Numbered from the stretch's first letter, positions 1 to 64,000 are shown. The stretch: 64,000 nucleotides of DNA from an uncultured Chloroflexia bacterium (GCA_963745295.1 CAVUWG010000003.1:611706-675705); one strand, 5' to 3'. Numbers and translations are program-made. Notes: a model not told the origin generated them from the sequence alone.

Positions 1-192
1 GAGGTCGCGATCGTCTCGATGGAGGAGGCGCTCGTCGCCGACGGCGAGACCGTCCCCGATGGTTCGACGCCGTTCGAACGCGACCCGATGGTGCTGGGCC
101 TGAAGCCGGCGACCGCGCCGGCCGGGAGCACTGGGTCCGGTCCCGCGGCCGCCACGACGACGACACCGACCGATCCGCCAACGGGGTCATGA
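1..192 (+). CDS. C-terminal end of a DUF1385 (YqhQ-like) protein, 5' partial
   Basis: Frame 1 reads EVAIVSMEEAL...PTGS* with TGA overlapping the prfA ATG (ATGA). The EVAI motif and position upstream of prfA fit DUF1385. Confidence 0.6.
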   Translation, partial: EVAIVSMEEALVADGETVPDGSTPFERDPMVLGLKPATAPAGSTGSGPAAATTTTPTDPPTGS

Positions 193-1286
193 GCGAGCTC
201 GACGACAAGCTTTCCGAGGTCGCCCGCCAGTACGACGACGTCCAGGCCGAGCTGTCACGTCCCGAGGTGTCGGCCGACCCATCCGAGATCCGTCGCCTCG
301 GCAAGGAACTGTCCCGCCTGGAGCCCGTCGTCGAAGCGTTCCGGCGCCTGGAGGCCGTGCGCGCCGAACTCGCCAACCTCCGCGAGCTGCGCGACGCCGG
401 TGACGGCGACGAGGAGATCCGCGCGATGGCGCGCGACGAGATCGAGCCCCTCGAGGCCGACGAGGAGCGCCTGCTCTCGGAACTCAAGGTGCTCCTGCTC
501 CCGCGCGATCCCAACGACGACCGCGACGTCATCCTCGAGATCCGGGCCGGCGCCGGCGGCGAGGAGGCCGCGCTCTTCGCCAACGAGCTGCTGCGGATGT
601 ACCTCCGTTATGCCGATGCCCACAAGTTCTCCTACGACCTGATGAGCCTCAACGAGACCGGGATCGGCGGCATCAAGGAGGCGATCGTCGAGATCTCAGG
701 AGACGGCGCCTACAGCCGCCTGAAGTTCGAGGGTGGCGTCCATCGGATCCAGCGGGTGCCGTCCACCGAATCCTCGGGGCGGATCCACACCTCGACCGCG
801 ACCGTCGTCGTCATGCCCGAGGCCGACGAGGTCGAGATCGAGATCGACGAGGTCCGTGACCTGCGGATCGACGTCAAGCGCTCATCGGGGCCCGGCGGCC
901 AGTCGGTGAACACGACGGACTCCGCGGTCCGCATCACCCACCTGCCGACCGGGCTCGTCGTCGAGATCCAGGACGAGAAGAGCCAGCACAAGAACAAGGC
1001 CAAGGCGCTCGCGGTCCTGCGTTCGCGGTTGTGGGACCTTGAATTGCAGCGCCAGCGTGCCGCGGACTCGGCCGCCCGCCGGTCGATGGTCGGCTCGGGC
1101 GATCGGTCCGAGAAGGTCCGGACCTATAACGTCCCGGACAACCGGGTCACGGACCACCGGATCAAGATGACCGTGCACGACGTGCCGGGCGTCCTCCAGG
1201 GCGCGCTCGACCCGCTGATCGATGCGCTGGTGATGGCGGACCAGGCCGACCGCCTCTCTGGTCTGGGGAACGATGACGCTGCCTGA
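189..1286 (+). CDS. prfA: Peptide chain release factor 1
   Basis: GPGGQSVNTTDSAVR (GGQ), RVPSTES (PxT) and EIRAGAGGEEAALF motifs. Confidence 0.97.
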   Translation: MSELDDKLSEVARQYDDVQAELSRPEVSADPSEIRRLGKELSRLEPVVEAFRRLEAVRAELANLRELRDAGDGDEEIRAMARDEIEPLEADEERLLSELKVLLLPRDPNDDRDVILEIRAGAGGEEAALFANELLRMYLRYADAHKFSYDLMSLNETGIGGIKEAIVEISGDGAYSRLKFEGGVHRIQRVPSTESSGRIHTSTATVVVMPEADEVEIEIDEVRDLRIDVKRSSGPGGQSVNTTDSAVRITHLPTGLVVEIQDEKSQHKNKAKALAVLRSRLWDLELQRQRAADSAARRSMVGSGDRSEKVRTYNVPDNRVTDHRIKMTVHDVPGVLQGALDPLIDALVMADQADRLSGLGNDDAA

Positions 1287-3570
1287 GGTCTCGACCGTCC
1301 GGTTCATCGAGCCGCGCGTGATCCCCGTCGCCCGCGCCACGGACCTCGGCTCGGTCCAGGTCCTCAAGCACGGCAACCTGTACCAGCTCACCGATCCCTT
1401 CGGCGACATCCATCCCGATTCGCGAGGCCTCGGCGTCTACCACGGCGACACGCGGATCCTGTCGTGCTCGATCCTGCGCATCGGTGGCGCGCGGCCGGTC
1501 CTGCTCCAGGGCTCGATGGGCGGCAACTACCGCGGCCGGATCCAGCTGACGAACCCGAGTGCGGACCGCAACCCCGACGCCAAGGTCCATCCGCTCGATG
1601 ACCTCGTCGGGCGGACGATCGGCATCTCACGCGATCGGCTCATCGCGCGCGCGGCGCTCGAGGAGCGCGTGCGGATCGCCAGCCACAGCTCGCGGCCGGA
1701 GCGGATCACGCTCGAGCTCGAGCTGGGCTACGACGGAGCCGACATCTTCGAGGTCCGTGGCTATCCGCGACCGGCGCGCGGGACGCTGCTCCCCGTGGCG
1801 GTCACCGCCGACCGGGTCACGTTCCGGTACGACGGCCTCGACGGCATCCGGCGCTCGACCCACGTCGCCTTCTCCCAGCCCGCGTCGAAGGTCGAAGCCG
1901 TCGACCCGGTGACCGATCCGATCGACGTTGGCGCCGTCGTCCGATTGCACTGGGAGCTCGACCTCGAACCGGGCGCTGCGTCGAGCGTCGACTGGACCGT
2001 CTGGTCGAGCGAGGCGCCATCGCCGCCTGAAACGAACGGGCGCTCGTCGGCAGCGAAGGAGGCGCCGCAGGCCGCCGACATGGGAGCGCTCTTCCCGGAG
2101 CCGCCGCACGTGACCGGCGACGACGGCGCGGCCGCGTATCACGCGTGGGAGCGCGGGACCACGGCCGTGGACAGCGACCACGACCTGTTCAACCTCGTGA
2201 TCAAGCGATCGGTGGCGGACCTGCGGCTGCTCGTCAACGAAGGCCCCGGCCCGAACGAGCGCTACGTGGCGGCCGGCGTGCCGTGGTTCGCGACGCTGTT
2301 CGGCCGCGACGCGATCATCTCGGCGATCCAGTCGATCGCGTTCCGACCGCAACTGGCGGTCGAGACACTCGGCGTCCTGGCCGCGTACCAGGCCACCGAG
2401 ACCGACGACTGGCGCGACGCCGAGCCGGGCAAGATCCTCCATGAGATCCGGGCCGGCGAGATGGCGCACAGCGGTGAGCTGCCGCACACGCCGTACTACG
2501 GCTCGGTGGATTCGACACCGCTCTGGCTCATCCTCCTCGGGACGACCTTCGACTGGACCGGCGACCGCGCGCTGCTCGACCGGCTGTGGCCGAACGCGAT
2601 GGCGGCGCTCGAGTGGATCGACAAGTACGGCGATCGGGACGGCGACGGGTTCGTCGAGTACGAGCGGCGCTCGGAGCGCGGCCTACTGAACCAGGGCTGG
2701 AAGGATTCGAGCGACGCGATCCGGGACCGGGCCGGGACCGAGGCCGTGCCGCCGATCGCGCTGGCTGAGGTCCAGGGCTACGTCTACGACGCGAAACGTC
2801 GTCTGGCCGGCCTCGCGCGGGTGCGCGGCGAGACCGAGCTGGCCATCCGTCTCGACATCGAGGCCGACGCCCTCCAGGCCAAGTTCGACGAGGCCTTCTG
2901 GGTCGAGGACCAGGGGACGTACGCCCTCGCGCTCGATCGGGACAAGAAGCGCGCCGACGCGATCGGGTCGAACGCTGGCCAGTGCCTGTGGACGGGGATC
3001 GTCGCCCCGAAACGAGCGAGTGCCGTCGTCGACGGCCTGCTTTCGCCGGCCATGTTCTCGGGCTGGGGCATCCGCACGTACGCATCCGGCCAACCCGGTT
3101 ACAACCCGATCGGCTACCACACCGGCACGGTCTGGCCGCACGACACGTCGCTCATCGCGGCCGGCATGAAGCGCTACGGCTTCGATGACGCCGCCAACCG
3201 CCTCGTCGGCCCGATCCTCGAGGCTGCCCAGCGGTTCCCCGAGTACCGGCTGCCCGAGCTGTTCTGCGGCTTCGATCGCGACGAGTCAAGCATCCCGGTG
3301 CCCTATCCCGTGGCCTGTTCGCCCCAGGCCTGGGCGGCCGCCTCGTCCTTCCTGTTCCTGACGACGATGCTCGGCCTCGAGGCCCACGCGGATCGTGGCG
3401 AGCTGGAGCTGCGCCACCCGCACCTGCCCGACTGGATGGGCAAGGTGACGCTGACGAACCTTCGGGTCGGCGAGGCCTCGGTCGACCTCCTGTTCCACCG
3501 CTGGCGCGGGACGACCAGCGCCGAGGTCCTGCGCAAGGTCGGCGACGTCGCCGTCACGATCCGGCTCTGA
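1273..3570 (+). CDS. Amylo-alpha-1,6-glucosidase / glycogen debranching enzyme family protein
   Basis: AAGVPWFATLFGRD, EPGKILHE, YYGSVDSTPLW, NQGWKDS and YHTGTVWPHD motifs. Confidence 0.9.
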   Translation: MTLPEVSTVRFIEPRVIPVARATDLGSVQVLKHGNLYQLTDPFGDIHPDSRGLGVYHGDTRILSCSILRIGGARPVLLQGSMGGNYRGRIQLTNPSADRNPDAKVHPLDDLVGRTIGISRDRLIARAALEERVRIASHSSRPERITLELELGYDGADIFEVRGYPRPARGTLLPVAVTADRVTFRYDGLDGIRRSTHVAFSQPASKVEAVDPVTDPIDVGAVVRLHWELDLEPGAASSVDWTVWSSEAPSPPETNGRSSAAKEAPQAADMGALFPEPPHVTGDDGAAAYHAWERGTTAVDSDHDLFNLVIKRSVADLRLLVNEGPGPNERYVAAGVPWFATLFGRDAIISAIQSIAFRPQLAVETLGVLAAYQATETDDWRDAEPGKILHEIRAGEMAHSGELPHTPYYGSVDSTPLWLILLGTTFDWTGDRALLDRLWPNAMAALEWIDKYGDRDGDGFVEYERRSERGLLNQGWKDSSDAIRDRAGTEAVPPIALAEVQGYVYDAKRRLAGLARVRGETELAIRLDIEADALQAKFDEAFWVEDQGTYALALDRDKKRADAIGSNAGQCLWTGIVAPKRASAVVDGLLSPAMFSGWGIRTYASGQPGYNPIGYHTGTVWPHDTSLIAAGMKRYGFDDAANRLVGPILEAAQRFPEYRLPELFCGFDRDESSIPVPYPVACSPQAWAAASSFLFLTTMLGLEAHADRGELELRHPHLPDWMGKVTLTNLRVGEASVDLLFHRWRGTTSAEVLRKVGDVAVTIRL

Positions 3571-3586
3571 TGGTCGCGTCCCGCCC

Positions 3587-4486
3587 GTGACCCAGGTCGG
3601 GGTGCTGTTGCGCGAGGGGATCGAGCGGCTCACGGCGAGCGGTTCCGAGTCGCCGCGCCTCGACGCGGAGCTCCTGCTCGGGCACGCCATCGGCGTGGAC
3701 CGGATCGCGATCCTGGCCCATCCGGACGCACCGGTCGGGGCCGACGCCGAGGCGGCCTTTCGGGCACATCTCGAGCGACGCGCTGCCGGCGAGCCCGTGG
3801 CCTACATCCGCGGGCTCAAGGAGTTCTACGGCCTGGCCTTCACGGTGGACGAGCGGGCGCTCATCCCGCGGCCGGAGACGGAGCGCCTCGTCGAGCTGGC
3901 GGACGCCGAGGTCATGCGCCGACTCGCCGCGACGGCGCGACCGGTCGGATCGCCACCGATCCGCGTCCTCGACGTCGGCACCGGGAGCGGTGCCGTCGCG
4001 ATCGCCCTGCTGGCATCGATCCGGCGCCGGGGCGCCGTCGCGGAGGTCATCGTCATCGCCACCGACAGCTCCCCCGAGGCGTTGGACCTCGCGCGGGAGA
4101 ACGCGGTCGGTCACGCGGTCGCGGACCACCTGTCATTCCTGGAGGCCGACCTCCTGCCGCCGGTCATCGTCGACCCGTACGACATCGTCCTCGCGAACCT
4201 GCCATACGTCCGCACCGACGCGCTGGCCGGCCTGCCGATCGCTGCCTCGTTCGAACCGGTCGTGGCCCTCGACGGCGGTCCCGATGGGCTCGCGGTGATC
4301 GGCCGGCTGCTGGAACGTCTGCCGCAAGCGCTCGCGCCCGACGGGGTCGCGCTCCTCGAGGTCGGGGCGGACCAGGGCGAGGCGATCGTCGAGCTCGCCA
4401 CGTCCGTGCTGCCCGGCTGGCGCCTGACGGTGGTACCGGACCTGGCCGGCCTGCCCCGCGTCGCCCGCCTGGAGCGCCCGGCGTGA
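3587..4486 (+). CDS. prmC: Release factor N5-glutamine methyltransferase
   Basis: GEPVAYIRG, LIPRPETE, LDVGTGSGAVA, ANLPY and ALDGGPDGL motifs. Confidence 0.95.
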   Translation: MTQVGVLLREGIERLTASGSESPRLDAELLLGHAIGVDRIAILAHPDAPVGADAEAAFRAHLERRAAGEPVAYIRGLKEFYGLAFTVDERALIPRPETERLVELADAEVMRRLAATARPVGSPPIRVLDVGTGSGAVAIALLASIRRRGAVAEVIVIATDSSPEALDLARENAVGHAVADHLSFLEADLLPPVIVDPYDIVLANLPYVRTDALAGLPIAASFEPVVALDGGPDGLAVIGRLLERLPQALAPDGVALLEVGADQGEAIVELATSVLPGWRLTVVPDLAGLPRVARLERPA

Positions 4487-5409
4487 TCCGCTCGGCGATC
4501 GAACCGGTCGAGCCGGCCTTCCCGGTCCGGCTCATCGCGCTCGACATCGACGGGACGCTGGTCGGCGAGGACCTGGTCATCGGGCCGCAGACCCGGGACG
4601 CGGTCCGCGCGGCCGCCGCACGCGGGGTCGCCGTGTCCCTGGTCACCGGTCGCATGGTCTCGAGCGCGATGCGCTTCGCCCGTGAGCTCGGGCTGACCGA
4701 CCCGATCGTCGGCTACCAGGGCGGCCTGGTCCGCGCGATGCCTCCGGAGGGATCGACCCGGCTCGGCAAGCTGCTCGTCCACACGCCGCTGCCCGCGTCG
4801 GTCGCCCGTCAGATCGTGGCGTGGACAGTCGCCCACGGCCTGGACCCCCATCTGAACCACCTCGAGCGCTTCATCCTCCGCGCCGATGACCCGCGGGCCG
4901 ACGACTACTCGGCGTTCATGGGCGCTCGCGCCGAGCTCGTCCCCGACCTGGCAGGCTCGATCAGCCACCCGGTCACGAAGGTCCTCGCCGTGGGCGAGCC
5001 ACCGGTCCCGACCGAGATGGCGCCGCTCGCCGCCGCCCATTTCGCCGGCATCGCGGACGTGACGATCAGCCACCCGCGGTTCCTCGAATTCGTCGCGCCC
5101 GGCGTATCCAAGGGCCGTGCCATCCGCTGGCTCGCGCGACGGATGGGCGTGCCCCTCGGGCAGACCCTCGCGATCGGCGACCAGTGGAACGACCTCGAGA
5201 TGCTCGCCGAGGTCGGGCACGGGGCGGCGATGCCCACCGCGCCCGCCGCGGTCCGGGCCGTCGCCCGCTACATCGCGCCGCCGGTCGGCGAGGAGGGCGT
5301 GGCCGCCCTGATCGAATCGCTCGTCCTCGCCCCGTCAAAGGCGGCCCGCGAGGCGTCGCGTCGCTTGTCGGCCGAGGCCGCCGACGCCCGCGCTGGCGCG
5401 GCCTCCTGA
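4483..5409 (+). CDS. Cof-type HAD-IIB hydrolase
   Basis: DIDGTL, VTGR, SKGRA and IGDQWNDLEM motifs. Confidence 0.92.
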   Translation: MIRSAIEPVEPAFPVRLIALDIDGTLVGEDLVIGPQTRDAVRAAAARGVAVSLVTGRMVSSAMRFARELGLTDPIVGYQGGLVRAMPPEGSTRLGKLLVHTPLPASVARQIVAWTVAHGLDPHLNHLERFILRADDPRADDYSAFMGARAELVPDLAGSISHPVTKVLAVGEPPVPTEMAPLAAAHFAGIADVTISHPRFLEFVAPGVSKGRAIRWLARRMGVPLGQTLAIGDQWNDLEMLAEVGHGAAMPTAPAAVRAVARYIAPPVGEEGVAALIESLVLAPSKAAREASRRLSAEAADARAGAAS

Positions 5410-6060
5410 TGGCACGCATCGTCCCCGACGATCCGGCCGGCCGGGCCGCCGCGATCGAGGTGCTCCGGGACCGCGGCATCGTCGCGGTGCCGACCGACAC
5501 GGTCTACGGCATCGCGGTCGCGCTGGATACGCCCGGCGGCATCGAGCGCCTGTTCGAGGTGAAGGCGCGGCCGCCCGACAAGGGGATCGTCCTCCTGGTC
5601 GACGAGGTGGCCCAGGCCCGGGCGCTGGGAGTGATGGGGCCCAGCCGCCGAGGCACTCGCGGACGCCTGTTGGCCCGGCGGCCTGACGCTGGTCGTCGCG
5701 CAGCGCCCGGAGGTCCGGTTTCCGGATGTGCTCACGGCCGGGTCGTCCACGATCGGCCTGCGCGTCCCGGACCACGATGCCCCGCGCGCCCTCGCGCGCG
5801 ATCTCGGGCCACTGCCGGTCACCTCGGCCAACCTCTCGGGCCGGCCCGAGGGTCGTGACGCGGCCGAGATCGAAGAACTCTTCGGTCATTTGATCGAACT
5901 CGTCCTCGACGGGGGGCCCGCCCAGGGCGGTCCCGCCTCGACGGTCGTCGACGCGTCGGCAGATCGAGCCCGGATCCTCCGACCGGGAGCGATCCCGGCG
6001 GCGCGCCTCGTCGAGATCCTCGAGGCCGCCGGGATCCCGCACGACCTCGACTCGGACTGA
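5409..6060 (+). CDS. tsaC: Threonylcarbamoyl-AMP synthase (Sua5/YrdC), one apparent frameshift near 5637
   Basis: [11 protein letters not shown] and FEVKARP in one frame; [13 protein letters not shown] and TSANLSG in another. Removing one G from the GGGG run at 5636-5639 restores the ORF. Confidence 0.88.
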
Positions 6061-6158
6061 CCCGCGCCCCGTCGGTCGAGGCCGGACCCGTTCGTGGGAA
6101 GATAGCCAGCGGCGTGCCGGTCCGGACCACGAGACCGGCAGGAAGGAGTCGGCGAGCC

Positions 6159-7487
6159 ATGACCATCTCCCCAGTCAGGGGCGTCGCGCTTGAGTCGATC
6201 GCGGACGTCGACCCCGTCCTGTGGGAGGCGATGCTGGGTGAGCGACGCCGCCAGCACGACAAGATCGAGCTCATCGCCAGCGAGAACTACGTCTCGGCCG
6301 CCGTCATGGAGGCCCAGGGCAGCTGGCTGACGAACAAGTACGCCGAGGGCCTGCCCGGCAAGCGCTACTACGGCGGCTGCGAGTACGTGGACATCGCCGA
6401 GCGGCTCGCCCAGGAGCGTGCGCTGGCCCTCTTCCCGGGCGCCGAGCACGTCAACGTCCAGCCCCATTCGGGCGCGCAGGCGAACATGGTCGCCTACTTC
6501 AGCGTGCTCCAGCCGGGCGACCGGATCATGGGCATGAACCTCGCCCACGGCGGCCACCTGACCCACGGCATGGCCCTGAACTTCTCGGGCCGGCTCTACG
6601 AAGTCCACCCCTACGGCGTCCGCAAGGACACCGAGCGCATCGACTACGACGCCATGGAGGCCCAGGCGAAGGAGGTCCGGCCAAAGCTCATCGTCGGTGG
6701 GGCGAGCGCATATCCGCGGACCTGGGACTTCGATCGCATGGCCGCCATCGCGCGAAGCGTCGGAGCACTCCTGTTCATCGACATGGCCCATATCGCCGGC
6801 CTCGTCGCGGCCGGCGTCCATCCGAGCCCCTTCCCGCAAGCCGACATCGTCACGACGACCACGCACAAGACGCTGCGTGGCCCGCGCGGCGGGATGATCT
6901 TCAGCCGGGCCGAACTGCCGTCGTCGGTCGATGCGGCCGACTTCCCGGCCGTCAAGGGCACGCTGGCCGCCTCGGTGGACCGGAACGTGTTCCCGGGCAT
7001 CCAGGGCGGACCCCTCATGCAGGTCATCGCCGGCAAGGCCGTGGCCTTCAAGCTGGCCGCCGAGCCGGCGTTCCGCGAGGACCAGCGCCGGACCGTCGAG
7101 AACGCGCAGGTCATGGCCGAGACCCTCGCGAGCCTCGGGGCCCGGGTCGTCTCCGGCGGCACCGACAACCACCTGTTGCTCGTCGACGTGACGCCCCTGG
7201 GCGTCACCGGCAAGGAGGCCGAGCACCTGCTCGACGAGATCGGGATCACCGTCAACAAGAACGCGATCCCGTTCGACGAGCTGCCGCCCAACACGGCTTC
7301 GGGCATCCGCATCGGCACGCCGGCCACGACGTCCCGTGGGTTCGGGCCGGATGAGATGCGCACGATCGGCCGGATCATCATCGATGCCATCGGTCAGCGC
7401 GAGGACGCCGGAGCCCAGACCCGCCTGGCCGGCGAGGTGCGCGAGATCGTCGATCGGTTCCCGGTGCCGGGCCTGCCCGCGGCGTGA
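6159..7487 (+). CDS. glyA: Serine hydroxymethyltransferase
   Basis: ELIASEN, NKYAEG, GGHLTHG and [14 protein letters not shown] motifs; AAGGAG RBS before ATG 6159. Confidence 0.97.
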
Positions 7488-7551
7488 GGCCGAACCTCGT
7501 GGCCACCCGGCTCGCGGGTCCGGCCACCCGCGGGCCGCGTCGAGGGCCGCG

Positions 7552-8748
7552 ATGACCTTCATCTCGCTTGGCAGCGCGATCGGGCCGATCGCCCTCGCGT
7601 TCGCGGCTGCCGGGCTCCTGGCGCTCGTCCTGACGCCGATCGTCCGCCGGATCGTCATCCGCTACAAGGTGGTCGATCGACCGGAGGCCCGTCGGGTCAA
7701 CACGTCACCGATCCCGAGAGGCGGCGGCATCGCCGTCGCGACGGCGTTCCTCGTGGTGGTCGTGGTCTTCCTCCAGTTGAATGCCGAGCTCCTGCGCCTC
7801 CTCGTCCCGCTCCCACAGAGTCAGCTCGCGGCTCTCCTGGTGGGCGGCGCCCTGGCCGCCGCGATCGGTGCACTCGACGACCTCCTCGATCTCCGCGCGC
7901 GCTGGCAGCTGGCCGGTCAGATCAGCCTCGGGCTGTTCGCGGTGGTCCTCGGGATCAACATCGGGTTCATCGCGAACCCGTTCGGCGGTCCGGTGATCCG
8001 GTTCGAGGGCGCGGTCGCGGTCGCATTCACGGTCTTCTGGATCGTCGGGATGATCAACAGCATCAACTTCATCGACGGCCTCGACGGCCTCTCGTCCGGG
8101 ATCGCCTTCATCGCCGCCGTCACGCTGGGGCTCATCAGCCTGACCACGAACGTGAATCAGCCGCTCATCGCGGTCCTGTGCTTCATCCTGGCGGGCTCGC
8201 TGCTCGGGTTCCTTCGGTGGAACCTGCACCCGGCCTCGATCTTTCCCGGCACGAGCGGCGTCCAGTTCGTCGGGTACACGCTGGCGCTCCTCGCGATCCT
8301 TGGCACCGCCAAGGTCGCGGTCGCGCTGCTCGTCCTTGGCATCCCGATCATCGACACGTTCTGGATCATCGTTCGCCGGGTCTCGCAGGGACGGTCCCCG
8401 TTCAGTCCGGACCGCGGACACATCCACCACCGGATGCTCGACCTCGGCCTGTCCCATCGCCAGACCGTGTTCGCCATCTACGGGCTGTGCCTCGTGCTTG
8501 CGGTCCTCGCCCTGGCGCTCTCCGGGGTGACCCAGCTCTATGCGTTCGTCGGTGTCTTCCTCGCATTCGGGCTCGTGTTGTTCATCCCCACGCGTGGCGC
8601 GCTCCGCCGACCCGAGGAGCTGGAGGCGACGACGTACGACGACGGTCCGCGGCGACCCGCCGCGGACGATCCTCCCCGACCCGTGGCGGATGAACCGCCG
8701 CGACCCACGGCGGAGGATCCGACCCTGGAGATCCGGCGGCCCGGCTGA
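7552..8748 (+). CDS. WecA/TagO-type undecaprenyl-phosphate GlcNAc-1-phosphate transferase (MraY family)
   Basis: PRGGGIA, GALDD, NSINFIDGLDGL and DRGHIHHR motifs; polytopic membrane protein. Confidence 0.9.
   Translation: MTFISLGSAIGPIALAFAAAGLLALVLTPIVRRIVIRYKVVDRPEARRVNTSPIPRGGGIAVATAFLVVVVVFLQLNAELLRLLVPLPQSQLAALLVGGALAAAIGALDDLLDLRARWQLAGQISLGLFAVVLGINIGFIANPFGGPVIRFEGAVAVAFTVFWIVGMINSINFIDGLDGLSSGIAFIAAVTLGLISLTTNVNQPLIAVLCFILAGSLLGFLRWNLHPASIFPGTSGVQFVGYTLALLAILGTAKVAVALLVLGIPIIDTFWIIVRRVSQGRSPFSPDRGHIHHRMLDLGLSHRQTVFAIYGLCLVLAVLALALSGVTQLYAFVGVFLAFGLVLFIPTRGALRRPEELEATTYDDGPRRPAADDPPRPVADEPPRPTAEDPTLEIRRPG
8650..8721 (+). repeat. Three imperfect 24-bp tandem repeats encoding the (P/R)RPxA(D/E)(D/E)P tail
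   Basis: [24 protein letters not shown] at the C-terminus of the WecA-like protein. Confidence 0.7.
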
Positions 8749-8903
8749 CCCAGGACTTCCGTACTGGTGACGACTGCCAACGGTCCTGTCGGTCGTGTGT
8801 GGTGCGGTGCGAAGTGTGGCGGTGGGCCGATGTCGGGGGCGGTGCTAGCATCGAGCGGTACTGGTCCCGGCAGGGAGGCTGGGTCCGTTCACGCTGAGGT
8901 TCG

Positions 8904-10472
8904 ATGCCCCCGGAAATCATTCTCCTGATCGGAACGATGGCGGTCGCCGTCTTGGCCGTGATCGTGGGCCTGATTCGGGCTGTCCTGGAGCGGCGTCGGG
9001 CACCAAAACTGTGGGAGCAGTACCGCTCACGCCGGATCGACCCGCAACGCCTCGAGCGCGCGGTCCCGGGCCCGACGGCCGAGGACGGGACGATCAGGGC
9101 GCTCGAGAAGCAGGCGCCGGCGATGGGATCGCGGCCGGGGTTCGCCGCCCTCGCCCCCGTGACGGTCGAGCTGATCGGAGATACGAGAGCGCCCGACGAC
9201 GAGCTCGGGCCTGCGGATGCTTCGCCCGCGCACCCGTACGCGTACGCGTACGCGAGGGAGTCGGACGCGCCCGATTCCGAGCTCGAGTCCATCGTCATCG
9301 AGTCCGCCGTGCTCGTCGCCGACCCCGCGACCGAGCCCGAGCCTGAGATCGCGGCAGAACCCGCCCTTGCGACCGAGCCCGAGCATGAGCTCGAGCCCGA
9401 ACCTGAGGCCGAGCCAGCGGTCGCGGCGGATCCCGAACTTGAGCCCGAGCCTGGCCTGTCCGACGCGGCGATGGCCGAGCTGGGGATCGGCACGAAGAGC
9501 AAGCGGCGGTTCGGCAGGGGCGCCGCAGCGGCCGCGGCCGCCGCCGCAGTCTCCCCACCACCGGTCGTCGAACCCGTGTCGTCCGACGAGTCTGCCGTCG
9601 AGCCCGCCGCAGCCACGGCCGCGGCAGCGGTGGTCGATGCACCCGCCGAGCCCGCTGCCGCCTCGACCGAGCCCGTCCCGCTCTTCCTGCCTGGCACGTA
9701 CACGGAGGGCGCGGCCGATCTCGAGGAGCCGGCCATCAGGCGAAGCGACGCTCCCACGCGCGCTGCCGCGATGTCGGCCGGATACGCACCGACGGCCAGG
9801 GCCGTCTTCGTGCCGCCGCCGCCCGATGTCATCGAGGACGAACTCGCGTATCGGATCGGCGTCCGTGGCGCCCGTCGTCCTGAGCAGGCCGCCACGGAGG
9901 TCGCCAGCGGGCCCGAGGCGCTTGCTCCCGTCCTGCCCACGGTGGAAACGGAGGCATGGCCCGAGCGGCGCGGCCGTGCCCGGCGCCGGGCGGCCCTCGG
10001 GATGACTGCCGTCGCGGCCGCCGTCGTCCTGGCAGTCGGCGCCGGCACCGTGCCCGGTCTGCTCGAGCAAGGCGGCGTTCTCTCGGCGACCGGCCAGCCG
10101 CCGGCCTCGGCTGTGGGCGGTGTGGCCCTCGAGACGCCCAGTCCGTCGCTGTCGCCCCCGCCGCAGGCCTCGCCGTCGCCGGCCGCCCCCAGTCCGAGCC
10201 CGTCCCCGTCCGCCACGCCCCAGCCGACGCGCATCAACATCCGTCCGCCGATCGCCCGGTTCGACTGCACGAGCGACGGCCTTGTCGTGGCATGCGACGC
10301 GTCGAAGTCCAGTGGCGCCACCGACTACGTGTGGGACTTCGGGGAAGACGCGACGGTGCCCGGCGTGACAGCGTCCCACGCGTACAAGGCGCCGGGCAGC
10401 TACCTGGTCACGCTGACCGTCACCGGCCCGTCCGGGTCACGCAGCAGGTCGCAGTCGGTCATCGTCCCGTAG
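8904..10472 (+). CDS. Membrane protein with long acidic Pro/Glu region, second TM helix, Ser/Pro linker and C-terminal PKD domain
   Basis: YVWDFGED...ASHAYKAPGSYLVTLTVT PKD signature; two hydrophobic segments; EPEPE repeats. Confidence 0.75.
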   Translation: MPPEIILLIGTMAVAVLAVIVGLIRAVLERRRAPKLWEQYRSRRIDPQRLERAVPGPTAEDGTIRALEKQAPAMGSRPGFAALAPVTVELIGDTRAPDDELGPADASPAHPYAYAYARESDAPDSELESIVIESAVLVADPATEPEPEIAAEPALATEPEHELEPEPEAEPAVAADPELEPEPGLSDAAMAELGIGTKSKRRFGRGAAAAAAAAAVSPPPVVEPVSSDESAVEPAAATAAAAVVDAPAEPAAASTEPVPLFLPGTYTEGAADLEEPAIRRSDAPTRAAAMSAGYAPTARAVFVPPPPDVIEDELAYRIGVRGARRPEQAATEVASGPEALAPVLPTVETEAWPERRGRARRRAALGMTAVAAAVVLAVGAGTVPGLLEQGGVLSATGQPPASAVGGVALETPSPSLSPPPQASPSPAAPSPSPSPSATPQPTRINIRPPIARFDCTSDGLVVACDASKSSGATDYVWDFGEDATVPGVTASHAYKAPGSYLVTLTVTGPSGSRSRSQSVIVP

Positions 10473-10556
10473 CCATCCGAGCACCAAGGTTGCGGGACGG
10501 TCGCGGCGACCCGCCGGTCGCCTCTGATATACTTCGGCCGCCTTGACAGGTCGCCC

Positions 10557-10778
10557 ATGATCGAGCCCGGCCGAGGGATGGCCTACGTCGCCCTCTTCTC
10601 GGAGATCGGCATCTCACTCCTGGTGACGACCCTGCTCGGCGTGCTGGTCGGCCGTTGGGCCGACGGGCAGCTCGGGACCCTCCCGGTCCTCACCTTGGTC
10701 GGCTTCTTCGCCGGCGCCGGGGCCGGGACCCTGATGATCTACAGACTGGTCAACCGGTTCCTGAAGACGATCGAATAG
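10557..10778 (+). CDS. AtpZ/AtpI family ATP synthase accessory protein
   Basis: Two TM helices with GRWADGQLGTLP motif; first gene of the atp operon; TGATATACT extended -10 upstream (~10524). Confidence 0.85.
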   Translation: MIEPGRGMAYVALFSEIGISLLVTTLLGVLVGRWADGQLGTLPVLTLVGFFAGAGAGTLMIYRLVNRFLKTIE

Positions 10779-10869
10779 CCGGTCTCTTTCGCGACCGGTC
10801 AGGGAGGATGCGAGCGCGGCGTCGAGCCGCGCTCCTGTGTGTGGAGCAAGCGTGTCGAGCGAGCAGGTC

Positions 10870-11889
10870 GTGACCGACGAGGTCCCCCAGGCCCCCGAAC
10901 CGCAGCCGAAGCGCGGCCGCGGTCTGTCGGCGCGCTGGTTCACGCTCATCGGCGCCGTGATCGTCCTGAACATCGTGGCGCTCATCCTCGTGCCACCGTT
11001 CCCGCGCGAAGGCGTCCCGGGTGACGCATGTGCCTTCCCGGTGTGCTTCATCGAGGGCACGCTCGAGTTCCCCGCCCCGCACGTCGTGTGGGCGCCGGAA
11101 GGCTCGACGGCGCCCGCCGCCTCCGAACTGATCACGTTCTATCCGAGCATCAGCTCGACGATCTTCACGATGTGGATCGTCATGGCCGTCGTGTTCATCG
11201 GGGCATTCCTGATGGTCCGTGGCTCCAAGCTCATCCCGCGCCGGGGCCAGAACGTGTTCGAGTGGTTCTACGAGTTCCTGAGCGACTTCGGTCTTGGCAT
11301 CGCCGGTCCGACCGCGCGGCCGTACATCCCGCTGTTCGTCGCGTTCTTCCTGCTCATCCTGTTCTCGAACTGGAGCGGGCTGATCCCGCCGGTCGGACGG
11401 ATCCACGAACTGCGGGCCCCGACGAGCGACGTGAACGTCACGCTCGGGCTCGCGCTGGTCAGCTTCGTCTACTTCGAGTTCCAGGGATTCCGGCGCCTCG
11501 GGGTGCGCGGCTACCTCGGGAAGTTCTTCCCGATCTACGAGTTCAAGAACGGGATCGCCGCCGGTGGCATCGCGATGTTCGTGGGCCTCGTCGAGCTCAT
11601 GCTCGAGTTCGTCAAGCCCATCACGCTCTCGATGCGCCTCTTCGGCAACATCTACGGTGGCGAGGTCGCGCTCGGCGTGATCACCGCGCTGACCATCGCG
11701 ATCATCCCCGTCGGCCTGCTCGGCCTGGAAGTGATGCTGAACGCGATCCAGGCCCTCATCTTCAGCATCCTGACGCTCATGTTCATCGTGCTCGCGATCG
11801 AGAGCCACGACCACGAGGAGGGTCACGTCGCCGAGGAAGCGATGGACGCCATCCATGGGACGGAGCCTGCGCTCCAACCCGCCCACTGA
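10870..11889 (+). CDS. atpB: F0 ATP synthase subunit a
   Basis: APTSDVN, TLSMRLFGNI and AIQALIFSILT motifs. Confidence 0.95.
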   Translation: MTDEVPQAPEPQPKRGRGLSARWFTLIGAVIVLNIVALILVPPFPREGVPGDACAFPVCFIEGTLEFPAPHVVWAPEGSTAPAASELITFYPSISSTIFTMWIVMAVVFIGAFLMVRGSKLIPRRGQNVFEWFYEFLSDFGLGIAGPTARPYIPLFVAFFLLILFSNWSGLIPPVGRIHELRAPTSDVNVTLGLALVSFVYFEFQGFRRLGVRGYLGKFFPIYEFKNGIAAGGIAMFVGLVELMLEFVKPITLSMRLFGNIYGGEVALGVITALTIAIIPVGLLGLEVMLNAIQALIFSILTLMFIVLAIESHDHEEGHVAEEAMDAIHGTEPALQPAH

Positions 11890-11964
11890 TGCGCCACAGG
11901 GCGTAGCCCCAAACGGTCCCAAGGAGCCCGGGCCGCCGGCCCGGGAGTAGGAGGAACACACGAC

Positions 11965-12186
11965 ATGGATTACACAGGCGCCGGACTCGCAGCCCTCGGC
12001 GTGCTCGGGCCGGGCATCGGCATCGGCATCCTGGGCGGCCTGGCCGCCACGGCCATCGGGCGCAACCCTGATGCGGCCGGACAGATCCGCGGCATCGCGA
12101 TCATCCTCGCGGCCTTCGCCGAGGGCCTCGGCGTCCTCGCGATCGTCGTCGGCCTGCTCGCGATCTTCATCCAGCCCACCGCCTAG
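11965..12186 (+). CDS. atpE: F0 ATP synthase subunit c
   Basis: GPGIGIG, GRNP loop, conserved Glu in FAEGL; GGAGG RBS. Confidence 0.95.
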   Translation: MDYTGAGLAALGVLGPGIGIGILGGLAATAIGRNPDAAGQIRGIAIILAAFAEGLGVLAIVVGLLAIFIQPTA

Positions 12187-12210
12187 CCGACCCAGCACGG
12201 AGTAGGCATC

Positions 12211-12783
12211 GTGGACTTCCTCGCCGTCGCGTCCGGGTTCGGGCGGGACACCGTCCAGCTCGCCACCGAAGAGGGTGGTGCGGCGCTGTTCCAGGTCAAC
12301 CTGTTCTGGGTGATCGTCAGCGCACTGAACTTCATCCTCTTCTTCGCGCTGATCTGGTCGTTCGCGTTGAAGCCGGTCTCGAAGATGCTCGCGGACCGCA
12401 AGGAGCGGATCGAGCAGGGCCTCAAGGATGCGGAACAGGCGCGCCGTGACCGCGAGAACGCGGAGACGGAGCGCGTGGCTGCCCTGACCGAGGCCCGCCG
12501 CGAGGCGAACGAGATCATCACCAAGGCCCAGAAGGTCGCCCAGGAGACCCGGGACGCGGACATCGCCGCGACCCGCGAGGAACTGGAACGCATCCGCGTC
12601 CGGGCGGCCTCCGACATCGACGCGGAGAAGCAGCGGGCGATCGCCGAGTTGCGCGCGGAGGTCGCCGACCTGGCCCTTGCCGCCGCGAGTCGCGTGGTGG
12701 GCGAATCGATGAACGACGACCGCCAGCGTCGCCTCGTCGAGGAGTTCCTGGCCGAGGCGGCCGTGGACGGGTCGAAGAACTGA
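12211..12783 (+). CDS. atpF: F0 ATP synthase subunit b
   Basis: N-terminal TM followed by charged coiled coil; operon position. Confidence 0.93.
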   Translation: MDFLAVASGFGRDTVQLATEEGGAALFQVNLFWVIVSALNFILFFALIWSFALKPVSKMLADRKERIEQGLKDAEQARRDRENAETERVAALTEARREANEIITKAQKVAQETRDADIAATREELERIRVRAASDIDAEKQRAIAELRAEVADLALAAASRVVGESMNDDRQRRLVEEFLAEAAVDGSKN

Positions 12784-13331
12784 TGGCGGCCCGCCGGGAC
12801 ACGGCCGCACGACGGTACGCGGAGGCCGCGTCCGAGATCGCCATGCGCGACGGGACCGTCGAGGTGTGGCGCTCGGAGCTCGACATGGCCGGTGCCGTCG
12901 TCGAGGACCCCGCGGTCGCGCGCATCCTCGCCAACCCGGCGGTCACGCTCGAGAGCCGTGATGCGATGGTCGACTCGGCCATCGGCCCGATCGTCTCGGG
13001 TCCGGTCCTCAACCTCGTGAAGCTCATGCTCCGGCGTGGCCGGATCGAACAGCTGCCCCAGGTCGCCGCCGAGTTTCGCCGCCTCGACAACGCCCGCAAG
13101 GGCATCGTCCCTGCCACCGCCACCACGGCCAGCGCGCTCAGCCAGGACGAGGTCCGGGCGTTGGTGGCTCGACTCGAACAGATGACCGGCACTCGCATCG
13201 AGCTCGATCTCCAGGTCGATCCCAGCCTGCTGGGTGGCCTGGTGGTCCGCGTCGGCGATCGCATGATCGACGGGAGCGTCCGGGGCCGCCTCGAGCGGCT
13301 GCGTAACCAGCTCGTCTCAGGCGCCCTCTAG
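12783..13331 (+). CDS. atpH: F1 ATP synthase subunit delta
   Basis: ARRYAEA and [26 protein letters not shown] motifs. Confidence 0.95.
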
Positions 13332-13342
13332 GAGATCCACTC

Positions 13343-14875
<1,533 letters not shown>

Positions 14876-14907
14876 TGCGCGCGTCACTCGGCCGCTAAGG
14901 ACTACGC

Positions 14908-15759
14908 ATGGCTTCTCAAAGGGACATCCGCCGCCGGATCGGGGCGGTCAAGAACATCAAGCAGATCACGCGGGCGATGCAGTTCGTCGCCGCATCGAAG
15001 CTCAAGCGCGCCCAGGACGCGACGCTGGCGGCGCGGCCATACAGCGAGAAGCTCGACGAGGTCCTGGCCGACCTCGCGTCGGTCCTCGGCGGCGAGGATC
15101 ACCCGCTGCTGGCGACCCCGGAGGGCGGCAAGCGCCTGGTCGTGCTCATCACGACCGACCGCCCGCTGGCCGGGCCGCTCAACACCAACATCGTGCGGTT
15201 CGTTGCCCGCGACATCATCGACAAGTCCGGCGATCTCGCGTTGATCACCGTGGGACGCAAGGGTCGCGACGCGATGCGCCGCGCCGGCGTCCCGATCGAG
15301 GCCCACTTCCCGACCTTCGGCGACCGGCCGAGCTTCGCCGATGTCCTGCCGCTGGCACGTCTCGTCAGTGACGACTTCCTGGCCCGCAAGTACACGCGTG
15401 TTGACGTCGTCTTCAGCCGCTTCGTCTCGACGCTGGTCCAGCGGCCGGAGAACGACTCGATCCTGCCGATCGAACCGTCCGAGGACACGGAGGGGATCCC
15501 CGGCAACCAGTTCATCTTCGAGCCCAGCGCGTCGACCGTGCTGGAGCGACTGCTGCCACGCTACGTCGCGACACGCCTCTACCAGGCCGTCCTGGAAGCG
15601 AAGGCCAGCGAGGAGTCCAGTCGGATGGTCGCGATGAAGAACGCGACCGAGAACGCCGAAGACCTCATCGAGGACCTGACGATCTCCTACAACAAGGTCC
15701 GTCAGGCCAATATCACCCGCGAGATGATCGAGATCGCGTCCGGCGCCAACGCCCGCTGA
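14908..15759 (+). CDS. atpG: F1 ATP synthase subunit gamma
   Basis: IKQITRAM, SRMVAMKNAT and YNKVRQANITRE motifs. Confidence 0.97.
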   Translation: MASQRDIRRRIGAVKNIKQITRAMQFVAASKLKRAQDATLAARPYSEKLDEVLADLASVLGGEDHPLLATPEGGKRLVVLITTDRPLAGPLNTNIVRFVARDIIDKSGDLALITVGRKGRDAMRRAGVPIEAHFPTFGDRPSFADVLPLARLVSDDFLARKYTRVDVVFSRFVSTLVQRPENDSILPIEPSEDTEGIPGNQFIFEPSASTVLERLLPRYVATRLYQAVLEAKASEESSRMVAMKNATENAEDLIEDLTISYNKVRQANITREMIEIASGANAR

Positions 15760-17202
<1,443 letters not shown>

Positions 17203-17205
17203 CCG

Positions 17206-17639
17206 ATGCCGCTGTTGCTCGAGATCGTCACGCCGGAGCGGCTGGCCTACTCGGACACGGTCGATTCGGTCGTCCTGCCCGGGCGTCGAGGGCGAGCTCG
17301 GCGTCCTGCCCCACCACGCGCCGCTCGTCTCGATGCTGGGCGTCGGCGAGCTGCGCATCCGCAAGGGTGGCGCCGAGGAGTCGTTCGCCATCGTCGGCGG
17401 CTTCCTCCAGGTCCGCCCGGACAAGGTCGTCGTGATGGCCGAGACCGCCGACATGGCCTGCGAGATCGACCTCGAGAAGGCCCAGGAGGCCCGCCGGGAG
17501 GCGGAGCGGGCGCTCGAGCGGGTACCAGCGGCGAGCCGGCCGACCTGGCGGCCGCGCGCGCGCCCAGCTCCAGCAGGCGCTGCTGCGGATCCGCGTCGCC
17601 GAGCGCCGCCACCGGGAGGGTCCGCGGCACCGCGGATGA
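17206..17639 (+). CDS. atpC: F1 ATP synthase subunit epsilon (apparent frameshifts)
   Basis: LEIVTPER, GELGVLPHHAPL, GGFLQVRPDKVVVMAE and ALLRIRVA spread over different frames. Confidence 0.88.
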
Positions 17640-19013
17640 GCGCTCGCCGTGGCTGACGCACGACCGTTCCACTGGGAGTACCGGCCGGAGCCCGTCGGCT
17701 CGAGAGCTCTTCCGGGTCGAGGGCGGCCGGCCGCTGAACGGCACGGTGCCCGATCAGCGGCGCCAAGAACGCCGCGCTCAAGCTGCTGGCCGCGGCGACG
17801 CTGACCGGTGAGCGCTGCCGCTTCACGAACGTGCCCGAGATCGAGGACGTGCGGGTCATGGCCGAGACGCTCGCGCGACCTCGGGCGTCGTCGTCGACCA
17901 TCCGGAGCCGAACACCTACGAGATCGCCGTCGGGCGACGTCGAGTGGCTGTTCGTGCCGCTCGAGGCCGCGGCCAAGATGCGCGCCAGCTTCATCCTGCT
18001 CGGGCCCGCTGCTGGCCCGCTTCGGGCGGGTCATCATCAGCAACCCCGGCGGCGACCGGATCGGCCGGCGGCCGGTCGACCTGCACGTCGATGCGATGCG
18101 GGCGCTGGGCGCCGAGATCGACTACCGGAACGGCTACTACTTCGCGACCGCGCCCGGGCCGGCTGCGCGGCGGCCGAGGTCCGCTTCCCGTTCGTCTCGG
18201 TCATGGGCACCGAGAACGCGATGCTCGCCGCGACGCTCGCCGAGGGCCACACCGTCATCCGCCCGGCGGCCCAGGAGCCCGAGGTCGACGACCTCATCGC
18301 GTTCCTGCGCAAGATGGGCGCCGACGGTCGAGCGGACCGCGCCCGGACACGATCGAGATCGAGGGCCGCAAGCGCCTGCGCGGCGCGGAGCACCGGGTCA
18401 TCCCGGACCGGATCGAGGCCGGCACGTTCATCGTCGCGGCGGCCGTCACGGGCGGCAAGGTCACGCTCGAGGGCGCGCCGTGCGACGCACCTCGGGGCGT
18501 TCCTCGAGCGTCCTCGGGCGGGTCGGGCGTCGGCGTCGCCTGCGGCACGCGACACGATCGAGGTCGACGGCGACGGCCCTGCGCGGCGGCGGCTTCCGGG
18601 CGATGCGACATCGAGACCGCCCCGTATCCGGGTCTGGCCACGGACCTCCAGCCGCCGACGTGCGTGCTGCTGACCCAGGCCGACGGCACGTCGCACGTCC
18701 ACGAGGCGATCTTCGAGGACCGCCTCGAGTGGCTGGCCGAGCTGCGCAGGATGGGCGCCGAGGTCGAGATCGCACGACGCCCACCACGCGACGATCACGG
18801 GCCGGCGCGCGCTCCACGGCGCGGAGGTGGAGATCGGCGACCTGCGCGCCGGCGCGTCGCTGATCCTCGCCGCCCTGGCGGCCGAGGGCACGATCGACGA
18901 TCCACGGCGCGCACCACGTTCACCGGGGCTATGAGAACATCGAGCGGCAAGTTCGTGGATCTCGGCGCCAGGATCGAGCGCCTCGCGGAAGGGAACGACA
19001 CGTCACCAGCCTC

Positions 19014-19017
<4 letters not shown>
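17636..19017 (+). CDS. murA: UDP-N-acetylglucosamine 1-carboxyvinyltransferase (many apparent frameshifts; start approximate)
   Basis: [58 protein letters not shown] and HRGYE fragments across frames. Confidence 0.9.
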
Positions 19018-20810
<1,793 letters not shown>

Positions 20811-20835
20811 GCCGAGCCGCCAGGACCATCGGCCG

Positions 20836-22014
20836 ATGGCCGACGCACCGGCCGAGCCGTACCGCCGGACGCCACGGAGGCGAGCCCCAGCTCCGACCCG
20901 CGAGCCGCGCGGCGCCAGCGAGCGCCCAGCGCCGCCCGAGCTCGGCGGCCGACTCGACGCGAGGTCACGCCGACCAGCTCTCGCTCGGGCGCCGCCTGCG
21001 CCAGCCGCGGACGATCATCTCGATCGCTGATCCCGCTCGCGTCATCGCCGTCTTCGTGTGCCTCAACGGCTCGACAGCTCGCCACGGTCCCGAGCTCGAT
21101 CCTCGGCCGCCAACCCGGCTGCTGCTGCTCGCCGCGTTCGTCGTCTACTACCTCGGCTTCCCGCTGCGCGGGCTGCGCTGGGCGCTGCTCCTGCGCGGGC
21201 GGGTTCCAGCATCGGCGTCCGCGACTCGACCGAGATCATCTTCCTGTCGTGGCTCGTCAACTGCCTCGTGCCCGGCCAAGCTCGGCGACATCTACCGCGC
21301 CTACCTGCTCAAGATCAACGCACCGGTCTCGCTGAGCCGGACGTTCGGCACGGTGTTCATCGAGCGCGTCCTCGACCTGTTCGCGATCGCGATGCTCGGG
21401 CCTCGCGGCCGGCTTCTGGAGCTTCCGCGAGCGGGCTGCCGCCGGAGATCCAGTTCGTGTTCGGCGCTCGGCATCGTCGTGGTCGTGGTCGCTCGGCCTC
21501 GGCCTGCTCACGCTGCGCAACTTCGGGCGCCGGATCATCGTCGCGCTGCCGCTGCCGCACCGGGTCCTCGAGTTCTACGACCGGTTCGAGGAGGGCGTGT
21601 TCTCGATCGAGCGCGCGCACGCTGCCGGGCCTCGTCGGTCCTGACCGGGCTCATCTGGACGACCGAGGCGCTGCGGCTGTAGCTCGTCGTCCAGGCGCTC
21701 GGCTTCCCGACGTCGACCTCGGGCATCACCGGCGCGTTCTTCGTCGCGCTCATCGGGTCGCTGCTGACCGCGGTGCCGCTCAGCCCGGCCGGCCTGGGCA
21801 TCGTCGAGGCCGGGCATGGTCGGCATCCTGACGGTCGCCTACGGCGTGCCGCTGCCCGAGGCCACCGCGATCGCGCTCGTCGACCGCGCGATCAGCGTGT
21901 TCTCGATCATCGTCTTCGGCTCGATCCTGTACGTGGTCTCGCCCAAGCCGCGCGGCAAGGGCCTGCACGAGCCGGTCGAGCCCGCCCGGCACCGACGCCG
22001 CTGCGGGCGCCTGA
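20836..22014 (+). CDS. Lysylphosphatidylglycerol synthase TM / flippase-like (UPF0104) membrane protein (frameshifted; ends approximate)
   Basis: RGLRWALLL, PAKLGDIYRAYLL, GTVFIERVLD, PLSPAGLGIVEAG and ALVDRAIS motifs. Confidence 0.8.
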
Positions 22015-22258
22015 CGCACGGCCGTCCACGGTCCGCGCGGGCCGCACCGGACGTCGACGGGGACGTACCCTCGCCGGAGGGAGGCTCACGCCTCACGCCC
22101 GCACCCTGCACGACCGCACCAGACCTCCCGGCTGCGCGACGCGTCTGGAGCGCACCGCGCGGTACCAACGGGTGATAAGGACGCCGGCGCGCTCACCGAT
22201 AGCTGCGGTCATCGCGCACGCACCCAGCGCGGACGACCTACGGAGCGCCCAGGCGAGC

Positions 22259-22630
22259 ATGACGACCCAGAACGGCCGAGCATTCAACGAGTGGCTGCGA
22301 GCCCAGCTCAAGGCCAAGAAGATGTCCCAGCGCCAGCTTGCGCAGCAGTCGGGTGTCGACCACTCGACGATCTCCCGGCTGATCCGCGGCGACCGGATGC
22401 CGTCGCTCGGGACCGCCACCAAGCTGGCCCGCGGGCTGCGCGAGATCCGCGACGACGCCGACACCGCGCCGTACCTCGGGCGTCGTGGCGGTCGGGCCGC
22501 AGAACCCGACGGCGCGCGTCGAGTACGCGCTCCGCGCCGACGAGGCGCTGACCGAGCCGCAGGTCCGCCAGATCATGGAGTACTACCTCGCCGTCCGGAT
22601 GCGCCGCTTCGGCGCGCCTACTCCAGCCGG
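22259..22630 (+). CDS. XRE-family helix-turn-helix regulator (frameshift near 22480; end approximate)
   Basis: MSQRQLAQQSGVDHSTISRLIRGDRMPS, continuing as PTARVEYALRADEAL in another frame. Confidence 0.82.
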
Positions 22631-22829
22631 CCGAGCCGAACGACCAGCGCGGCAGCGAGCGGCCGGGCGGCGCCGCACGCGTCGGGCCGCCGATCGATGG
22701 GCTCCGGCCGCCGCGGCGCCAGCGGCCTCGGCACCCCGGCGTCGGCGCTCGCGCTCGGCGTCCAGACCGCGCCGTCCGCGCGGCCGCCGGCCCGGGGCAG
22801 GCCGCTACTAGAGCACTTCACCAGGGCAC

Positions 22830-22897
22830 GACCCGGACCGCCCTCCACGGTCCGGGTCTCGGGGACAGCGAACGCCGGTCTGGGGGCCGGCGTTCGC
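22830..22897. terminator. Two tandem GC-rich hairpins between convergent genes
   Basis: GACCCGGACCG-N7-CGGTCCGGGTC (22830-22858) and GCGAACGCCGG-N8-CCGGCGTTCGC (22868-22897). Confidence 0.6.
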
Positions 22898-22907
22898 GAT
22901 TCCCGGC

Positions 22908-24560
22908 TCAAGGCGCCGACTGCCGGGTCCGGTAGACGGAGACCGACGTCGCCGGGGGCCGGCCTCGAACCGGTCGCACTAGCGTCGACGCGGTCGAGCG
23001 CCCGGGCGTGGTCGGCGCAGCCACGCGTCCTCGGCCGGTCCGCCGCACGGCGGCGCCGATCGACGTCGTCGAACAGCGGGTCGCACACGAACACGAGGGT
23101 CGCGCCGGCCGACGTCGCCGGAGCGCTGATCGCGCGACGGGGGCGTCCCGGCCGCTCGAGCGGGAAGCGCGAGCGCGTCGGCGTTCTTGAAGAGCGGCAG
23201 CCTGAGCGGATCGTCGTCGGTCGCCGGTCGTCGCCGCGCCGATCCGGGCGGCCGCCTCGGTCGGCGAGCGGCCAGCCGCCGTCCGGGTCCGCCGGCGGGC
23301 CAGCGGCAGACGCGCGAGGACGAGGCCGACGAGCGCCACGACGATCGCGCCGGCCACGGCGAGCGGCGCCGCGTCGGCTCGCGATCCGGCGGACTCGGCC
23401 CCGCGGGCGCGCCAGGCGCGCCAGGCGCCGCGAGGCCGATCCCGACCAGGACGAACACGATCGGGTCCAGGAACGCGTGGTAGTGGTCGTTCGGAAGCCC
23501 CGGGACGACGATCGCGAGGCTCGGTGGCCGCGACGGTCAGGAACGCCGCCGCCAGAGCACGCCGAGAACCAGCCAGCGCACGGCCGTGCGCTCGCCGAGC
23601 GTCCGCGGCTGCGCGATCGCCAGACCGAGGATCGAGACCGACGGCCCGAGCGCCAGCGACGGCGACGCCCGGCGAGTCGTGACGCAGGCCGGTCAGCGGC
23701 CACGAGACGACGCGGAGGCGCGACGATCGACGAAGCGGGTGCGAGCGGGACGCGTCGCCGGTCTCGCCACCGCGCTGCAGGTACTCGAGCGCTGCGCGGA
23801 TCTCGGCGAAGTCGGTCGCAGCTCGTAGACGAGGAGCGGGAGCGAACGACAGCGCGATGAGCGCGATGCCCGCGAGCCCGCACGCGGAGGACGGTCCGCG
23901 CGCTCGGCGCCGGCCGTCGGCGCGCGGCATCGGCGACGAGCAGCGCGCCGATGATCGGCAGCAGGGTCGACGCCCAGGACGTGGCACTGCATCGTGACGG
24001 CCGTGCCGAGCGCCGCGAGCAGCCACCAGCGGGCCCGGCCGGTCGACCAGGCGCGCCAGGCCCCGGCCAGGGCGACCGCGCTCGACAGCGCGATGAGGTT
24101 CGGGTTCCAGATGAACGTCGACTCCTCGATGGCGGACGCCGAGATCGCCATCAGGAGCCCGGCCACGAGCCCCGCGACCGGGCCCGCCGATCGACCGCGC
24201 GAGCCACCACGTGGCGGCCACCGCGGCGATCCCGAACAGCGCGATCTCGAGCGTGACCGCGAGCGGCGAGTCGCCGCCGGTCAGCGAGGCGGCCGGGGCG
24301 AGCAGGTAGTAGTAGAGGGCGCCGTGGTGGAACGTCGCCGATCGACGTCGGTGGTCCGAGGAGCGGCACGACGCCGTCGCGGACGAGCGCGCGGAGGACC
24401 AGCATGTCGTGGCCCTGGTCGGCGTCCCACGTGCCCGCGGTCGCGAGGCCGGGAGGCGCATGAGCGCGGCGAGCGCGAGGAGGCCGAGCAGGACGCGAGC
24501 CGCGACGGTCCGGCCGGCGAGCGCGGCCGCGTCGCCGGTCGGCCGGCGCGCGCTCGCGGA
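22908..24560 (-). CDS. GT39/ArnT-like (GT-C) membrane glycosyltransferase (heavily frameshifted; start approximate)
   Basis: WDADQGHDML, PLLGPPTSIG, HHGALYYYLLAP and STFIWNPN fragments. Confidence 0.7.
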   Translation of the reverse strand, partial: SASARRPTGDAAALAGRTVAARVLLGLLALAALMRLPASRPRARGTPTRATTCWSSARSSATASCRSSDHRRRSATFHHGALYYYLLAPAASLTGGDSPLAVTLEIALFGIAAVAATWWLARSIGGPGRGARGRAPDGDLGVRHRGVDVHLEPEPHRAVERGRPGRGLARLVDRPGPLVAARGARHGRHDAVPRPGRRPCCRSSARCSSPMPRADGRRRARGPSSACGLAGIALIALSFAPAPRLRAATDFAEIRAALEYLQRGGETGDASRSHPLRRSSRLRVVSWPLTGLRHDSPGVAVAGARAVGLDPRSGDRAAADARRAHGRALAGSRRALAAAFLTVAATEPRDRRPGASERPLPRVPGPDRVRPGRDRPRGAWRAWRARGAESAGSRADAAPLAVAGAIVVALVGLVLARLPLARRRTRTAAGRSPTEAAARIGAATTGDRRRSAQAAALQERRRARASRSSGRDAPVARSALRRRRPARPSCSCATRCSTTSIGAAVRRTGRGRVAAPTTPGRSTASTLVRPVRGRPPATSVSVYRTRQSAP

Positions 24561-25544
24561 CCGTCGCCGGCTCGGTGCGGGCTCGGCGCCGGCGGCCGGT
24601 CCGCGCCCGGCTGCCGCGCATCGTCATCGCCTCCGGCGGCAGCGTCGCCAGCGGCCGGCCGGCGGCGAGGTCGTAGGCCCGGGCCACGTTGACCGCGTCG
24701 TAGCCCTCGTCCATGCCGGGCGTCTCGAGGTAGTACGCGCGTGCCGCGAGGTCCGGGTGGGTGAGCAGCCGTGCCGAGCCCGGCGCGCGCCGATCCGGCC
24801 CGGCCCCGAGGTGCTCGTGGCGATCGAGCGCGAGCCCGCGCTCGGACTTCGAGTCGTTGAGGTGGACCATGACCAGCCGATCGAGCCCGATGTGGCGCGT
24901 CGAACTCGGCGAGGAAGGCGTCGACCGCCGTCGGGTCGTCGACAGGTCGACGCCGGCGCCCCAGGCGTGGGCCGTGTCGAGGCAGAAGCCGATCCGGCCG
25001 GTCGGCGACGCCGCGCGCCGCGATCGCCTCGGCGATGCCCGCGAGCTCCGTCGACGCTCGTGCCGAGGCCGAACCCGCCGCCGGACGAGTTCTCGAGCAC
25101 GAGCCGCGCGGCGTCGGGCGTGTCGTCGACCTCGGCAAGGATCCGCGCGACCGCATCGGCCAGGCGCGCCGTGCCCGCCGCGACGCGACGTGTCGCGATG
25201 CGACCCGATGTGGACGTTGACGAACCGTGCCTCGAAGCCGGGGCCGGCCCGGAGCTCGCTGCGTGAGCAGCCCGATGGACCGCTCGAAGAAGTCGGGCTC
25301 CGGGCCGGCGAGGTTGATCGAGGTACGACGCGTGGATCGCGACCGGCCCGATGTCTCGGGTGGCGAGCCGTTCGCGGAAGGCCGGCAGCTCGGCCGGTGG
25401 CTCGGCACGCCGGCGCCAGGCCGTCGGGTTGTCGCCGAAGATCTGCAGGGCGGTGGCCCCGATCTCGTGGGCCCGCTCGACGGCCTTCACCATGCCGGTC
25501 GCCAGGGGCAGGTGGGCACCGAGGCGTCGGCCGTCTGGAAGCAC
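24560..25544 (-). CDS. nfo: Endonuclease IV (frameshifted; 3' end approximate)
   Basis: LGAH, QIFGDNP, HASYL, VHIGSH, VLENSSG, CLDTAH, VHLNDSK, DRHEHLG and LETP motifs. Confidence 0.88.
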
Positions 25545-25546
25545 GG

Positions 25547-25564
25547 GCGCATCGTACGATGCGC
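25547..25564. promoter_or_regulatory. Perfect 18-bp palindrome with a TACGAT -10-like hexamer on both strands (bidirectional promoter / operator)
   Basis: GCGCATCGTACGATGCGC in the 26-bp gap between divergent nfo (GTG 25544) and the ArsR-DUF2087 gene (ATG 25571). Confidence 0.65.
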
Positions 25565-25570
25565 GGCGCC

Positions 25571-26146
25571 ATGGATCACGACCTGCTGACCGCGCTTCGG
25601 GCCCTGGCGGACCCGACCCGGCTGCGCATCGCGGGTCGGCTCGCAGCGCGGACCGGCGTCGAGGCCGAGCTGGCGGCGGAGCTTGACCTGCCGCCCGCCG
25701 CGGTCCGCCGCCAGCTGGCAAGCTCGTCGAGGCCGGGCTCGTGTCGGCGGGTGGCGGACGGGGGCCCGGCCGTGCGCCTCCGGCTCGAGGCCATCGGCGC
25801 CGTCGGGCCGACGCCTGGCGGAGCTCGAGCCGCGACGCGCGGGCGGACTCGGGGCCGCGGCGTCGGGCCGGCGCGGTGAGCCGCTGCCGACGGACGTCGC
25901 CCGTGTCCTGCGGGGCTTCTTCGAGGCCGATCGCCTGACGACGATCCCGGCCCGCGGGTCCAAGCGGCTCGTCGTCCTGCGCTACCTGCGGGACCGCATC
26001 TTCACCGAGGACCGCGCCGTACCCGGAGAAGGAGGTCAACCAGCGGTTGGCGATCTTCCACCCGGACGTCGCGTCGCTCCGCCGCTACATGGTCGATGAG
26101 GGGCTGCTGACCCGGGCCGACGGGCGAGTACCGGCGGCCGGGCTGA
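25571..26146 (+). CDS. ArsR-type HTH + DUF2087 domain protein (frameshifted)
   Basis: LRALADPTRLRIAG, then RLTTIPARGSKRLVVLRYL, YPEKEVNQRL and HPDVASLRRYMVDEGLL. Confidence 0.82.
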
Positions 26147-26162
26147 GCGGGCGCCGCCGCGG

Positions 26163-26758
26163 TCAGTGGCGGCCGTTCGCGCGGCCTCTGGCCGCCGGTG
26201 TAGTCGCCGCCGACGATCGGCTCGATGAGGCCGTAGCCGCCGTCGTTCCGCGCGTACAGGATCGCGACCTGCTCGTTCTCGGCGTTGACGAAGACGAAGA
26301 AGTCGGTGGCCGAGCTCCTCCATCGCGGTGATGGCGTCCTCCTCGAACATCGGCTCGATGGCGAAGCGCTTGCTCTTGACGACCCGCGACACCTGCGGCG
26401 CCTCGACCGTCCCGTCGGCGACCCGCCGGAGGATGGCCTTCTCCTGCGTCGGGCGGGCGCGCAGGCGCGGCCGCTCCTTGTGCGAGACGGCCTGCCGCTC
26501 GACCTTGTCGACGACGGTGTCGAGGGCGGCCTGGTAGCTCGAACCGGACGCGTGGCTGTGCATGGTCTGGCCATTCACGACCAGCGCGACCTCGACGATG
26601 TGGGCGTCCGACGCGCTCCGGTGGTGTTCGTTGGAGAGCTCGACGATCGCGTCCGTCCGATCGTCCACGAGCCGCGCGATGTGCCCGAGCTTTCGCTCCG
26701 CGTAGGCGCGGACTCGCTCGGGGACCTCGACGTTCTTGCCCTTGACGATGGTTCGCAC
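26163..26758 (-). CDS. hpf: Ribosome hibernation promoting factor, long form (frameshift near 26308)
   Basis: IVKGKNVEV, YQAALDTVVDKVERQ, PMFEEDAITAMEELGH and FFVFVNAE...YGLIEP motifs. Confidence 0.92.
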
Positions 26759-26839
26759 GCGTCACCTCCCGAAGGGCCGAGTGCCAGACCCGAGTATAGT
26801 CCGGCCGGACCTCCGACCCCGGCCCGGCCCATCAGGAGG

Positions 26840-27517
26840 TCAGCGTTCGCGGGCCACGGTGATCGCGGAGACGGCCGCGGCGCCACCGTCGAGGAGGACC
26901 GCCGCGCAGGCGGAGAGCGTGGCGCCGGTCGTCATGACGTCGTCGACCAGGACCACCCAACGGCCGCGGACCGGTTCGAAGGCGTCACCCGTTCGCGGGC
27001 GAAACGCCCCCGCGACGTTGGACGCCCGGGCTCGCCGATCCAGCTGGAACTGGGCGGTGGTCGCTTGCCAGCGCTCGAGGGCGTCGATCACGGGCGATCC
27101 GAGCGCGGTGCCCGCCGCCGCGGCCAGCAGGACGGCCTGGTCGTAGCCGCGTTGGGCGGCCCGGTCGCGATGGACCGGCACCGGCACGAGGATGTCGCCA
27201 CCGGCTCCGGCTCGCGTCCAGCGCCGCGCGACGGCCTCGCCGAGCGGTCCGGCCAGACGGCGCTCGCCGCTGTACTTGAGCTGGTGCAGCGCATCACGGA
27301 CGACGCCGCTGAACGGCGCGCACCATTCCAGCTGGAGGAGGCCATCGGGCAGGTCCGCCGGCAGGCCGAGCGGCACCCCGGGCGGCAGGTCGAGCCGGGC
27401 ATCGAGGCCGGGCCGGCAGGCGGCGCAGATCGGCTCGCCTTCCCGGCCGCAACCGGCGCACGACGCCGGGAACGCGAGATCGAGCGCCCGTGCAGCGAAC
27501 TGCCCGATGACCGACAT
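26840..27517 (-). CDS. comF: ComF/ComFC family competence protein (zinc ribbon + PRTase)
   Basis: CAGC...CAAC, LVPVPVH, RGYDQA and VLVDDVMTTGATL motifs. Confidence 0.92.
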   Translation of the reverse strand: MSVIGQFAARALDLAFPASCAGCGREGEPICAACRPGLDARLDLPPGVPLGLPADLPDGLLQLEWCAPFSGVVRDALHQLKYSGERRLAGPLGEAVARRWTRAGAGGDILVPVPVHRDRAAQRGYDQAVLLAAAAGTALGSPVIDALERWQATTAQFQLDRRARASNVAGAFRPRTGDAFEPVRGRWVVLVDDVMTTGATLSACAAVLLDGGAAAVSAITVARER

Positions 27518-27574
27518 CGTCCGATCATCGGCCGGGCCGGTTGACCGGGGCTTACGCGGGCGCCTGAAGCCCCC

Positions 27575-27994
27575 TCAGGAGGTGGCGGGCCCGTCCAGGG
27601 CGATCACGTCGCCGACGAGCGTGCCGGAACGTTCGATCGTGCCCACCGGGAGCTCGAGGACCCCGTGGGCGCCGCGAACCAGGGGCACGAGCCCCGTCCA
27701 AGTCCGGAGCGCGGGACGGACGGCGACGACACGGCGAGACCCGCCGTCGGCGGCATCGGGTCGGTCGACGAAGACGGCATCGATCGGGAAGCGCATGAAC
27801 ATCATGTGGATGCCGTTGCTGTCGGGCAGCCACAGGCCGGCGTCGGGGGCAAGCGATGCTCGCCCCATCAGGCCCATGAACTTGCCCCACAGGCTCGCGG
27901 CGACCTCCAGCCGGGCGGCCAGGGTGGTCCCGCGCGTGACGTTCCGGGCGACCAGCTCGGTCGCCCGGGTGTCCGGTGCCGTGTCCGTGGTCAG
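27575..27994 (-). CDS. DUF192 family protein (start uncertain)
   Basis: GLMGR, IHMMFMRFPIDAVFVD and VLELPVG motifs. Confidence 0.85.
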   Translation of the reverse strand: MTTDTAPDTRATELVARNVTRGTTLAARLEVAASLWGKFMGLMGRASLAPDAGLWLPDSNGIHMMFMRFPIDAVFVDRPDAADGGSRRVVAVRPALRTWTGLVPLVRGAHGVLELPVGTIERSGTLVGDVIALDGPATS

Positions 27995-28923
27995 ATCGTC
28001 AGGTTCTGGATGATCAGGATGATGGCCGGGCCAAGGATCACGATGAACAGCGACGGGAAGATGCAACCGACGAGCGGGAACAGCATCTTGATCGGCGCCT
28101 TGGCCGCCATCTCCTCAGCCCGCTGGCGCCGCTCGATGCGAAGCTGCTCGGACTGGACCTGGAGCACCTTGGAGATCGACACGCCCAACTGCTCGGCCTG
28201 GATGATCGCGCCGATGAAGTTGGTCAGCGGCTGGACCTCGGTCCTGGGCACGATGTCCCGGAGGGCTTCGCGCCGCGCCTTGCCGACGCGGACCTCGGCC
28301 AGTGCCCGTCGGAACTCGTCGGACAGCGGACCCTTCAGCTTCTCGACGACGCGTCCGAGCGCCGCATCGAAGCCGAGACCGGCTCGCACGGAGATCGTCA
28401 GCAGGTCGAGCGAGTCCGGGATCATCATCAGGATGGCCTTCTGGCGCTTGCGCACCCGGCCACCCAGCCAGAACTCCGGCGCCGTATAGCCGAAGGCCAC
28501 GCCGACAAGCGCCAGGACGAACCCGACGGGGACCGGGAACCCGAGGACCCCGACCACGACGAACAGCAGGAAGAAGATGATGCCGCCGATGATGGCGCCG
28601 AGGGCCTTGATGCCGAGCCAGTCGGCGACGCGAAGTTCGCCGGGGTTGCCGGCCAGGGCCAGGCGTTTCTCGGTGCGATCCGAGAACGACGTGCTGGTGA
28701 CCCGCGCGACGCTGTTCGACAGCCGTGCCGCCAGCGGGCGCAGGGTCCGCTCGATGAACGGAGCCTGGAGCTCGAGTTCCTCGAGGTTCTTGGCCTGCAT
28801 CGACCCGAGCTGGGTGAGGCGGGCCTGGACCGGGTCGACCGGCGAGTTGCCGGCGAGCCCGATGAAGATGAGCAGGATGGCGCCGGCCGCGACGGCCGCG
28901 ATGATGATGGGGAGGATAGGCAT
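27991..28923 (-). CDS. tadC: Tad pilus platform protein TadC (T2SS F family)
   Basis: PDSLDLLTISVRAGLGFD and RRQRAEEMAAKAPIKMLFPL motifs. Confidence 0.92.
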   Translation of the reverse strand: MPILPIIIAAVAAGAILLIFIGLAGNSPVDPVQARLTQLGSMQAKNLEELELQAPFIERTLRPLAARLSNSVARVTSTSFSDRTEKRLALAGNPGELRVADWLGIKALGAIIGGIIFFLLFVVVGVLGFPVPVGFVLALVGVAFGYTAPEFWLGGRVRKRQKAILMMIPDSLDLLTISVRAGLGFDAALGRVVEKLKGPLSDEFRRALAEVRVGKARREALRDIVPRTEVQPLTNFIGAIIQAEQLGVSISKVLQVQSEQLRIERRQRAEEMAAKAPIKMLFPLVGCIFPSLFIVILGPAIILIIQNLTI

Positions 28924-28927
28924 CGGG

Positions 28928-29935
28928 CTAGACCTCGATGTCGACGATCTTGCGGATGATCATGAAGCCGATGAACATCATGAATCCACCAAGAAGCAGG
29001 ATGATGACGCCGCCCGGCAGGCCAAGGACCTCGGGTGGCTTCGTGAACATGGGCGACATGAAGTCCGGGGCGGCGATGAAGAGGAAGCCGGCCAGGCCGA
29101 TCGGCAGGAAGCCGACGACGTAGCCGGACAGCCGCTGCTGCGCCGTGAGGGTCCGGATCTCGCCCTTGATGCGGACGCGCTCACGGATGGTGAACGCGAT
29201 CGAGTCGAGGATCTCGGCGAGGTTGCCGCCGACCTGGTGCTGGATCGAGATGGCCGTGGCCATCAGCTCGAGGTCGTCGGAGCGCACGCGGCGGACCATG
29301 TTCTCGAGCGCCTGATCGAACGGCAGGCCCAGGTTCACCTCGCGGATGACCCGGCCGAACTCCGTGGAGATCGGCGGGCGCGACTCGCGGACGACCAGTT
29401 CGATGGCCTGCAGGAAGGACGAACCGGCGCGCAGCGCGTTCGCGATCAAGGTGATCGTGTCCGGGAGCTGCTTGTTGAACGCCCCGAGGCGTCCGTTCCG
29501 GCGGCGAGCGAGCCAGAAGCGCGGGATGAAGAAGCCGACGAGGCCGCCGATCAGCAGGAAGAGCGGATTGCCCAGCGTCGGCAGCACCACCGACAAGAGG
29601 AGCATCGCGATCGGCACGCCGACGATGCAGCCGGCCCAGATGAGCAGGTATTCCGATGGCTTGAGCTTGAGGTCGGCACGGGCGATCTCGCGCTGCAGGT
29701 TCGCGCCGAAGTCACGATTCTCGACGACCTTGTTCAGGCTCGCGAGCGTCGCGCTCTGCGTGATCATGTCCGCGATGGCGCCTTGGCCGCTGGGAGCGGC
29801 CTTGGCCGGGCGATTCGACGCGTAGCGCTCGAGGCGGTCGGAGATTCCCGATCCGCCCGAGGTGGCGACGCCGACCGCGATCAACAGGATCGCCAAAGCG
29901 GCGACTCCGGCGATCGCGAGCGTCATGGTATCCAC
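28928..29935 (-). CDS. tadB: Tad pilus platform protein TadB
   Basis: QLPDTITLIANALRAG, VGGNLAEILD and EIRTLTAQQRLS motifs. Confidence 0.92.
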   Translation of the reverse strand: MDTMTLAIAGVAALAILLIAVGVATSGGSGISDRLERYASNRPAKAAPSGQGAIADMITQSATLASLNKVVENRDFGANLQREIARADLKLKPSEYLLIWAGCIVGVPIAMLLLSVVLPTLGNPLFLLIGGLVGFFIPRFWLARRRNGRLGAFNKQLPDTITLIANALRAGSSFLQAIELVVRESRPPISTEFGRVIREVNLGLPFDQALENMVRRVRSDDLELMATAISIQHQVGGNLAEILDSIAFTIRERVRIKGEIRTLTAQQRLSGYVVGFLPIGLAGFLFIAAPDFMSPMFTKPPEVLGLPGGVIILLLGGFMMFIGFMIIRKIVDIEV

Positions 29936-29956
29936 GGGCGTGACTCCTTCCGCGGG

Positions 29957-31366
29957 CTAGTAGCTGAAGCCGAAGAGGCCTGGCGGCAGGTTGATGCCCA
30001 TGACCTCGAACTTCTCGACGAACTTGGGCCGGATGCCGGTCGCCTTGAGCCGGCCCTGGATCTTGCCCTCGACGACGCCCGTCTGTTCGAAGACGAACAC
30101 GTCCTGCATGACGATCACATCACCCTCCATGCCCTGGACCTCGGTGATGTTGACGATCTTGCGAGTCCCGTCCTTGAGACGGCTCTGCTGGACGATGAGG
30201 TCGACGGCCGAGGCGACCTGCTCGCGGATCGCCCGCAGGGGCAGATCCACGCCGGCCATCAGGACCATCGTCTCGAGGCGCGACAGCATGTCGCGTGGGC
30301 TGTTGGCGTGACCGGTCGACATCGAGCCGTCATGGCCGGTGTTCATGGCCTGGAGCATGTCCAGGGCCTCACCGGAACGACACTCTCCGACGATGATCCG
30401 ATCGGGCCGCATGCGCAGGGCGTTGCGGACGAGCTCGCGGATCGGGACCGCGCCCTTGCCTTCGATGTTCGGCGGGCGGGACTCCAGCGTCACCACGTGC
30501 TCCTGGCGGAGCTGCAGCTCGGCGGCGTCCTCGATGGTCACGATGCGCTCGTCGTTCGGGATGAACGACGAGAGGACGTTCAGGGTCGTCGTCTTGCCCG
30601 AGCCGGTGCCGCCGGACACGAAGATGTTCAGGCGAGCTTCCACGCATGCGCGCAGGAAGTCGAACATGTCCGCGGTGGCCGTGCCGAACCGGATCAGGTC
30701 GTCGACGGTGAACGGCGACGCCGAGAACTTGCGGATGGTGATGACCGGGCCGACCAATGACAGCGGCGGGATGATTGCGTTGACGCGGGAGCCGTCGGTG
30801 AGGCGGGCGTCGACCATCGGGCTCGACTCGTCGACCCGGCGACCGATCGGCGCGATGATCCGGTCGATGATGCGCATGACGTGGTCGTCGTTCTGGAAGA
30901 CGACGTTGGTCAGCTCAAGCTTGCCGGATCGCTCGATGTAGACCTGGCGCGGGCCGTTCACCATGATCTCGGTGATCGACTCGTCCCGGAGCAGCGGCTC
31001 CAACGGCCCGAGGCCGATGATCTCGTCGGTGATCTGCTCCAGCATCCGGACGCGCTCGGCACGGGTCAGGGCGAGGCCTTCCTCGTCGATGACCTTGCCG
31101 AAGATCTCCTCGATCTGGCGCCGGACCTCGACCTGGTTGGACAGGTCGAGCTTCGGATCCAGGTCCTGGATGACCCGGTTCTGGATCCGGAACTTGACGT
31201 CCCGGAACGACTCGCGGACCGGCGCCTGGCTGGTCAGCCTCGGCGAGGTCGGCGTGGGCGGCGCACCACCCGGTGCGACCGGCAGGTTGGAGCCGGGAGC
31301 GCCCGGCGCAGCTTCGGGTCCCGTGGACCCCGGTCGAGCGCTCTCGATCCGCTTCAAGAGGGACAT
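29957..31366 (-). CDS. cpaF: Tad pilus assembly ATPase CpaF/TadA
   Basis: GGTGSGKTT, TIEDAAEL, ALRMRPDRIIVGE and MNTGHDG motifs. Confidence 0.96.
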   Translation of the reverse strand: MSLLKRIESARPGSTGPEAAPGAPGSNLPVAPGGAPPTPTSPRLTSQAPVRESFRDVKFRIQNRVIQDLDPKLDLSNQVEVRRQIEEIFGKVIDEEGLALTRAERVRMLEQITDEIIGLGPLEPLLRDESITEIMVNGPRQVYIERSGKLELTNVVFQNDDHVMRIIDRIIAPIGRRVDESSPMVDARLTDGSRVNAIIPPLSLVGPVITIRKFSASPFTVDDLIRFGTATADMFDFLRACVEARLNIFVSGGTGSGKTTTLNVLSSFIPNDERIVTIEDAAELQLRQEHVVTLESRPPNIEGKGAVPIRELVRNALRMRPDRIIVGECRSGEALDMLQAMNTGHDGSMSTGHANSPRDMLSRLETMVLMAGVDLPLRAIREQVASAVDLIVQQSRLKDGTRKIVNITEVQGMEGDVIVMQDVFVFEQTGVVEGKIQGRLKATGIRPKFVEKFEVMGINLPPGLFGFSY

Positions 31367-31411
31367 TCGACTACACCCCTTTTCGCCCCGAGGGGCTCAC
31401 TACGGCCGTGT

Positions 31412-32674
31412 TCATCGCCACGCGAACAGGGATTTCTTCTGGGTGGACTTCTGACTGGTTTCCCCGGCGGGGGCGCTCGTTCGCTCGCCAGTGACCGACC
31501 GCGCGAGGCGGAGGATGTCCTGGGAGACCTGCGCCTCCTTGTTTGACAGGTAGAACGGTACTCCTCGATTGAGCGCATAGACGACGCTGCGACCGTCGCT
31601 GACGATCGTCTCGTCGACCTTGCGGCCGATCGATTGTTCGACGTCCGCGACGCGGATGCCCAGCGCTGAGTCGGCGCGATTGAGGATCAGGCGGACCTTT
31701 CCCGTCTCGTATCCGAGCTGTTGGGCGACCTCCAGGAAGAGGCGCATGTTCTTGATACTGGTGATTTCGAGACTGAGCATCGTCAGGATCACATCGGCGA
31801 TATCGAGGATCGCCAGCGTGGTGTCGTTGAAGAACGCGGTGCAATCCACCACGACGAGGTCGTGGTTCCGCCGGAGCGTCTCCAGGACCTTGCGGACGGC
31901 GGCCGGCGTGATCAGCTCGGCCGTCTCGGGAGTCGGCGGGGCCAGCAGGACCCGGACTCCGGAGGTGTGGTCGATGACGAACATGTCGAGCGAGTCGAGC
32001 TCGTTCGCCTCGAGTTGCGGCAGCAGGTCGGCGATCGACTTGCTCTTCGGATTCAGGTTGAGCAGGACCCCGACGTCGCCGAACTGGAACGACGCATCGA
32101 CGAGCACGACCTTCTTGCCGAGGTCGGTGGCCGCGGCGACCGCCAGGTTGACCGCGACGGTCGTTCGACCGACGCCGCCCTTCGGGCTGAAGACCGCGAT
32201 GATCCGGCCCGGGTCGCCGCCGCCCTCGCCGCCCGATCCACCCGACCCCGAACCGGCCGCGGCGACCGGCACGGCCGCCATGCGGCTGGCCTTGTCGCGT
32301 TCGCGCGAGTGGACCTGTCGGATCGAGGCGGTCAGCTCGTCGCTGCTGAACGGCTTGACGAGGAACTCGCGGGCCCCGGCGAGCATGGATCGTCGGAGGT
32401 AGTCCGCTTCGCCCTGGACCGACATCATCACGACGGCCGCGGAGGGGAGGGTCGCGGCCATCTGTTCGGTGGCCGTGATGCCGTCCATGTCCGGCATGTT
32501 GATGTCCATCAGGATGATGTCGGGGGTGAGCTTGCCGGCCATGTCCAGCGCCTCGCGTCCGGACGAAGCGGCACCGACCACGTCGATGTCGCTCTCGAAG
32601 CTGAGCAGCTTCGTGAGGTGATCGCGGGTCTCGGGGATGTCGTCTACGACGAGGACGCGGATCTGGTCGGCCAT
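31412..32674 (-). CDS. cpaE: CpaE/TadZ pilus localisation protein: receiver domain + MinD/ParA ATPase
   Basis: Receiver with VVDD, LMD, MMS and VKP; deviant Walker A KGGVGRT. Confidence 0.9.
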   Translation of the reverse strand: MADQIRVLVVDDIPETRDHLTKLLSFESDIDVVGAASSGREALDMAGKLTPDIILMDINMPDMDGITATEQMAATLPSAAVVMMSVQGEADYLRRSMLAGAREFLVKPFSSDELTASIRQVHSRERDKASRMAAVPVAAAGSGSGGSGGEGGGDPGRIIAVFSPKGGVGRTTVAVNLAVAAATDLGKKVVLVDASFQFGDVGVLLNLNPKSKSIADLLPQLEANELDSLDMFVIDHTSGVRVLLAPPTPETAELITPAAVRKVLETLRRNHDLVVVDCTAFFNDTTLAILDIADVILTMLSLEITSIKNMRLFLEVAQQLGYETGKVRLILNRADSALGIRVADVEQSIGRKVDETIVSDGRSVVYALNRGVPFYLSNKEAQVSQDILRLARSVTGERTSAPAGETSQKSTQKKSLFAWR

Positions 32675-32702
32675 CTCGCTCTGATCTTGTACTTCGATAG
32701 GT

Positions 32703-32773
32703 GACCGGTCCGAGGACCGGTCGGTGAGGCCGGGACTACGACGGGCGCGGGACCTTGTGGGTCCGCCGCGCCC
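32703..32773. other. Two hairpins in the cpaB-cpaE spacer
   Basis: GACCGGTCC-GA-GGACCGGTC (32703-32722) and an imperfect GGGCGCGGGACC...GGTCCGCCGCGCCC (32743-32773). Confidence 0.45.
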
Positions 32774-32826
32774 GCCGCGTCTGGGCTTGCTTGTCTCAGC
32801 TCGGCCGACGCTCGGCCGCGCGGGGG

Positions 32827-33729
32827 TTACGGATTGGCGGGGGTCACGGTCTCGACGACTTCCGGCGGGACGACCCCGTAGGTGTCGACGAGGGTCTTGA
32901 GGTTGACGCCGGTCGTCGTGTTCGGGAGCGGCACGACGGCCTCGTTGGTGGTCGGATCGATGAAGTCGTCCGGTGACCGCAGGATCAGGGTGATCGAGGA
33001 GTCCAGCTGGGCGAACTTGATGACTTCGGCCTGCTGGGCATCGACCGCGAGGATCACGATCTGCTGCTGGCCCGTGAGGGCCGTGCCCGGCTGCGACGGC
33101 GTGCCGCCGGTGTCGGTGCCGCTGCCGTCGTCGGTGGTGGTGGTCGACGCGTCCGGCGGCAACAGCGTGCCCAGGACCTGCATGCCCTGCAGCAGGATCT
33201 TGACGCTCGTGCTGTTGAGGCCGCTGACGACGGTGACCGAGTCATCGGCCGGGTTGACCGTGATGACCGGGAACTTGTCGCCGGTGACGCCCGAGATCAG
33301 GTCCACGTAGTCGCCGGTCTTGATGACCGTGCCGACACCGGTGACCTGGTCGACCTGGACGGCGACGGCACGAAGGCCGGGCGGCGTCACGATGTCGAGG
33401 ATCTCGCCCTGGGCCCCGCCCGTGATGGTGGTCGAGGTGATCTGGGCGCCGGTGGCGACCGGCTCACGCGCGATCTTGCCGACGACCTGGGAGGTCTCCG
33501 AGAAGGCGCCCGGGAGGATCCCGTCCAGCGGGAGCTCCGTCCGCGTCAGCGAGGACGCTTCGATCCGCGAGGACAACGGGATGTCGGTCGTCGCGATGAG
33601 GACGAATCCGGTGGTCGGCGGCTTGTTCGACGTGTCGCTCGGCTGCCGCACGAGCAGGAGGATCCCGACGAACGCGATGACCGCGAGGAAGACCCCGACG
33701 AGCAGGACCAGACGATTAGAGCGCTTCAA
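32827..33729 (-). CDS. cpaB: Flp pilus assembly protein CpaB/RcpC
   Basis: N-terminal TM, SAF-like domain, PGLRAVAVQVDQVTGVGTVIKTGDYVDL, LILRS; likely TTG start behind GGGGAG. Confidence 0.9.
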   Translation of the reverse strand: MKRSNRLVLLVGVFLAVIAFVGILLLVRQPSDTSNKPPTTGFVLIATTDIPLSSRIEASSLTRTELPLDGILPGAFSETSQVVGKIAREPVATGAQITSTTITGGAQGEILDIVTPPGLRAVAVQVDQVTGVGTVIKTGDYVDLISGVTGDKFPVITVNPADDSVTVVSGLNSTSVKILLQGMQVLGTLLPPDASTTTTDDGSGTDTGGTPSQPGTALTGQQQIVILAVDAQQAEVIKFAQLDSSITLILRSPDDFIDPTTNEAVVPLPNTTTGVNLKTLVDTYGVVPPEVVETVTPANP

Positions 33730-33936
33730 GTTGTTACTCCCCGAGAGGCTTGTGACAGGTGGCACCACTGTAGCACCGGCCATGAGGCTCGCGACTATAC
33801 GAAAGGCCTAGGACCATTAGGAGGAAACGGCAGGAATCCATGCGTGACGCAAGGTTTCCTGCAAGGTTCTTGTCGGGGTTCGCGCCGCCACACGAGGGTG
33901 GTGCGTGAGGGTGGTGTGCGGGTCCCTGAACATGTC

Positions 33937-33963
33937 GACAGCCCGCCATTTCGGCGGGCTGTC
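33937..33963 (-). terminator. Hairpin downstream of flp pilin 1
   Basis: GACAGCCCGCC-ATTTC-GGCGGGCTGTC, perfect 11-bp stem. Confidence 0.6.
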
Positions 33964-33992
33964 AGGTGACGGACAGTGGACGGTCGGGATCC

Positions 33993-34184
33993 CTATGGAC
34001 TTACCGAATCCAGCTGGCTGCCGATGACACTCAGCTTGTCGCTGACCTGGCTTCCCATGAAGATGAGGGCGACGATCGAGATGATGGCGATAAGGGCGAG
34101 GATAAGAGCATATTCGGCCAGGCCCTGGCCATCGACCTGACGGATTCGGTCGACGATCCGGACCAGACGCGGGTGCGCGGTCAT
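33993..34184 (-). CDS. flp: Flp family type IVb pilin (copy 1)
   Basis: G|QGLAEYALIL motif, hydrophobic helix, AAGGAGGT RBS. Confidence 0.92.
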   Translation of the reverse strand: MTAHPRLVRIVDRIRQVDGQGLAEYALILALIAIISIVALIFMGSQVSDKLSVIGSQLDSVSP

Positions 34185-34248
34185 CTTGGTACACCTCCTT
34201 TCCACGAGGCTCGCTAGCGGGCACCGACCACCCGTGGCCGGTCGCTCC

Positions 34249-34276
34249 ACCATAGGTCGAGGGGGGTAGGTGTCAA
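34249..34276 (-). promoter_or_regulatory. Sigma70-type promoter of flp copy 1
   Basis: TTGACA-N16-TATGGT on the minus strand. Confidence 0.7.
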
Positions 34277-34323
34277 TAGCCCGAAGGTTGGCCCTGTGGA
34301 CGTGCGCGCACCACAACAGAGAA

Positions 34324-34351
34324 AGGCCGCCGAGCCTGGGGCTGGCGGCCT
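34324..34351 (-). terminator. Intrinsic terminator after flp copy 2
   Basis: AGGCCGCC...GGCGGCCT stem followed by TTCTCTGTT on the minus strand. Confidence 0.6.
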
Positions 34352-34373
34352 CGCTGGTCTGGGGAACGCGACA

Positions 34374-34541
34374 CTAGATCGAGTCGCCGACCGTGCTGAT
34401 GATCGTGCTGACCTGGGTGCCGAGGAAGATGAGGGCCACGATCGCGACGATCGCGATCAGAGCGAGGATCAGCGCGTATTCGGCGAGACCCTGGCCGTCT
34501 TCTCGGCGGAAGGACGAGATGAGAGCATGCATCGAGGACAT
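34374..34541 (-). CDS. flp: Flp family type IVb pilin (copy 2)
   Basis: MSSMHALISSFRREDG|QGLAEYALILALIAIVAIVALIFLGTQVSTIISTVGDSI; GAGGAGGT RBS. Confidence 0.93.
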   Translation of the reverse strand: MSSMHALISSFRREDGQGLAEYALILALIAIVAIVALIFLGTQVSTIISTVGDSI

Positions 34542-34600
34542 CTGTCTGGGGTACCTCCTCTCTGGGGGACTCCACGAGCGCGGGGCTCGTGGGACGTGCC

Positions 34601-34630
34601 ACGGTACGGGTGGTTCCCGATGGCTGTCAA
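34601..34630 (-). promoter_or_regulatory. Sigma70-type promoter of flp copy 2
   Basis: TTGACA-N18-TACCGT on the minus strand. Confidence 0.6.
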
Positions 34631-34763
34631 ACACCCACCGATCCGGGTCCGGCCCGCCGGCCTCGAGCCGGCCGCGTCCCCACGCCTGGACCGCCGCGAC
34701 CAGCTGCTGTCGGGTGCTCGGCCGGGCCCTCGACCGGGCGGCGGCACCCAGGACGCACAACGA

Positions 34764-34797
34764 AAGACCGCCGGGCCTCGAGAGGCCCGGCGGTCTT
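34764..34797 (-). terminator. Intrinsic terminator after flp copy 3
   Basis: AAGACCGCCGGGCCT-CGAG-AGGCCCGGCGGTCTT, perfect 15-bp stem. Confidence 0.75.
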
Positions 34798-34822
34798 GGT
34801 TTCGATCCGTGAGGACCGACGA

Positions 34823-34993
34823 CTAGATCGAGTCGCCGACCGTGCTCAGGATGGTGCTGACCTGTCCGCCGAGGAAGATCAGGGCGACGATCGCGACGAT
34901 CGCGATAAGGGCGAGGATCAACGCATACTCGGCGAGACCCTGGCCTTCCTCGTCCCGGCGAAGGGAAGCGAGGAACGAAGTAAAGAGCGCCAT
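34823..34993 (-). CDS. flp: Flp family type IVb pilin (copy 3)
   Basis: MALFTSFLASLRRDEEG|QGLAEYALIL...STVGDSI; AGGAGG RBS; TATAGT -10 at 35044-35049. Confidence 0.93.
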   Translation of the reverse strand: MALFTSFLASLRRDEEGQGLAEYALILALIAIVAIVALIFLGGQVSTILSTVGDSI

Positions 34994-35166
34994 GTGGCAG
35001 CCTCCTGGATGAGTACTCACCCTCGAAATCTGAGGGCTTCCCCACTATATGGAGGGCCGCTTCGGGAAAGCACTAGCACGATGGTACCGAACGTGCCCGG
35101 ACTTCCCGGACGGGCGTCTGTTGCTCGCACGCCACGTTCGCGCTCGGTTCGGGTCCGGGCCCCGTC

Positions 35167-35334
35167 TCAGGTCCCGCCCGTGGCCGCGTCGATGGCCTCG
35201 CCGATCGTGGCGAGGACGTCCGCCACGGTCCCGCCGAAGACGCCCAGGATGATGATCGTGAACACGACCGTCAGGGCGAGGATCAGTCCATATTCGACGA
35301 GGCCCTGACCGCGGATGCCAGGCACGCGGCCCAC
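35167..35334 (-). CDS. Divergent Flp family pilin (copy 4; absent from the ORF track)
   Basis: Manual translation: MGRVPGIRG|QGLVEYGLILALTVVFTIIILGVFGGTVADVLATIGEAIDAATGGT*. Confidence 0.85.
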   Translation of the reverse strand: MGRVPGIRGQGLVEYGLILALTVVFTIIILGVFGGTVADVLATIGEAIDAATGGT

Positions 35335-35335
35335 G

Positions 35336-36598
35336 TCATCGCTCCGACGGCACCGGCGCCTCGGCCACGAGGTGCAGCTCGGAACCGTCCTCGGACAGGT
35401 CGGCGAGGATGCCGAGCGTGGTCGCCCGGCTCTCGATCTCCTGCCAGGTCGTCACGGGCAGGGCGACGATCGCGTCGCGTCGCGCCGTCTCGGCCGCGTC
35501 GCGGGCATCGGCCCGACGATCTTCCATCATCGCCGCGAGCGCCGGGGGGAGCTCCGTGCCGGTCGGCGGGGCCTCGACCGGGGCGGCAGGTTCCGCGGCG
35601 GGCTTGGCGTCCTTGTCCTTGTCCCGGACGGCCGTGACCCGGGCCTCCACCTGGTCGGCCCAGTCGAGACGCATCGTGATCCGGGTGGGGGAGCGCTCGA
35701 GGTAACCGACCAGGGCCTCGTCGAGCATCCGGAACAGCCCGCTCTCGAGGTCCATTGGCAATCGCCGGTCCTGGCCCATGGAGTCGAAATCGACCGCGAC
35801 ACCGGCCTTTCGCCCGCGCTCGCGCGCGGCGCGCCGCAAGGTCGGCACCAGCCCCAGGTCGTCGAGGACCATGGGCCGGACGTCGAAGATGAACGTCTTG
35901 GTCGCCTCCAGCGTGCGCTGGACCATGCCGATCAGCTGGTGGACCTCGCCGAGCGCGAGCGCGGGGTCCTTCGCCACGAGGCGCTCCACGATCTGCGCCT
36001 GGAGCACGATGTTCGTCAGGCTCTGGGCCGGGCCGTCATGCATCGCTCGGGAGATCTCGCGCCGGAGGTCCTCCTGGCTGGTCAGGACCAGGCGTGAGAC
36101 CGCCGGCGGGATGACGACATCGCCGCCGTCGGTCGTCGCGGCCTTGCGCCCTGCCCGGGTGGCCGATTGCGGCGTCGAGATGGACGTCGCCGGATCCATG
36201 GCGGCGACGGCGTCGGCATAGGCGGAGATCGACTCGCGGTGGCGAGCGAGGGCGCGGCGCTTGCCTTCGAGGACCTCGACCTGCGATTCCATGAGGGCGG
36301 CCCGCTTGGTGAGCGCGGCGAGCTGCGTCCCGAGCTCGGCAAGCTCGGTCGCCTCTCCCTGCTTGGTCATCGCCGCGAGCTTGTCGGCGGCCGTGCTTCG
36401 CCGGCTCTCGTGGCGCGCGGCCTCGGTGCCGGCCTGGGTGACGAGCAGGTCCACCTCGCCGAGTTCGCTGTCGAGGCGTTCGACTTCTGCCGACAGCCTG
36501 GCGGACAGCTCGGCCAGGTTCTGCGGGGGCGTCGTCGACGGCGACTCCCTCGTCGGGAGCTCGGTCTCCGAGGTGCTTGTCGTCGATGCGTCGGTCAT
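35336..36598 (-). CDS. DegS-like soluble HisKA_3 protein with degenerate ATPase domain (pseudokinase)
   Basis: Coiled-coil N-terminus and intact EISRAMHDGPAQ H-box; N box reads EALVGY, and there is no DxGxG. Confidence 0.8.
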   Translation of the reverse strand: MTDASTTSTSETELPTRESPSTTPPQNLAELSARLSAEVERLDSELGEVDLLVTQAGTEAARHESRRSTAADKLAAMTKQGEATELAELGTQLAALTKRAALMESQVEVLEGKRRALARHRESISAYADAVAAMDPATSISTPQSATRAGRKAATTDGGDVVIPPAVSRLVLTSQEDLRREISRAMHDGPAQSLTNIVLQAQIVERLVAKDPALALGEVHQLIGMVQRTLEATKTFIFDVRPMVLDDLGLVPTLRRAARERGRKAGVAVDFDSMGQDRRLPMDLESGLFRMLDEALVGYLERSPTRITMRLDWADQVEARVTAVRDKDKDAKPAAEPAAPVEAPPTGTELPPALAAMMEDRRADARDAAETARRDAIVALPVTTWQEIESRATTLGILADLSEDGSELHLVAEAPVPSER

Positions 36599-36639
36599 CG
36601 ATCGGCGGCGGTCGCGGGAGTCGCTGAGGTCGTGATCGG

Positions 36640-37386
36640 TCAGTCCTCTGGCATCCGGATCCAGCCCTGGCGCATCGCGTACACCACGGCCTGCGTCCGG
36701 TCGTTGACGGACAGCTTGCGCAGGATCGAGCTCATGTGATTCTTGACCGTCTGCTCGCTGATCGACAGCGCGTAGGCGACCTGCTTGTTGGTCATGCCCT
36801 GCGCGATGTTGTCCAGGATCTCGACCTCACGGGGCGAGAGCGGCGCGAAGATCGGCGCGGCCTCCTGCCCGTACACGGCGAGCTCGCGGAACTCCTTGAG
36901 GACGCGCGAGGCCACGGCGGGCTTGGCGAAGACCTTGTCGTTGATCAGGTACTCCCCGGCGACGACCCGACGGATGATCGTGACGAGGTCGTCGGGCCCG
37001 ACATCCTTGAGGATGAAGGCCGCGGCGCCCGCCTTGATCGCGTCGAAGAGCGCATCCTCGTCCTCGGTCTGGGCCAGGACGATGATCCCGGTCGAGGGCA
37101 GCTCACGCTTGATCCGTTGGGTGGTCTCGATGCCGCCGGGCGCCGGCAGCGAGAGGTCCATGAGGACGATGTCCGGCGAGTTCTCGAGGGCGCGGTCGAT
37201 GGCGCTCCGCGAATCGTCCGCCTCGGCGACGACGTCCAGGTCGGGCTCCCGGCTCAGGATGTTGGCGATCCCCACCCGGAACAGGGCGTGATCGTCCACG
37301 ATCAGGATCCGCGTCCGGTCCCCGATGTTCCTTCGATCGGGGCCGCCCCGACGTCGCTCAGGACCGCCGTAGTCGACTGCGCTCAT
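36640..37386 (-). CDS. NarL/DegU-family response regulator
   Basis: Receiver (IVDD, LMD, LKD) plus LuxR HTH LSPREVEIL...TNKQVAYALSISEQTVKNH. Confidence 0.95.
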   Translation of the reverse strand: MSAVDYGGPERRRGGPDRRNIGDRTRILIVDDHALFRVGIANILSREPDLDVVAEADDSRSAIDRALENSPDIVLMDLSLPAPGGIETTQRIKRELPSTGIIVLAQTEDEDALFDAIKAGAAAFILKDVGPDDLVTIIRRVVAGEYLINDKVFAKPAVASRVLKEFRELAVYGQEAAPIFAPLSPREVEILDNIAQGMTNKQVAYALSISEQTVKNHMSSILRKLSVNDRTQAVVYAMRQGWIRMPED

Positions 37387-38498
37387 CTGCTCTCCCTCTG
37401 CTCCGCCCCGTCATGGATCGGGATCGCCAGCCGGACCACGGTGCCCCCGTCCGGTCGCGATCGTATATCCAGGCGAGCGCCGATCAACTCGGCGCGCTCG
37501 CGCATGAACTGGAGGCCGAAGTTGCTCCGGCCCCTGGCTGCCACCGCCCCGGCATCGAAACCGCGGCCATCATCGCGCACCTCCAGGGTCCAGTCGTCGC
37601 CGTCGAGCGACGTGCTCACGGTCACGTGGCTGGCTGACGCGTGCTTGCGAACATTCTGAAGCGCCTCCTGGGCCACCCGCAGGGCCACCGTCCGCGCACG
37701 ATCGTCGAGCGCGGTGCTCGGGGCGGCCAGGTCGGTCGAGATCGAGAGCCCGGTCAGGGCGTTGACGTTCTCGACCGTCTCCATGATGGCCCCATCGAGA
37801 CCCAGTTCGTCGAGCAATGGCGGGCGGAGCTGCGTGATGAACGCTCGAAGGTTGCCCAGCTCGCGCCGAAGCAGCTCGCGCAGGATGGCCAGCTCCGTGT
37901 TGGCGACCTTCGGGTCCGATGCGAGCACCCGCTCGATGTACTCGACCTGGAAGATCGAGTTGCTCAGCACCTGGGCCGGCCCGTCATGGATCTCCTGTGC
38001 GAGCCTGGCGCGTTCGGCCTCCTGCGCCTCGACGATCCGCATCTGGATGTCGCCCGAGGTCGAGGGGCCGCCAGCCTCGTTGACGAGCGTCACGTCGCCG
38101 CGCTCCATGAAGAGCCACGTCCGTTCGAGCGTGCTCTGGGCCAGTTCCAGCTTGGCCAGCTCGGTCTGATGGCCACCGAGTTGCTCGGACAACTGGTCGA
38201 CCTCGGCGCGGAGGTTGCGTTGCATGGCATCGTCGGCCCCGGCCTCGGCCGCGCTCGCGGCCAGATCGGATTCGGTCGAACGGGTCGGTCGCGTTCCGAC
38301 CTTGCGCGTCGAGCGTTCGATGCGGTCCAGCTGGTCGCGCAGGTCCTGCCAGTGAATGAGCGCGTCGGAGTAGGCCTCACGATATCGCTCCCGGATGCCG
38401 CGAAGCGTATTGGCACTGTAGCCAACGGCCGCGCTCGCTTCCGCATGAAGCCCGTCGAAGCGGTTGTCACCGGACTGCGTCCCGGTCCGTGCTTCCAT
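37383..38498 (-). CDS. DegS-like soluble sensor histidine kinase (HisKA_3)
   Basis: LAQEIHDGPAQ, QEALQNVRKHA, DDGRGF and FGLQFMRERA motifs; no TM segment. Confidence 0.93.
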   Translation of the reverse strand: MEARTGTQSGDNRFDGLHAEASAAVGYSANTLRGIRERYREAYSDALIHWQDLRDQLDRIERSTRKVGTRPTRSTESDLAASAAEAGADDAMQRNLRAEVDQLSEQLGGHQTELAKLELAQSTLERTWLFMERGDVTLVNEAGGPSTSGDIQMRIVEAQEAERARLAQEIHDGPAQVLSNSIFQVEYIERVLASDPKVANTELAILRELLRRELGNLRAFITQLRPPLLDELGLDGAIMETVENVNALTGLSISTDLAAPSTALDDRARTVALRVAQEALQNVRKHASASHVTVSTSLDGDDWTLEVRDDGRGFDAGAVAARGRSNFGLQFMRERAELIGARLDIRSRPDGGTVVRLAIPIHDGAEQRESR

Positions 38499-38524
38499 GT
38501 GCGCCGGAGTATAGGGGTCGCCTT

Positions 38525-40159
38525 TCATGGACAGGCGATCTCGAAGGCCCGGACGTTGGCCAGGGGATCGGCGACACCGGCCGGTCCCGGACCGAGCGCC
38601 AGCTCGTGGAAACAGTCGACATCGGGCCCGGGCTGATCCAGGACCGCCGGCCAGCCGCCGTGGTCGTCGCCGATGACGATGAGCAGCCGGGTGCCTGCGA
38701 AGCCCGGATCCGAGGCGAGATCGACGATGTCACTCGGTTCCTCGGCCGGCAGGGCAAGGGCTCGAACGCCCGGGATCTCGGTCAGCCAGATCGGGAAGTT
38801 CGTGATGACCGGTCCGGTGGACGCATCGAGTGGATGACCGATGACGGCCATCCGTCGGGCCAGCTCGTCGTACAGCTCGGCGGTCCCCCGCGATCCGGAC
38901 CCGAACGAGGGCAGGAGCATCACCGAGAACAGGACCGAGCCGAAGATGCCGAGCAGCGCTCCGAGCCAGGCGACCGGCCGCGTCCAGCCGAGGCGGACGC
39001 CGAGCCGGGCGATCCCGGCATCGAGCGCCAGGAGGGCGGACAGGACGAGCAGCACGTGGACGGGTCCGGCGGCGTGCAGGAACGTGCCCCACGTCGTCGC
39101 CACCGGGAACGCCAGGCTCGTGATCAGGAAGGTGACGAGGCCAAGGACGACGACCGGCCGGACCGCTCGATCGCGACCCTGCCACGGGAGCGCCAGGAAC
39201 CCGATGATCGAGATCGGCAGGCCGGGCAGGAGCAGCACCGAGAACAGGTTGTGGGCGATCCCGTCGACGCGCATCTCGAGCAGCCGGGCCGGCCCGACGG
39301 CGAGATACCTCGAGAGGGTCGGCGGATCGTTCCAGGCGAAGATGTCGAAGCCGGTCACGGACAGCGCGTTGGCGGCTGCCTGGCCCGGCAACGGGCTGCC
39401 GAAGACCTGCCAATCACGCCACGCCCAGGGCGCGAAGACGAGGAGCGCGACGACGCCGGCAACACCGATGAGCCGGATCCGCTCCATTCGCGTGGTCGCC
39501 GGAGCCAGCCAGGCGATCACGGCCCAGGTCAGCCCGATCCAGATGGCCTCGTTGCGGGTCAACGCGGTCAGCCCGATGAGCACGCCGAGCCCGACGACCC
39601 GCGGATCGGTCAGCCGCGCGCCGCGCGGGTCGCGCGCGATCCTGGTCATCAGCAGGCAGGCGGCGAGCGCGAGCGCCGCGAACGACATCGTCGAGTCCGG
39701 CAACGACGAATGCAGCAGGAGTGGCAGGTAGAACGCGCACGTCAGGCCGGTGCCGAGCGCCAGGGTCCGGGCCCGGCCGATGGGCAGGCCCCGTTCCTCG
39801 GCGACGTCGGCGGCGAGCCGCCAGGCCAGGACGGGCACCAGCGCCCCGATCAGGACCGACGAGACCTGGGCGGCCGCGAAGGTCGGCCCGAGGATGGCCA
39901 TGGGGATCGCGGCCAGGAAGGTCGGCAGCGGCAGCCAGACCTCGAACGCAGGCCGTGGGAAGACCAGCGGCGGCGTCTGGTAGCTCCACAGCGCGTCCGA
40001 CACGAGGCCGCGGCCATCGAGCATGTTGCGCGCGACGCCGACGTAGTAGGCCGTGTCCTCGGGCTTGGGGAAGACGATCTGCGACGCGAAGATCGCGCGC
40101 GTCACGAGCGCGACGATGAAGACGAGCCCGACCGACAGGAGCATCTCGCGACGGGTCAT
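38525..40159 (-). CDS. GT39/ArnT-like GT-C membrane glycosyltransferase
   Basis: EDTAYYVGVARN loop motif, many TM helices, ALTRNEA; paralog of the neighbouring gene. Confidence 0.78.
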   Translation of the reverse strand: MTRREMLLSVGLVFIVALVTRAIFASQIVFPKPEDTAYYVGVARNMLDGRGLVSDALWSYQTPPLVFPRPAFEVWLPLPTFLAAIPMAILGPTFAAAQVSSVLIGALVPVLAWRLAADVAEERGLPIGRARTLALGTGLTCAFYLPLLLHSSLPDSTMSFAALALAACLLMTRIARDPRGARLTDPRVVGLGVLIGLTALTRNEAIWIGLTWAVIAWLAPATTRMERIRLIGVAGVVALLVFAPWAWRDWQVFGSPLPGQAAANALSVTGFDIFAWNDPPTLSRYLAVGPARLLEMRVDGIAHNLFSVLLLPGLPISIIGFLALPWQGRDRAVRPVVVLGLVTFLITSLAFPVATTWGTFLHAAGPVHVLLVLSALLALDAGIARLGVRLGWTRPVAWLGALLGIFGSVLFSVMLLPSFGSGSRGTAELYDELARRMAVIGHPLDASTGPVITNFPIWLTEIPGVRALALPAEEPSDIVDLASDPGFAGTRLLIVIGDDHGGWPAVLDQPGPDVDCFHELALGPGPAGVADPLANVRAFEIACP

Positions 40160-41817
40160 GACGCCGCGGCCGTGGCGTTGCAGCGCGAGTCGGCGGGTTC
40201 GAGGCAGACCGGGTAGATGGCGACGGTCGCGCGCGGGGCACCCGCCGGCGCGTCGGCGCCCGGGGCGGGACTGGCGTCGGTCGGCGGCCCGATCCACGCC
40301 GGGCGCTCATCGGCATCGAGGATGGGCGCGGCGGCCAACACGGTGTCGGCGGCGTCCAGGACCAGCCAACGGATGTCGTACGCGCGTGCGACCTGCTCGA
40401 CCGTCTCGAGTGGGTCGTTGACGAGGACCACGCCGCCCCGCCCGGTCCAGTAGCGCGTCCCCGACGCGTCGATGGACATGACCCGGTCGGTGGCGGCGGC
40501 GCCCGCGGAATCCAGGGCGGCCGTGACCGCGCGGAACCGCTCGGCCCGTTTTTCCCAGTTGGCATGGACCACGAACGATCCGGCGACCGTGCACAGCACC
40601 GCGAAACCGATGGCGGCCGCCCCGAAGAAGCGCGAGGCCCCCTCCGCGTCCCAGGCGGGTCGGCGGCGCGCGACCCAGGCGACGGCGATCGCGATGCCCT
40701 CGAGCGCCAGGATGTAGGAGTGCGGCGCGAGCGCCACTGCCGAGTGGATGAAGGTGCCGCCCGGGACGTGGACCGCCGAGACCAGCGCCGAGAAGGCGAA
40801 CAGGAGGCCCGCGAACACGAAGAACGGCCCGAAGTCGACCGACCGTCGCCGCGCCCACCCACCCACGACCATGAACGGCGCCAGGACGAACCCGGCCACG
40901 AGGGTGGTGTAGATCATCACGGCCGCCCCAAGACCGCCGATCCGGGTCGCGATGAGCGGGCCGAGACCCATGCCGAGGAAGTGCTCGAGGGTGGCCGGGG
41001 TCGTGATGCTGTTCCATTCCGAGATGTCGCGGATGTACAGGACCTTGCCCGACGCGGTGGAAGGCGACAGCGAACCGAAGACCGCCAGCTGGCGCGCCCA
41101 CCACGGCGCCATGACGAGGGCGAACAACGCCACGCACGCGATGGCGGCGAGCAACGAGATCGCGGGGCGGCGGGCACCGGCCGACCGCCAGGCACGCCAG
41201 CGGTCCCAGGCGAACGCGAGGCCGAGGGCGGCGAGGACCAGCAGCCCGTCGTTGCGCGACAGGGTCGCGAGGCCCGCCAGGAGGCCCGCCCCGGCGAACG
41301 CTCGGCCGGAGCCCTTGAGCCCGCGTGCGCCCAGCCAGAGCGAACCCGCGACCAGCGGCTGGTAGAGCGAGAAGTTGTCGGGCTGGACGAGGTAGACCGC
41401 CGAGAGGAGCGGGATGGCGACCAGGATGCCGGCGCCGACCTGGATCCACGAGCGTGCCCCCGCGTCGCGCGCGATCGCCCACGTGAGCGGGGCCGCGAGG
41501 GCGCCGATCAACGCGAATGGCGCCGCGGACGCCCAGGCCACGTTCCCGAAGACGGCCAGGAACGGCACCTGCACGATCGAGGCAAGCGGCATCCAGTGCG
41601 CGTTGGACGGGATCGGGAGCGTCGGGTCGGCCGGGATCACGCCGCCGACCTCGGCGAAGATCCAGATGAAGTCGATGTTGAACCCCTGTCCCGCGTTCAG
41701 GGCCCGCGCGACGTCCACGTAATAGGACGAATCGGGGTAGGCCGGCTCCGGGAAGTGCCAGATGAGCACCGCCCGAACGGCGAGGGCGAGCCCGTACAGC
41801 AGTAGGGGGATACGCAC
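40156..41817 (-). CDS. GT39/ArnT-like GT-C membrane glycosyltransferase
   Basis: PDSSYYVDVARAL, HWMPL and LSRNDG motifs; polytopic. Confidence 0.78.
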   Translation of the reverse strand: MRIPLLLYGLALAVRAVLIWHFPEPAYPDSSYYVDVARALNAGQGFNIDFIWIFAEVGGVIPADPTLPIPSNAHWMPLASIVQVPFLAVFGNVAWASAAPFALIGALAAPLTWAIARDAGARSWIQVGAGILVAIPLLSAVYLVQPDNFSLYQPLVAGSLWLGARGLKGSGRAFAGAGLLAGLATLSRNDGLLVLAALGLAFAWDRWRAWRSAGARRPAISLLAAIACVALFALVMAPWWARQLAVFGSLSPSTASGKVLYIRDISEWNSITTPATLEHFLGMGLGPLIATRIGGLGAAVMIYTTLVAGFVLAPFMVVGGWARRRSVDFGPFFVFAGLLFAFSALVSAVHVPGGTFIHSAVALAPHSYILALEGIAIAVAWVARRRPAWDAEGASRFFGAAAIGFAVLCTVAGSFVVHANWEKRAERFRAVTAALDSAGAAATDRVMSIDASGTRYWTGRGGVVLVNDPLETVEQVARAYDIRWLVLDAADTVLAAAPILDADERPAWIGPPTDASPAPGADAPAGAPRATVAIYPVCLEPADSRCNATAAAS

Positions 41818-41888
41818 GGCCGGTGCAGCGTAGCACCGGGTTCCACGCACGCCGACCAGTACGATTCGGCTAGTCCGCGCGCTCGCGC

Positions 41889-42977
41889 TCAGGTCGCGGC
41901 GGTGGCCTCGGCACCCTCCCGAGCGATGGGCCACCGGGTCCCGGCGAGCATCATCGCGATGACGATCGTCGCCCCGAGCCACCACCCTTCGGCCGAATAG
42001 GTGGCCATCAGCATCGCGGCCAGGAGGGCGAACTCACGGCGGATCAGGAACAGGGCGGGCACCAGGAACAGGCCGTTGAAACTGTGCATGTTCGGCGTGA
42101 CCACGAACATCAGGATGCCGAGCCACGCACCGGTGTCCGGCCCGCGCAGGAACCAGGCCACGATGAGCGAGCCGACGACCAGGCCTCCGAACACGATCGC
42201 CGGCAGGTACGCGAGGAGCGAGACGCCCATCATCGGCCACTGTGGATCGGCCGCCAGGCGGACCTGCGCGATCCAGTCGAAGTACGCATCGATGCCCACG
42301 AGTGGCAGCGTGACGACGACGACCAGGATCCAGGGCACGACCCCGAGCAGGGCCGATCGACGCCGGTGGCGCAGGATCACCAGCCAGCCGTGCACCTGCG
42401 ACGGCTTGATCGCCGCGAGGGACGCCGCGAGGAACCCGACCTTGGCGTCGACCTCGGCCGGGTCGTCCAGGCGTCGTGGCCGGGTCGGCGAGCGATCCCT
42501 CGAGCGGACCCAGAACGCCGCCACGAAGGCGAGGAAGATCGCCACGGAGATATTGCCCGTCCAGATCCCCTCCGACATCGGGACCCACACGAGCGCGACG
42601 GTCGCCGGGATCAGCCCAAGACCGATCCAGCGAAACGACCACCAGCCGATGGCGAGGGTGCCGAGGACCCAGGCCCAGCGGAGGGCCAGCTCCGGAAGCG
42701 CGGTGAGCGGCGCGATGAACGGCAACACGAACGGTGGGTACAGGAACGGAGGCAGCGCCCCGGGATCGGTGAACCCGTCCGCCACGTAGACCACTCCGCC
42801 GTCGAGCCATCGCTCGGCAGCGCGCAGCGGGATGATCAGGTCGATCCCGACGGGGGTCGTGGTCACGAGGCGGAACGTGCTGATGCCACTCACCAGCACC
42901 ACGAGCAGGATCAGCGCGGCGCGGACCGCCTCGTTGACCCGGGACCCTGGCGCGAGGATGCTGCCAGCCGCCGTCAT
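41889..42977 (-). CDS. GT87-like (DUF2029) GT-C glycosyltransferase
   Basis: IDL...AAERWLDG, FLYPP, GNIS and AIKP motifs. Confidence 0.75.
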   Translation of the reverse strand: MTAAGSILAPGSRVNEAVRAALILLVVLVSGISTFRLVTTTPVGIDLIIPLRAAERWLDGGVVYVADGFTDPGALPPFLYPPFVLPFIAPLTALPELALRWAWVLGTLAIGWWSFRWIGLGLIPATVALVWVPMSEGIWTGNISVAIFLAFVAAFWVRSRDRSPTRPRRLDDPAEVDAKVGFLAASLAAIKPSQVHGWLVILRHRRRSALLGVVPWILVVVVTLPLVGIDAYFDWIAQVRLAADPQWPMMGVSLLAYLPAIVFGGLVVGSLIVAWFLRGPDTGAWLGILMFVVTPNMHSFNGLFLVPALFLIRREFALLAAMLMATYSAEGWWLGATIVIAMMLAGTRWPIAREGAEATAAT

Positions 42978-43027
42978 CGCCGAAGTATCCGTCCTGAGGC
43001 GAGCCGACGACCCCGTACTATGCGTCG

Positions 43028-43897
43028 GTGACGACGAGCTCACGCAAGCGACTGCTCCGGCCGCTTCGTGACGGGGCGGTCCTCGCGGGCTGCCTGTTCA
43101 CGCTCTACCTGTTCCTCGTCGTCGCCCCGGCGGCGGGAACCTTCGGCTTTGACGCGTTCGCTTATTGGGCGGTGAACGGCAGCGACCCGTACGGGACGGG
43201 CGTCGGGGGACTTGGCGCGTTCAACTACTCGCCGCCGATCGCGCGCCTGTTCGACCCGTTCGGGTCGCTGGCGTGGCGGACGTTCCTCTGGCTGTGGACT
43301 GCGCTCCTGATCGGCACCGTGATCTGGCTGGGTGGCCGGAGCGTCCGCGTGTTCTGGCTGCTCGCGTTCCCTCCGATCGCCCTCGAGCTCTATCACGGGA
43401 ACGTCCACCTGCTCATCGCCGCGGCGATCGTGCTGGGCTTCCGGTACCCGTGGACCTGGGCCTTCGTCATCCTCACGAAGGTCACACCCGGGGTCGGACT
43501 CGTCTGGTTCGCGGTGCGCCGCGAATGGCGCCCGCTGGCGATCGCCATGGGGGTGACCGCGGCCATCGTGGCGGTCTCGGTGCTCCTGGACGGCCAGCTC
43601 TGGATCGATTGGATCCGGTTCATCTCGACGACGCCCGAGGGAGGGTCGGTCGCCCAGTTCCAGATCCCCATCCCGCTCCTGGTCAGGCTGCCGGTGGCGA
43701 TCATCCTGGTCGCGTGGGGTGGCCTGACGGATCGGCGCTGGACGGTGCCACTCGGGGCGACCCTGGCCTTGCCCGTCCTGTGGGTCAGCGGGTTCGCGAT
43801 CTGCGCGGCCTGCCTGCCCCTGATGCGTCGCCCGGTCGCGACGAGTGACGAGGCGAAGCCCGACGACCAGGCGTTCGGGATCGACCCTCCGCGGTGA
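43028..43897 (+). CDS. GT87-like GT-C glycosyltransferase
   Basis: FDAFAYW, FNYSPP, GNVHLL and TKVTP motifs. Confidence 0.75.
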   Translation: MTTSSRKRLLRPLRDGAVLAGCLFTLYLFLVVAPAAGTFGFDAFAYWAVNGSDPYGTGVGGLGAFNYSPPIARLFDPFGSLAWRTFLWLWTALLIGTVIWLGGRSVRVFWLLAFPPIALELYHGNVHLLIAAAIVLGFRYPWTWAFVILTKVTPGVGLVWFAVRREWRPLAIAMGVTAAIVAVSVLLDGQLWIDWIRFISTTPEGGSVAQFQIPIPLLVRLPVAIILVAWGGLTDRRWTVPLGATLALPVLWVSGFAICAACLPLMRRPVATSDEAKPDDQAFGIDPPR

Positions 43898-45456
43898 CGG
43901 TCGAAGGTCCGGTCGCCGTCGGGGCACCGGATCGGCCGCCGCCCCGCCGTGGGTCGTGGTTGCCGATCCTCCTGTACCCCGCGGGGTTCCCCTTGAGCGT
44001 CATCATCCTGGTCTGGGCCGAGTCGGAGATCAGTCTCGTCGAGATCGTCCGCCCCATCGTGGCGGCCGTCGTCGCCTCGCTCGCGATGACGGTCCTGCTC
44101 GGTCGGCTGGCCAGGGACCGCCGACTCGGGGCGATGGCCGCATCGGCGATCTGGATCGCCCTGATCGTCGACCGCCCGGAGGCCCGACTGATCCTGGTGG
44201 CCGCCGCCATCGGTGTGGTCCTGATCGGCGGCCTCCGGCGGCAGGGCAGCATCGTTCGCGCGGGCGCCGTCGCGACCCGCCTGCTCGCGTTGATCGCGAC
44301 GATCGTCTTCGCGGCGGCTCTGCTTTTCGCCGTCGGCCGGCCCAGTTTCCTATCGGTCGTCGCGGAGCCTTTCCTCCCGTTGCCCGGACCCGCCGACCGC
44401 CCGCCGCCGTCGCCCCGGGCACCGGACATCTTCGTGTACCTCCTCGATGGATACCCGGGTGCAACGGCCGTCAGGCGCCTGTCCGGCCTGGATGCGGATG
44501 CGTTTCCGACGGCCCTCGAGTCGCGGGGGTTCACGGTCCACGACGACAGCCGGACCAACTACCTGATCACGAGGATCGTCCTCGCATCGATGTTCGAAGG
44601 GCGGCACATCCGGGACATCCCCGAGCTCGCGGCGCCGTTCGGGCCGGATCCTGCCGCCGACGCGCGTCGGCTGCGATCGGTCATGGCGCATGGGGCGATG
44701 CTGGCCGGGATCCGGGCCGCGGGCTATGACCTCGTGTGGGTGTCGTCGGGCTGGACCCACCTCGACATCCGCAACGTCGACCATCGGTTCGAGGCGCCGG
44801 GGCCAAACGAGTTCGAGATGGTGTTGCTGCGTCAAACGGCACTCGCGGACATCCTCCAGGCCGTGGACCCCAACGGCTTCGGGGACGTCATGCGCACGCG
44901 CATCGAGGCCGTCTTCCAGGCCGCCACGACCATCGCGGCAGAGCCGCACAGTCGGCCACGGTTCGTCCTCGTCCATGTCCCGGCACCGCATCCTCCATCC
45001 GTCCTTACCGCCGACGGCGGGCCGGAGGATGGCGACCCGGACTCGCGCTGGGACCAGGTCGGTCGGACTGGCCAGACGTCTGACGAGGACATCGCACGGA
45101 CGACCGGCCAGGTCCAGGCCATCGGCCAGATGACGATCGAGAGCGTCGACGCCCTGCGGTCCACCGCTCCGACGCCGCCGGTCATCGTGGTGTTCTCGGA
45201 CCATGGCACCGACGTCGGCTGGGATGAGGAGTCGCCGATGTCGTCCGACCTCGCCGAGCGAACGAGCACGGTCCTCGCGACCCTGACCCCGGGCCATCCC
45301 GATCTCTTCCGGCAGCCGACCACGCCCGTGAACCTCTTCGCCACGCTGGCGAACGCCTACGCGGGCACGAACGTCCCACCCCAGCCGGACGTCAGCTATG
45401 GCTTCGATGGATCGGTCCTGAACGTCATCCCGGTCGAGACGACCACGGGGAACTGA
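43894..45456 (+). CDS. Membrane-anchored alkaline-phosphatase-superfamily (sulfatase-like/LtaS-like) enzyme, paralog 1
   Basis: About 5 N-terminal TMs; PDIFVYLLDGY, NYLIT, HVPAPHPP and VFSDHG motifs. Confidence 0.75.
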   Translation: MTVEGPVAVGAPDRPPPRRGSWLPILLYPAGFPLSVIILVWAESEISLVEIVRPIVAAVVASLAMTVLLGRLARDRRLGAMAASAIWIALIVDRPEARLILVAAAIGVVLIGGLRRQGSIVRAGAVATRLLALIATIVFAAALLFAVGRPSFLSVVAEPFLPLPGPADRPPPSPRAPDIFVYLLDGYPGATAVRRLSGLDADAFPTALESRGFTVHDDSRTNYLITRIVLASMFEGRHIRDIPELAAPFGPDPAADARRLRSVMAHGAMLAGIRAAGYDLVWVSSGWTHLDIRNVDHRFEAPGPNEFEMVLLRQTALADILQAVDPNGFGDVMRTRIEAVFQAATTIAAEPHSRPRFVLVHVPAPHPPSVLTADGGPEDGDPDSRWDQVGRTGQTSDEDIARTTGQVQAIGQMTIESVDALRSTAPTPPVIVVFSDHGTDVGWDEESPMSSDLAERTSTVLATLTPGHPDLFRQPTTPVNLFATLANAYAGTNVPPQPDVSYGFDGSVLNVIPVETTTGN

Positions 45457-45653
45457 GGACCGACGACCCGGTCCGGAACACGCCGTCGGCGCCGTCTTCG
45501 GCCCGTCTGCTGGCGAGGGACAGGACCATCGGGGGATGCGGCCGTCGGACCTCCGTCCGCCATGATGCTCACACCAACAAGTTGCGCGAGCGCACCACGT
45601 CCGACACGCTGTCGCCGGGCGCTGCGACATGCCATGTGCGGAGGAATCATCGA

Positions 45654-45833
45654 GTGCTTCATCTTCTCGCCTACATCGACCCGGGTTCCGGGAGCCTGAT
45701 CATCCAGGCCGTGATCGCGACCGCGATCGCCGTACCGCTGTTCTTCCGCCACCAGCTCGCCCGGCTGATGCAGGCCGTTCGTGGCCACGAACAGACCGGC
45801 ACGCCGCCCGAGCCGACCGACCACGGGGCCTGA
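45654..45833 (+). CDS. Small single-TM protein with AYIDPGSGS motif
   Basis: GGAGG RBS then GTG; MLHLLAYIDPGSGSLIIQAVIATAIAVPLFFRHQLAR... Confidence 0.7.
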   Translation: MLHLLAYIDPGSGSLIIQAVIATAIAVPLFFRHQLARLMQAVRGHEQTGTPPEPTDHGA

Positions 45834-47427
45834 CCAGCCTCTCGACGTCGACGTCGAGGTCGACGTCGAGGGGTCGTCCCCGGCAACCTCTCGCGTCCCG
45901 GAACGGCGCCGCCGATGGTGGCCCGAACCGACGCATCGCCCGTGGTGGCGCGTCCCGCTCTATCCGGCGACGTTCGGCGTGGCGCTCGTCCTGCTGACAT
46001 GGAGCGGTGCCGGGCTGGACCCGGCGCTGGCATTGCGGCCGTTGCTGTTCTCGATCCTCCTTGCGACCGCAGCGTCGCTTGCCTTCGCTGCTCTGCTGGA
46101 CGATCCGGATCGTGGTGGCCTGCTCAGCGGCGTCCTGATGCTGATCCTCGTGACATCCGACGACCTGCTCGCCATCGTCCTCGGTGCGGCCGGGCTGATC
46201 ATCGTCGTCGAAGGCATCGCTCGTCGCGGCCGGCCGACGTTGGTCGCCGTGCTTGCCACGAGACTGCTCTCCATCGTCTGCGTCATCCTGCTTGCGGTGA
46301 TCACGATCGGCTTGGTCCAGGATGGGACACTGGCCGCGTCGATCGACGACCTGACGCAGCCAGGGTTGCCCGATCGCGGCCAGGCGATGCCAGGTTCGCC
46401 CGATATCTACGTGCTGCTCCTCGACGCGTACCCAGGCGACCGGATCGCTCGACGGGGGACGGCGTTCGACGCGAACGCCCTGCCGAGCGCCCTGGAGGCC
46501 AAGGGCTTCGGTGTCGTACGTGACGCGCATTCGAACTACCTGCTCACCCCGACGACCCTGGCCTCGATGCTGTCCATGGAACACATCGTCGACATCCCCG
46601 CCCTGTCTGCCCCGTTCGGGCCACGGGACCGGGATTGGCGGCGCCTGCGCCACGTGATCAATGCGAACAGGGCATTCGCGACGCTTCGCGAGCACGGATA
46701 CACGACGACGACCATCGATGCCGGGTTCGCGCACGCACAGGTGCGTCGGGTGGACCGGTACATCGAGCAGCCGCAGCCGATGGAGCTGGAGAACCTCCTC
46801 CTCGGCGAGACGCGTCTGCACGACCTGATCGAGGCGGTCGCGCCCGGAACCAAGGCCCAGCTGGCGCGCGACCGGATCACCGGCGAATTCGCGGCTGTCA
46901 CCGCCCTCGCCGCCGAGCCACACGACGGCCCGCGCCTGGTCTACGTCCATATCCCGACGCCGCACCCACCATGGGTCTTCGAAGCCGATGGCCGCCCCAG
47001 GAACCCTGAACGCGTGTCGCTCACCGGGGAGGACGGGCTGTCGACGCAGGCCGCGCTCGACCTTGGGTTCGCCCAGGCCACGCACATCGCCTCGATGACC
47101 GAGGACGCCATCGACGCGATCCTGGCGACGTCCAAGGAACCGCCGGTCATCGTCGTCTTTTCCGACCATGGACCGGGCGGACCGTTCAGCACCGTCGACC
47201 CATTGAGCTCCGACATCCCGAGCCGCGCGAGCAGCTTCCTCGCCGTGCTCAGCCCGGGCCACCCGGAGTTGCTCGCCGACCGACCATCGCTGGTCAATCT
47301 CTTCAATCGGCTCTTCACGGCGTACCTCGGCGCGGCGCCGCGGCGGCTTCCGGACACCATCTGGGCGTGGCGGGAGTCGTACGTGGATGTCGTCGAGGCA
47401 GGACCATTCGAGGGATGGCCGCCATGA
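45781..47427 (+). CDS. Membrane-anchored sulfatase-like/LtaS-like enzyme, paralog 2 (start uncertain)
   Basis: PDIYVLLLDAY, NYLLT, HIPTPHPP and VFSDHG motifs. Confidence 0.75.
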   Translation: MATNRPARRPSRPTTGPDQPLDVDVEVDVEGSSPATSRVPERRRRWWPEPTHRPWWRVPLYPATFGVALVLLTWSGAGLDPALALRPLLFSILLATAASLAFAALLDDPDRGGLLSGVLMLILVTSDDLLAIVLGAAGLIIVVEGIARRGRPTLVAVLATRLLSIVCVILLAVITIGLVQDGTLAASIDDLTQPGLPDRGQAMPGSPDIYVLLLDAYPGDRIARRGTAFDANALPSALEAKGFGVVRDAHSNYLLTPTTLASMLSMEHIVDIPALSAPFGPRDRDWRRLRHVINANRAFATLREHGYTTTTIDAGFAHAQVRRVDRYIEQPQPMELENLLLGETRLHDLIEAVAPGTKAQLARDRITGEFAAVTALAAEPHDGPRLVYVHIPTPHPPWVFEADGRPRNPERVSLTGEDGLSTQAALDLGFAQATHIASMTEDAIDAILATSKEPPVIVVFSDHGPGGPFSTVDPLSSDIPSRASSFLAVLSPGHPELLADRPSLVNLFNRLFTAYLGAAPRRLPDTIWAWRESYVDVVEAGPFEGWPP

Positions 47428-49001
47428 GCACCCCGACTGTCGACGCCGCGGACACGCCCGCCCGCCGGGGCGTGGCGCTCTACCCGGTCGGGCTCGCGGT
47501 CACGCTCGTGGCCGTCCTCGTCAACGTCGGTGGCGTCAGCCCGTTCGCGGCCGTCCGCTCGTTGATCGTCGCCGTGATCGCCGCCCTGCTGCTTTCCTTG
47601 CTCGGCCGGGCCGTGTTCCGCGACCGCGAGCGCGGTGGCTTTGCCGCGGCCCTGTGGGTCCTCGCACTCCTCGGTGGCGACGACCCGCGCCTGACCCTGC
47701 TGGTGGTCGCGGCGACGGCGCTCCTGCTCGCCGAGCGCTACCTCGTCCCGATGTCGCGCCAGACCATCCGCTGGTCGCGGATCTCCCTCATCTTCTCCCG
47801 GTTGGTCGTGGTCTTCGCCCTGGCCGTCGCGATCCAATCGATCCAGACCGGTTCGCTCGGCCGGGCGATCCGGTCCCTGACGCACGAGACACCGCTGCGA
47901 CCGGCCGTGGCGTCTGACGCCGCGGATCCCGGGGACCCGGACATCTACATGCTCCTCCTCGACGGACACGCGAGAGCGGACGTGGTCTCGGAGGTCTTCG
48001 GTGTCGATGGCTCCGTGTTCACGCGAGCGCTCGAAGGCGACGGCTTCTCGGTCGCGCCCCGAAGCCGTTCCAACTACACCCAGACCGGCGAGACCCTCAC
48101 CTCGATGTTCAGCCAGGAGCAACTCAAGGACGTCCCGCGGATGGCCGACCTGTTGGCGGTGACCGAGGACGAGCCGCCCGGCAGCATCGTCCGGGACGTC
48201 ATCAACGACAACGTCACGTGGACCTTCCTGCGCGACCGCGGATATGAGATCAACTCGGTCTCGTCCGGCTTCGAGCAGGTCGCCCTGCGTGAGGCAGACC
48301 GGTTCGTGGACACGGGTCAACTCAATGAGTTCGAGCTCGTGATGCTCAAGCGGTCGATCGTCGGCCGTCTGCTCGAGGGACTCGCACCCGACGCGGTCAG
48401 CGCCCAGCAACGGGAACGGATCCAGGCCAACTTCGATGCCCTTGCGACCGCGCCGTCCTGGATCGGCGCGGGGCCACAGTTCGTGTTCGCCCATGTCCCG
48501 AGCCCGCATCCGCCGTGGGTCTTCAACGCCGATGGTTCACCGCGGACCGTCCCGCTGGGCGAATGGCTCGCGGAGACGCCGGCCTCGACCGGGACGACCC
48601 TCGAGGAGCTGAAGCTCGGCTACGCCGCGCAGGTCGCCGATTCCGACCGTCGGTTGCTGGCTGCCTTGCCCAGGCTCGATGCGGCGATCGCCGCCCGCGG
48701 CCGGCCCGCGGTCGTGGTCATCTTCTCGGACCACGGATCGTGGATCGGCGCCGACGGCGGGGACATCCGATTGCGATTCAAGAACCTGCTCGCGATCCGG
48801 TCCACGGACGGCACGGTGCAGCTCGAGCCGAACCTGACCTTGGTCAACCTGTTGCCGAGCCTCTTCCAGCAGCTCTTCGGAACCGAATGGGTGCGCCGCG
48901 CGGACACCGAGTACCGCTTCGGCGAGCGGAGCGCCTTCGAGCTGATCGAGGTGGACGACCCGGACGGCGCGGACGACCCGGACCCTGCGGCCAGCCCGTA
49001 G
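47424..49001 (+). CDS. Membrane-anchored sulfatase-like/LtaS-like enzyme, paralog 3
   Basis: PDIYMLLLDGH, NYTQT, HVPSPHPP and IFSDHG motifs; ATGA overlap with paralog 2. Confidence 0.75.
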   Translation: MSTPTVDAADTPARRGVALYPVGLAVTLVAVLVNVGGVSPFAAVRSLIVAVIAALLLSLLGRAVFRDRERGGFAAALWVLALLGGDDPRLTLLVVAATALLLAERYLVPMSRQTIRWSRISLIFSRLVVVFALAVAIQSIQTGSLGRAIRSLTHETPLRPAVASDAADPGDPDIYMLLLDGHARADVVSEVFGVDGSVFTRALEGDGFSVAPRSRSNYTQTGETLTSMFSQEQLKDVPRMADLLAVTEDEPPGSIVRDVINDNVTWTFLRDRGYEINSVSSGFEQVALREADRFVDTGQLNEFELVMLKRSIVGRLLEGLAPDAVSAQQRERIQANFDALATAPSWIGAGPQFVFAHVPSPHPPWVFNADGSPRTVPLGEWLAETPASTGTTLEELKLGYAAQVADSDRRLLAALPRLDAAIAARGRPAVVVIFSDHGSWIGADGGDIRLRFKNLLAIRSTDGTVQLEPNLTLVNLLPSLFQQLFGTEWVRRADTEYRFGERSAFELIEVDDPDGADDPDPAASP

Positions 49002-49011
49002 ACTTCCCGGC

Positions 49012-49812
49012 GTGTCCGCCGCCGACAGCCTGACCATCGTGTTGCCCGCCTACGACGAGGCGGAGCGGATCGGCCCGGCGCTCGACGAATTGTTCGGCTA
49101 CCTCCGCCGTCGTGGCGACCGTGCCCGCGAGGGCTCGCCCGGTGCGGCCGGCCTGCCGGAGCGGATCGATGTCCTCGTCGTCGACGACGGCAGCACCGAC
49201 GGGACGGCGGACCTGGTCCGGTCCCGGCCCGAAGCGACGACCGAGGGGATCGTCCGCCTCGGCGTCCTGACGGTCCCGCACGGTGGCAAGGGCGCGGCCG
49301 TTCGCGCCGGCATGCTGGCCGCCGAAGGTGATCTCGTCGTCTTCGCCGATGCCGACATGGCCACGCCGCCCGACCAGCTGCCGCTGCTGGTCACGGCCCT
49401 GGCCGATCACGACGTCGCGCTCGGCTCCCGGATCCAGGCCGACGGCTCCGACATGCGCGCGAGCCAGCCGACCTACCGGCGGATGCTCGGGCGGGCCTTC
49501 CACCTCCTGGCGTCGGCCTGGGTCGTGGGCCCGGTCAAGGACACGCAATGCGGGTTCAAGGGGTTCACGCGGGAAGCCGCCCGGGACCTCTTCGAGCGAC
49601 AGCGGATCACGAGCATCGTGTTCGACGTCGAGCTCATCTATCTCGCTCGACGCCGTGGCTACCGCCTGGCGATCGTCCCGATCCACTGGTACGACCGGCG
49701 AGGCTCGCGGATGCGCGCTCGACCGGGCCTCGCGCTCCGCGTCGCGTGGGACCTGTTCCGGATCCCGCTCGTCCATCGCGCCGACGGCCGGGGCGCTCGC
49801 CGGTCGACGTGA
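49012..49812 (+). CDS. GT2 polyprenyl/dolichyl-phosphate glycosyltransferase (DPG-synthase-like)
   Basis: LPAYDE, VDDGSTD, GKGAAVRAG, FADADMATP, DTQCGFK and FDVEL motifs. Confidence 0.9.
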   Translation: MSAADSLTIVLPAYDEAERIGPALDELFGYLRRRGDRAREGSPGAAGLPERIDVLVVDDGSTDGTADLVRSRPEATTEGIVRLGVLTVPHGGKGAAVRAGMLAAEGDLVVFADADMATPPDQLPLLVTALADHDVALGSRIQADGSDMRASQPTYRRMLGRAFHLLASAWVVGPVKDTQCGFKGFTREAARDLFERQRITSIVFDVELIYLARRRGYRLAIVPIHWYDRRGSRMRARPGLALRVAWDLFRIPLVHRADGRGARRST

Positions 49813-50894
49813 CCGCGACGCTCGACGCGCCCCGGCTGGCCCGGACGGCGCTGCCGGTCGTCGCGATCGTCGTCTTCGCGGCCGTGGTCGGGGCGACCGT
49901 CGCGGTCGCCGGCGACACGCGAGGCTACGACTTCCTGGCCTATCACCAGGCCGCGGTCCGCCTCCTCGATGGTCAGCCGGTCTACGACCTCGGGTTCGAG
50001 GCGAGTGGGGCGTTCGGGCTCTTCTACTACCCACCGACGTTCGTGCCGATCATCGCGCCGTTCGGCCTGCTCTCCGCGACGACGGCCGTCTGGGTCTGGA
50101 CCGGGCTGCTGATCGGGGCGTTCCTGCTCGGGGTCGCCATCCTGCCCGTGTCGACCACCGTGCGCTGGTGGATCGTGCTGCTCGCCGGCCTGTCGTGGCC
50201 GTTCGTCTACGCCGTCAAGCTCGGTCAGGTCGGGCCCCTGTTGTTCCTGTGTTTCGCGTTCGGGTGGCGCTGGCTCGACGACCCGATCCGCGTCGGTCTG
50301 GCCGGAGCGCTCGGGGCGGCCATCAAGCTCCAACCCGGCCTCATCCTCGTCTGGGCGCTCCTGACCGGGCGATATCGGGCGGTCGTCGCGGGCGGGGTCG
50401 CCCTGCTGGCCCTCGCCGCCGTCGCGACGCTCATCGCCGGTCCCGGGTCGTGGGGCGACTTCATCACCCTGGTCCGCCGGGTCAGCGATCCGATCACGAC
50501 GCCGCACAACTTCACGCCCGGGGCCATCGCCTACCAGCTCGGCCTCGCGGCGGATGTCGCGTCGATCGTCCAGCTGGTGAGCTCGGTCCTGGTCCTCGTG
50601 GTCGTCGTGGCGGCGGCACGGCTGTCGTCCGCGGAGGCCTCGTACCTCGCCGCCGTCATCGCCAGCCAGCTCCTCTCCCCGATCCTCTGGGACCATTACG
50701 CGATGCTGTTGCTCCTGCCGGTCGCCTACCTGCTCGCGGCCGGCCGCTGGTGGGCACTGCTCATCCCGCTCGCGACGGCCGTCCCGGTGATCGGGATCAC
50801 GCCGGCGATCGTCTACCCGATCGCCTTCTGGGTCGCCCTGCTGGCCGTGCTGTTCGTCGGGGCCAGGGCACGGACACAAGAGCTCGCCGGGTGA
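49809..50894 (+). CDS. GT87-like GT-C glycosyltransferase
   Basis: YDFLAYHQAA, FYYPP, LGQVG, IKLQP and SPILWDHY motifs. Confidence 0.82.
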   Translation: MTATLDAPRLARTALPVVAIVVFAAVVGATVAVAGDTRGYDFLAYHQAAVRLLDGQPVYDLGFEASGAFGLFYYPPTFVPIIAPFGLLSATTAVWVWTGLLIGAFLLGVAILPVSTTVRWWIVLLAGLSWPFVYAVKLGQVGPLLFLCFAFGWRWLDDPIRVGLAGALGAAIKLQPGLILVWALLTGRYRAVVAGGVALLALAAVATLIAGPGSWGDFITLVRRVSDPITTPHNFTPGAIAYQLGLAADVASIVQLVSSVLVLVVVVAAARLSSAEASYLAAVIASQLLSPILWDHYAMLLLLPVAYLLAAGRWWALLIPLATAVPVIGITPAIVYPIAFWVALLAVLFVGARARTQELAG

Positions 50895-52114
50895 CCCGAC
50901 GATTCGATCGCGAGGCCCTGCTGGGACTTGCCATCACCGGGGTATCGGCGCTCATCTACTGGCTCGCGAACCGCCAGTTCGATGCCGGTCGTGGCGACTT
51001 CTTCTACCTCGCGGACTCGTTCCTCCACGGTCATACGTGGCTGGACATCGTCCTCGGCCCCTATGACGTCATCCACATCGGCCGCCACTTCTACGTGCCG
51101 TTCGCCCCCTTCCCGGCCGTGGCGTTGATGCCGCTTGTCGCGCTCGTCGGACCCGTCACCGCGGACCAGTGGGAATCCGGTGTGAACGCGCTCCTCGCGG
51201 CTGCCGGCGTCGGCATGTGCTGGTGGCTGCTCGGCCGGATCGGTGCGGTCCGGCGGAGCGACCGGATCTGGCTGACGGTCCTGTTCGGCTTCTCGACCCA
51301 GATCCTGTGGGTGACGACCCGCGGCGGCGTCTGGCACACCGGACATCTCATCGCGACGATCCTGACTCTGGCGTGCCTCATCGAGCTCTGGGGACGCCAG
51401 CGCGCCTTCTTGATCGGGCTGCTGGCCGGCGCGGCATTCCTGACACGTGCCCCCCTAGCGCTTGCGATCCCGTTCTACGCGCTCCTGCTCGACCCGAGAC
51501 CGGCCATCGCGGCCGTGACGGTCCCGGGCGGGTACCTGGCGCGCACGCGGGCCTTTCCCTGGCGCTCTTGGGTCTGGCTCGGCCTCGGCGCGCTGCCGGC
51601 GGTCGTCGCCTTCTTCGCCTACAACCAGATCCGGTTCGGGACGCCGCTCGAGTCGGGCTACGCGCTGGCCACCCTCCCGCCGTTCCTCCAGGCGCTACGC
51701 GACCAGGGCCTCTTCGCGATCAGCCACATCCCGATGAACCTGGACCTGCTGTTCCTCCATCTGCCACGACCGATCGCGACGTTCCCGTTCTTCATGCCCG
51801 ACGGCCTGGGTCTGTCCATCTTCCTGACCAGCCCGGGCCTCCTGTTCGCGGTCCGGGCGGACTGGCGAGCACGCCGTGCCTGGCTGCTCCTCGGGGCCAC
51901 GATCGCGGTCCTGATCCCGACCCTGCTCTACTACGGTGGCGGCTGGCTCCAGTTCGGCTACCGATACTTCCTCGACTCCGTCCCGTTCGTCATCGCCCTG
52001 TGCGGCCTGGCTGCCGTCCACCGCGGCACGGTCGGGACGGGCTGGCGTGCGTTGATCGCGGTCGGGGTCGTCGTCAACGCCGTTGGTGTCTACTGGGCGT
52101 ACAACCTTCGATGA
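50891..52114 (+). CDS. Polytopic membrane protein, probable GT-C glycosyltransferase
   Basis: DFFYLADSFLHG, YVPFAPFPA, YNQIRFGTPLESGY and QFGYRYFLD motifs. Confidence 0.62.
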   Translation: MTRRFDREALLGLAITGVSALIYWLANRQFDAGRGDFFYLADSFLHGHTWLDIVLGPYDVIHIGRHFYVPFAPFPAVALMPLVALVGPVTADQWESGVNALLAAAGVGMCWWLLGRIGAVRRSDRIWLTVLFGFSTQILWVTTRGGVWHTGHLIATILTLACLIELWGRQRAFLIGLLAGAAFLTRAPLALAIPFYALLLDPRPAIAAVTVPGGYLARTRAFPWRSWVWLGLGALPAVVAFFAYNQIRFGTPLESGYALATLPPFLQALRDQGLFAISHIPMNLDLLFLHLPRPIATFPFFMPDGLGLSIFLTSPGLLFAVRADWRARRAWLLLGATIAVLIPTLLYYGGGWLQFGYRYFLDSVPFVIALCGLAAVHRGTVGTGWRALIAVGVVVNAVGVYWAYNLR

Positions 52115-54408
52115 GCGACACGACGCGAAGCTCCACCGGCAGCACGATCGCGGTCCTGGCCATCTTCGTCCTGTCCGGGGCGGCGGGCCTGATCTACGAG
52201 ATCGTCTGGTCGCGCCAGCTCGTCCTCGTGTTCGGCAACACGACCCAGGCCGTGTCGGCCATCCTGACCGGCTTCTTCGGCGGCATGGCGATCGGCGCGG
52301 CCGTCGGCGGCCGGATCGCCGATCGGGTCCGGTCCCCGCTCCGGATGTACGGGATCCTCGAACTCGTCCTGGTCGCGGTCGTCCTGGTGACACCGATCTC
52401 GTTCCGGCTCATCCACGAGGTCTACCGGGGGATCTACCCGAGCCTGGAGAGCACACCGCAGCTGCTCGCGCTCGTGCGGCTGGTCCTGGCGGTCGCGGCC
52501 CTCGCCCCGGCGACGATCCTCATGGGCGCGACGTTCCCGAGCCTCACCCGCTACCTCGCCCGCACGAGCGCGCTCAGCCGGGCGTTCGGCCGGCTGTACG
52601 CGGCGAACACGCTCGGGGCCATCGCCGGGACGCTCGCGGCCGGGCTCGTCCTCATCGAGATCTTCGGGCTCGGCGGCGCGCTGGCCATCGGGGCAGGCTG
52701 CTCGGCGATCGCGGGGATCGGGGCCCTGTGGCTGGCGCGCGGCGACGGCAGGGACCCCGCACCGGCCACGGTGACGGCGGCCAGTCCGGCGCCGCCACGC
52801 GTCCCCGCGCGCCGGCACCGGCGTCCCGCCGGTCGGCGCGTCGGCTCGCGCTCGTCATCGCCTTCGTGTCCGGGCTGACGTCGCTCGGCTTACCAGGTGA
52901 CATGGACGCGGCTCCTGGCGTCGGGCACCGGCAACACGACGTACGTGTTCACGGTCATCCTCGCGATCTTCCTCGCCGGCATCGCGATCGGGGCGATGAT
53001 CTTCAACCTCGCCCGACCGCACCTGCGCGACCCCGTCCGCCTGCTGGCGATCACCCAGATCGTGGTCGCGGCCCTGGCGCTCATCGGCTTGCTTGGCGTC
53101 CTGGGCCGGCCGGAGACCCTCGACCCGGGCAAGCCGATCGAAACGCTCCGGGCCCTGTTCGGGAGCGCCGTGCTGGTCGTGCTGCCGGTCACCATCGTGC
53201 TTGGCATCGCGTTCCCGACCGCCGCGGCGCTCCTGCGCGACCAGGCCTCGGAGGCCGGGGCGGAGTCCGGCTCGCTGCTCGCCTCCAACACGAGCGGGGC
53301 CATCCTCGGCAGCCTGCTCGTGCCGTTCATCCTGATGCCGACCGTGGGTTCGCCGTGGGTCATCGTGATCCTCGCGGCGATCAATGCATCCCTCGGCATC
53401 GGCCTGGCACTGATCGGGCGTCCGCGCCGTCTCGAGACGGTCGTCGTCGGGGCCGGCGTGCTGGCGATCGTCGGCCTCCTCGTCCTCCGGCCCAGCACCG
53501 TCGTCCAGCCGAACGAGGCGTTCATCCTCGAAGCCGGCGGCCAGATCTTCGCCTCGACCGAGGACGAGATCGCGTCCGTCCAGGCGGGCCAGATCCGCGC
53601 GACACCCGAGTTGTGGGTGGCGGGCACGTCGATGACCCTGCTGACCGTCGATGCCAAGCTCATGCCGATCCTGCCGCTCATCGCCCGGCCGGCCTCGGAG
53701 CGGGCCCTGGTCGTCGCGTTCGGGATGGGTACGGCGTTCCGCTCGGCGCTCATCGCGGGGCTGCGGACCGATGTCGTCGAGCTGGTGCCGTCCGTGCCGG
53801 ACATGTTCGGCTACTACTACCCGGACGCGGCCACGGTGCTGGCCGACCCGGACGGACGGGTCGTCATCGCCGATGGGCGGAATCACCTCGAGCTCACCAC
53901 CGAACGGTTCGACATCATCCTGACCGACCCGCCGCCGCCGATCGAGAGCTCGGGCGCCTCGGTCATCTCCTCGCTCGAGTACTACCAGGCCGGCCGCGAC
54001 CACCTGACCCCGGGCGGCGTGATGATGCAGTGGGTCCCGTACGGCGCGCCCCTGGCCGATTTCCAGGAGCACATCCGGACCTTCGCCTCCGTCTTCCCGA
54101 ACGTCGCACTGGTGAAGGGCGCCGGCGGGTACGGCGCGTACATGCTCGGCTCATCCGATCCGATCGCGTTCGAACCCGATGCCATCCGCGCCATCCTGGC
54201 CAGGCCCGGCGTGCTCGAGGACATCTCGACCGCGTACGACTCGCCGGCATCCACGGTCGACGAGTGGATCTCGGTGATCGGCCAGCAGGAGTGGCTCGCC
54301 GGGCCCTTGGTCAGTGTCTTCGCGGGTGATGGTCCACTCATCACGGACGACCGCCCGCGTCCCGAGTACTTCCTCCTCCGTCGCCTGTCCAGCGGCACGG
54401 ATCGTTGA
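52111..54408 (+). CDS. Fused membrane (MFS-like)/spermidine synthase family protein (frameshifts near 52800-52890)
   Basis: SGAAGLIYEIVWSRQL...FGNT, LYAANTLGAIAG, then SAM-fold VAFGMG, VVELVP, DGRNHL and FDIILTDPPP. Confidence 0.85.
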
Positions 54409-54472
54409 GCGTGGATCCCCATCACGTTGCCGCCGCAACCACCTTCGGCAACCCGATGCTATCCTCGGCCCG

Positions 54473-55676
54473 ATGACCACCCAGACCCTCGAACGGGAGC
54501 CTGCCTGTCCGGGGCCGACCCTCGGATCCGGCGTGGCCGCGACGCCCGCGGCCAGTGACCTCCGCGTCGAGGATCGCCCGTTCGACGCCATCGCGCGAGC
54601 GACATGGGACGGCCTGGCCGCCCTGAACCCGTGGGCTACGCCCTTCGCGGACTGGGCGTTCCACCGGGCCTGGTGGGATGCGTTCGGCCCGAACGCGCAC
54701 GAGCAGACGCTCGTGGTCGTCCGCGCCGATGCTCCGGCCGATGGGGGGGCCGCGCCGATCGCGATCGTGCCGCTGATGCACCGCCACGAAGTCGAGCCGA
54801 TCCGACGCGCTCACCCATACGACGATGCGCCACGGGGCCGACGCTGACCTGACCCCGGTCCCGCCCGATGCGACGGCGATCTTCTTCGGGGCGTCGTACC
54901 ACGCTGACTACGCGACGGTCCTCGCGGCACCGGCCGACCTGCCGGCCGTGAGCGCCGCGCTGGCCGCGTACGTCGCGACCCCCGCGTCCGGGGCGTGGGA
55001 CGCCATCGACCTCCGCCGGCTCCGCTGCGGCGACCCGTTCGCCGAGGAGCTCGCCGCCGCCCTCGGGGCGGTCGAGATCGCCAACGGCTGGACCCTCAAT
55101 GTCGAACGCGAGGACGTGTGCCCGGTGGTGACGTTACCGGCCGGCCTCGATATCGACGGGTTCCTCTCGACCCTGGGCAAGAAGGAACGCCACGAGATCC
55201 GGCGCAAGGTCCGTCGGGCCGCCGCCGTCGGCGAGGTCCGGCTCGAGGACTCGGCCGACCCGCTCGCCGACCTGGACGCCTTCATCGACCTGCATCAGAA
55301 GCGCTGGGGCGAGGCCGGCCTGTTCCCGCCGACCGTCGGTGGCGACCAGAGCCGGACGTTCTTCCGCCGGATGTTCGAGCTGTGGGGCCCGGCCGGGCCG
55401 ATCCGCCTCACCTTCCTGACGGTCGGCGGCCGCCGGATCGCGGCCGGCATCCACTTCGAGACGGCCGACGGCTACCTCTACTACAACGCCGGTGTCGACC
55501 CTGACGCCCGCGACCTGTCGCCCGGGGTCGTCATGGTCCACGCCTACGTCGAGCGCGCGCTCGCCGAGGGCAAGCGCCGGCTCGACTTCCTCCGCGGCGA
55601 CGAGCCGTACAAGTACGAGTGGGGCGCGGTGGACGAGCCCGTCCAGCGCGTGCTCGTCCGACGGCAGGCCAGGTGA
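54473..55676 (+). CDS. GNAT family N-acyltransferase (CelD/BcsL-like; frameshift near 54800)
   Basis: TPFADWAFHRAWW, ADYATVL, YYNAGVDP...SPG and LDFLRGDEPYKYEWGA motifs. Confidence 0.82.
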
Positions 55677-55677
55677 C

Positions 55678-56884
55678 ATGACCGCCCCGCAGCCATGGGA
55701 TGCCTGTCTCGAGCCGGTCGACCGACCGGTGCTGACGGCCGGCCGGATCCGGGTGGTCCAGGTGCTCGCGACCGGCACCAACGGTGGGGCCCAGGAGCAT
55801 CTCCAGTCGCTCGTGACCCGAATCGACCCGAGCCGCTATGACGTCTCGGTCGTGGCCCTGTCGGGCGGCAGGGCCGTCCGCAAGCTCCAGCGGGCCGACA
55901 TCCCCGTGCTCGTCATCGACGATCCCGACGACGCGATCGCGGTCGGCGCGCTGGCGGCCCATCTGGCCGAGGTCCGCGCGGACATCGTCCACGCCCACAT
56001 GTACCGCGCGGAGACCGTCGCCACGCGGGCGGTCCTGGCCCTCGCCGAGATCGGCCACCGGCGGCCGTACCTGGTCTCGACGATCCACTCGAGCCGGGTC
56101 CGCTCCTCCGAGGACCAAGAGCTTCTGCGAGCCCTGACCCCGCACATGGACCGGCTGATCGCGGTGTCGCGCGCCATCGAGCACAAGCTCGTCGACGAGG
56201 AGCGGACGACCGTCCCGGTCTGCGCTCATCTACAACGGGGTGGACCTCGACCGCTACGACCACCAGGAGCCGTGCTGCACCCTGCCCGAGGAATACGGCA
56301 TGGAACCGGGTTCGCAGATCGTCGGCGTCGTGGCCCGCCTGGAGCCCGAGAAGGGGCACCCCACGCTGCTCGAGGCCTGGCCGGCCGTGCTGCGCGCCGT
56401 GCCCGACGCCTACCTGCTCATCGTCGGCGAGGGAAGCCGCCGGGACGCCCTCGAGGCACAGGCCCGGGAGCTCCAGATCGCGCACCGTGTCGTGTTCACG
56501 GGACGTCGCGACGACGTCCCGGCGGTCACGGCCGCGCTCGATGTCGCGGTGCTGCCCTCCTACCGCGAGGCCCAGGGCCTCTCGGTCCTCGAGGCGATGG
56601 CGCTGTCGCGCCCGGTCGTCGCCTCGAACGTCGGGCGGCATCCCCGAGATGATCGAGGACGGCGTCACCGGTCTGCTGGTCCCGCCTCACGACGCCGAAG
56701 CCCTGGCCACGGCCGATCGTCCGGCTGCTGCGCGACCACCCGTACGCGGACACGCTCGGGCGAGCCGGCCACGACCTCGTCCACGATCGCTTCTGCATCG
56801 AGCTGATGGTCAGCGCCGTCGAGTCGATCTACGACGAGGGAGCGGGCACGGTCCGGCTCATCCGAGGTCGCGGCGGCCGGCTAG
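55678..56884 (+). CDS. GT4 family glycosyltransferase (frameshifts near 56220, 56635 and 56712)
   Basis: GGAQEHL, VHAH, IYNGVD, ARLEPEKGH and PSYREAQGLSVLEAMA motifs. Confidence 0.88.
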
Positions 56885-56933
56885 GACCATCGGGGCGGTG
56901 CCGGCGCGCACCGGGGTTCGCTAGCATCGCCGC

Positions 56934-58459
56934 GTGACCCTGACCCGACTCTGGGCGTTCCTGGCCGTCGCCCTGCCCGTCCTCGCCGCGCTCATCGCGA
57001 ACCTGAGCTCGGTCGATCTCACGTACCACCTGCGGGCCGGCGACGAGATCATCGCCGCCATGGCTCTCCCCACCGTCGACACGTGGACGCTTCACGGCCG
57101 CCGGGGCCACGTGGGTCGATCAGCAATGGGGTGCCCAGGTCCTGTTCGCCGGCGTGTACCAGCTGGGCGGCTGGACGGGTCTCGTCGATCCTGCGCGCAC
57201 TGCTGGTCGGGGTGATCTTCGGGTGCGTGTTCGAGACCGCCACGCGGCGCGGACTCGGCACGCGACGAGCGGCCGCGCTGACATTCGCCGCCTTCGTCGT
57301 CTCCGCCGTCGCGCTCGCCCTGCGGCCGCAGCTGCTCGGGATGGCCCTGTTCGCGGTCGTCCTGCTGCTCGTCGTGGACCGGCGGGCCCATCCCGGCCGA
57401 CTCTGGGCGATCCCCGTCATCGTCGCCGTCTGGGCGAACCTGCACGGGAGCTTCTTCCTGGGCCCGCTCGTCCTCGGTCTTGCCTGGCTCGAGGACGTGC
57501 ACGAGCGGGCGCCGGGGAGCCGCCGCACGCTCCTCGTCGCGGTGGTGAGCGCGGCCGCCGCCTGCCTGACCCCGTTCGGACCGATGGTCTGGGCCTATGC
57601 CGTCGGCCTCTCGACGAATTCGCAGGTCACCGAGCGGATCAGCGAGTGGCAGCCGACCTCGCTCCGGAGCCTGCCGGGCATCCTGTTCTTCGCGTCGGTC
57701 GCGGCGGTCGTCGTCCTCATCGCACGGCGCGGCGCCCGGACGAGCTGGCCGACGCTTGCCTGGCTCGGGGCGTTTGCGGCGATCGGCACGTACGCGATCC
57801 GGGGCGTCGCCTGGTGGCCGCTCGGGGCGGTGGCGGCCATCGCCGGCACACTCGTCACGGAGCCGGACCCGAAGGCCGGCGAGGCCCGAGCCGACCCGCC
57901 GCTGATCCGGCGCCTGAACGTCGTGGTGGCCGGGGCGCTCGTCGTCGCCGGGATCGCGCTCCTGCCCCTTTGGCGACCGCTCGATCCCGGTCTGCAGGCG
58001 CCTGCCGGTGTGGTCGGGAACGCTCCACCCGGGATCACGGCTGCGCTCCGCGACCTGGTCCGACCGGGCGATCGGCTCTTCAATCCGCAGCCCTGGGGAT
58101 CGTGGTTCGAGTTCTCGTTCCGCGACGTGCCGGTCGCGATCGACTCTCGGATCGAGGTCTTTCCGGTCGAGGTCTGGGACACGTACGAACGGGTCGTCGC
58201 GGGCGTCGATGGATGGCAGCGGCAGCTCGACGACTGGGGCGTGACGATCATCGTCACCGCCGGCGATGCGGCCGGTGCGTTCGATGCTCGACTGGTCTCG
58301 GCAGGGTGGACGTCCGTCTACAGCGACGGCGACGGGAGCCTGTTCCGGCGAGCAAGCACCGCTGCGATGACGATCCCGAGGAGCCAGATGGTCGGCTCAC
58401 GGACGGCCCAGAAGACCGCGATCAGTGGGGTGAGCATCGGGACGCTGATCGCCATGTAG
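56934..58459 (+). CDS. Polytopic membrane protein, probable GT-C glycosyltransferase (frameshifts at 57090-57190)
   Basis: DLTYHLRAGDEI, WVDQQWGAQV, LRPQL, WANLHGSF, ISEWQP and IDSRIEVF motifs. Confidence 0.68.
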
Positions 58460-59208
58460 TGGTGCTGGACCGTGGGCGAGAGGATCGGCGTCGCCAACCA
58501 GAGCGCTCGCCGAAGCCCGAGGCCGGCCAGCGCCACGATGGCCACGAGGATCAAGAACGGCGACGTGACGATCGAGTTGTGCAGGCCCTGCTCCCGGAGG
58601 GTCGCCAGGATCTCCGGCAGGCCGGCGAAGAAGTATCCCCATGGCAGGAACGGGAAGGTGACCACGACGAGCACGCCGGCCAGGGCGATGTCCCGGAACC
58701 GACGCTCGGCCAGGAGCGGAAGCACCGCATAGATCTTGATGAGCGGAGCAACGGACGCGAGTCGGCCTCGCCCGAGGACGAGCACCGCCAGGACGGCGAT
58801 GTCCAGGCTCCCGACGACGACCCCCTCCACGATCGGCGGGAACGCGATCCACCAGGCCGGCAGCCCGAGCGATCGGATGGCGAGGATGGCCATCACCAGC
58901 GTGCCGATGATCCAGAACCAGACCGTCACCTCCCCGGGCAGGAAGGCGAACGGCGCGAACGGGATGAGGCTCGTCGGCGGGGCCGCGAAGTACACACCTG
59001 ACACCGATGCCTGCCAGGGATCGCTGCCGGTCAACCAGGCGTGGGCCGCCGCCGCGTAGATCTTGGCATCGATCCCGACGTTGAACGGTTGCATGATCTC
59101 GAGCGTCAACCGGAACCCGGAAAGGGTGATGAAGACGAACGCCGGGATGAGGGCGACGACCCGGCTGTTCGACCAGCGCGATCTCACGGTCAGCCAGCGT
59201 GACTTCAC
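58318..59208 (-). CDS. GT87-like GT-C glycosyltransferase
   Basis: IDAKIYAAAAHAWLTGSDPW, YFAAPP, GSLD and IKIY motifs; GTG start 7 nt after TATCCT. Confidence 0.68.
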   Translation of the reverse strand: MKSRWLTVRSRWSNSRVVALIPAFVFITLSGFRLTLEIMQPFNVGIDAKIYAAAAHAWLTGSDPWQASVSGVYFAAPPTSLIPFAPFAFLPGEVTVWFWIIGTLVMAILAIRSLGLPAWWIAFPPIVEGVVVGSLDIAVLAVLVLGRGRLASVAPLIKIYAVLPLLAERRFRDIALAGVLVVVTFPFLPWGYFFAGLPEILATLREQGLHNSIVTSPFLILVAIVALAGLGLRRALWLATPILSPTVQHHYMAISVPMLTPLIAVFWAVREPTIWLLGIVIAAVLARRNRLPSPSL

Positions 59209-59326
59209 GGACTGAAGGATACGTGCGCCGATGGCGCCGAAGGACGTGTGCCGCCGCAGTACTGGCCATCCGGCGGGACCTTCGTGTCGCGGTGCTGCCG
59301 CGCACCGGGCTGCTAGAGTCGCCGGC

Positions 59327-60532
59327 ATGACGGACACCCGCGCCGATCTCGATGTCGTCGTCCTGGGAGGCGGCGGCCATGTCGGCCTGCCACTGAGCCT
59401 GGCCTTTGCCGAAGCCGGCTTGCGCGTCGGCATCTACGACACGAATCAGGCCACCCTGGACCGGATCGCCTCGGGCGATATGCCCTTCATGGAAAACGGG
59501 GCCGATGAGCTGCTGGACAAGCTGCTCCCGACCGGTCGAATCACGTTCGGGGCCGACGGCTCGATGATCGCCCGCACCGACCAGCTGGTCGTCGTGATCG
59601 GCACGCCCGTGGACGAGTTCCTGGGCCCGTCGATGACGGTCTTCGAGAAGGCCGTCGACCAGATCGCACCGCACCTGCGCGACGGTGCGCTCGTCGTGCT
59701 GCGAAGCACCGTCTACCCAGGAACGACGGCCTACGTGGCCCAGCACCTGGCGGCTCGCGGGTGCAAGGCCGACGTCGCCTTCTGCCCGGAGCGGATCGCC
59801 GAGGGGCACGCGCTCGAGGAGCTTCACACCCTTCCGCAGATCGTCGGTGCCGACGACGACCGCGCTGCCGACCGGGCGACAGCGTTGTTCGGCCACCTGA
59901 CCGCGGCGACCGTGCGAACGACCTCCAAGGAAGCCGAACTCGCCAAGCTCTTCACGAACACGTGGCGGTACATGAAGTTCGCCGTGGCGAACCAGTTCCT
60001 GATGATCTCCGACCAGGCCGGCGTCGACTACACCAACGTCCTTCGGGCCGTGCGCGAGGACTATCCGCGGGCCGCGGACCTGCCTGGGCCGGGTTTCGCC
60101 GCGGGTCCGTGCCTCTTCAAGGACACGATGCAACTGGCGGCGTTCACCTCGGATCATTTCCCCCTGGGCCAGGCGGCCATGCAGGTCAATGAGGGCCTGC
60201 CCGCTTACATCGTCTCGGCGCTCGAACGCCGATACGGGGGCCTGCAGGGCAAGACCGTCGGCATTCTCGGGATGGCCTTCAAGAGCGAATCGGACGACAC
60301 CCGGGCATCGCTGAGCTACAAGTTGCGCAAGCTTCTCGCGTGGGCCGGGGCGCGGGTCCTCGCCACGGATCCGTACGTCCAGGACGATCGGCTCGTCTCA
60401 CTCGAGTGCGTCCTCACGGAGAGTGACGTCCTGATCCTTGGCGCGCCCCACAAGGCGTACCGCGAGCTCCGGATCGGGGGCAAGGACGTGGTCGATGTCT
60501 GGGGCGCGCTCGGCGGGGGCATCCAGCTCTAG
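59327..60532 (+). CDS. Nucleotide-sugar 6-dehydrogenase (WecC/UDP-HexNAc dehydrogenase-like)
   Basis: GGGGHVGLPL, RSTVYPG, FCPERIAEG, GPCLFKD and LGMAFK motifs. Confidence 0.9.
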   Translation: MTDTRADLDVVVLGGGGHVGLPLSLAFAEAGLRVGIYDTNQATLDRIASGDMPFMENGADELLDKLLPTGRITFGADGSMIARTDQLVVVIGTPVDEFLGPSMTVFEKAVDQIAPHLRDGALVVLRSTVYPGTTAYVAQHLAARGCKADVAFCPERIAEGHALEELHTLPQIVGADDDRAADRATALFGHLTAATVRTTSKEAELAKLFTNTWRYMKFAVANQFLMISDQAGVDYTNVLRAVREDYPRAADLPGPGFAAGPCLFKDTMQLAAFTSDHFPLGQAAMQVNEGLPAYIVSALERRYGGLQGKTVGILGMAFKSESDDTRASLSYKLRKLLAWAGARVLATDPYVQDDRLVSLECVLTESDVLILGAPHKAYRELRIGGKDVVDVWGALGGGIQL

Positions 60533-61554
60533 TGCGAATCCTCGTCACCGGCGCCGCCGGGTTCATCAACGGCTATCTCGTCCCCGAATTGCTCGACGCC
60601 GGCCACGAGGTCATCGGGCTCGACGACTTCAGCAAGTACGGCCGCCTGACCAAGTCCTACGACGATCACCCGCACTACCGGTTCGTCGAGGGCGACGCGA
60701 AGGACGCGGCGCTCATGCGCGAGCTCGCCGCGGACTGCGACCAGGTCGTCGCGGCCGCGGCGATGATCGGCGGGATCAGCTACTTCCATGAATTCGCCTA
60801 CGACCTGCTCGCCGAGAACGAGCGGATCCTGGCCTCGACGTTCGATGCCGCCATCGCCGCCCACCGCGACGGGCACCTCGAGCGCATCGTCGTCGTGTCG
60901 TCCTCGATGGTGTACGAGTCGGCGACGGTCTTCCCGACACCCGAAGGCGCCCAGCGGACGTCGCCGCCACCGGTCTCGACGTATGGCTTCCAGAAGCTCG
61001 CGTCGGAGTACTTCGCCTCCGGGGCGTGGGAGCAGTACCGGCTCCCGTACACGATCGTCCGGCCGTTCAACTGCGTTGGCATCGGAGAGCGACGAGCCCT
61101 GCGCGACACCGATGTCATGAGCGGCAACGTGAAACTCGCGCTGTCGCACGTCGTCCCGGACCTTGCGCTCAAGATCCTCAAGGGCCAGGACCCGCTGCAC
61201 ATCCTCGGGGATGGGAGCCAGGTCCGCCATTACACCTACGGCGGCGACCTCGCCCACGGCATCCGCCTCGCGATGGAATCGCCAGCCGCGATCAACGACG
61301 ACTTCAACCTCTCGACCGCGGCGTCCACCACGGTCCTCGAACTGGCCGAATGCCTCTGGCACAAGATCCACGCCGACGGCCGTCCGTTCCGGTACGTGAG
61401 CGACGCGCCGTTCGAACATGACGTCCAACTCCGGGTCCCGGACGTGCACAAGGCGCGCGAGGTGCTCGGCTTCGAGGCCGCGACCTCGCTCGATTCGATG
61501 CTCGACGAGGTGGTCCCCTGGATCCGGAGCGAGGTCGAGGCCGGTCGGCTATGA
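60532..61554 (+). CDS. NAD-dependent epimerase/dehydratase/decarboxylase (extended SDR)
   Basis: TGAAGFI, SSSMVY, YGFQK, RPFN and GDGSQVRHYTY motifs. Confidence 0.9.
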   Translation: MRILVTGAAGFINGYLVPELLDAGHEVIGLDDFSKYGRLTKSYDDHPHYRFVEGDAKDAALMRELAADCDQVVAAAAMIGGISYFHEFAYDLLAENERILASTFDAAIAAHRDGHLERIVVVSSSMVYESATVFPTPEGAQRTSPPPVSTYGFQKLASEYFASGAWEQYRLPYTIVRPFNCVGIGERRALRDTDVMSGNVKLALSHVVPDLALKILKGQDPLHILGDGSQVRHYTYGGDLAHGIRLAMESPAAINDDFNLSTAASTTVLELAECLWHKIHADGRPFRYVSDAPFEHDVQLRVPDVHKAREVLGFEAATSLDSMLDEVVPWIRSEVEAGRL

Positions 61555-62303
61555 CCGTCGCGACCTGGCCGGAGCTGGCGATCGTCCTGCCCGTCTACAA
61601 CGAGGGCGAGGCGGTCGAGCCCGTCCTCCGGGCGCTGTCCGCGGGCGTCACCACCCCCCACGAGCTGGTCGTCGTGTACGACTTCGACGCGGATACGACC
61701 GTGCCCGTCGTGGCGCGACTGGCGGCTGAGATCCCTGGGCTGCGCGGGCTTCGCAACGACCTCGGACGCGGTGTGCTCAATGCGATGAAGGCCGGCATCG
61801 CCGGGACCGACGCGCCGTATGTGCTGATCTCGATGGCCGACGGCTCGGACGAGCCGCACGTCGTCGATCCGATGGTCGCCCTGGCCCGGAGCGGTGCCGA
61901 CGTCGTCGCCGCGTCGCGCTACATGCGCGGTGGCCACCAGGTGGGCGGACCGCCGTTGAAGCGGCTGATGAGCCGGACCGCCGGCTTGACCCTGCACTGG
62001 TTCGCTGGCGTGCCGACCCACGATCCCACGAACAACTTCAAGCTCTATTCGCGGCGATTCCTCGACACGGTGACCATCGAGAGCACGGCGGGCTTCGAGC
62101 TCGCGCTCGAACTGACCGTGAAGGCCACCGTCGCTCGCCGGCGAGTGGCCGAGGTCCCCACGACATGGCGCGACCGGACCGCCGGCCAGAGCAACTTCAA
62201 GCTTCGGAAGTGGTTGCCCCACTACCTGCACTGGTACTGGGCTGCGTTCCGCGGCCGGTTCACCGGTCGCCGCCCGAAGGGGAGCCGCGGTGTCAGCGGG
62301 TAG
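61551..62303 (+). CDS. GT2 polyprenol-phosphate glycosyltransferase (Dpm1-like)
   Basis: LPVYNE, MADGSD, ASRYMRGG, DPTNNFK and EVPTTWRDRTAGQS motifs. Confidence 0.87.
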   Translation: MTVATWPELAIVLPVYNEGEAVEPVLRALSAGVTTPHELVVVYDFDADTTVPVVARLAAEIPGLRGLRNDLGRGVLNAMKAGIAGTDAPYVLISMADGSDEPHVVDPMVALARSGADVVAASRYMRGGHQVGGPPLKRLMSRTAGLTLHWFAGVPTHDPTNNFKLYSRRFLDTVTIESTAGFELALELTVKATVARRRVAEVPTTWRDRTAGQSNFKLRKWLPHYLHWYWAAFRGRFTGRRPKGSRGVSG

Positions 62304-63066
62304 CGGCCCGACCGTCGTGAGCCACCATCGCCGGTCGATCGACCTGGGTCGTTGGCGGCCGATCGGTCGGATCCTCGCGCTCACGATCATCGGCGTCGAG
62401 ATCCTCTGGATCGCGTACGTCATCGTGGCGAGTCTCGGCAATCCGTCGTTCGGGCTCGACTACCGCTGGCACATGGAGGCGGCCCAGCGGCTGCTGGACA
62501 CCGGCACGCCGTACCTCCCGTTCGAGCTGGCCGGGCCGTTCGTCATCGGCGAGGGAGCGATCCTCTACCCGCCGACCGCGTTCCTGCTCTTCATCCCGTT
62601 CCTGTGGCTGCCGGCGATCCTCTGGTGGGTCATCCCGATCGCGATCCTGGCGTACGGGCTGTGGTGGCACCACCCGCCGCTCTGGGCCTGGGTCGTCATC
62701 GTCTCGATGCTCGCCTTCGAGAAGTCGCTCAACGTCTACGTCTTCGGGAATCCGTCGATGTGGATCGTGGCCGCGATCGCGGCCGGCACGATCTGGCGCT
62801 GGCCGTTCGTCTTCGTCTTCGCCAAGCCGACGTTCGCGCCGATCGCGCTGCTCGGGGTCCGTCGCCGGAGCTGGTGGGTGGCGCTCGCCGTGCTCGGGGC
62901 GTTGTCGCTCCTGTTCCTGCCGGTGTGGCTCGACTGGATCACGGTCGTCCGGAACTCGGATGTGTCGCTCCTGTACAACCTGCCGACCTTGCCGCTCATG
63001 CTTGCGCCGCTCGTGGCGTGGGCGACGAGTCGGCGGACGCCGGTCTTCTTCCCAGCACCGGCGTGA
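62290..63066 (+). CDS. GT87-like GT-C glycosyltransferase (short)
   Basis: LDYRWHMEAAQRLL, ILYPP, GNPS and AKP motifs. Confidence 0.7.
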   Translation: MSAGSGPTVVSHHRRSIDLGRWRPIGRILALTIIGVEILWIAYVIVASLGNPSFGLDYRWHMEAAQRLLDTGTPYLPFELAGPFVIGEGAILYPPTAFLLFIPFLWLPAILWWVIPIAILAYGLWWHHPPLWAWVVIVSMLAFEKSLNVYVFGNPSMWIVAAIAAGTIWRWPFVFVFAKPTFAPIALLGVRRRSWWVALAVLGALSLLFLPVWLDWITVVRNSDVSLLYNLPTLPLMLAPLVAWATSRRTPVFFPAPA

Positions 63067-64000
63067 CCGCCGCGCTCGAGGCGGCGCCCGGCAAGCCGTG
63101 GTGGCGGATCGCCTGGTACCCGGCCGCGTTTCCCGCGGCGATCATCGTCCAGGCGTGGGCTGCGGCCTTCATCCACCCGGCGACACTCGTTCGACCCCTC
63201 GTCGTCGCGGTCGTGGCGACCCTGGCCGTCACGCTCGTGCTGTCCGCGCTCTGCCGGAACCGGGACCTCGGGGCGTTGGCAACGATGGCGATCGTGCCGT
63301 TGGTGATGGCCCCGGTCCTTCCGTTGGGCGCTCTTGTGCTGTTGCTGACCGCGGTGCTCATCGTCGCCGTCGGACTGGCGAAACGCGGGCGGCCATGGCC
63401 GATCGGGCAGAAGGTCACGCGGCTGATGTCCGCCGTCGCGACGATCGTCCTGCTCGCCGTCGGGATCTCGTTGGTCCAATCGGGAGCGTTGGCGCGCGGG
63501 GTGGGCGAGATCGCCAAGGACGCCGAGGGCCGAGGGCCGATCGGGGTGGCGGCACCCGACGCGCCCGACATCTACCTCATCATGCTCGACGGCTATCCGG
63601 GCGTGAGGGCTCGCGCGCTGGACCCGTCCTACCCCCCAGCGATCTCGCCCCGGCGCTCGCCAGCCGCGGGTTCGACATGGCTCCAGTGACCCACTCGAAC
63701 TACCTGCAGACGACATCGACCCTGGCATCGCTCTTCCAGATGCGCCACCTCGCTGGGCTCCCTGAGCTGGCCGCGCCGTGGGGCCCGGAGCCCGGGGACA
63801 ACCAGCGCCTGCGCATGCTGCTCAACGACGCGCCGGCCCTCGACGCCCTGCGCAGCCTCGGCTATCAGTCGGTGGCCACGGCCTCGGGGTTCGCCGAGGT
63901 CGACCTGCGTCGCGTCGATCGACTCATCGAGCCGGCCCAACCGACGGAGTTCGAGGTCAGCGTGATCCGCGGGACCGGCATGGCTCGTCTGCTCCAGTCG
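63063..64000 (+). CDS. Membrane-anchored sulfatase-like/LtaS-like enzyme, paralog 4 (frameshift near 63640-63680; 3' partial)
   Basis: PDIYLIMLDGYPG, then HSNYLQT and SGFAEV in another frame. Confidence 0.7.

Follow-up and report, generated by a model that had tools for sequence, protein, structure and literature searches.

A kinase-dead DegS-type protein in the Flp/Tad pilus operon of a soil Limnocylindria bacterium and its possible role in phosphosignalling

Gene content and organization of the locus

The window analyzed here, a stretch of 64,000 nucleotides, belongs to the MAG of a soil Limnocylindria (Chloroflexota) and carries a Flp/Tad (type IVc) pilus operon. The gene order on the minus strand is HK1, RR, psHK, four flp genes, cpaB, cpaE, cpaF, tadB, tadC, comF and hpf (Table 1), and each element of the co-oriented run listed in the first-pass annotation was found on this strand. 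GC3 ranges from 0.84 to 0.93 in all genes, the coding signature of a 70% GC genome. CpaB exceeds the cut-off of TIGR03177 (114.4 bits vs. 71), and CpaF lies slightly below that of TIGR03819 (346.8 bits vs. 373). The comF gene is located directly 3' of tadC, a position that it also occupies in related loci and in many loci of the phylum. It is a member of a conserved gene string, a function shared with the pilus being only a candidate.

Table 1. Genes of the pilus operon and their positions in the window
Gene	Position	Strand	Description
HK1	37383-38528	-	Intact soluble HisKA_3 histidine kinase, coiled-coil N-terminus
RR	36640-37386	-	NarL/DegU-like response regulator, REC + GerE helix-turn-helix
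psHK	35336-36598	-	Kinase-dead DegS-type protein, HisKA_3 only
flp4	35167-35334	-	Divergent Flp prepilin, 55 aa, GTG start, motif G/QGLVEY
flp3	34823-34993	-	Flp prepilin, 56 aa, Flp_Fap E 1.1e-5
flp2	34374-34541	-	Flp prepilin, 55 aa, Flp_Fap E 3.7e-4
flp1	33993-34184	-	Flp prepilin, 63 aa, Flp_Fap E 1.3e-3
cpaB/rcpC	32827-33783	-	RcpC E 1e-13, SAF E 7.2e-7
cpaE/tadZ	31412-32674	-	Response_reg E 2.6e-28, AAA_31 E 9.6e-16, CbiA E 2.4e-9
cpaF/tadA	29957-31366	-	Secretion ATPase, T2SSE E 7.8e-66
tadB	28928-29935	-	Platform protein, T2SSF E 1.5e-20
tadC	27991-28923	-	Platform protein, T2SSF E 9.8e-21
comF family	26840-27517	-	TIGR00201 E 2.2e-22 (below cut-off), Pribosyltran and DZR_2 matches

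All four flp ORFs bear the G/xxxxEY motif, and their Flp_Fap matches (E 1.1e-5 to 3.8e-3, the latter for flp4) are below the Pfam cut-off, which is common for proteins this short. Exactly one base separates the stop of psHK from the start of flp4, in agreement with the spacing given earlier. After flp3 comes a perfect 16-bp hairpin (34764-34797) with a T-rich tail, while flp2 is flanked by a TTGACA-type box on its 5' side and a terminator-like hairpin (34324-34337) on its 3' side; flp1 has a promoter-like site, TTGACA-16-TATGGT (34276-34249). RNA-library contigs from relatives (at least 88% alike) match HK1, RR, psHK and the flp genes, and one of them (175 nt) covers the psHK/flp4 junction, although presence in such a library is not proof of transcription.

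The kinase HK1 and the response regulator

HK1 matches HisKA_3 (E 4.8e-15) and HATPase_c (E 6.9e-14) of Pfam, and its His box, N box, G1 and G2 are all legible in the translation and in the alignment with relatives. The kinase is thus intact. The end assigned to it earlier (38498) is a second in-frame ATG, and the ORF extends further. Overlaps of 4 bp join the start of HK1 to the stop of the GT-C gene upstream and the start of RR to the stop of HK1. HK1 is not a hybrid kinase and, to judge from its sequence, is the sole protein of the block able to use ATP. HK1 had been described as soluble, which holds for both HisKA_3 proteins, their 19-residue hydropathy windows all being at or below 1.6 (maximum of 0.73 in HK1 and 1.08 in psHK).

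RR matches Response_reg (E 2.9e-25) and GerE (E 1.3e-22), with a mean pairwise identity among 75 sequences of 0.99 in the HTH and 0.86 in the REC domain. It keeps the DD, D and K residues, but the conserved Thr/Ser of the switch position is replaced by Ala. Since this Ala is found in the psHK-bearing family and in its sister family f3, the phospho-chemistry of RR may be atypical.

Degeneration and conservation of psHK

The layout of psHK comprises a coiled-coil N-domain (residues ~28-132), a DHp domain with His187 and DxxxQ (~165-262) and a CA-like domain (~263-416). HisKA_3 (E 3.9e-11) was the only Pfam domain found, HATPase_c being absent from the scan even at E <= 1. The suspected loss of the ATPase was confirmed by comparison with intact relatives: in psHK the N-box Asn is Gly, the G1 motif DxGxG has disappeared and an insertion of ~20 residues takes the place of the G2 region. 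The reading frame is unbroken in the orthologues. The MHDGPAQ box is present in 80/80 of them, His and DxxxQ always being kept, while a search of their C-terminal parts found the G1 box (DxGxG) in 0/80. At the N-box Asn position, which the pattern located in 71 of the 80, we found Ala (40), Gly (29) or Ser (2).

Mean pairwise identity is higher in the DHp of psHK than in that of HK1 (0.84 vs. 0.71); within psHK it amounts to 0.50-0.64 in the CA-like parts and 0.19 in the linker. Residues P351, P352, A353, L354, M357, R361 and W385 of the former lid region are invariant in 52 sequences and constitute newly conserved positions. This conservation pattern indicates that psHK is functional, though not as a kinase.

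In the AF2 model of psHK (pLDDT 77) the CA-like domain superposes on the CA domains of DosS (Z 15.8, rmsd 2.4 A, 118 residues) and VraS (Z 15.5, rmsd 2.0 A, 120 residues), so that it still models as the Bergerat (kinase ATPase) fold without the motifs. As a query, this domain retrieved as few as 204 matches (E <= 0.001) among 1.84 billion representative proteins and therefore is no longer like an ordinary HATPase_c. HisKA_3 kinases without the His can still act as phosphatases. That His187 is strictly invariant would lean slightly to phosphotransfer over pure phosphatase action, but the whole helix is invariant and the argument is thus not decisive. In HisKA_3 kinases the DxxxQ beside the His serves as the phosphatase motif, as established for NarX (PMC3510030).

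Conservation of the block and ancestry of psHK

The proposed kinase-regulator-pseudokinase-flp-tad block proved to be conserved in 80 related loci, where each gene was scored only if the flank was long enough. On the upstream side of psHK, RR was present in 72/72, HK1 in 65/66 and the GT-C gene in 64/64 loci; downstream, the respective counts were 76/77 for the flp4-type gene (median distance between the matches 47 nt), 63/63 for cpaB, 59/59 for both cpaE and cpaF, 58/58 for tadB and 57/57 for tadC. As these loci were found with psHK as the query, the counts express the constancy of the block where psHK exists and not the frequency of tad without psHK. In one locus (L063) psHK is kept next to a C-terminal remnant of HK1, and a search with the query used found no HK1 orthologue elsewhere in that genome; psHK is thus not strictly dependent on HK1.

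Residues ~25-316 of psHK were matched at 32-38% identity in 110 of 301 Chloroflexota genomes (E <= 1e-20). The N-box Asn and G1 are kept in all 27 DegS-type ORFs recovered from 28 loci, that of L106 being left out as it was not recovered by the filter. Pfam DegS (cut-off 27.6 bits) was matched by two of the four intact relatives scanned, with 39.4 and 47.0 bits, while a third was sub-cut-off (15.4 bits) and the fourth had no match. In the DHp tree the psHK clade (100/100) is nested in the DegS-type clade (98/93) and is separate from HK1-type kinases. Pilus genes lie near 23 of the 28 DegS-type loci within a 20-kb stretch, as tad core genes in 15 and as Flp-motif ORFs in eight. In family f34 (L116 and L117) the order is HK1-RR-DegS, and both kinases are intact. 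The layout of sister family f3 is HK1-RR-flp-cpaB-cpaE-cpaF-tadB-tadC in 5/5 loci; the DegS-type gene occurs in 0/5 of these loci and was matched in 0/15 f3 genomes, and REC-CpaE is present in 15/15.

These comparisons show that psHK descends from a DegS-type kinase found intact beside flp/tad across Chloroflexota, and that the kinase-dead form is specific to its family. Because f3 shows the same layout without the DegS-type gene, psHK would be accessory and not an obligatory relay intermediate. The idea of an independently evolved HisKA_3 circuit holds for the degenerate architecture, which according to the DHp tree arose within the HisKA_3/DegS lineage independently of ChpT and Spo0B. Intact DegS-type kinases adjoining flp/tad and REC-CpaE are widespread in Chloroflexota, and the wiring itself is thus not novel to this lineage.

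The receiver of CpaE

In CpaE a receiver (residues 1-125) is fused to a ParA/MinD-type ATPase. The receiver had been called intact, and D11, D12, D57, S85 and K107 are indeed invariant in a 47-sequence alignment. In seven loci a DegS-type kinase is found together with REC-cpaE but no NarL regulator, and for this reason the CpaE receiver is a likely ancestral partner of the DegS-type kinase.

Modeling of the pseudokinase with the CpaE receiver, as suggested in the first-pass annotation, gave a complex above our mark but with weak support. The prediction for two chains of psHK (residues 160-420) and CpaE-REC scored 0.42, compared to 0.00 for the best of three controls, with at least 93% of contacts shared between runs and a partner pLDDT of at least 84. 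In calibration the mark was reached by 58/80 solved complexes and 2/110 mismatched pairs; passing scores of up to 0.60, however, came from only 7/80 solved complexes but from both passing mismatches. Since DesK:DesR complexes are among the solved structures, the result may reflect likeness or memory only.

Proposed mechanism and alternatives

We propose that the pilus operon is headed by a two-receiver phosphosignalling module of the DegS/DegU-like type. HK1 would phosphorylate the NarL/DegU-like RR, the transcription arm, which would act on cpaB and on the flp genes with their separate promoters, and it may also phosphorylate the receiver of CpaE, the assembly arm, thereby affecting pilus assembly. 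Having lost ATP binding but kept its coiled-coil input, DHp His with DxxxQ and folded CA-like domain, psHK most likely docks the receiver(s) via the DHp helix and would remove or redistribute phosphate between RR and CpaE, as an accessory valve in the circuit and not as a compulsory relay step. We thus regard psHK, with a probability of about 0.55, as a signal-controlled phosphatase or a reversible phosphate sink or shuttle acting on RR and/or the CpaE receiver. The operon would be a good natural system for asking whether phosphorylation switches pilus assembly itself.

A true four-step phosphorelay of the Spo0F/Spo0B or SdrG/PhyT pattern, in which phosphate passes from HK1 to one receiver, to His187 of psHK and to the other receiver, would couple pilin transcription and pilus assembly in series. 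Two His proteins and two canonical receivers do lie within one conserved operon, the His is invariant in all 80 psHK orthologues, a DHp with a degenerate CA is the architecture of ChpT, Spo0B and PhyT, and the predicted psHK-CpaE-REC complex adds weak support. In the account given in PMC5898713, PhyT, with its degenerated ATPase domain, transfers phosphate from SdrG to PhyR via its His. However, HK1 is not hybrid, a ChpT-like role of psHK would need one of the two receivers as phosphodonor, and translational coupling links HK1 to a full transcription factor and not to a single-domain shuttle receiver. The relay step is also dispensable in close relatives, as f3 runs HK1-RR-flp-tad and REC-CpaE without a DegS-type gene, and families with a single intact DegS-type kinase presumably serve both receivers directly. 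We thus consider such a relay rather unlikely.

It is very unlikely that psHK and HK1 pair DHp to DHp, whether the ATPase of HK1 labels His187 in trans or psHK blocks HK1 as RetS blocks GacS; psHK would then be a second output or input channel of a single kinase complex. HK1-type and DegS-type proteins form distinct lineages in the DHp tree, f34 has both in intact form, and L063 retains psHK despite the HK1 deletion. These observations stand against several likenesses: both proteins are soluble HisKA_3 members with coiled-coil N-termini from the same operon, an 80-residue stretch of their DHp regions shows 39% identity, RetS and GacS-DHp structures occur among the fold matches of psHK (Z 13.1), and the HK1-type gene co-occurs with a dead (f1) or absent (f3) DegS-type gene. 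Equally improbable is a role independent of phosphorylation, with psHK as a stoichiometric anti-activator or scaffold on unphosphorylated RR or CpaE, or as a slowly decaying relic. The Thr-to-Ala change of RR hints at atypical phospho-signalling, the DegS-type gene is entirely lost in f3, and PhyT, as described, also restrains PhyR by complexing its unphosphorylated form (PMC5898713). Mere binding, however, would not require the His and DxxxQ that all 80 orthologues keep, and the unbroken frames, a DHp identity above that of a working kinase and the new invariant positions of the former lid region argue against a relic.

Comparison with known systems

A close known counterpart of the module is DegS-DegU of Bacillus subtilis (Pfam DegS PF05384 with HisKA_3 and HATPase_c, and the NarL-type DegU). 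Common to both are the solubility of the kinase, its coiled-coil N-domain and HisKA_3 DHp, and a partner from the NarL family; moreover, intact Chloroflexota relatives of psHK exceed the Pfam DegS cut-off, as given above, and JGI labels psHK orthologues "DegS". Unlike DegS, psHK has no PF05384 match (E <= 1) and no ATP-binding motifs, while the module adjoins a Tad pilus and a receiver-bearing CpaE and includes a second HisKA_3 kinase, HK1, of unrelated lineage.

DesK-DesR is the HisKA_3 prototype, with the kinase, phosphotransfer and phosphatase states solved. DesK is the best structural match to the DHp and CA of psHK (Foldseek E 7.6e-8; Z 15.1-15.6) and a profile match in PDB sequences (E 5e-4), and the HDxxxQ box is common to both. 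However, DesK, a membrane thermosensor, has a functional ATP site, whereas psHK is a soluble protein devoid of the N, G1 and G2 motifs.

ChpT (Caulobacter), Spo0B (Bacillus) and PhyT (Sphingomonas) are histidine phosphotransferases derived from degenerate histidine kinases, and psHK likewise keeps the DHp His and has a CA-like domain minus the ATPase motifs. It differs in its independent HisKA_3/DegS origin, the putative status of its phosphotransferase role, its large sensor-like N-domain, an operon without a hybrid kinase or single-domain shuttle receiver, and its absence from close relatives (f3). Neither ChpT nor Spo0B is among the 50 fold matches of psHK listed, a likeness still being possible. 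The PhyT gene is described as adjoining that of its regulator, which PhyT also restrains (PMC5898713).

CpaE resembles TadZ/CpaE of Aggregatibacter, Caulobacter and Eubacterium rectale in that its ParA/MinD-type ATPase bears a receiver-fold domain at the N-terminus and its gene lies between cpaB and cpaF. TadZ proteins are reported to have typically an atypical receiver domain for protein contacts (bioRxiv 10.64898/2026.07.08.737194). In contrast to the TadZ proteins studied, the CpaE described here has all phospho-acceptor residues, which are invariant, and a kinase gene adjacent to it.

Finally, CckA-ChpT-CtrA phosphosignalling, the parallel drawn in the first-pass annotation, controls Flp pilin (pilA) expression in Caulobacter with the involvement of a degenerate kinase-like protein. 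The present system differs in its DHp family, in having no hybrid kinase, in an RR that is NarL-type and not OmpR-type, and in signalling genes that lie inside the pilus operon itself; the likeness may be at most a functional analogy.

Gene organization of the locus

The set and order of genes proposed by the first-pass annotation, i.e., a kinase, a regulator, a HisKA_3 protein with a dead ATPase, four flp genes and the tad genes, proved to be real. The genes are listed in the table below, where HK1 is the intact soluble HisKA_3 kinase, psHK is the kinase-dead DegS-type protein retaining His187 and DxxxQ, and C3 and C4 are contigs of the window's genome. The region has a GC content of 70%, all its genes lie on the minus strand, and its coding signature is that of the genome (GC3 0.84-0.93), which spans seven contigs totalling 3.3 Mb, with a marker-based completeness of 82.6% and a single tad locus.

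Features of the locus and their presence in related loci (window positions unless a contig or locus is named; each count covers only loci with a long enough flank)
Feature	Position	Strand	Remarks	Related loci
Membrane glycosyltransferase genes, whole span	38525-43043			
GT87 gene	41889-43043			
ORF between GT87 and PMT_2-like genes	40307-41836			
GT-C-type glycosyltransferase gene (PMT_2-like)	38525-40297	minus	overlaps HK1 start by 4 bp	64/64
HK1	37383-38528	minus	overlaps both neighbours by 4 bp	65/66
NarL-type regulator	36640-37386	minus	receiver + GerE helix-turn-helix	72/72
psHK	35336-36598	minus	start 41 bp past regulator stop	
flp4	35167-35334	minus	GTG start, one base past psHK stop	76/77 (flp4-type)
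flp3, flp2, flp1, then cpaB, cpaE, cpaF, tadB, tadC	to 27991	minus		cpaB 63/63; cpaE 59/59; cpaF 59/59; tadB 58/58; tadC 57/57
Hairpin, perfect 16-bp stem	34764-34797		among flp genes	
comF	26840-27517	minus	directly after tadC	
hpf (ribosome hibernation factor gene)	26036-26758	minus	after comF	
TadE-domain cluster	C3:800923-807457		7 genes; starts ~125 kb past window end	
TadE-domain cluster	C4:174429-175176		2 genes	
Receiver + ParA/MinD-type protein	C4:376499-377626			
Receiver + ParA/MinD-type protein	C4:319590-320723			
HK1 remnant, related locus L063	L063:9000-9300		last ~40 codons	

Regarding the upstream membrane glycosyltransferase genes, a GT-C homologue precedes the regulator or the kinase in all family loci counted and in several distant families. 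It is possible that these enzymes glycosylate the pilins or the envelope and are co-expressed with the signalling genes.

The kinase-dead protein psHK

In HK1 both HisKA_3 and HATPase_c were detected, and its N, G1 and G2 boxes are readable. In psHK the Pfam scan detected HisKA_3 alone (E = 3.9e-11), with the His and DxxxQ of a dimerisation/phosphotransfer (DHp) domain in place, and no HATPase_c match was obtained even at E <= 1. Alignment to intact relatives revealed that the His box MHDGPAQ is whole, that the N-box Asn is replaced by Gly, that the G1 motif DxGxG is gone and that an insertion of ~20 residues occupies the G2 region, so that the ATPase of the second HisKA_3 protein, called dead in the first-pass annotation, is indeed so. 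No hydrophobic segment was found in either HK1 or psHK. An AlphaFold2 model of psHK based on 52 orthologues (pLDDT 77) consists of a long coiled-coil hairpin (residues 28-132), a second hairpin formed by the DHp domain (165-244), and an alpha/beta domain. Its best Foldseek match was DesK (E = 7.6e-8). The C-terminal domain could be fitted to two ATP-binding domains, that of DosS with Z 15.8 over 118 residues (rmsd 2.4 A) and that of VraS with Z 15.5 over 120 residues (rmsd 2.0 A). According to the model, the fold of the ATP-binding (CA) domain survives and the nucleotide-binding motifs are lost.

Given the exchanged N-box Asn, the lack of DxGxG in 80/80 orthologues and the insertion in place of the G2 region, psHK should not be filed as a kinase. 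It lacks the N, G1 and G2 boxes of the catalytic ATP-binding domain, the defining part of such an enzyme, and its annotation in the database as "sensor histidine kinase DegS" is thus an overstatement. The DegS N-terminal domain PF05384 gave no match to psHK, residues ~25-160 of which align with Chloroflexota kinases; when four such kinases were compared with PF05384 (cut-off 27.6 bits), two scored above (39.4 and 47.0), one below and one gave no match.

The His box MHDGPAQ was conserved in 80/80 orthologues, and the N-box position was Ala, Gly or Ser in all 71 of the 80 in which the pattern found the site. Mean pairwise identity in the DHp domain was 0.84 for psHK as opposed to 0.71 for HK1; it was 0.50-0.64 in the CA-like parts of psHK, 0.19 in its linker, 0.86 in the regulator receiver, 0.99 in the regulator HTH and 0.85 in the CpaE receiver. 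Furthermore, the former ATP lid has acquired new positions that are invariant in 52 sequences (P351, P352, A353, L354, M357, R361, and W385), and at E <= 0.001 the CA-like domain alone has just 204 matches among 1.84 billion representative proteins. In view of this motif and domain conservation, the new lid positions and the rarity of the CA-like domain, psHK is, judging from its sequences, a maintained and specialised protein and no decaying gene. Specificity residues read by eye in the DHp and receiver alpha-1 helices of a few lineage groups yielded nothing usable.

Conservation of the block in related loci

A psHK search with one genome per species returned 396 stretches encoding relatives; the best 80, each belonging to a Chloroflexota MAG, were extracted together with 10-kb flanks. 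A synteny check in related genomes had been proposed in the first-pass annotation, and the block, including the regulator, HK1 and cpaE, was found to be kept (see the table); since the loci were found with psHK, the counts express the constancy of the block where psHK exists. In L063, a remnant of HK1 is all that separates the glycosyltransferase gene from the regulator; the locus retains the regulator together with psHK and the tad genes, and the HK1 query used found no orthologue elsewhere in that genome.

Among 24 genomes of the same genus, psHK orthologues of nearly full length were found in 18, and pieces at contig ends in another. The other five, with weak DHp matches only, were not counted as losses, their assemblies being in 190-430 contigs. 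Similarly, genome G119 of the same family encodes CpaE and gave no psHK match, and its contig stops 2.1 kb upstream of cpaE; we thus consider this an assembly gap and no evidence of loss.

Ancestry and association with the pilus across Chloroflexota

Matches to psHK at E <= 1e-20 were obtained in 110 of 301 Chloroflexota genomes. Full-length matches including the degenerate domain were confined to the window's family (14/15), and those of other families cover residues ~25-316 with 32-38% identity in open frames of ~340-400 aa. In 28 such DegS-type loci that were fetched, the N-box Asn and G1 were intact in 27/27 recovered ORFs, the ORF of L106 having been missed by the filter and lying outside this count. 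In a DHp tree, which was used for a coarse statement only owing to its 105 columns and long-branch warnings, the 15 sampled psHK sequences form one clade (100/100) within the DegS-type clade (98/93), with L119 as sister-group candidate (80/68). The HK1-type kinases, among them those encoded upstream in L116 and L117, lie outside the DegS-type clade; three of the four outgroup kinases from the window's own genome were dropped, as the His pattern missed their site.

The DegS-type genes are frequently found next to pilus genes. In 15 of the 28 loci cpaE-cpaF-tadB-tadC lie downstream, 8 more have Flp-motif ORFs, mostly directly after the kinase, and 5 showed neither in the 20 kb examined; here too, tadC is often followed by comF and hpf. 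A NarL regulator was located just upstream of the kinase in 13/28 loci. Seven loci (L100, L108, L109, L112, L113, L114, and L121) combine a DegS-type kinase with a cpaE encoding an N-terminal receiver (REC-CpaE) and have no NarL regulator; in these loci no receiver other than that of CpaE lies near the kinase. REC-CpaE was found in 164/301 genomes (E <= 1e-40), and its presence tracks the DegS-type gene family by family: both occur in all or nearly all genomes of f5, f7, f9, f13, f17, f26, and f30, neither in f2, f12, f19, and f20, with f3, f14 and parts of f16 and f25 as exceptions. As relatives are not independent, no statistic was drawn from this co-presence. The tallies over 301 genomes, for psHK and REC-CpaE alike, include the unpublished G212, G266, G309, and G184, from which no locus was taken.

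Three states of the DegS-type gene could be distinguished in related families. In family f34 (L116, L117), an HK1-type kinase, the regulator and an intact DegS-type kinase precede cpaB, cpaE and the genes onward. These three genes are also present in the window's family, where the DegS-type one is kinase-dead. In the sister family f3 of the same class, the GT-C gene, HK1-type kinase, regulator, flp, cpaB, cpaE, cpaF, tadB and tadC were present in 5/5 loci (HK1-type ~39% and regulator ~77% identical) and REC-CpaE in 15/15 genomes, with no DegS-type gene in 5/5 loci and no match at E <= 1e-20 in any of the 15 genomes. It seems that, in the presence of an HK1-type kinase, the kinase activity of the DegS-type protein became dispensable, and that one lineage retained the protein for another use while the other lost the gene.

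At the usual Thr/Ser position the regulator carries Ala (A105), with a conservation of at least 98% across 75 sequences of the family, and regulators of other families have Thr in 13/13. A change from Thr to Ala arising together with the dead kinase was ruled out, since the f3 regulators (L126-L130) have Ala without psHK; in these, the acidic pair DD has also become DG (4/5) or DE (1/5). Phospho-signalling by the regulator may be atypical across the class, as far as these residues indicate.

The CpaE receiver

According to a preprint, TadZ proteins typically carry an atypical receiver domain (bioRxiv 10.64898/2026.07.08.737194). Such a domain is without acceptor residues, whereas the CpaE of the window has them all. 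Its N-terminal domain matched Response_reg (E = 2.6e-28) with a complete canonical phospho-acceptor set (acidic pair, Asp, Ser/Thr, Lys), and D11, D12, D57, S85, and K107 did not vary across an alignment of 47 sequences that included 14 from outside the family, which bears out the intact receiver read from the DNA at first pass. The psHK operon encodes two canonical receivers, those of the regulator and CpaE.

Complex prediction for two copies of psHK residues 160-420 with the CpaE receiver gave a score of 0.42, the best of three controls reaching 0.00; runs shared at least 93% of contacts, and partner pLDDT was at least 84. The mark applied was passed by 58/80 solved complexes and 2/110 mismatched pairs; passes at scores <= 0.60 were few among the solved complexes (7/80) and included both passing mismatches. 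To the pairing of pseudokinase and CpaE receiver, suggested for modelling in the first-pass annotation, the prediction lends weak support. Solved structures of DesK:DesR complexes exist, so the prediction may reflect likeness only.

Two more proteins of the genome combine a receiver with a ParA/MinD-type domain. Both are ~35% identical to CpaE over nearly full length and are encoded away from any cpaF.

The Tad/Flp pilus

The four Flp prepilin ORFs (55-63 aa) share the motif G/QGL(A/V)EY followed by a hydrophobic helix, and their Flp_Fap matches (E 1.1e-5 to 3.8e-3) are under the Pfam cut-off. Loci with four Flp-motif genes are also the commonest class (42/79 sources, namely 78 of the 80 loci and the window, some of them truncated). 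CpaF/TadA matched T2SSE (E = 7.8e-66), TadB and TadC T2SSF (E = 1.5e-20 and 9.8e-21), CpaB RcpC (E = 1e-13) as well as TIGR03177 over its cut-off, and CpaE/TadZ contains an AAA_31/CbiA ATPase. A prepilin peptidase (TadV/CpaA) was absent from the window, and the genome has two Peptidase_A24 matches over cut-off on contigs C6 and C2. Minor pilins of the TadE/TadF type were likewise absent from the window, and TadE gave nine matches elsewhere in the genome, mostly ~125-130 kb past the window's end on contig C3. A domain search of the operon genes revealed no secretin RcpA/CpaC; to our knowledge, Chloroflexota in general have no outer membrane.

A promoter-like TTGACA-type box lies ~90 nt before each start codon of flp1-3 and a hairpin past each stop, so these genes look like separate transcription units. 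In a k-mer count over 226 flp upstream regions (window 33800-35166 and loci L013-L092), the TTGACA box near -90 was found in 100 and the TGAGTACTCA palindrome, in the 5' leader of flp3-type genes, in ~40. Apart from these, the count returned only terminator hairpins of preceding genes, and no regulator binding site can be claimed from it. RNA-library contigs from four libraries cover HK1, the regulator, psHK and the flp genes, and one of 175 nt bridges the psHK/flp4 junction; being at least 88% alike, they derive from relatives. Only assembled contigs were available, so uncovered parts are uninformative, and as DNA carry-over is possible the contigs do not prove transcription.

Downstream of tadC, comF is followed by hpf, and many other loci of Chloroflexota show the string tadC-comF-(second cpaF-like gene)-hpf. 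The second ATPase gene lies between comF and hpf in L108, L109, L112, L113, L114, and L121, from several other families; its product is 58-63% identical to CpaF over the core, and the window has no such gene. For Micrococcus luteus, natural transformation is reported to need Flp pili (PMC4322843). By analogy, the Tad pilus of the window may serve DNA uptake.

Proposed mechanism and alternative explanations

We infer that HK1 would use ATP to phosphorylate the regulator, and possibly the CpaE receiver as well, and that psHK would dock on one or both receivers via its DHp domain. There it would either remove phosphate through DxxxQ, the motif adjoining the His that serves HisKA_3 kinases for phosphatase action (PMC3510030), or take phosphate on its His and pass it on, with the retained, putatively DegS-like N-terminal domain supplying the controlling input. 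The reading of psHK as an accessory phosphatase or phosphate shuttle is given a probability of about 0.55. The relay idea of the first-pass annotation is only partly supported. In an obligatory relay (His-Asp-His-Asp), phosphate would pass from HK1 to one of the two receivers, then to psHK and on to the other receiver. The His-bearing architecture with a dead CA domain and the two receivers speak for it. However, f3 works without a DegS-type gene, which makes the relay dispensable; for this reason the accessory reading is ranked above it, and we regard an obligatory relay as unlikely.

About as unlikely is a phylum-wide version, in which the CpaE/TadZ receiver of Chloroflexota would be a phospho-switch of Tad assembly with a dedicated soluble DegS-type kinase, turned phosphotransferase in Limnocylindria. 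Phosphate would there pass from HK1 to the regulator, then to psHK and CpaE, in a relay that, if true, would tie pilin transcription and machine assembly together and have an origin independent of Spo0B, ChpT and PhyT. That psHK forms a split kinase or heterodimer with HK1 appears improbable, as does a phospho-independent or relic psHK; both readings rank below the accessory role and the relay.

Significance and comparison with known systems

Descriptions of TadZ/CpaE usually present its receiver-like domain as atypical and unphosphorylated; here it is canonical and invariant, with a soluble kinase gene adjacent, which offers a direct route to asking whether Tad assembly, beyond pilin transcription, is phospho-controlled via CpaE. 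In addition, the intact, kinase-dead and absent states in related families form a rare natural series from histidine kinase to phosphatase or phosphotransferase, the first for the HisKA_3/DegS class as far as our literature search reached. This full-text search, which left most subscription journals outside, found no paper on a HisKA_3 pseudokinase, on DegS-type/tad linkage in Chloroflexota, on phosphorylation of the CpaE/TadZ receiver or on the string of DegS/DegU-like module, flp, tad, comF and hpf. That string is widespread and apparently undescribed in Chloroflexota, a phylum poor in genetic models.

Finally, psHK shares with ChpT, Spo0B and PhyT a common design, namely a kinase-derived DHp domain with its His and a degenerate CA domain. 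PhyT is reported to have a degenerated ATPase domain, to transfer phosphate from SdrG to PhyR and to restrain PhyR as well (PMC5898713). In contrast, the ancestry of psHK differs, as it belongs to the HisKA_3/DegS lineage. Since the design is common, the ancestry is not and the activity is argued from analogy, psHK is filed by likeness only, as a protein that would work like ChpT, Spo0B and PhyT and is no member of their families.
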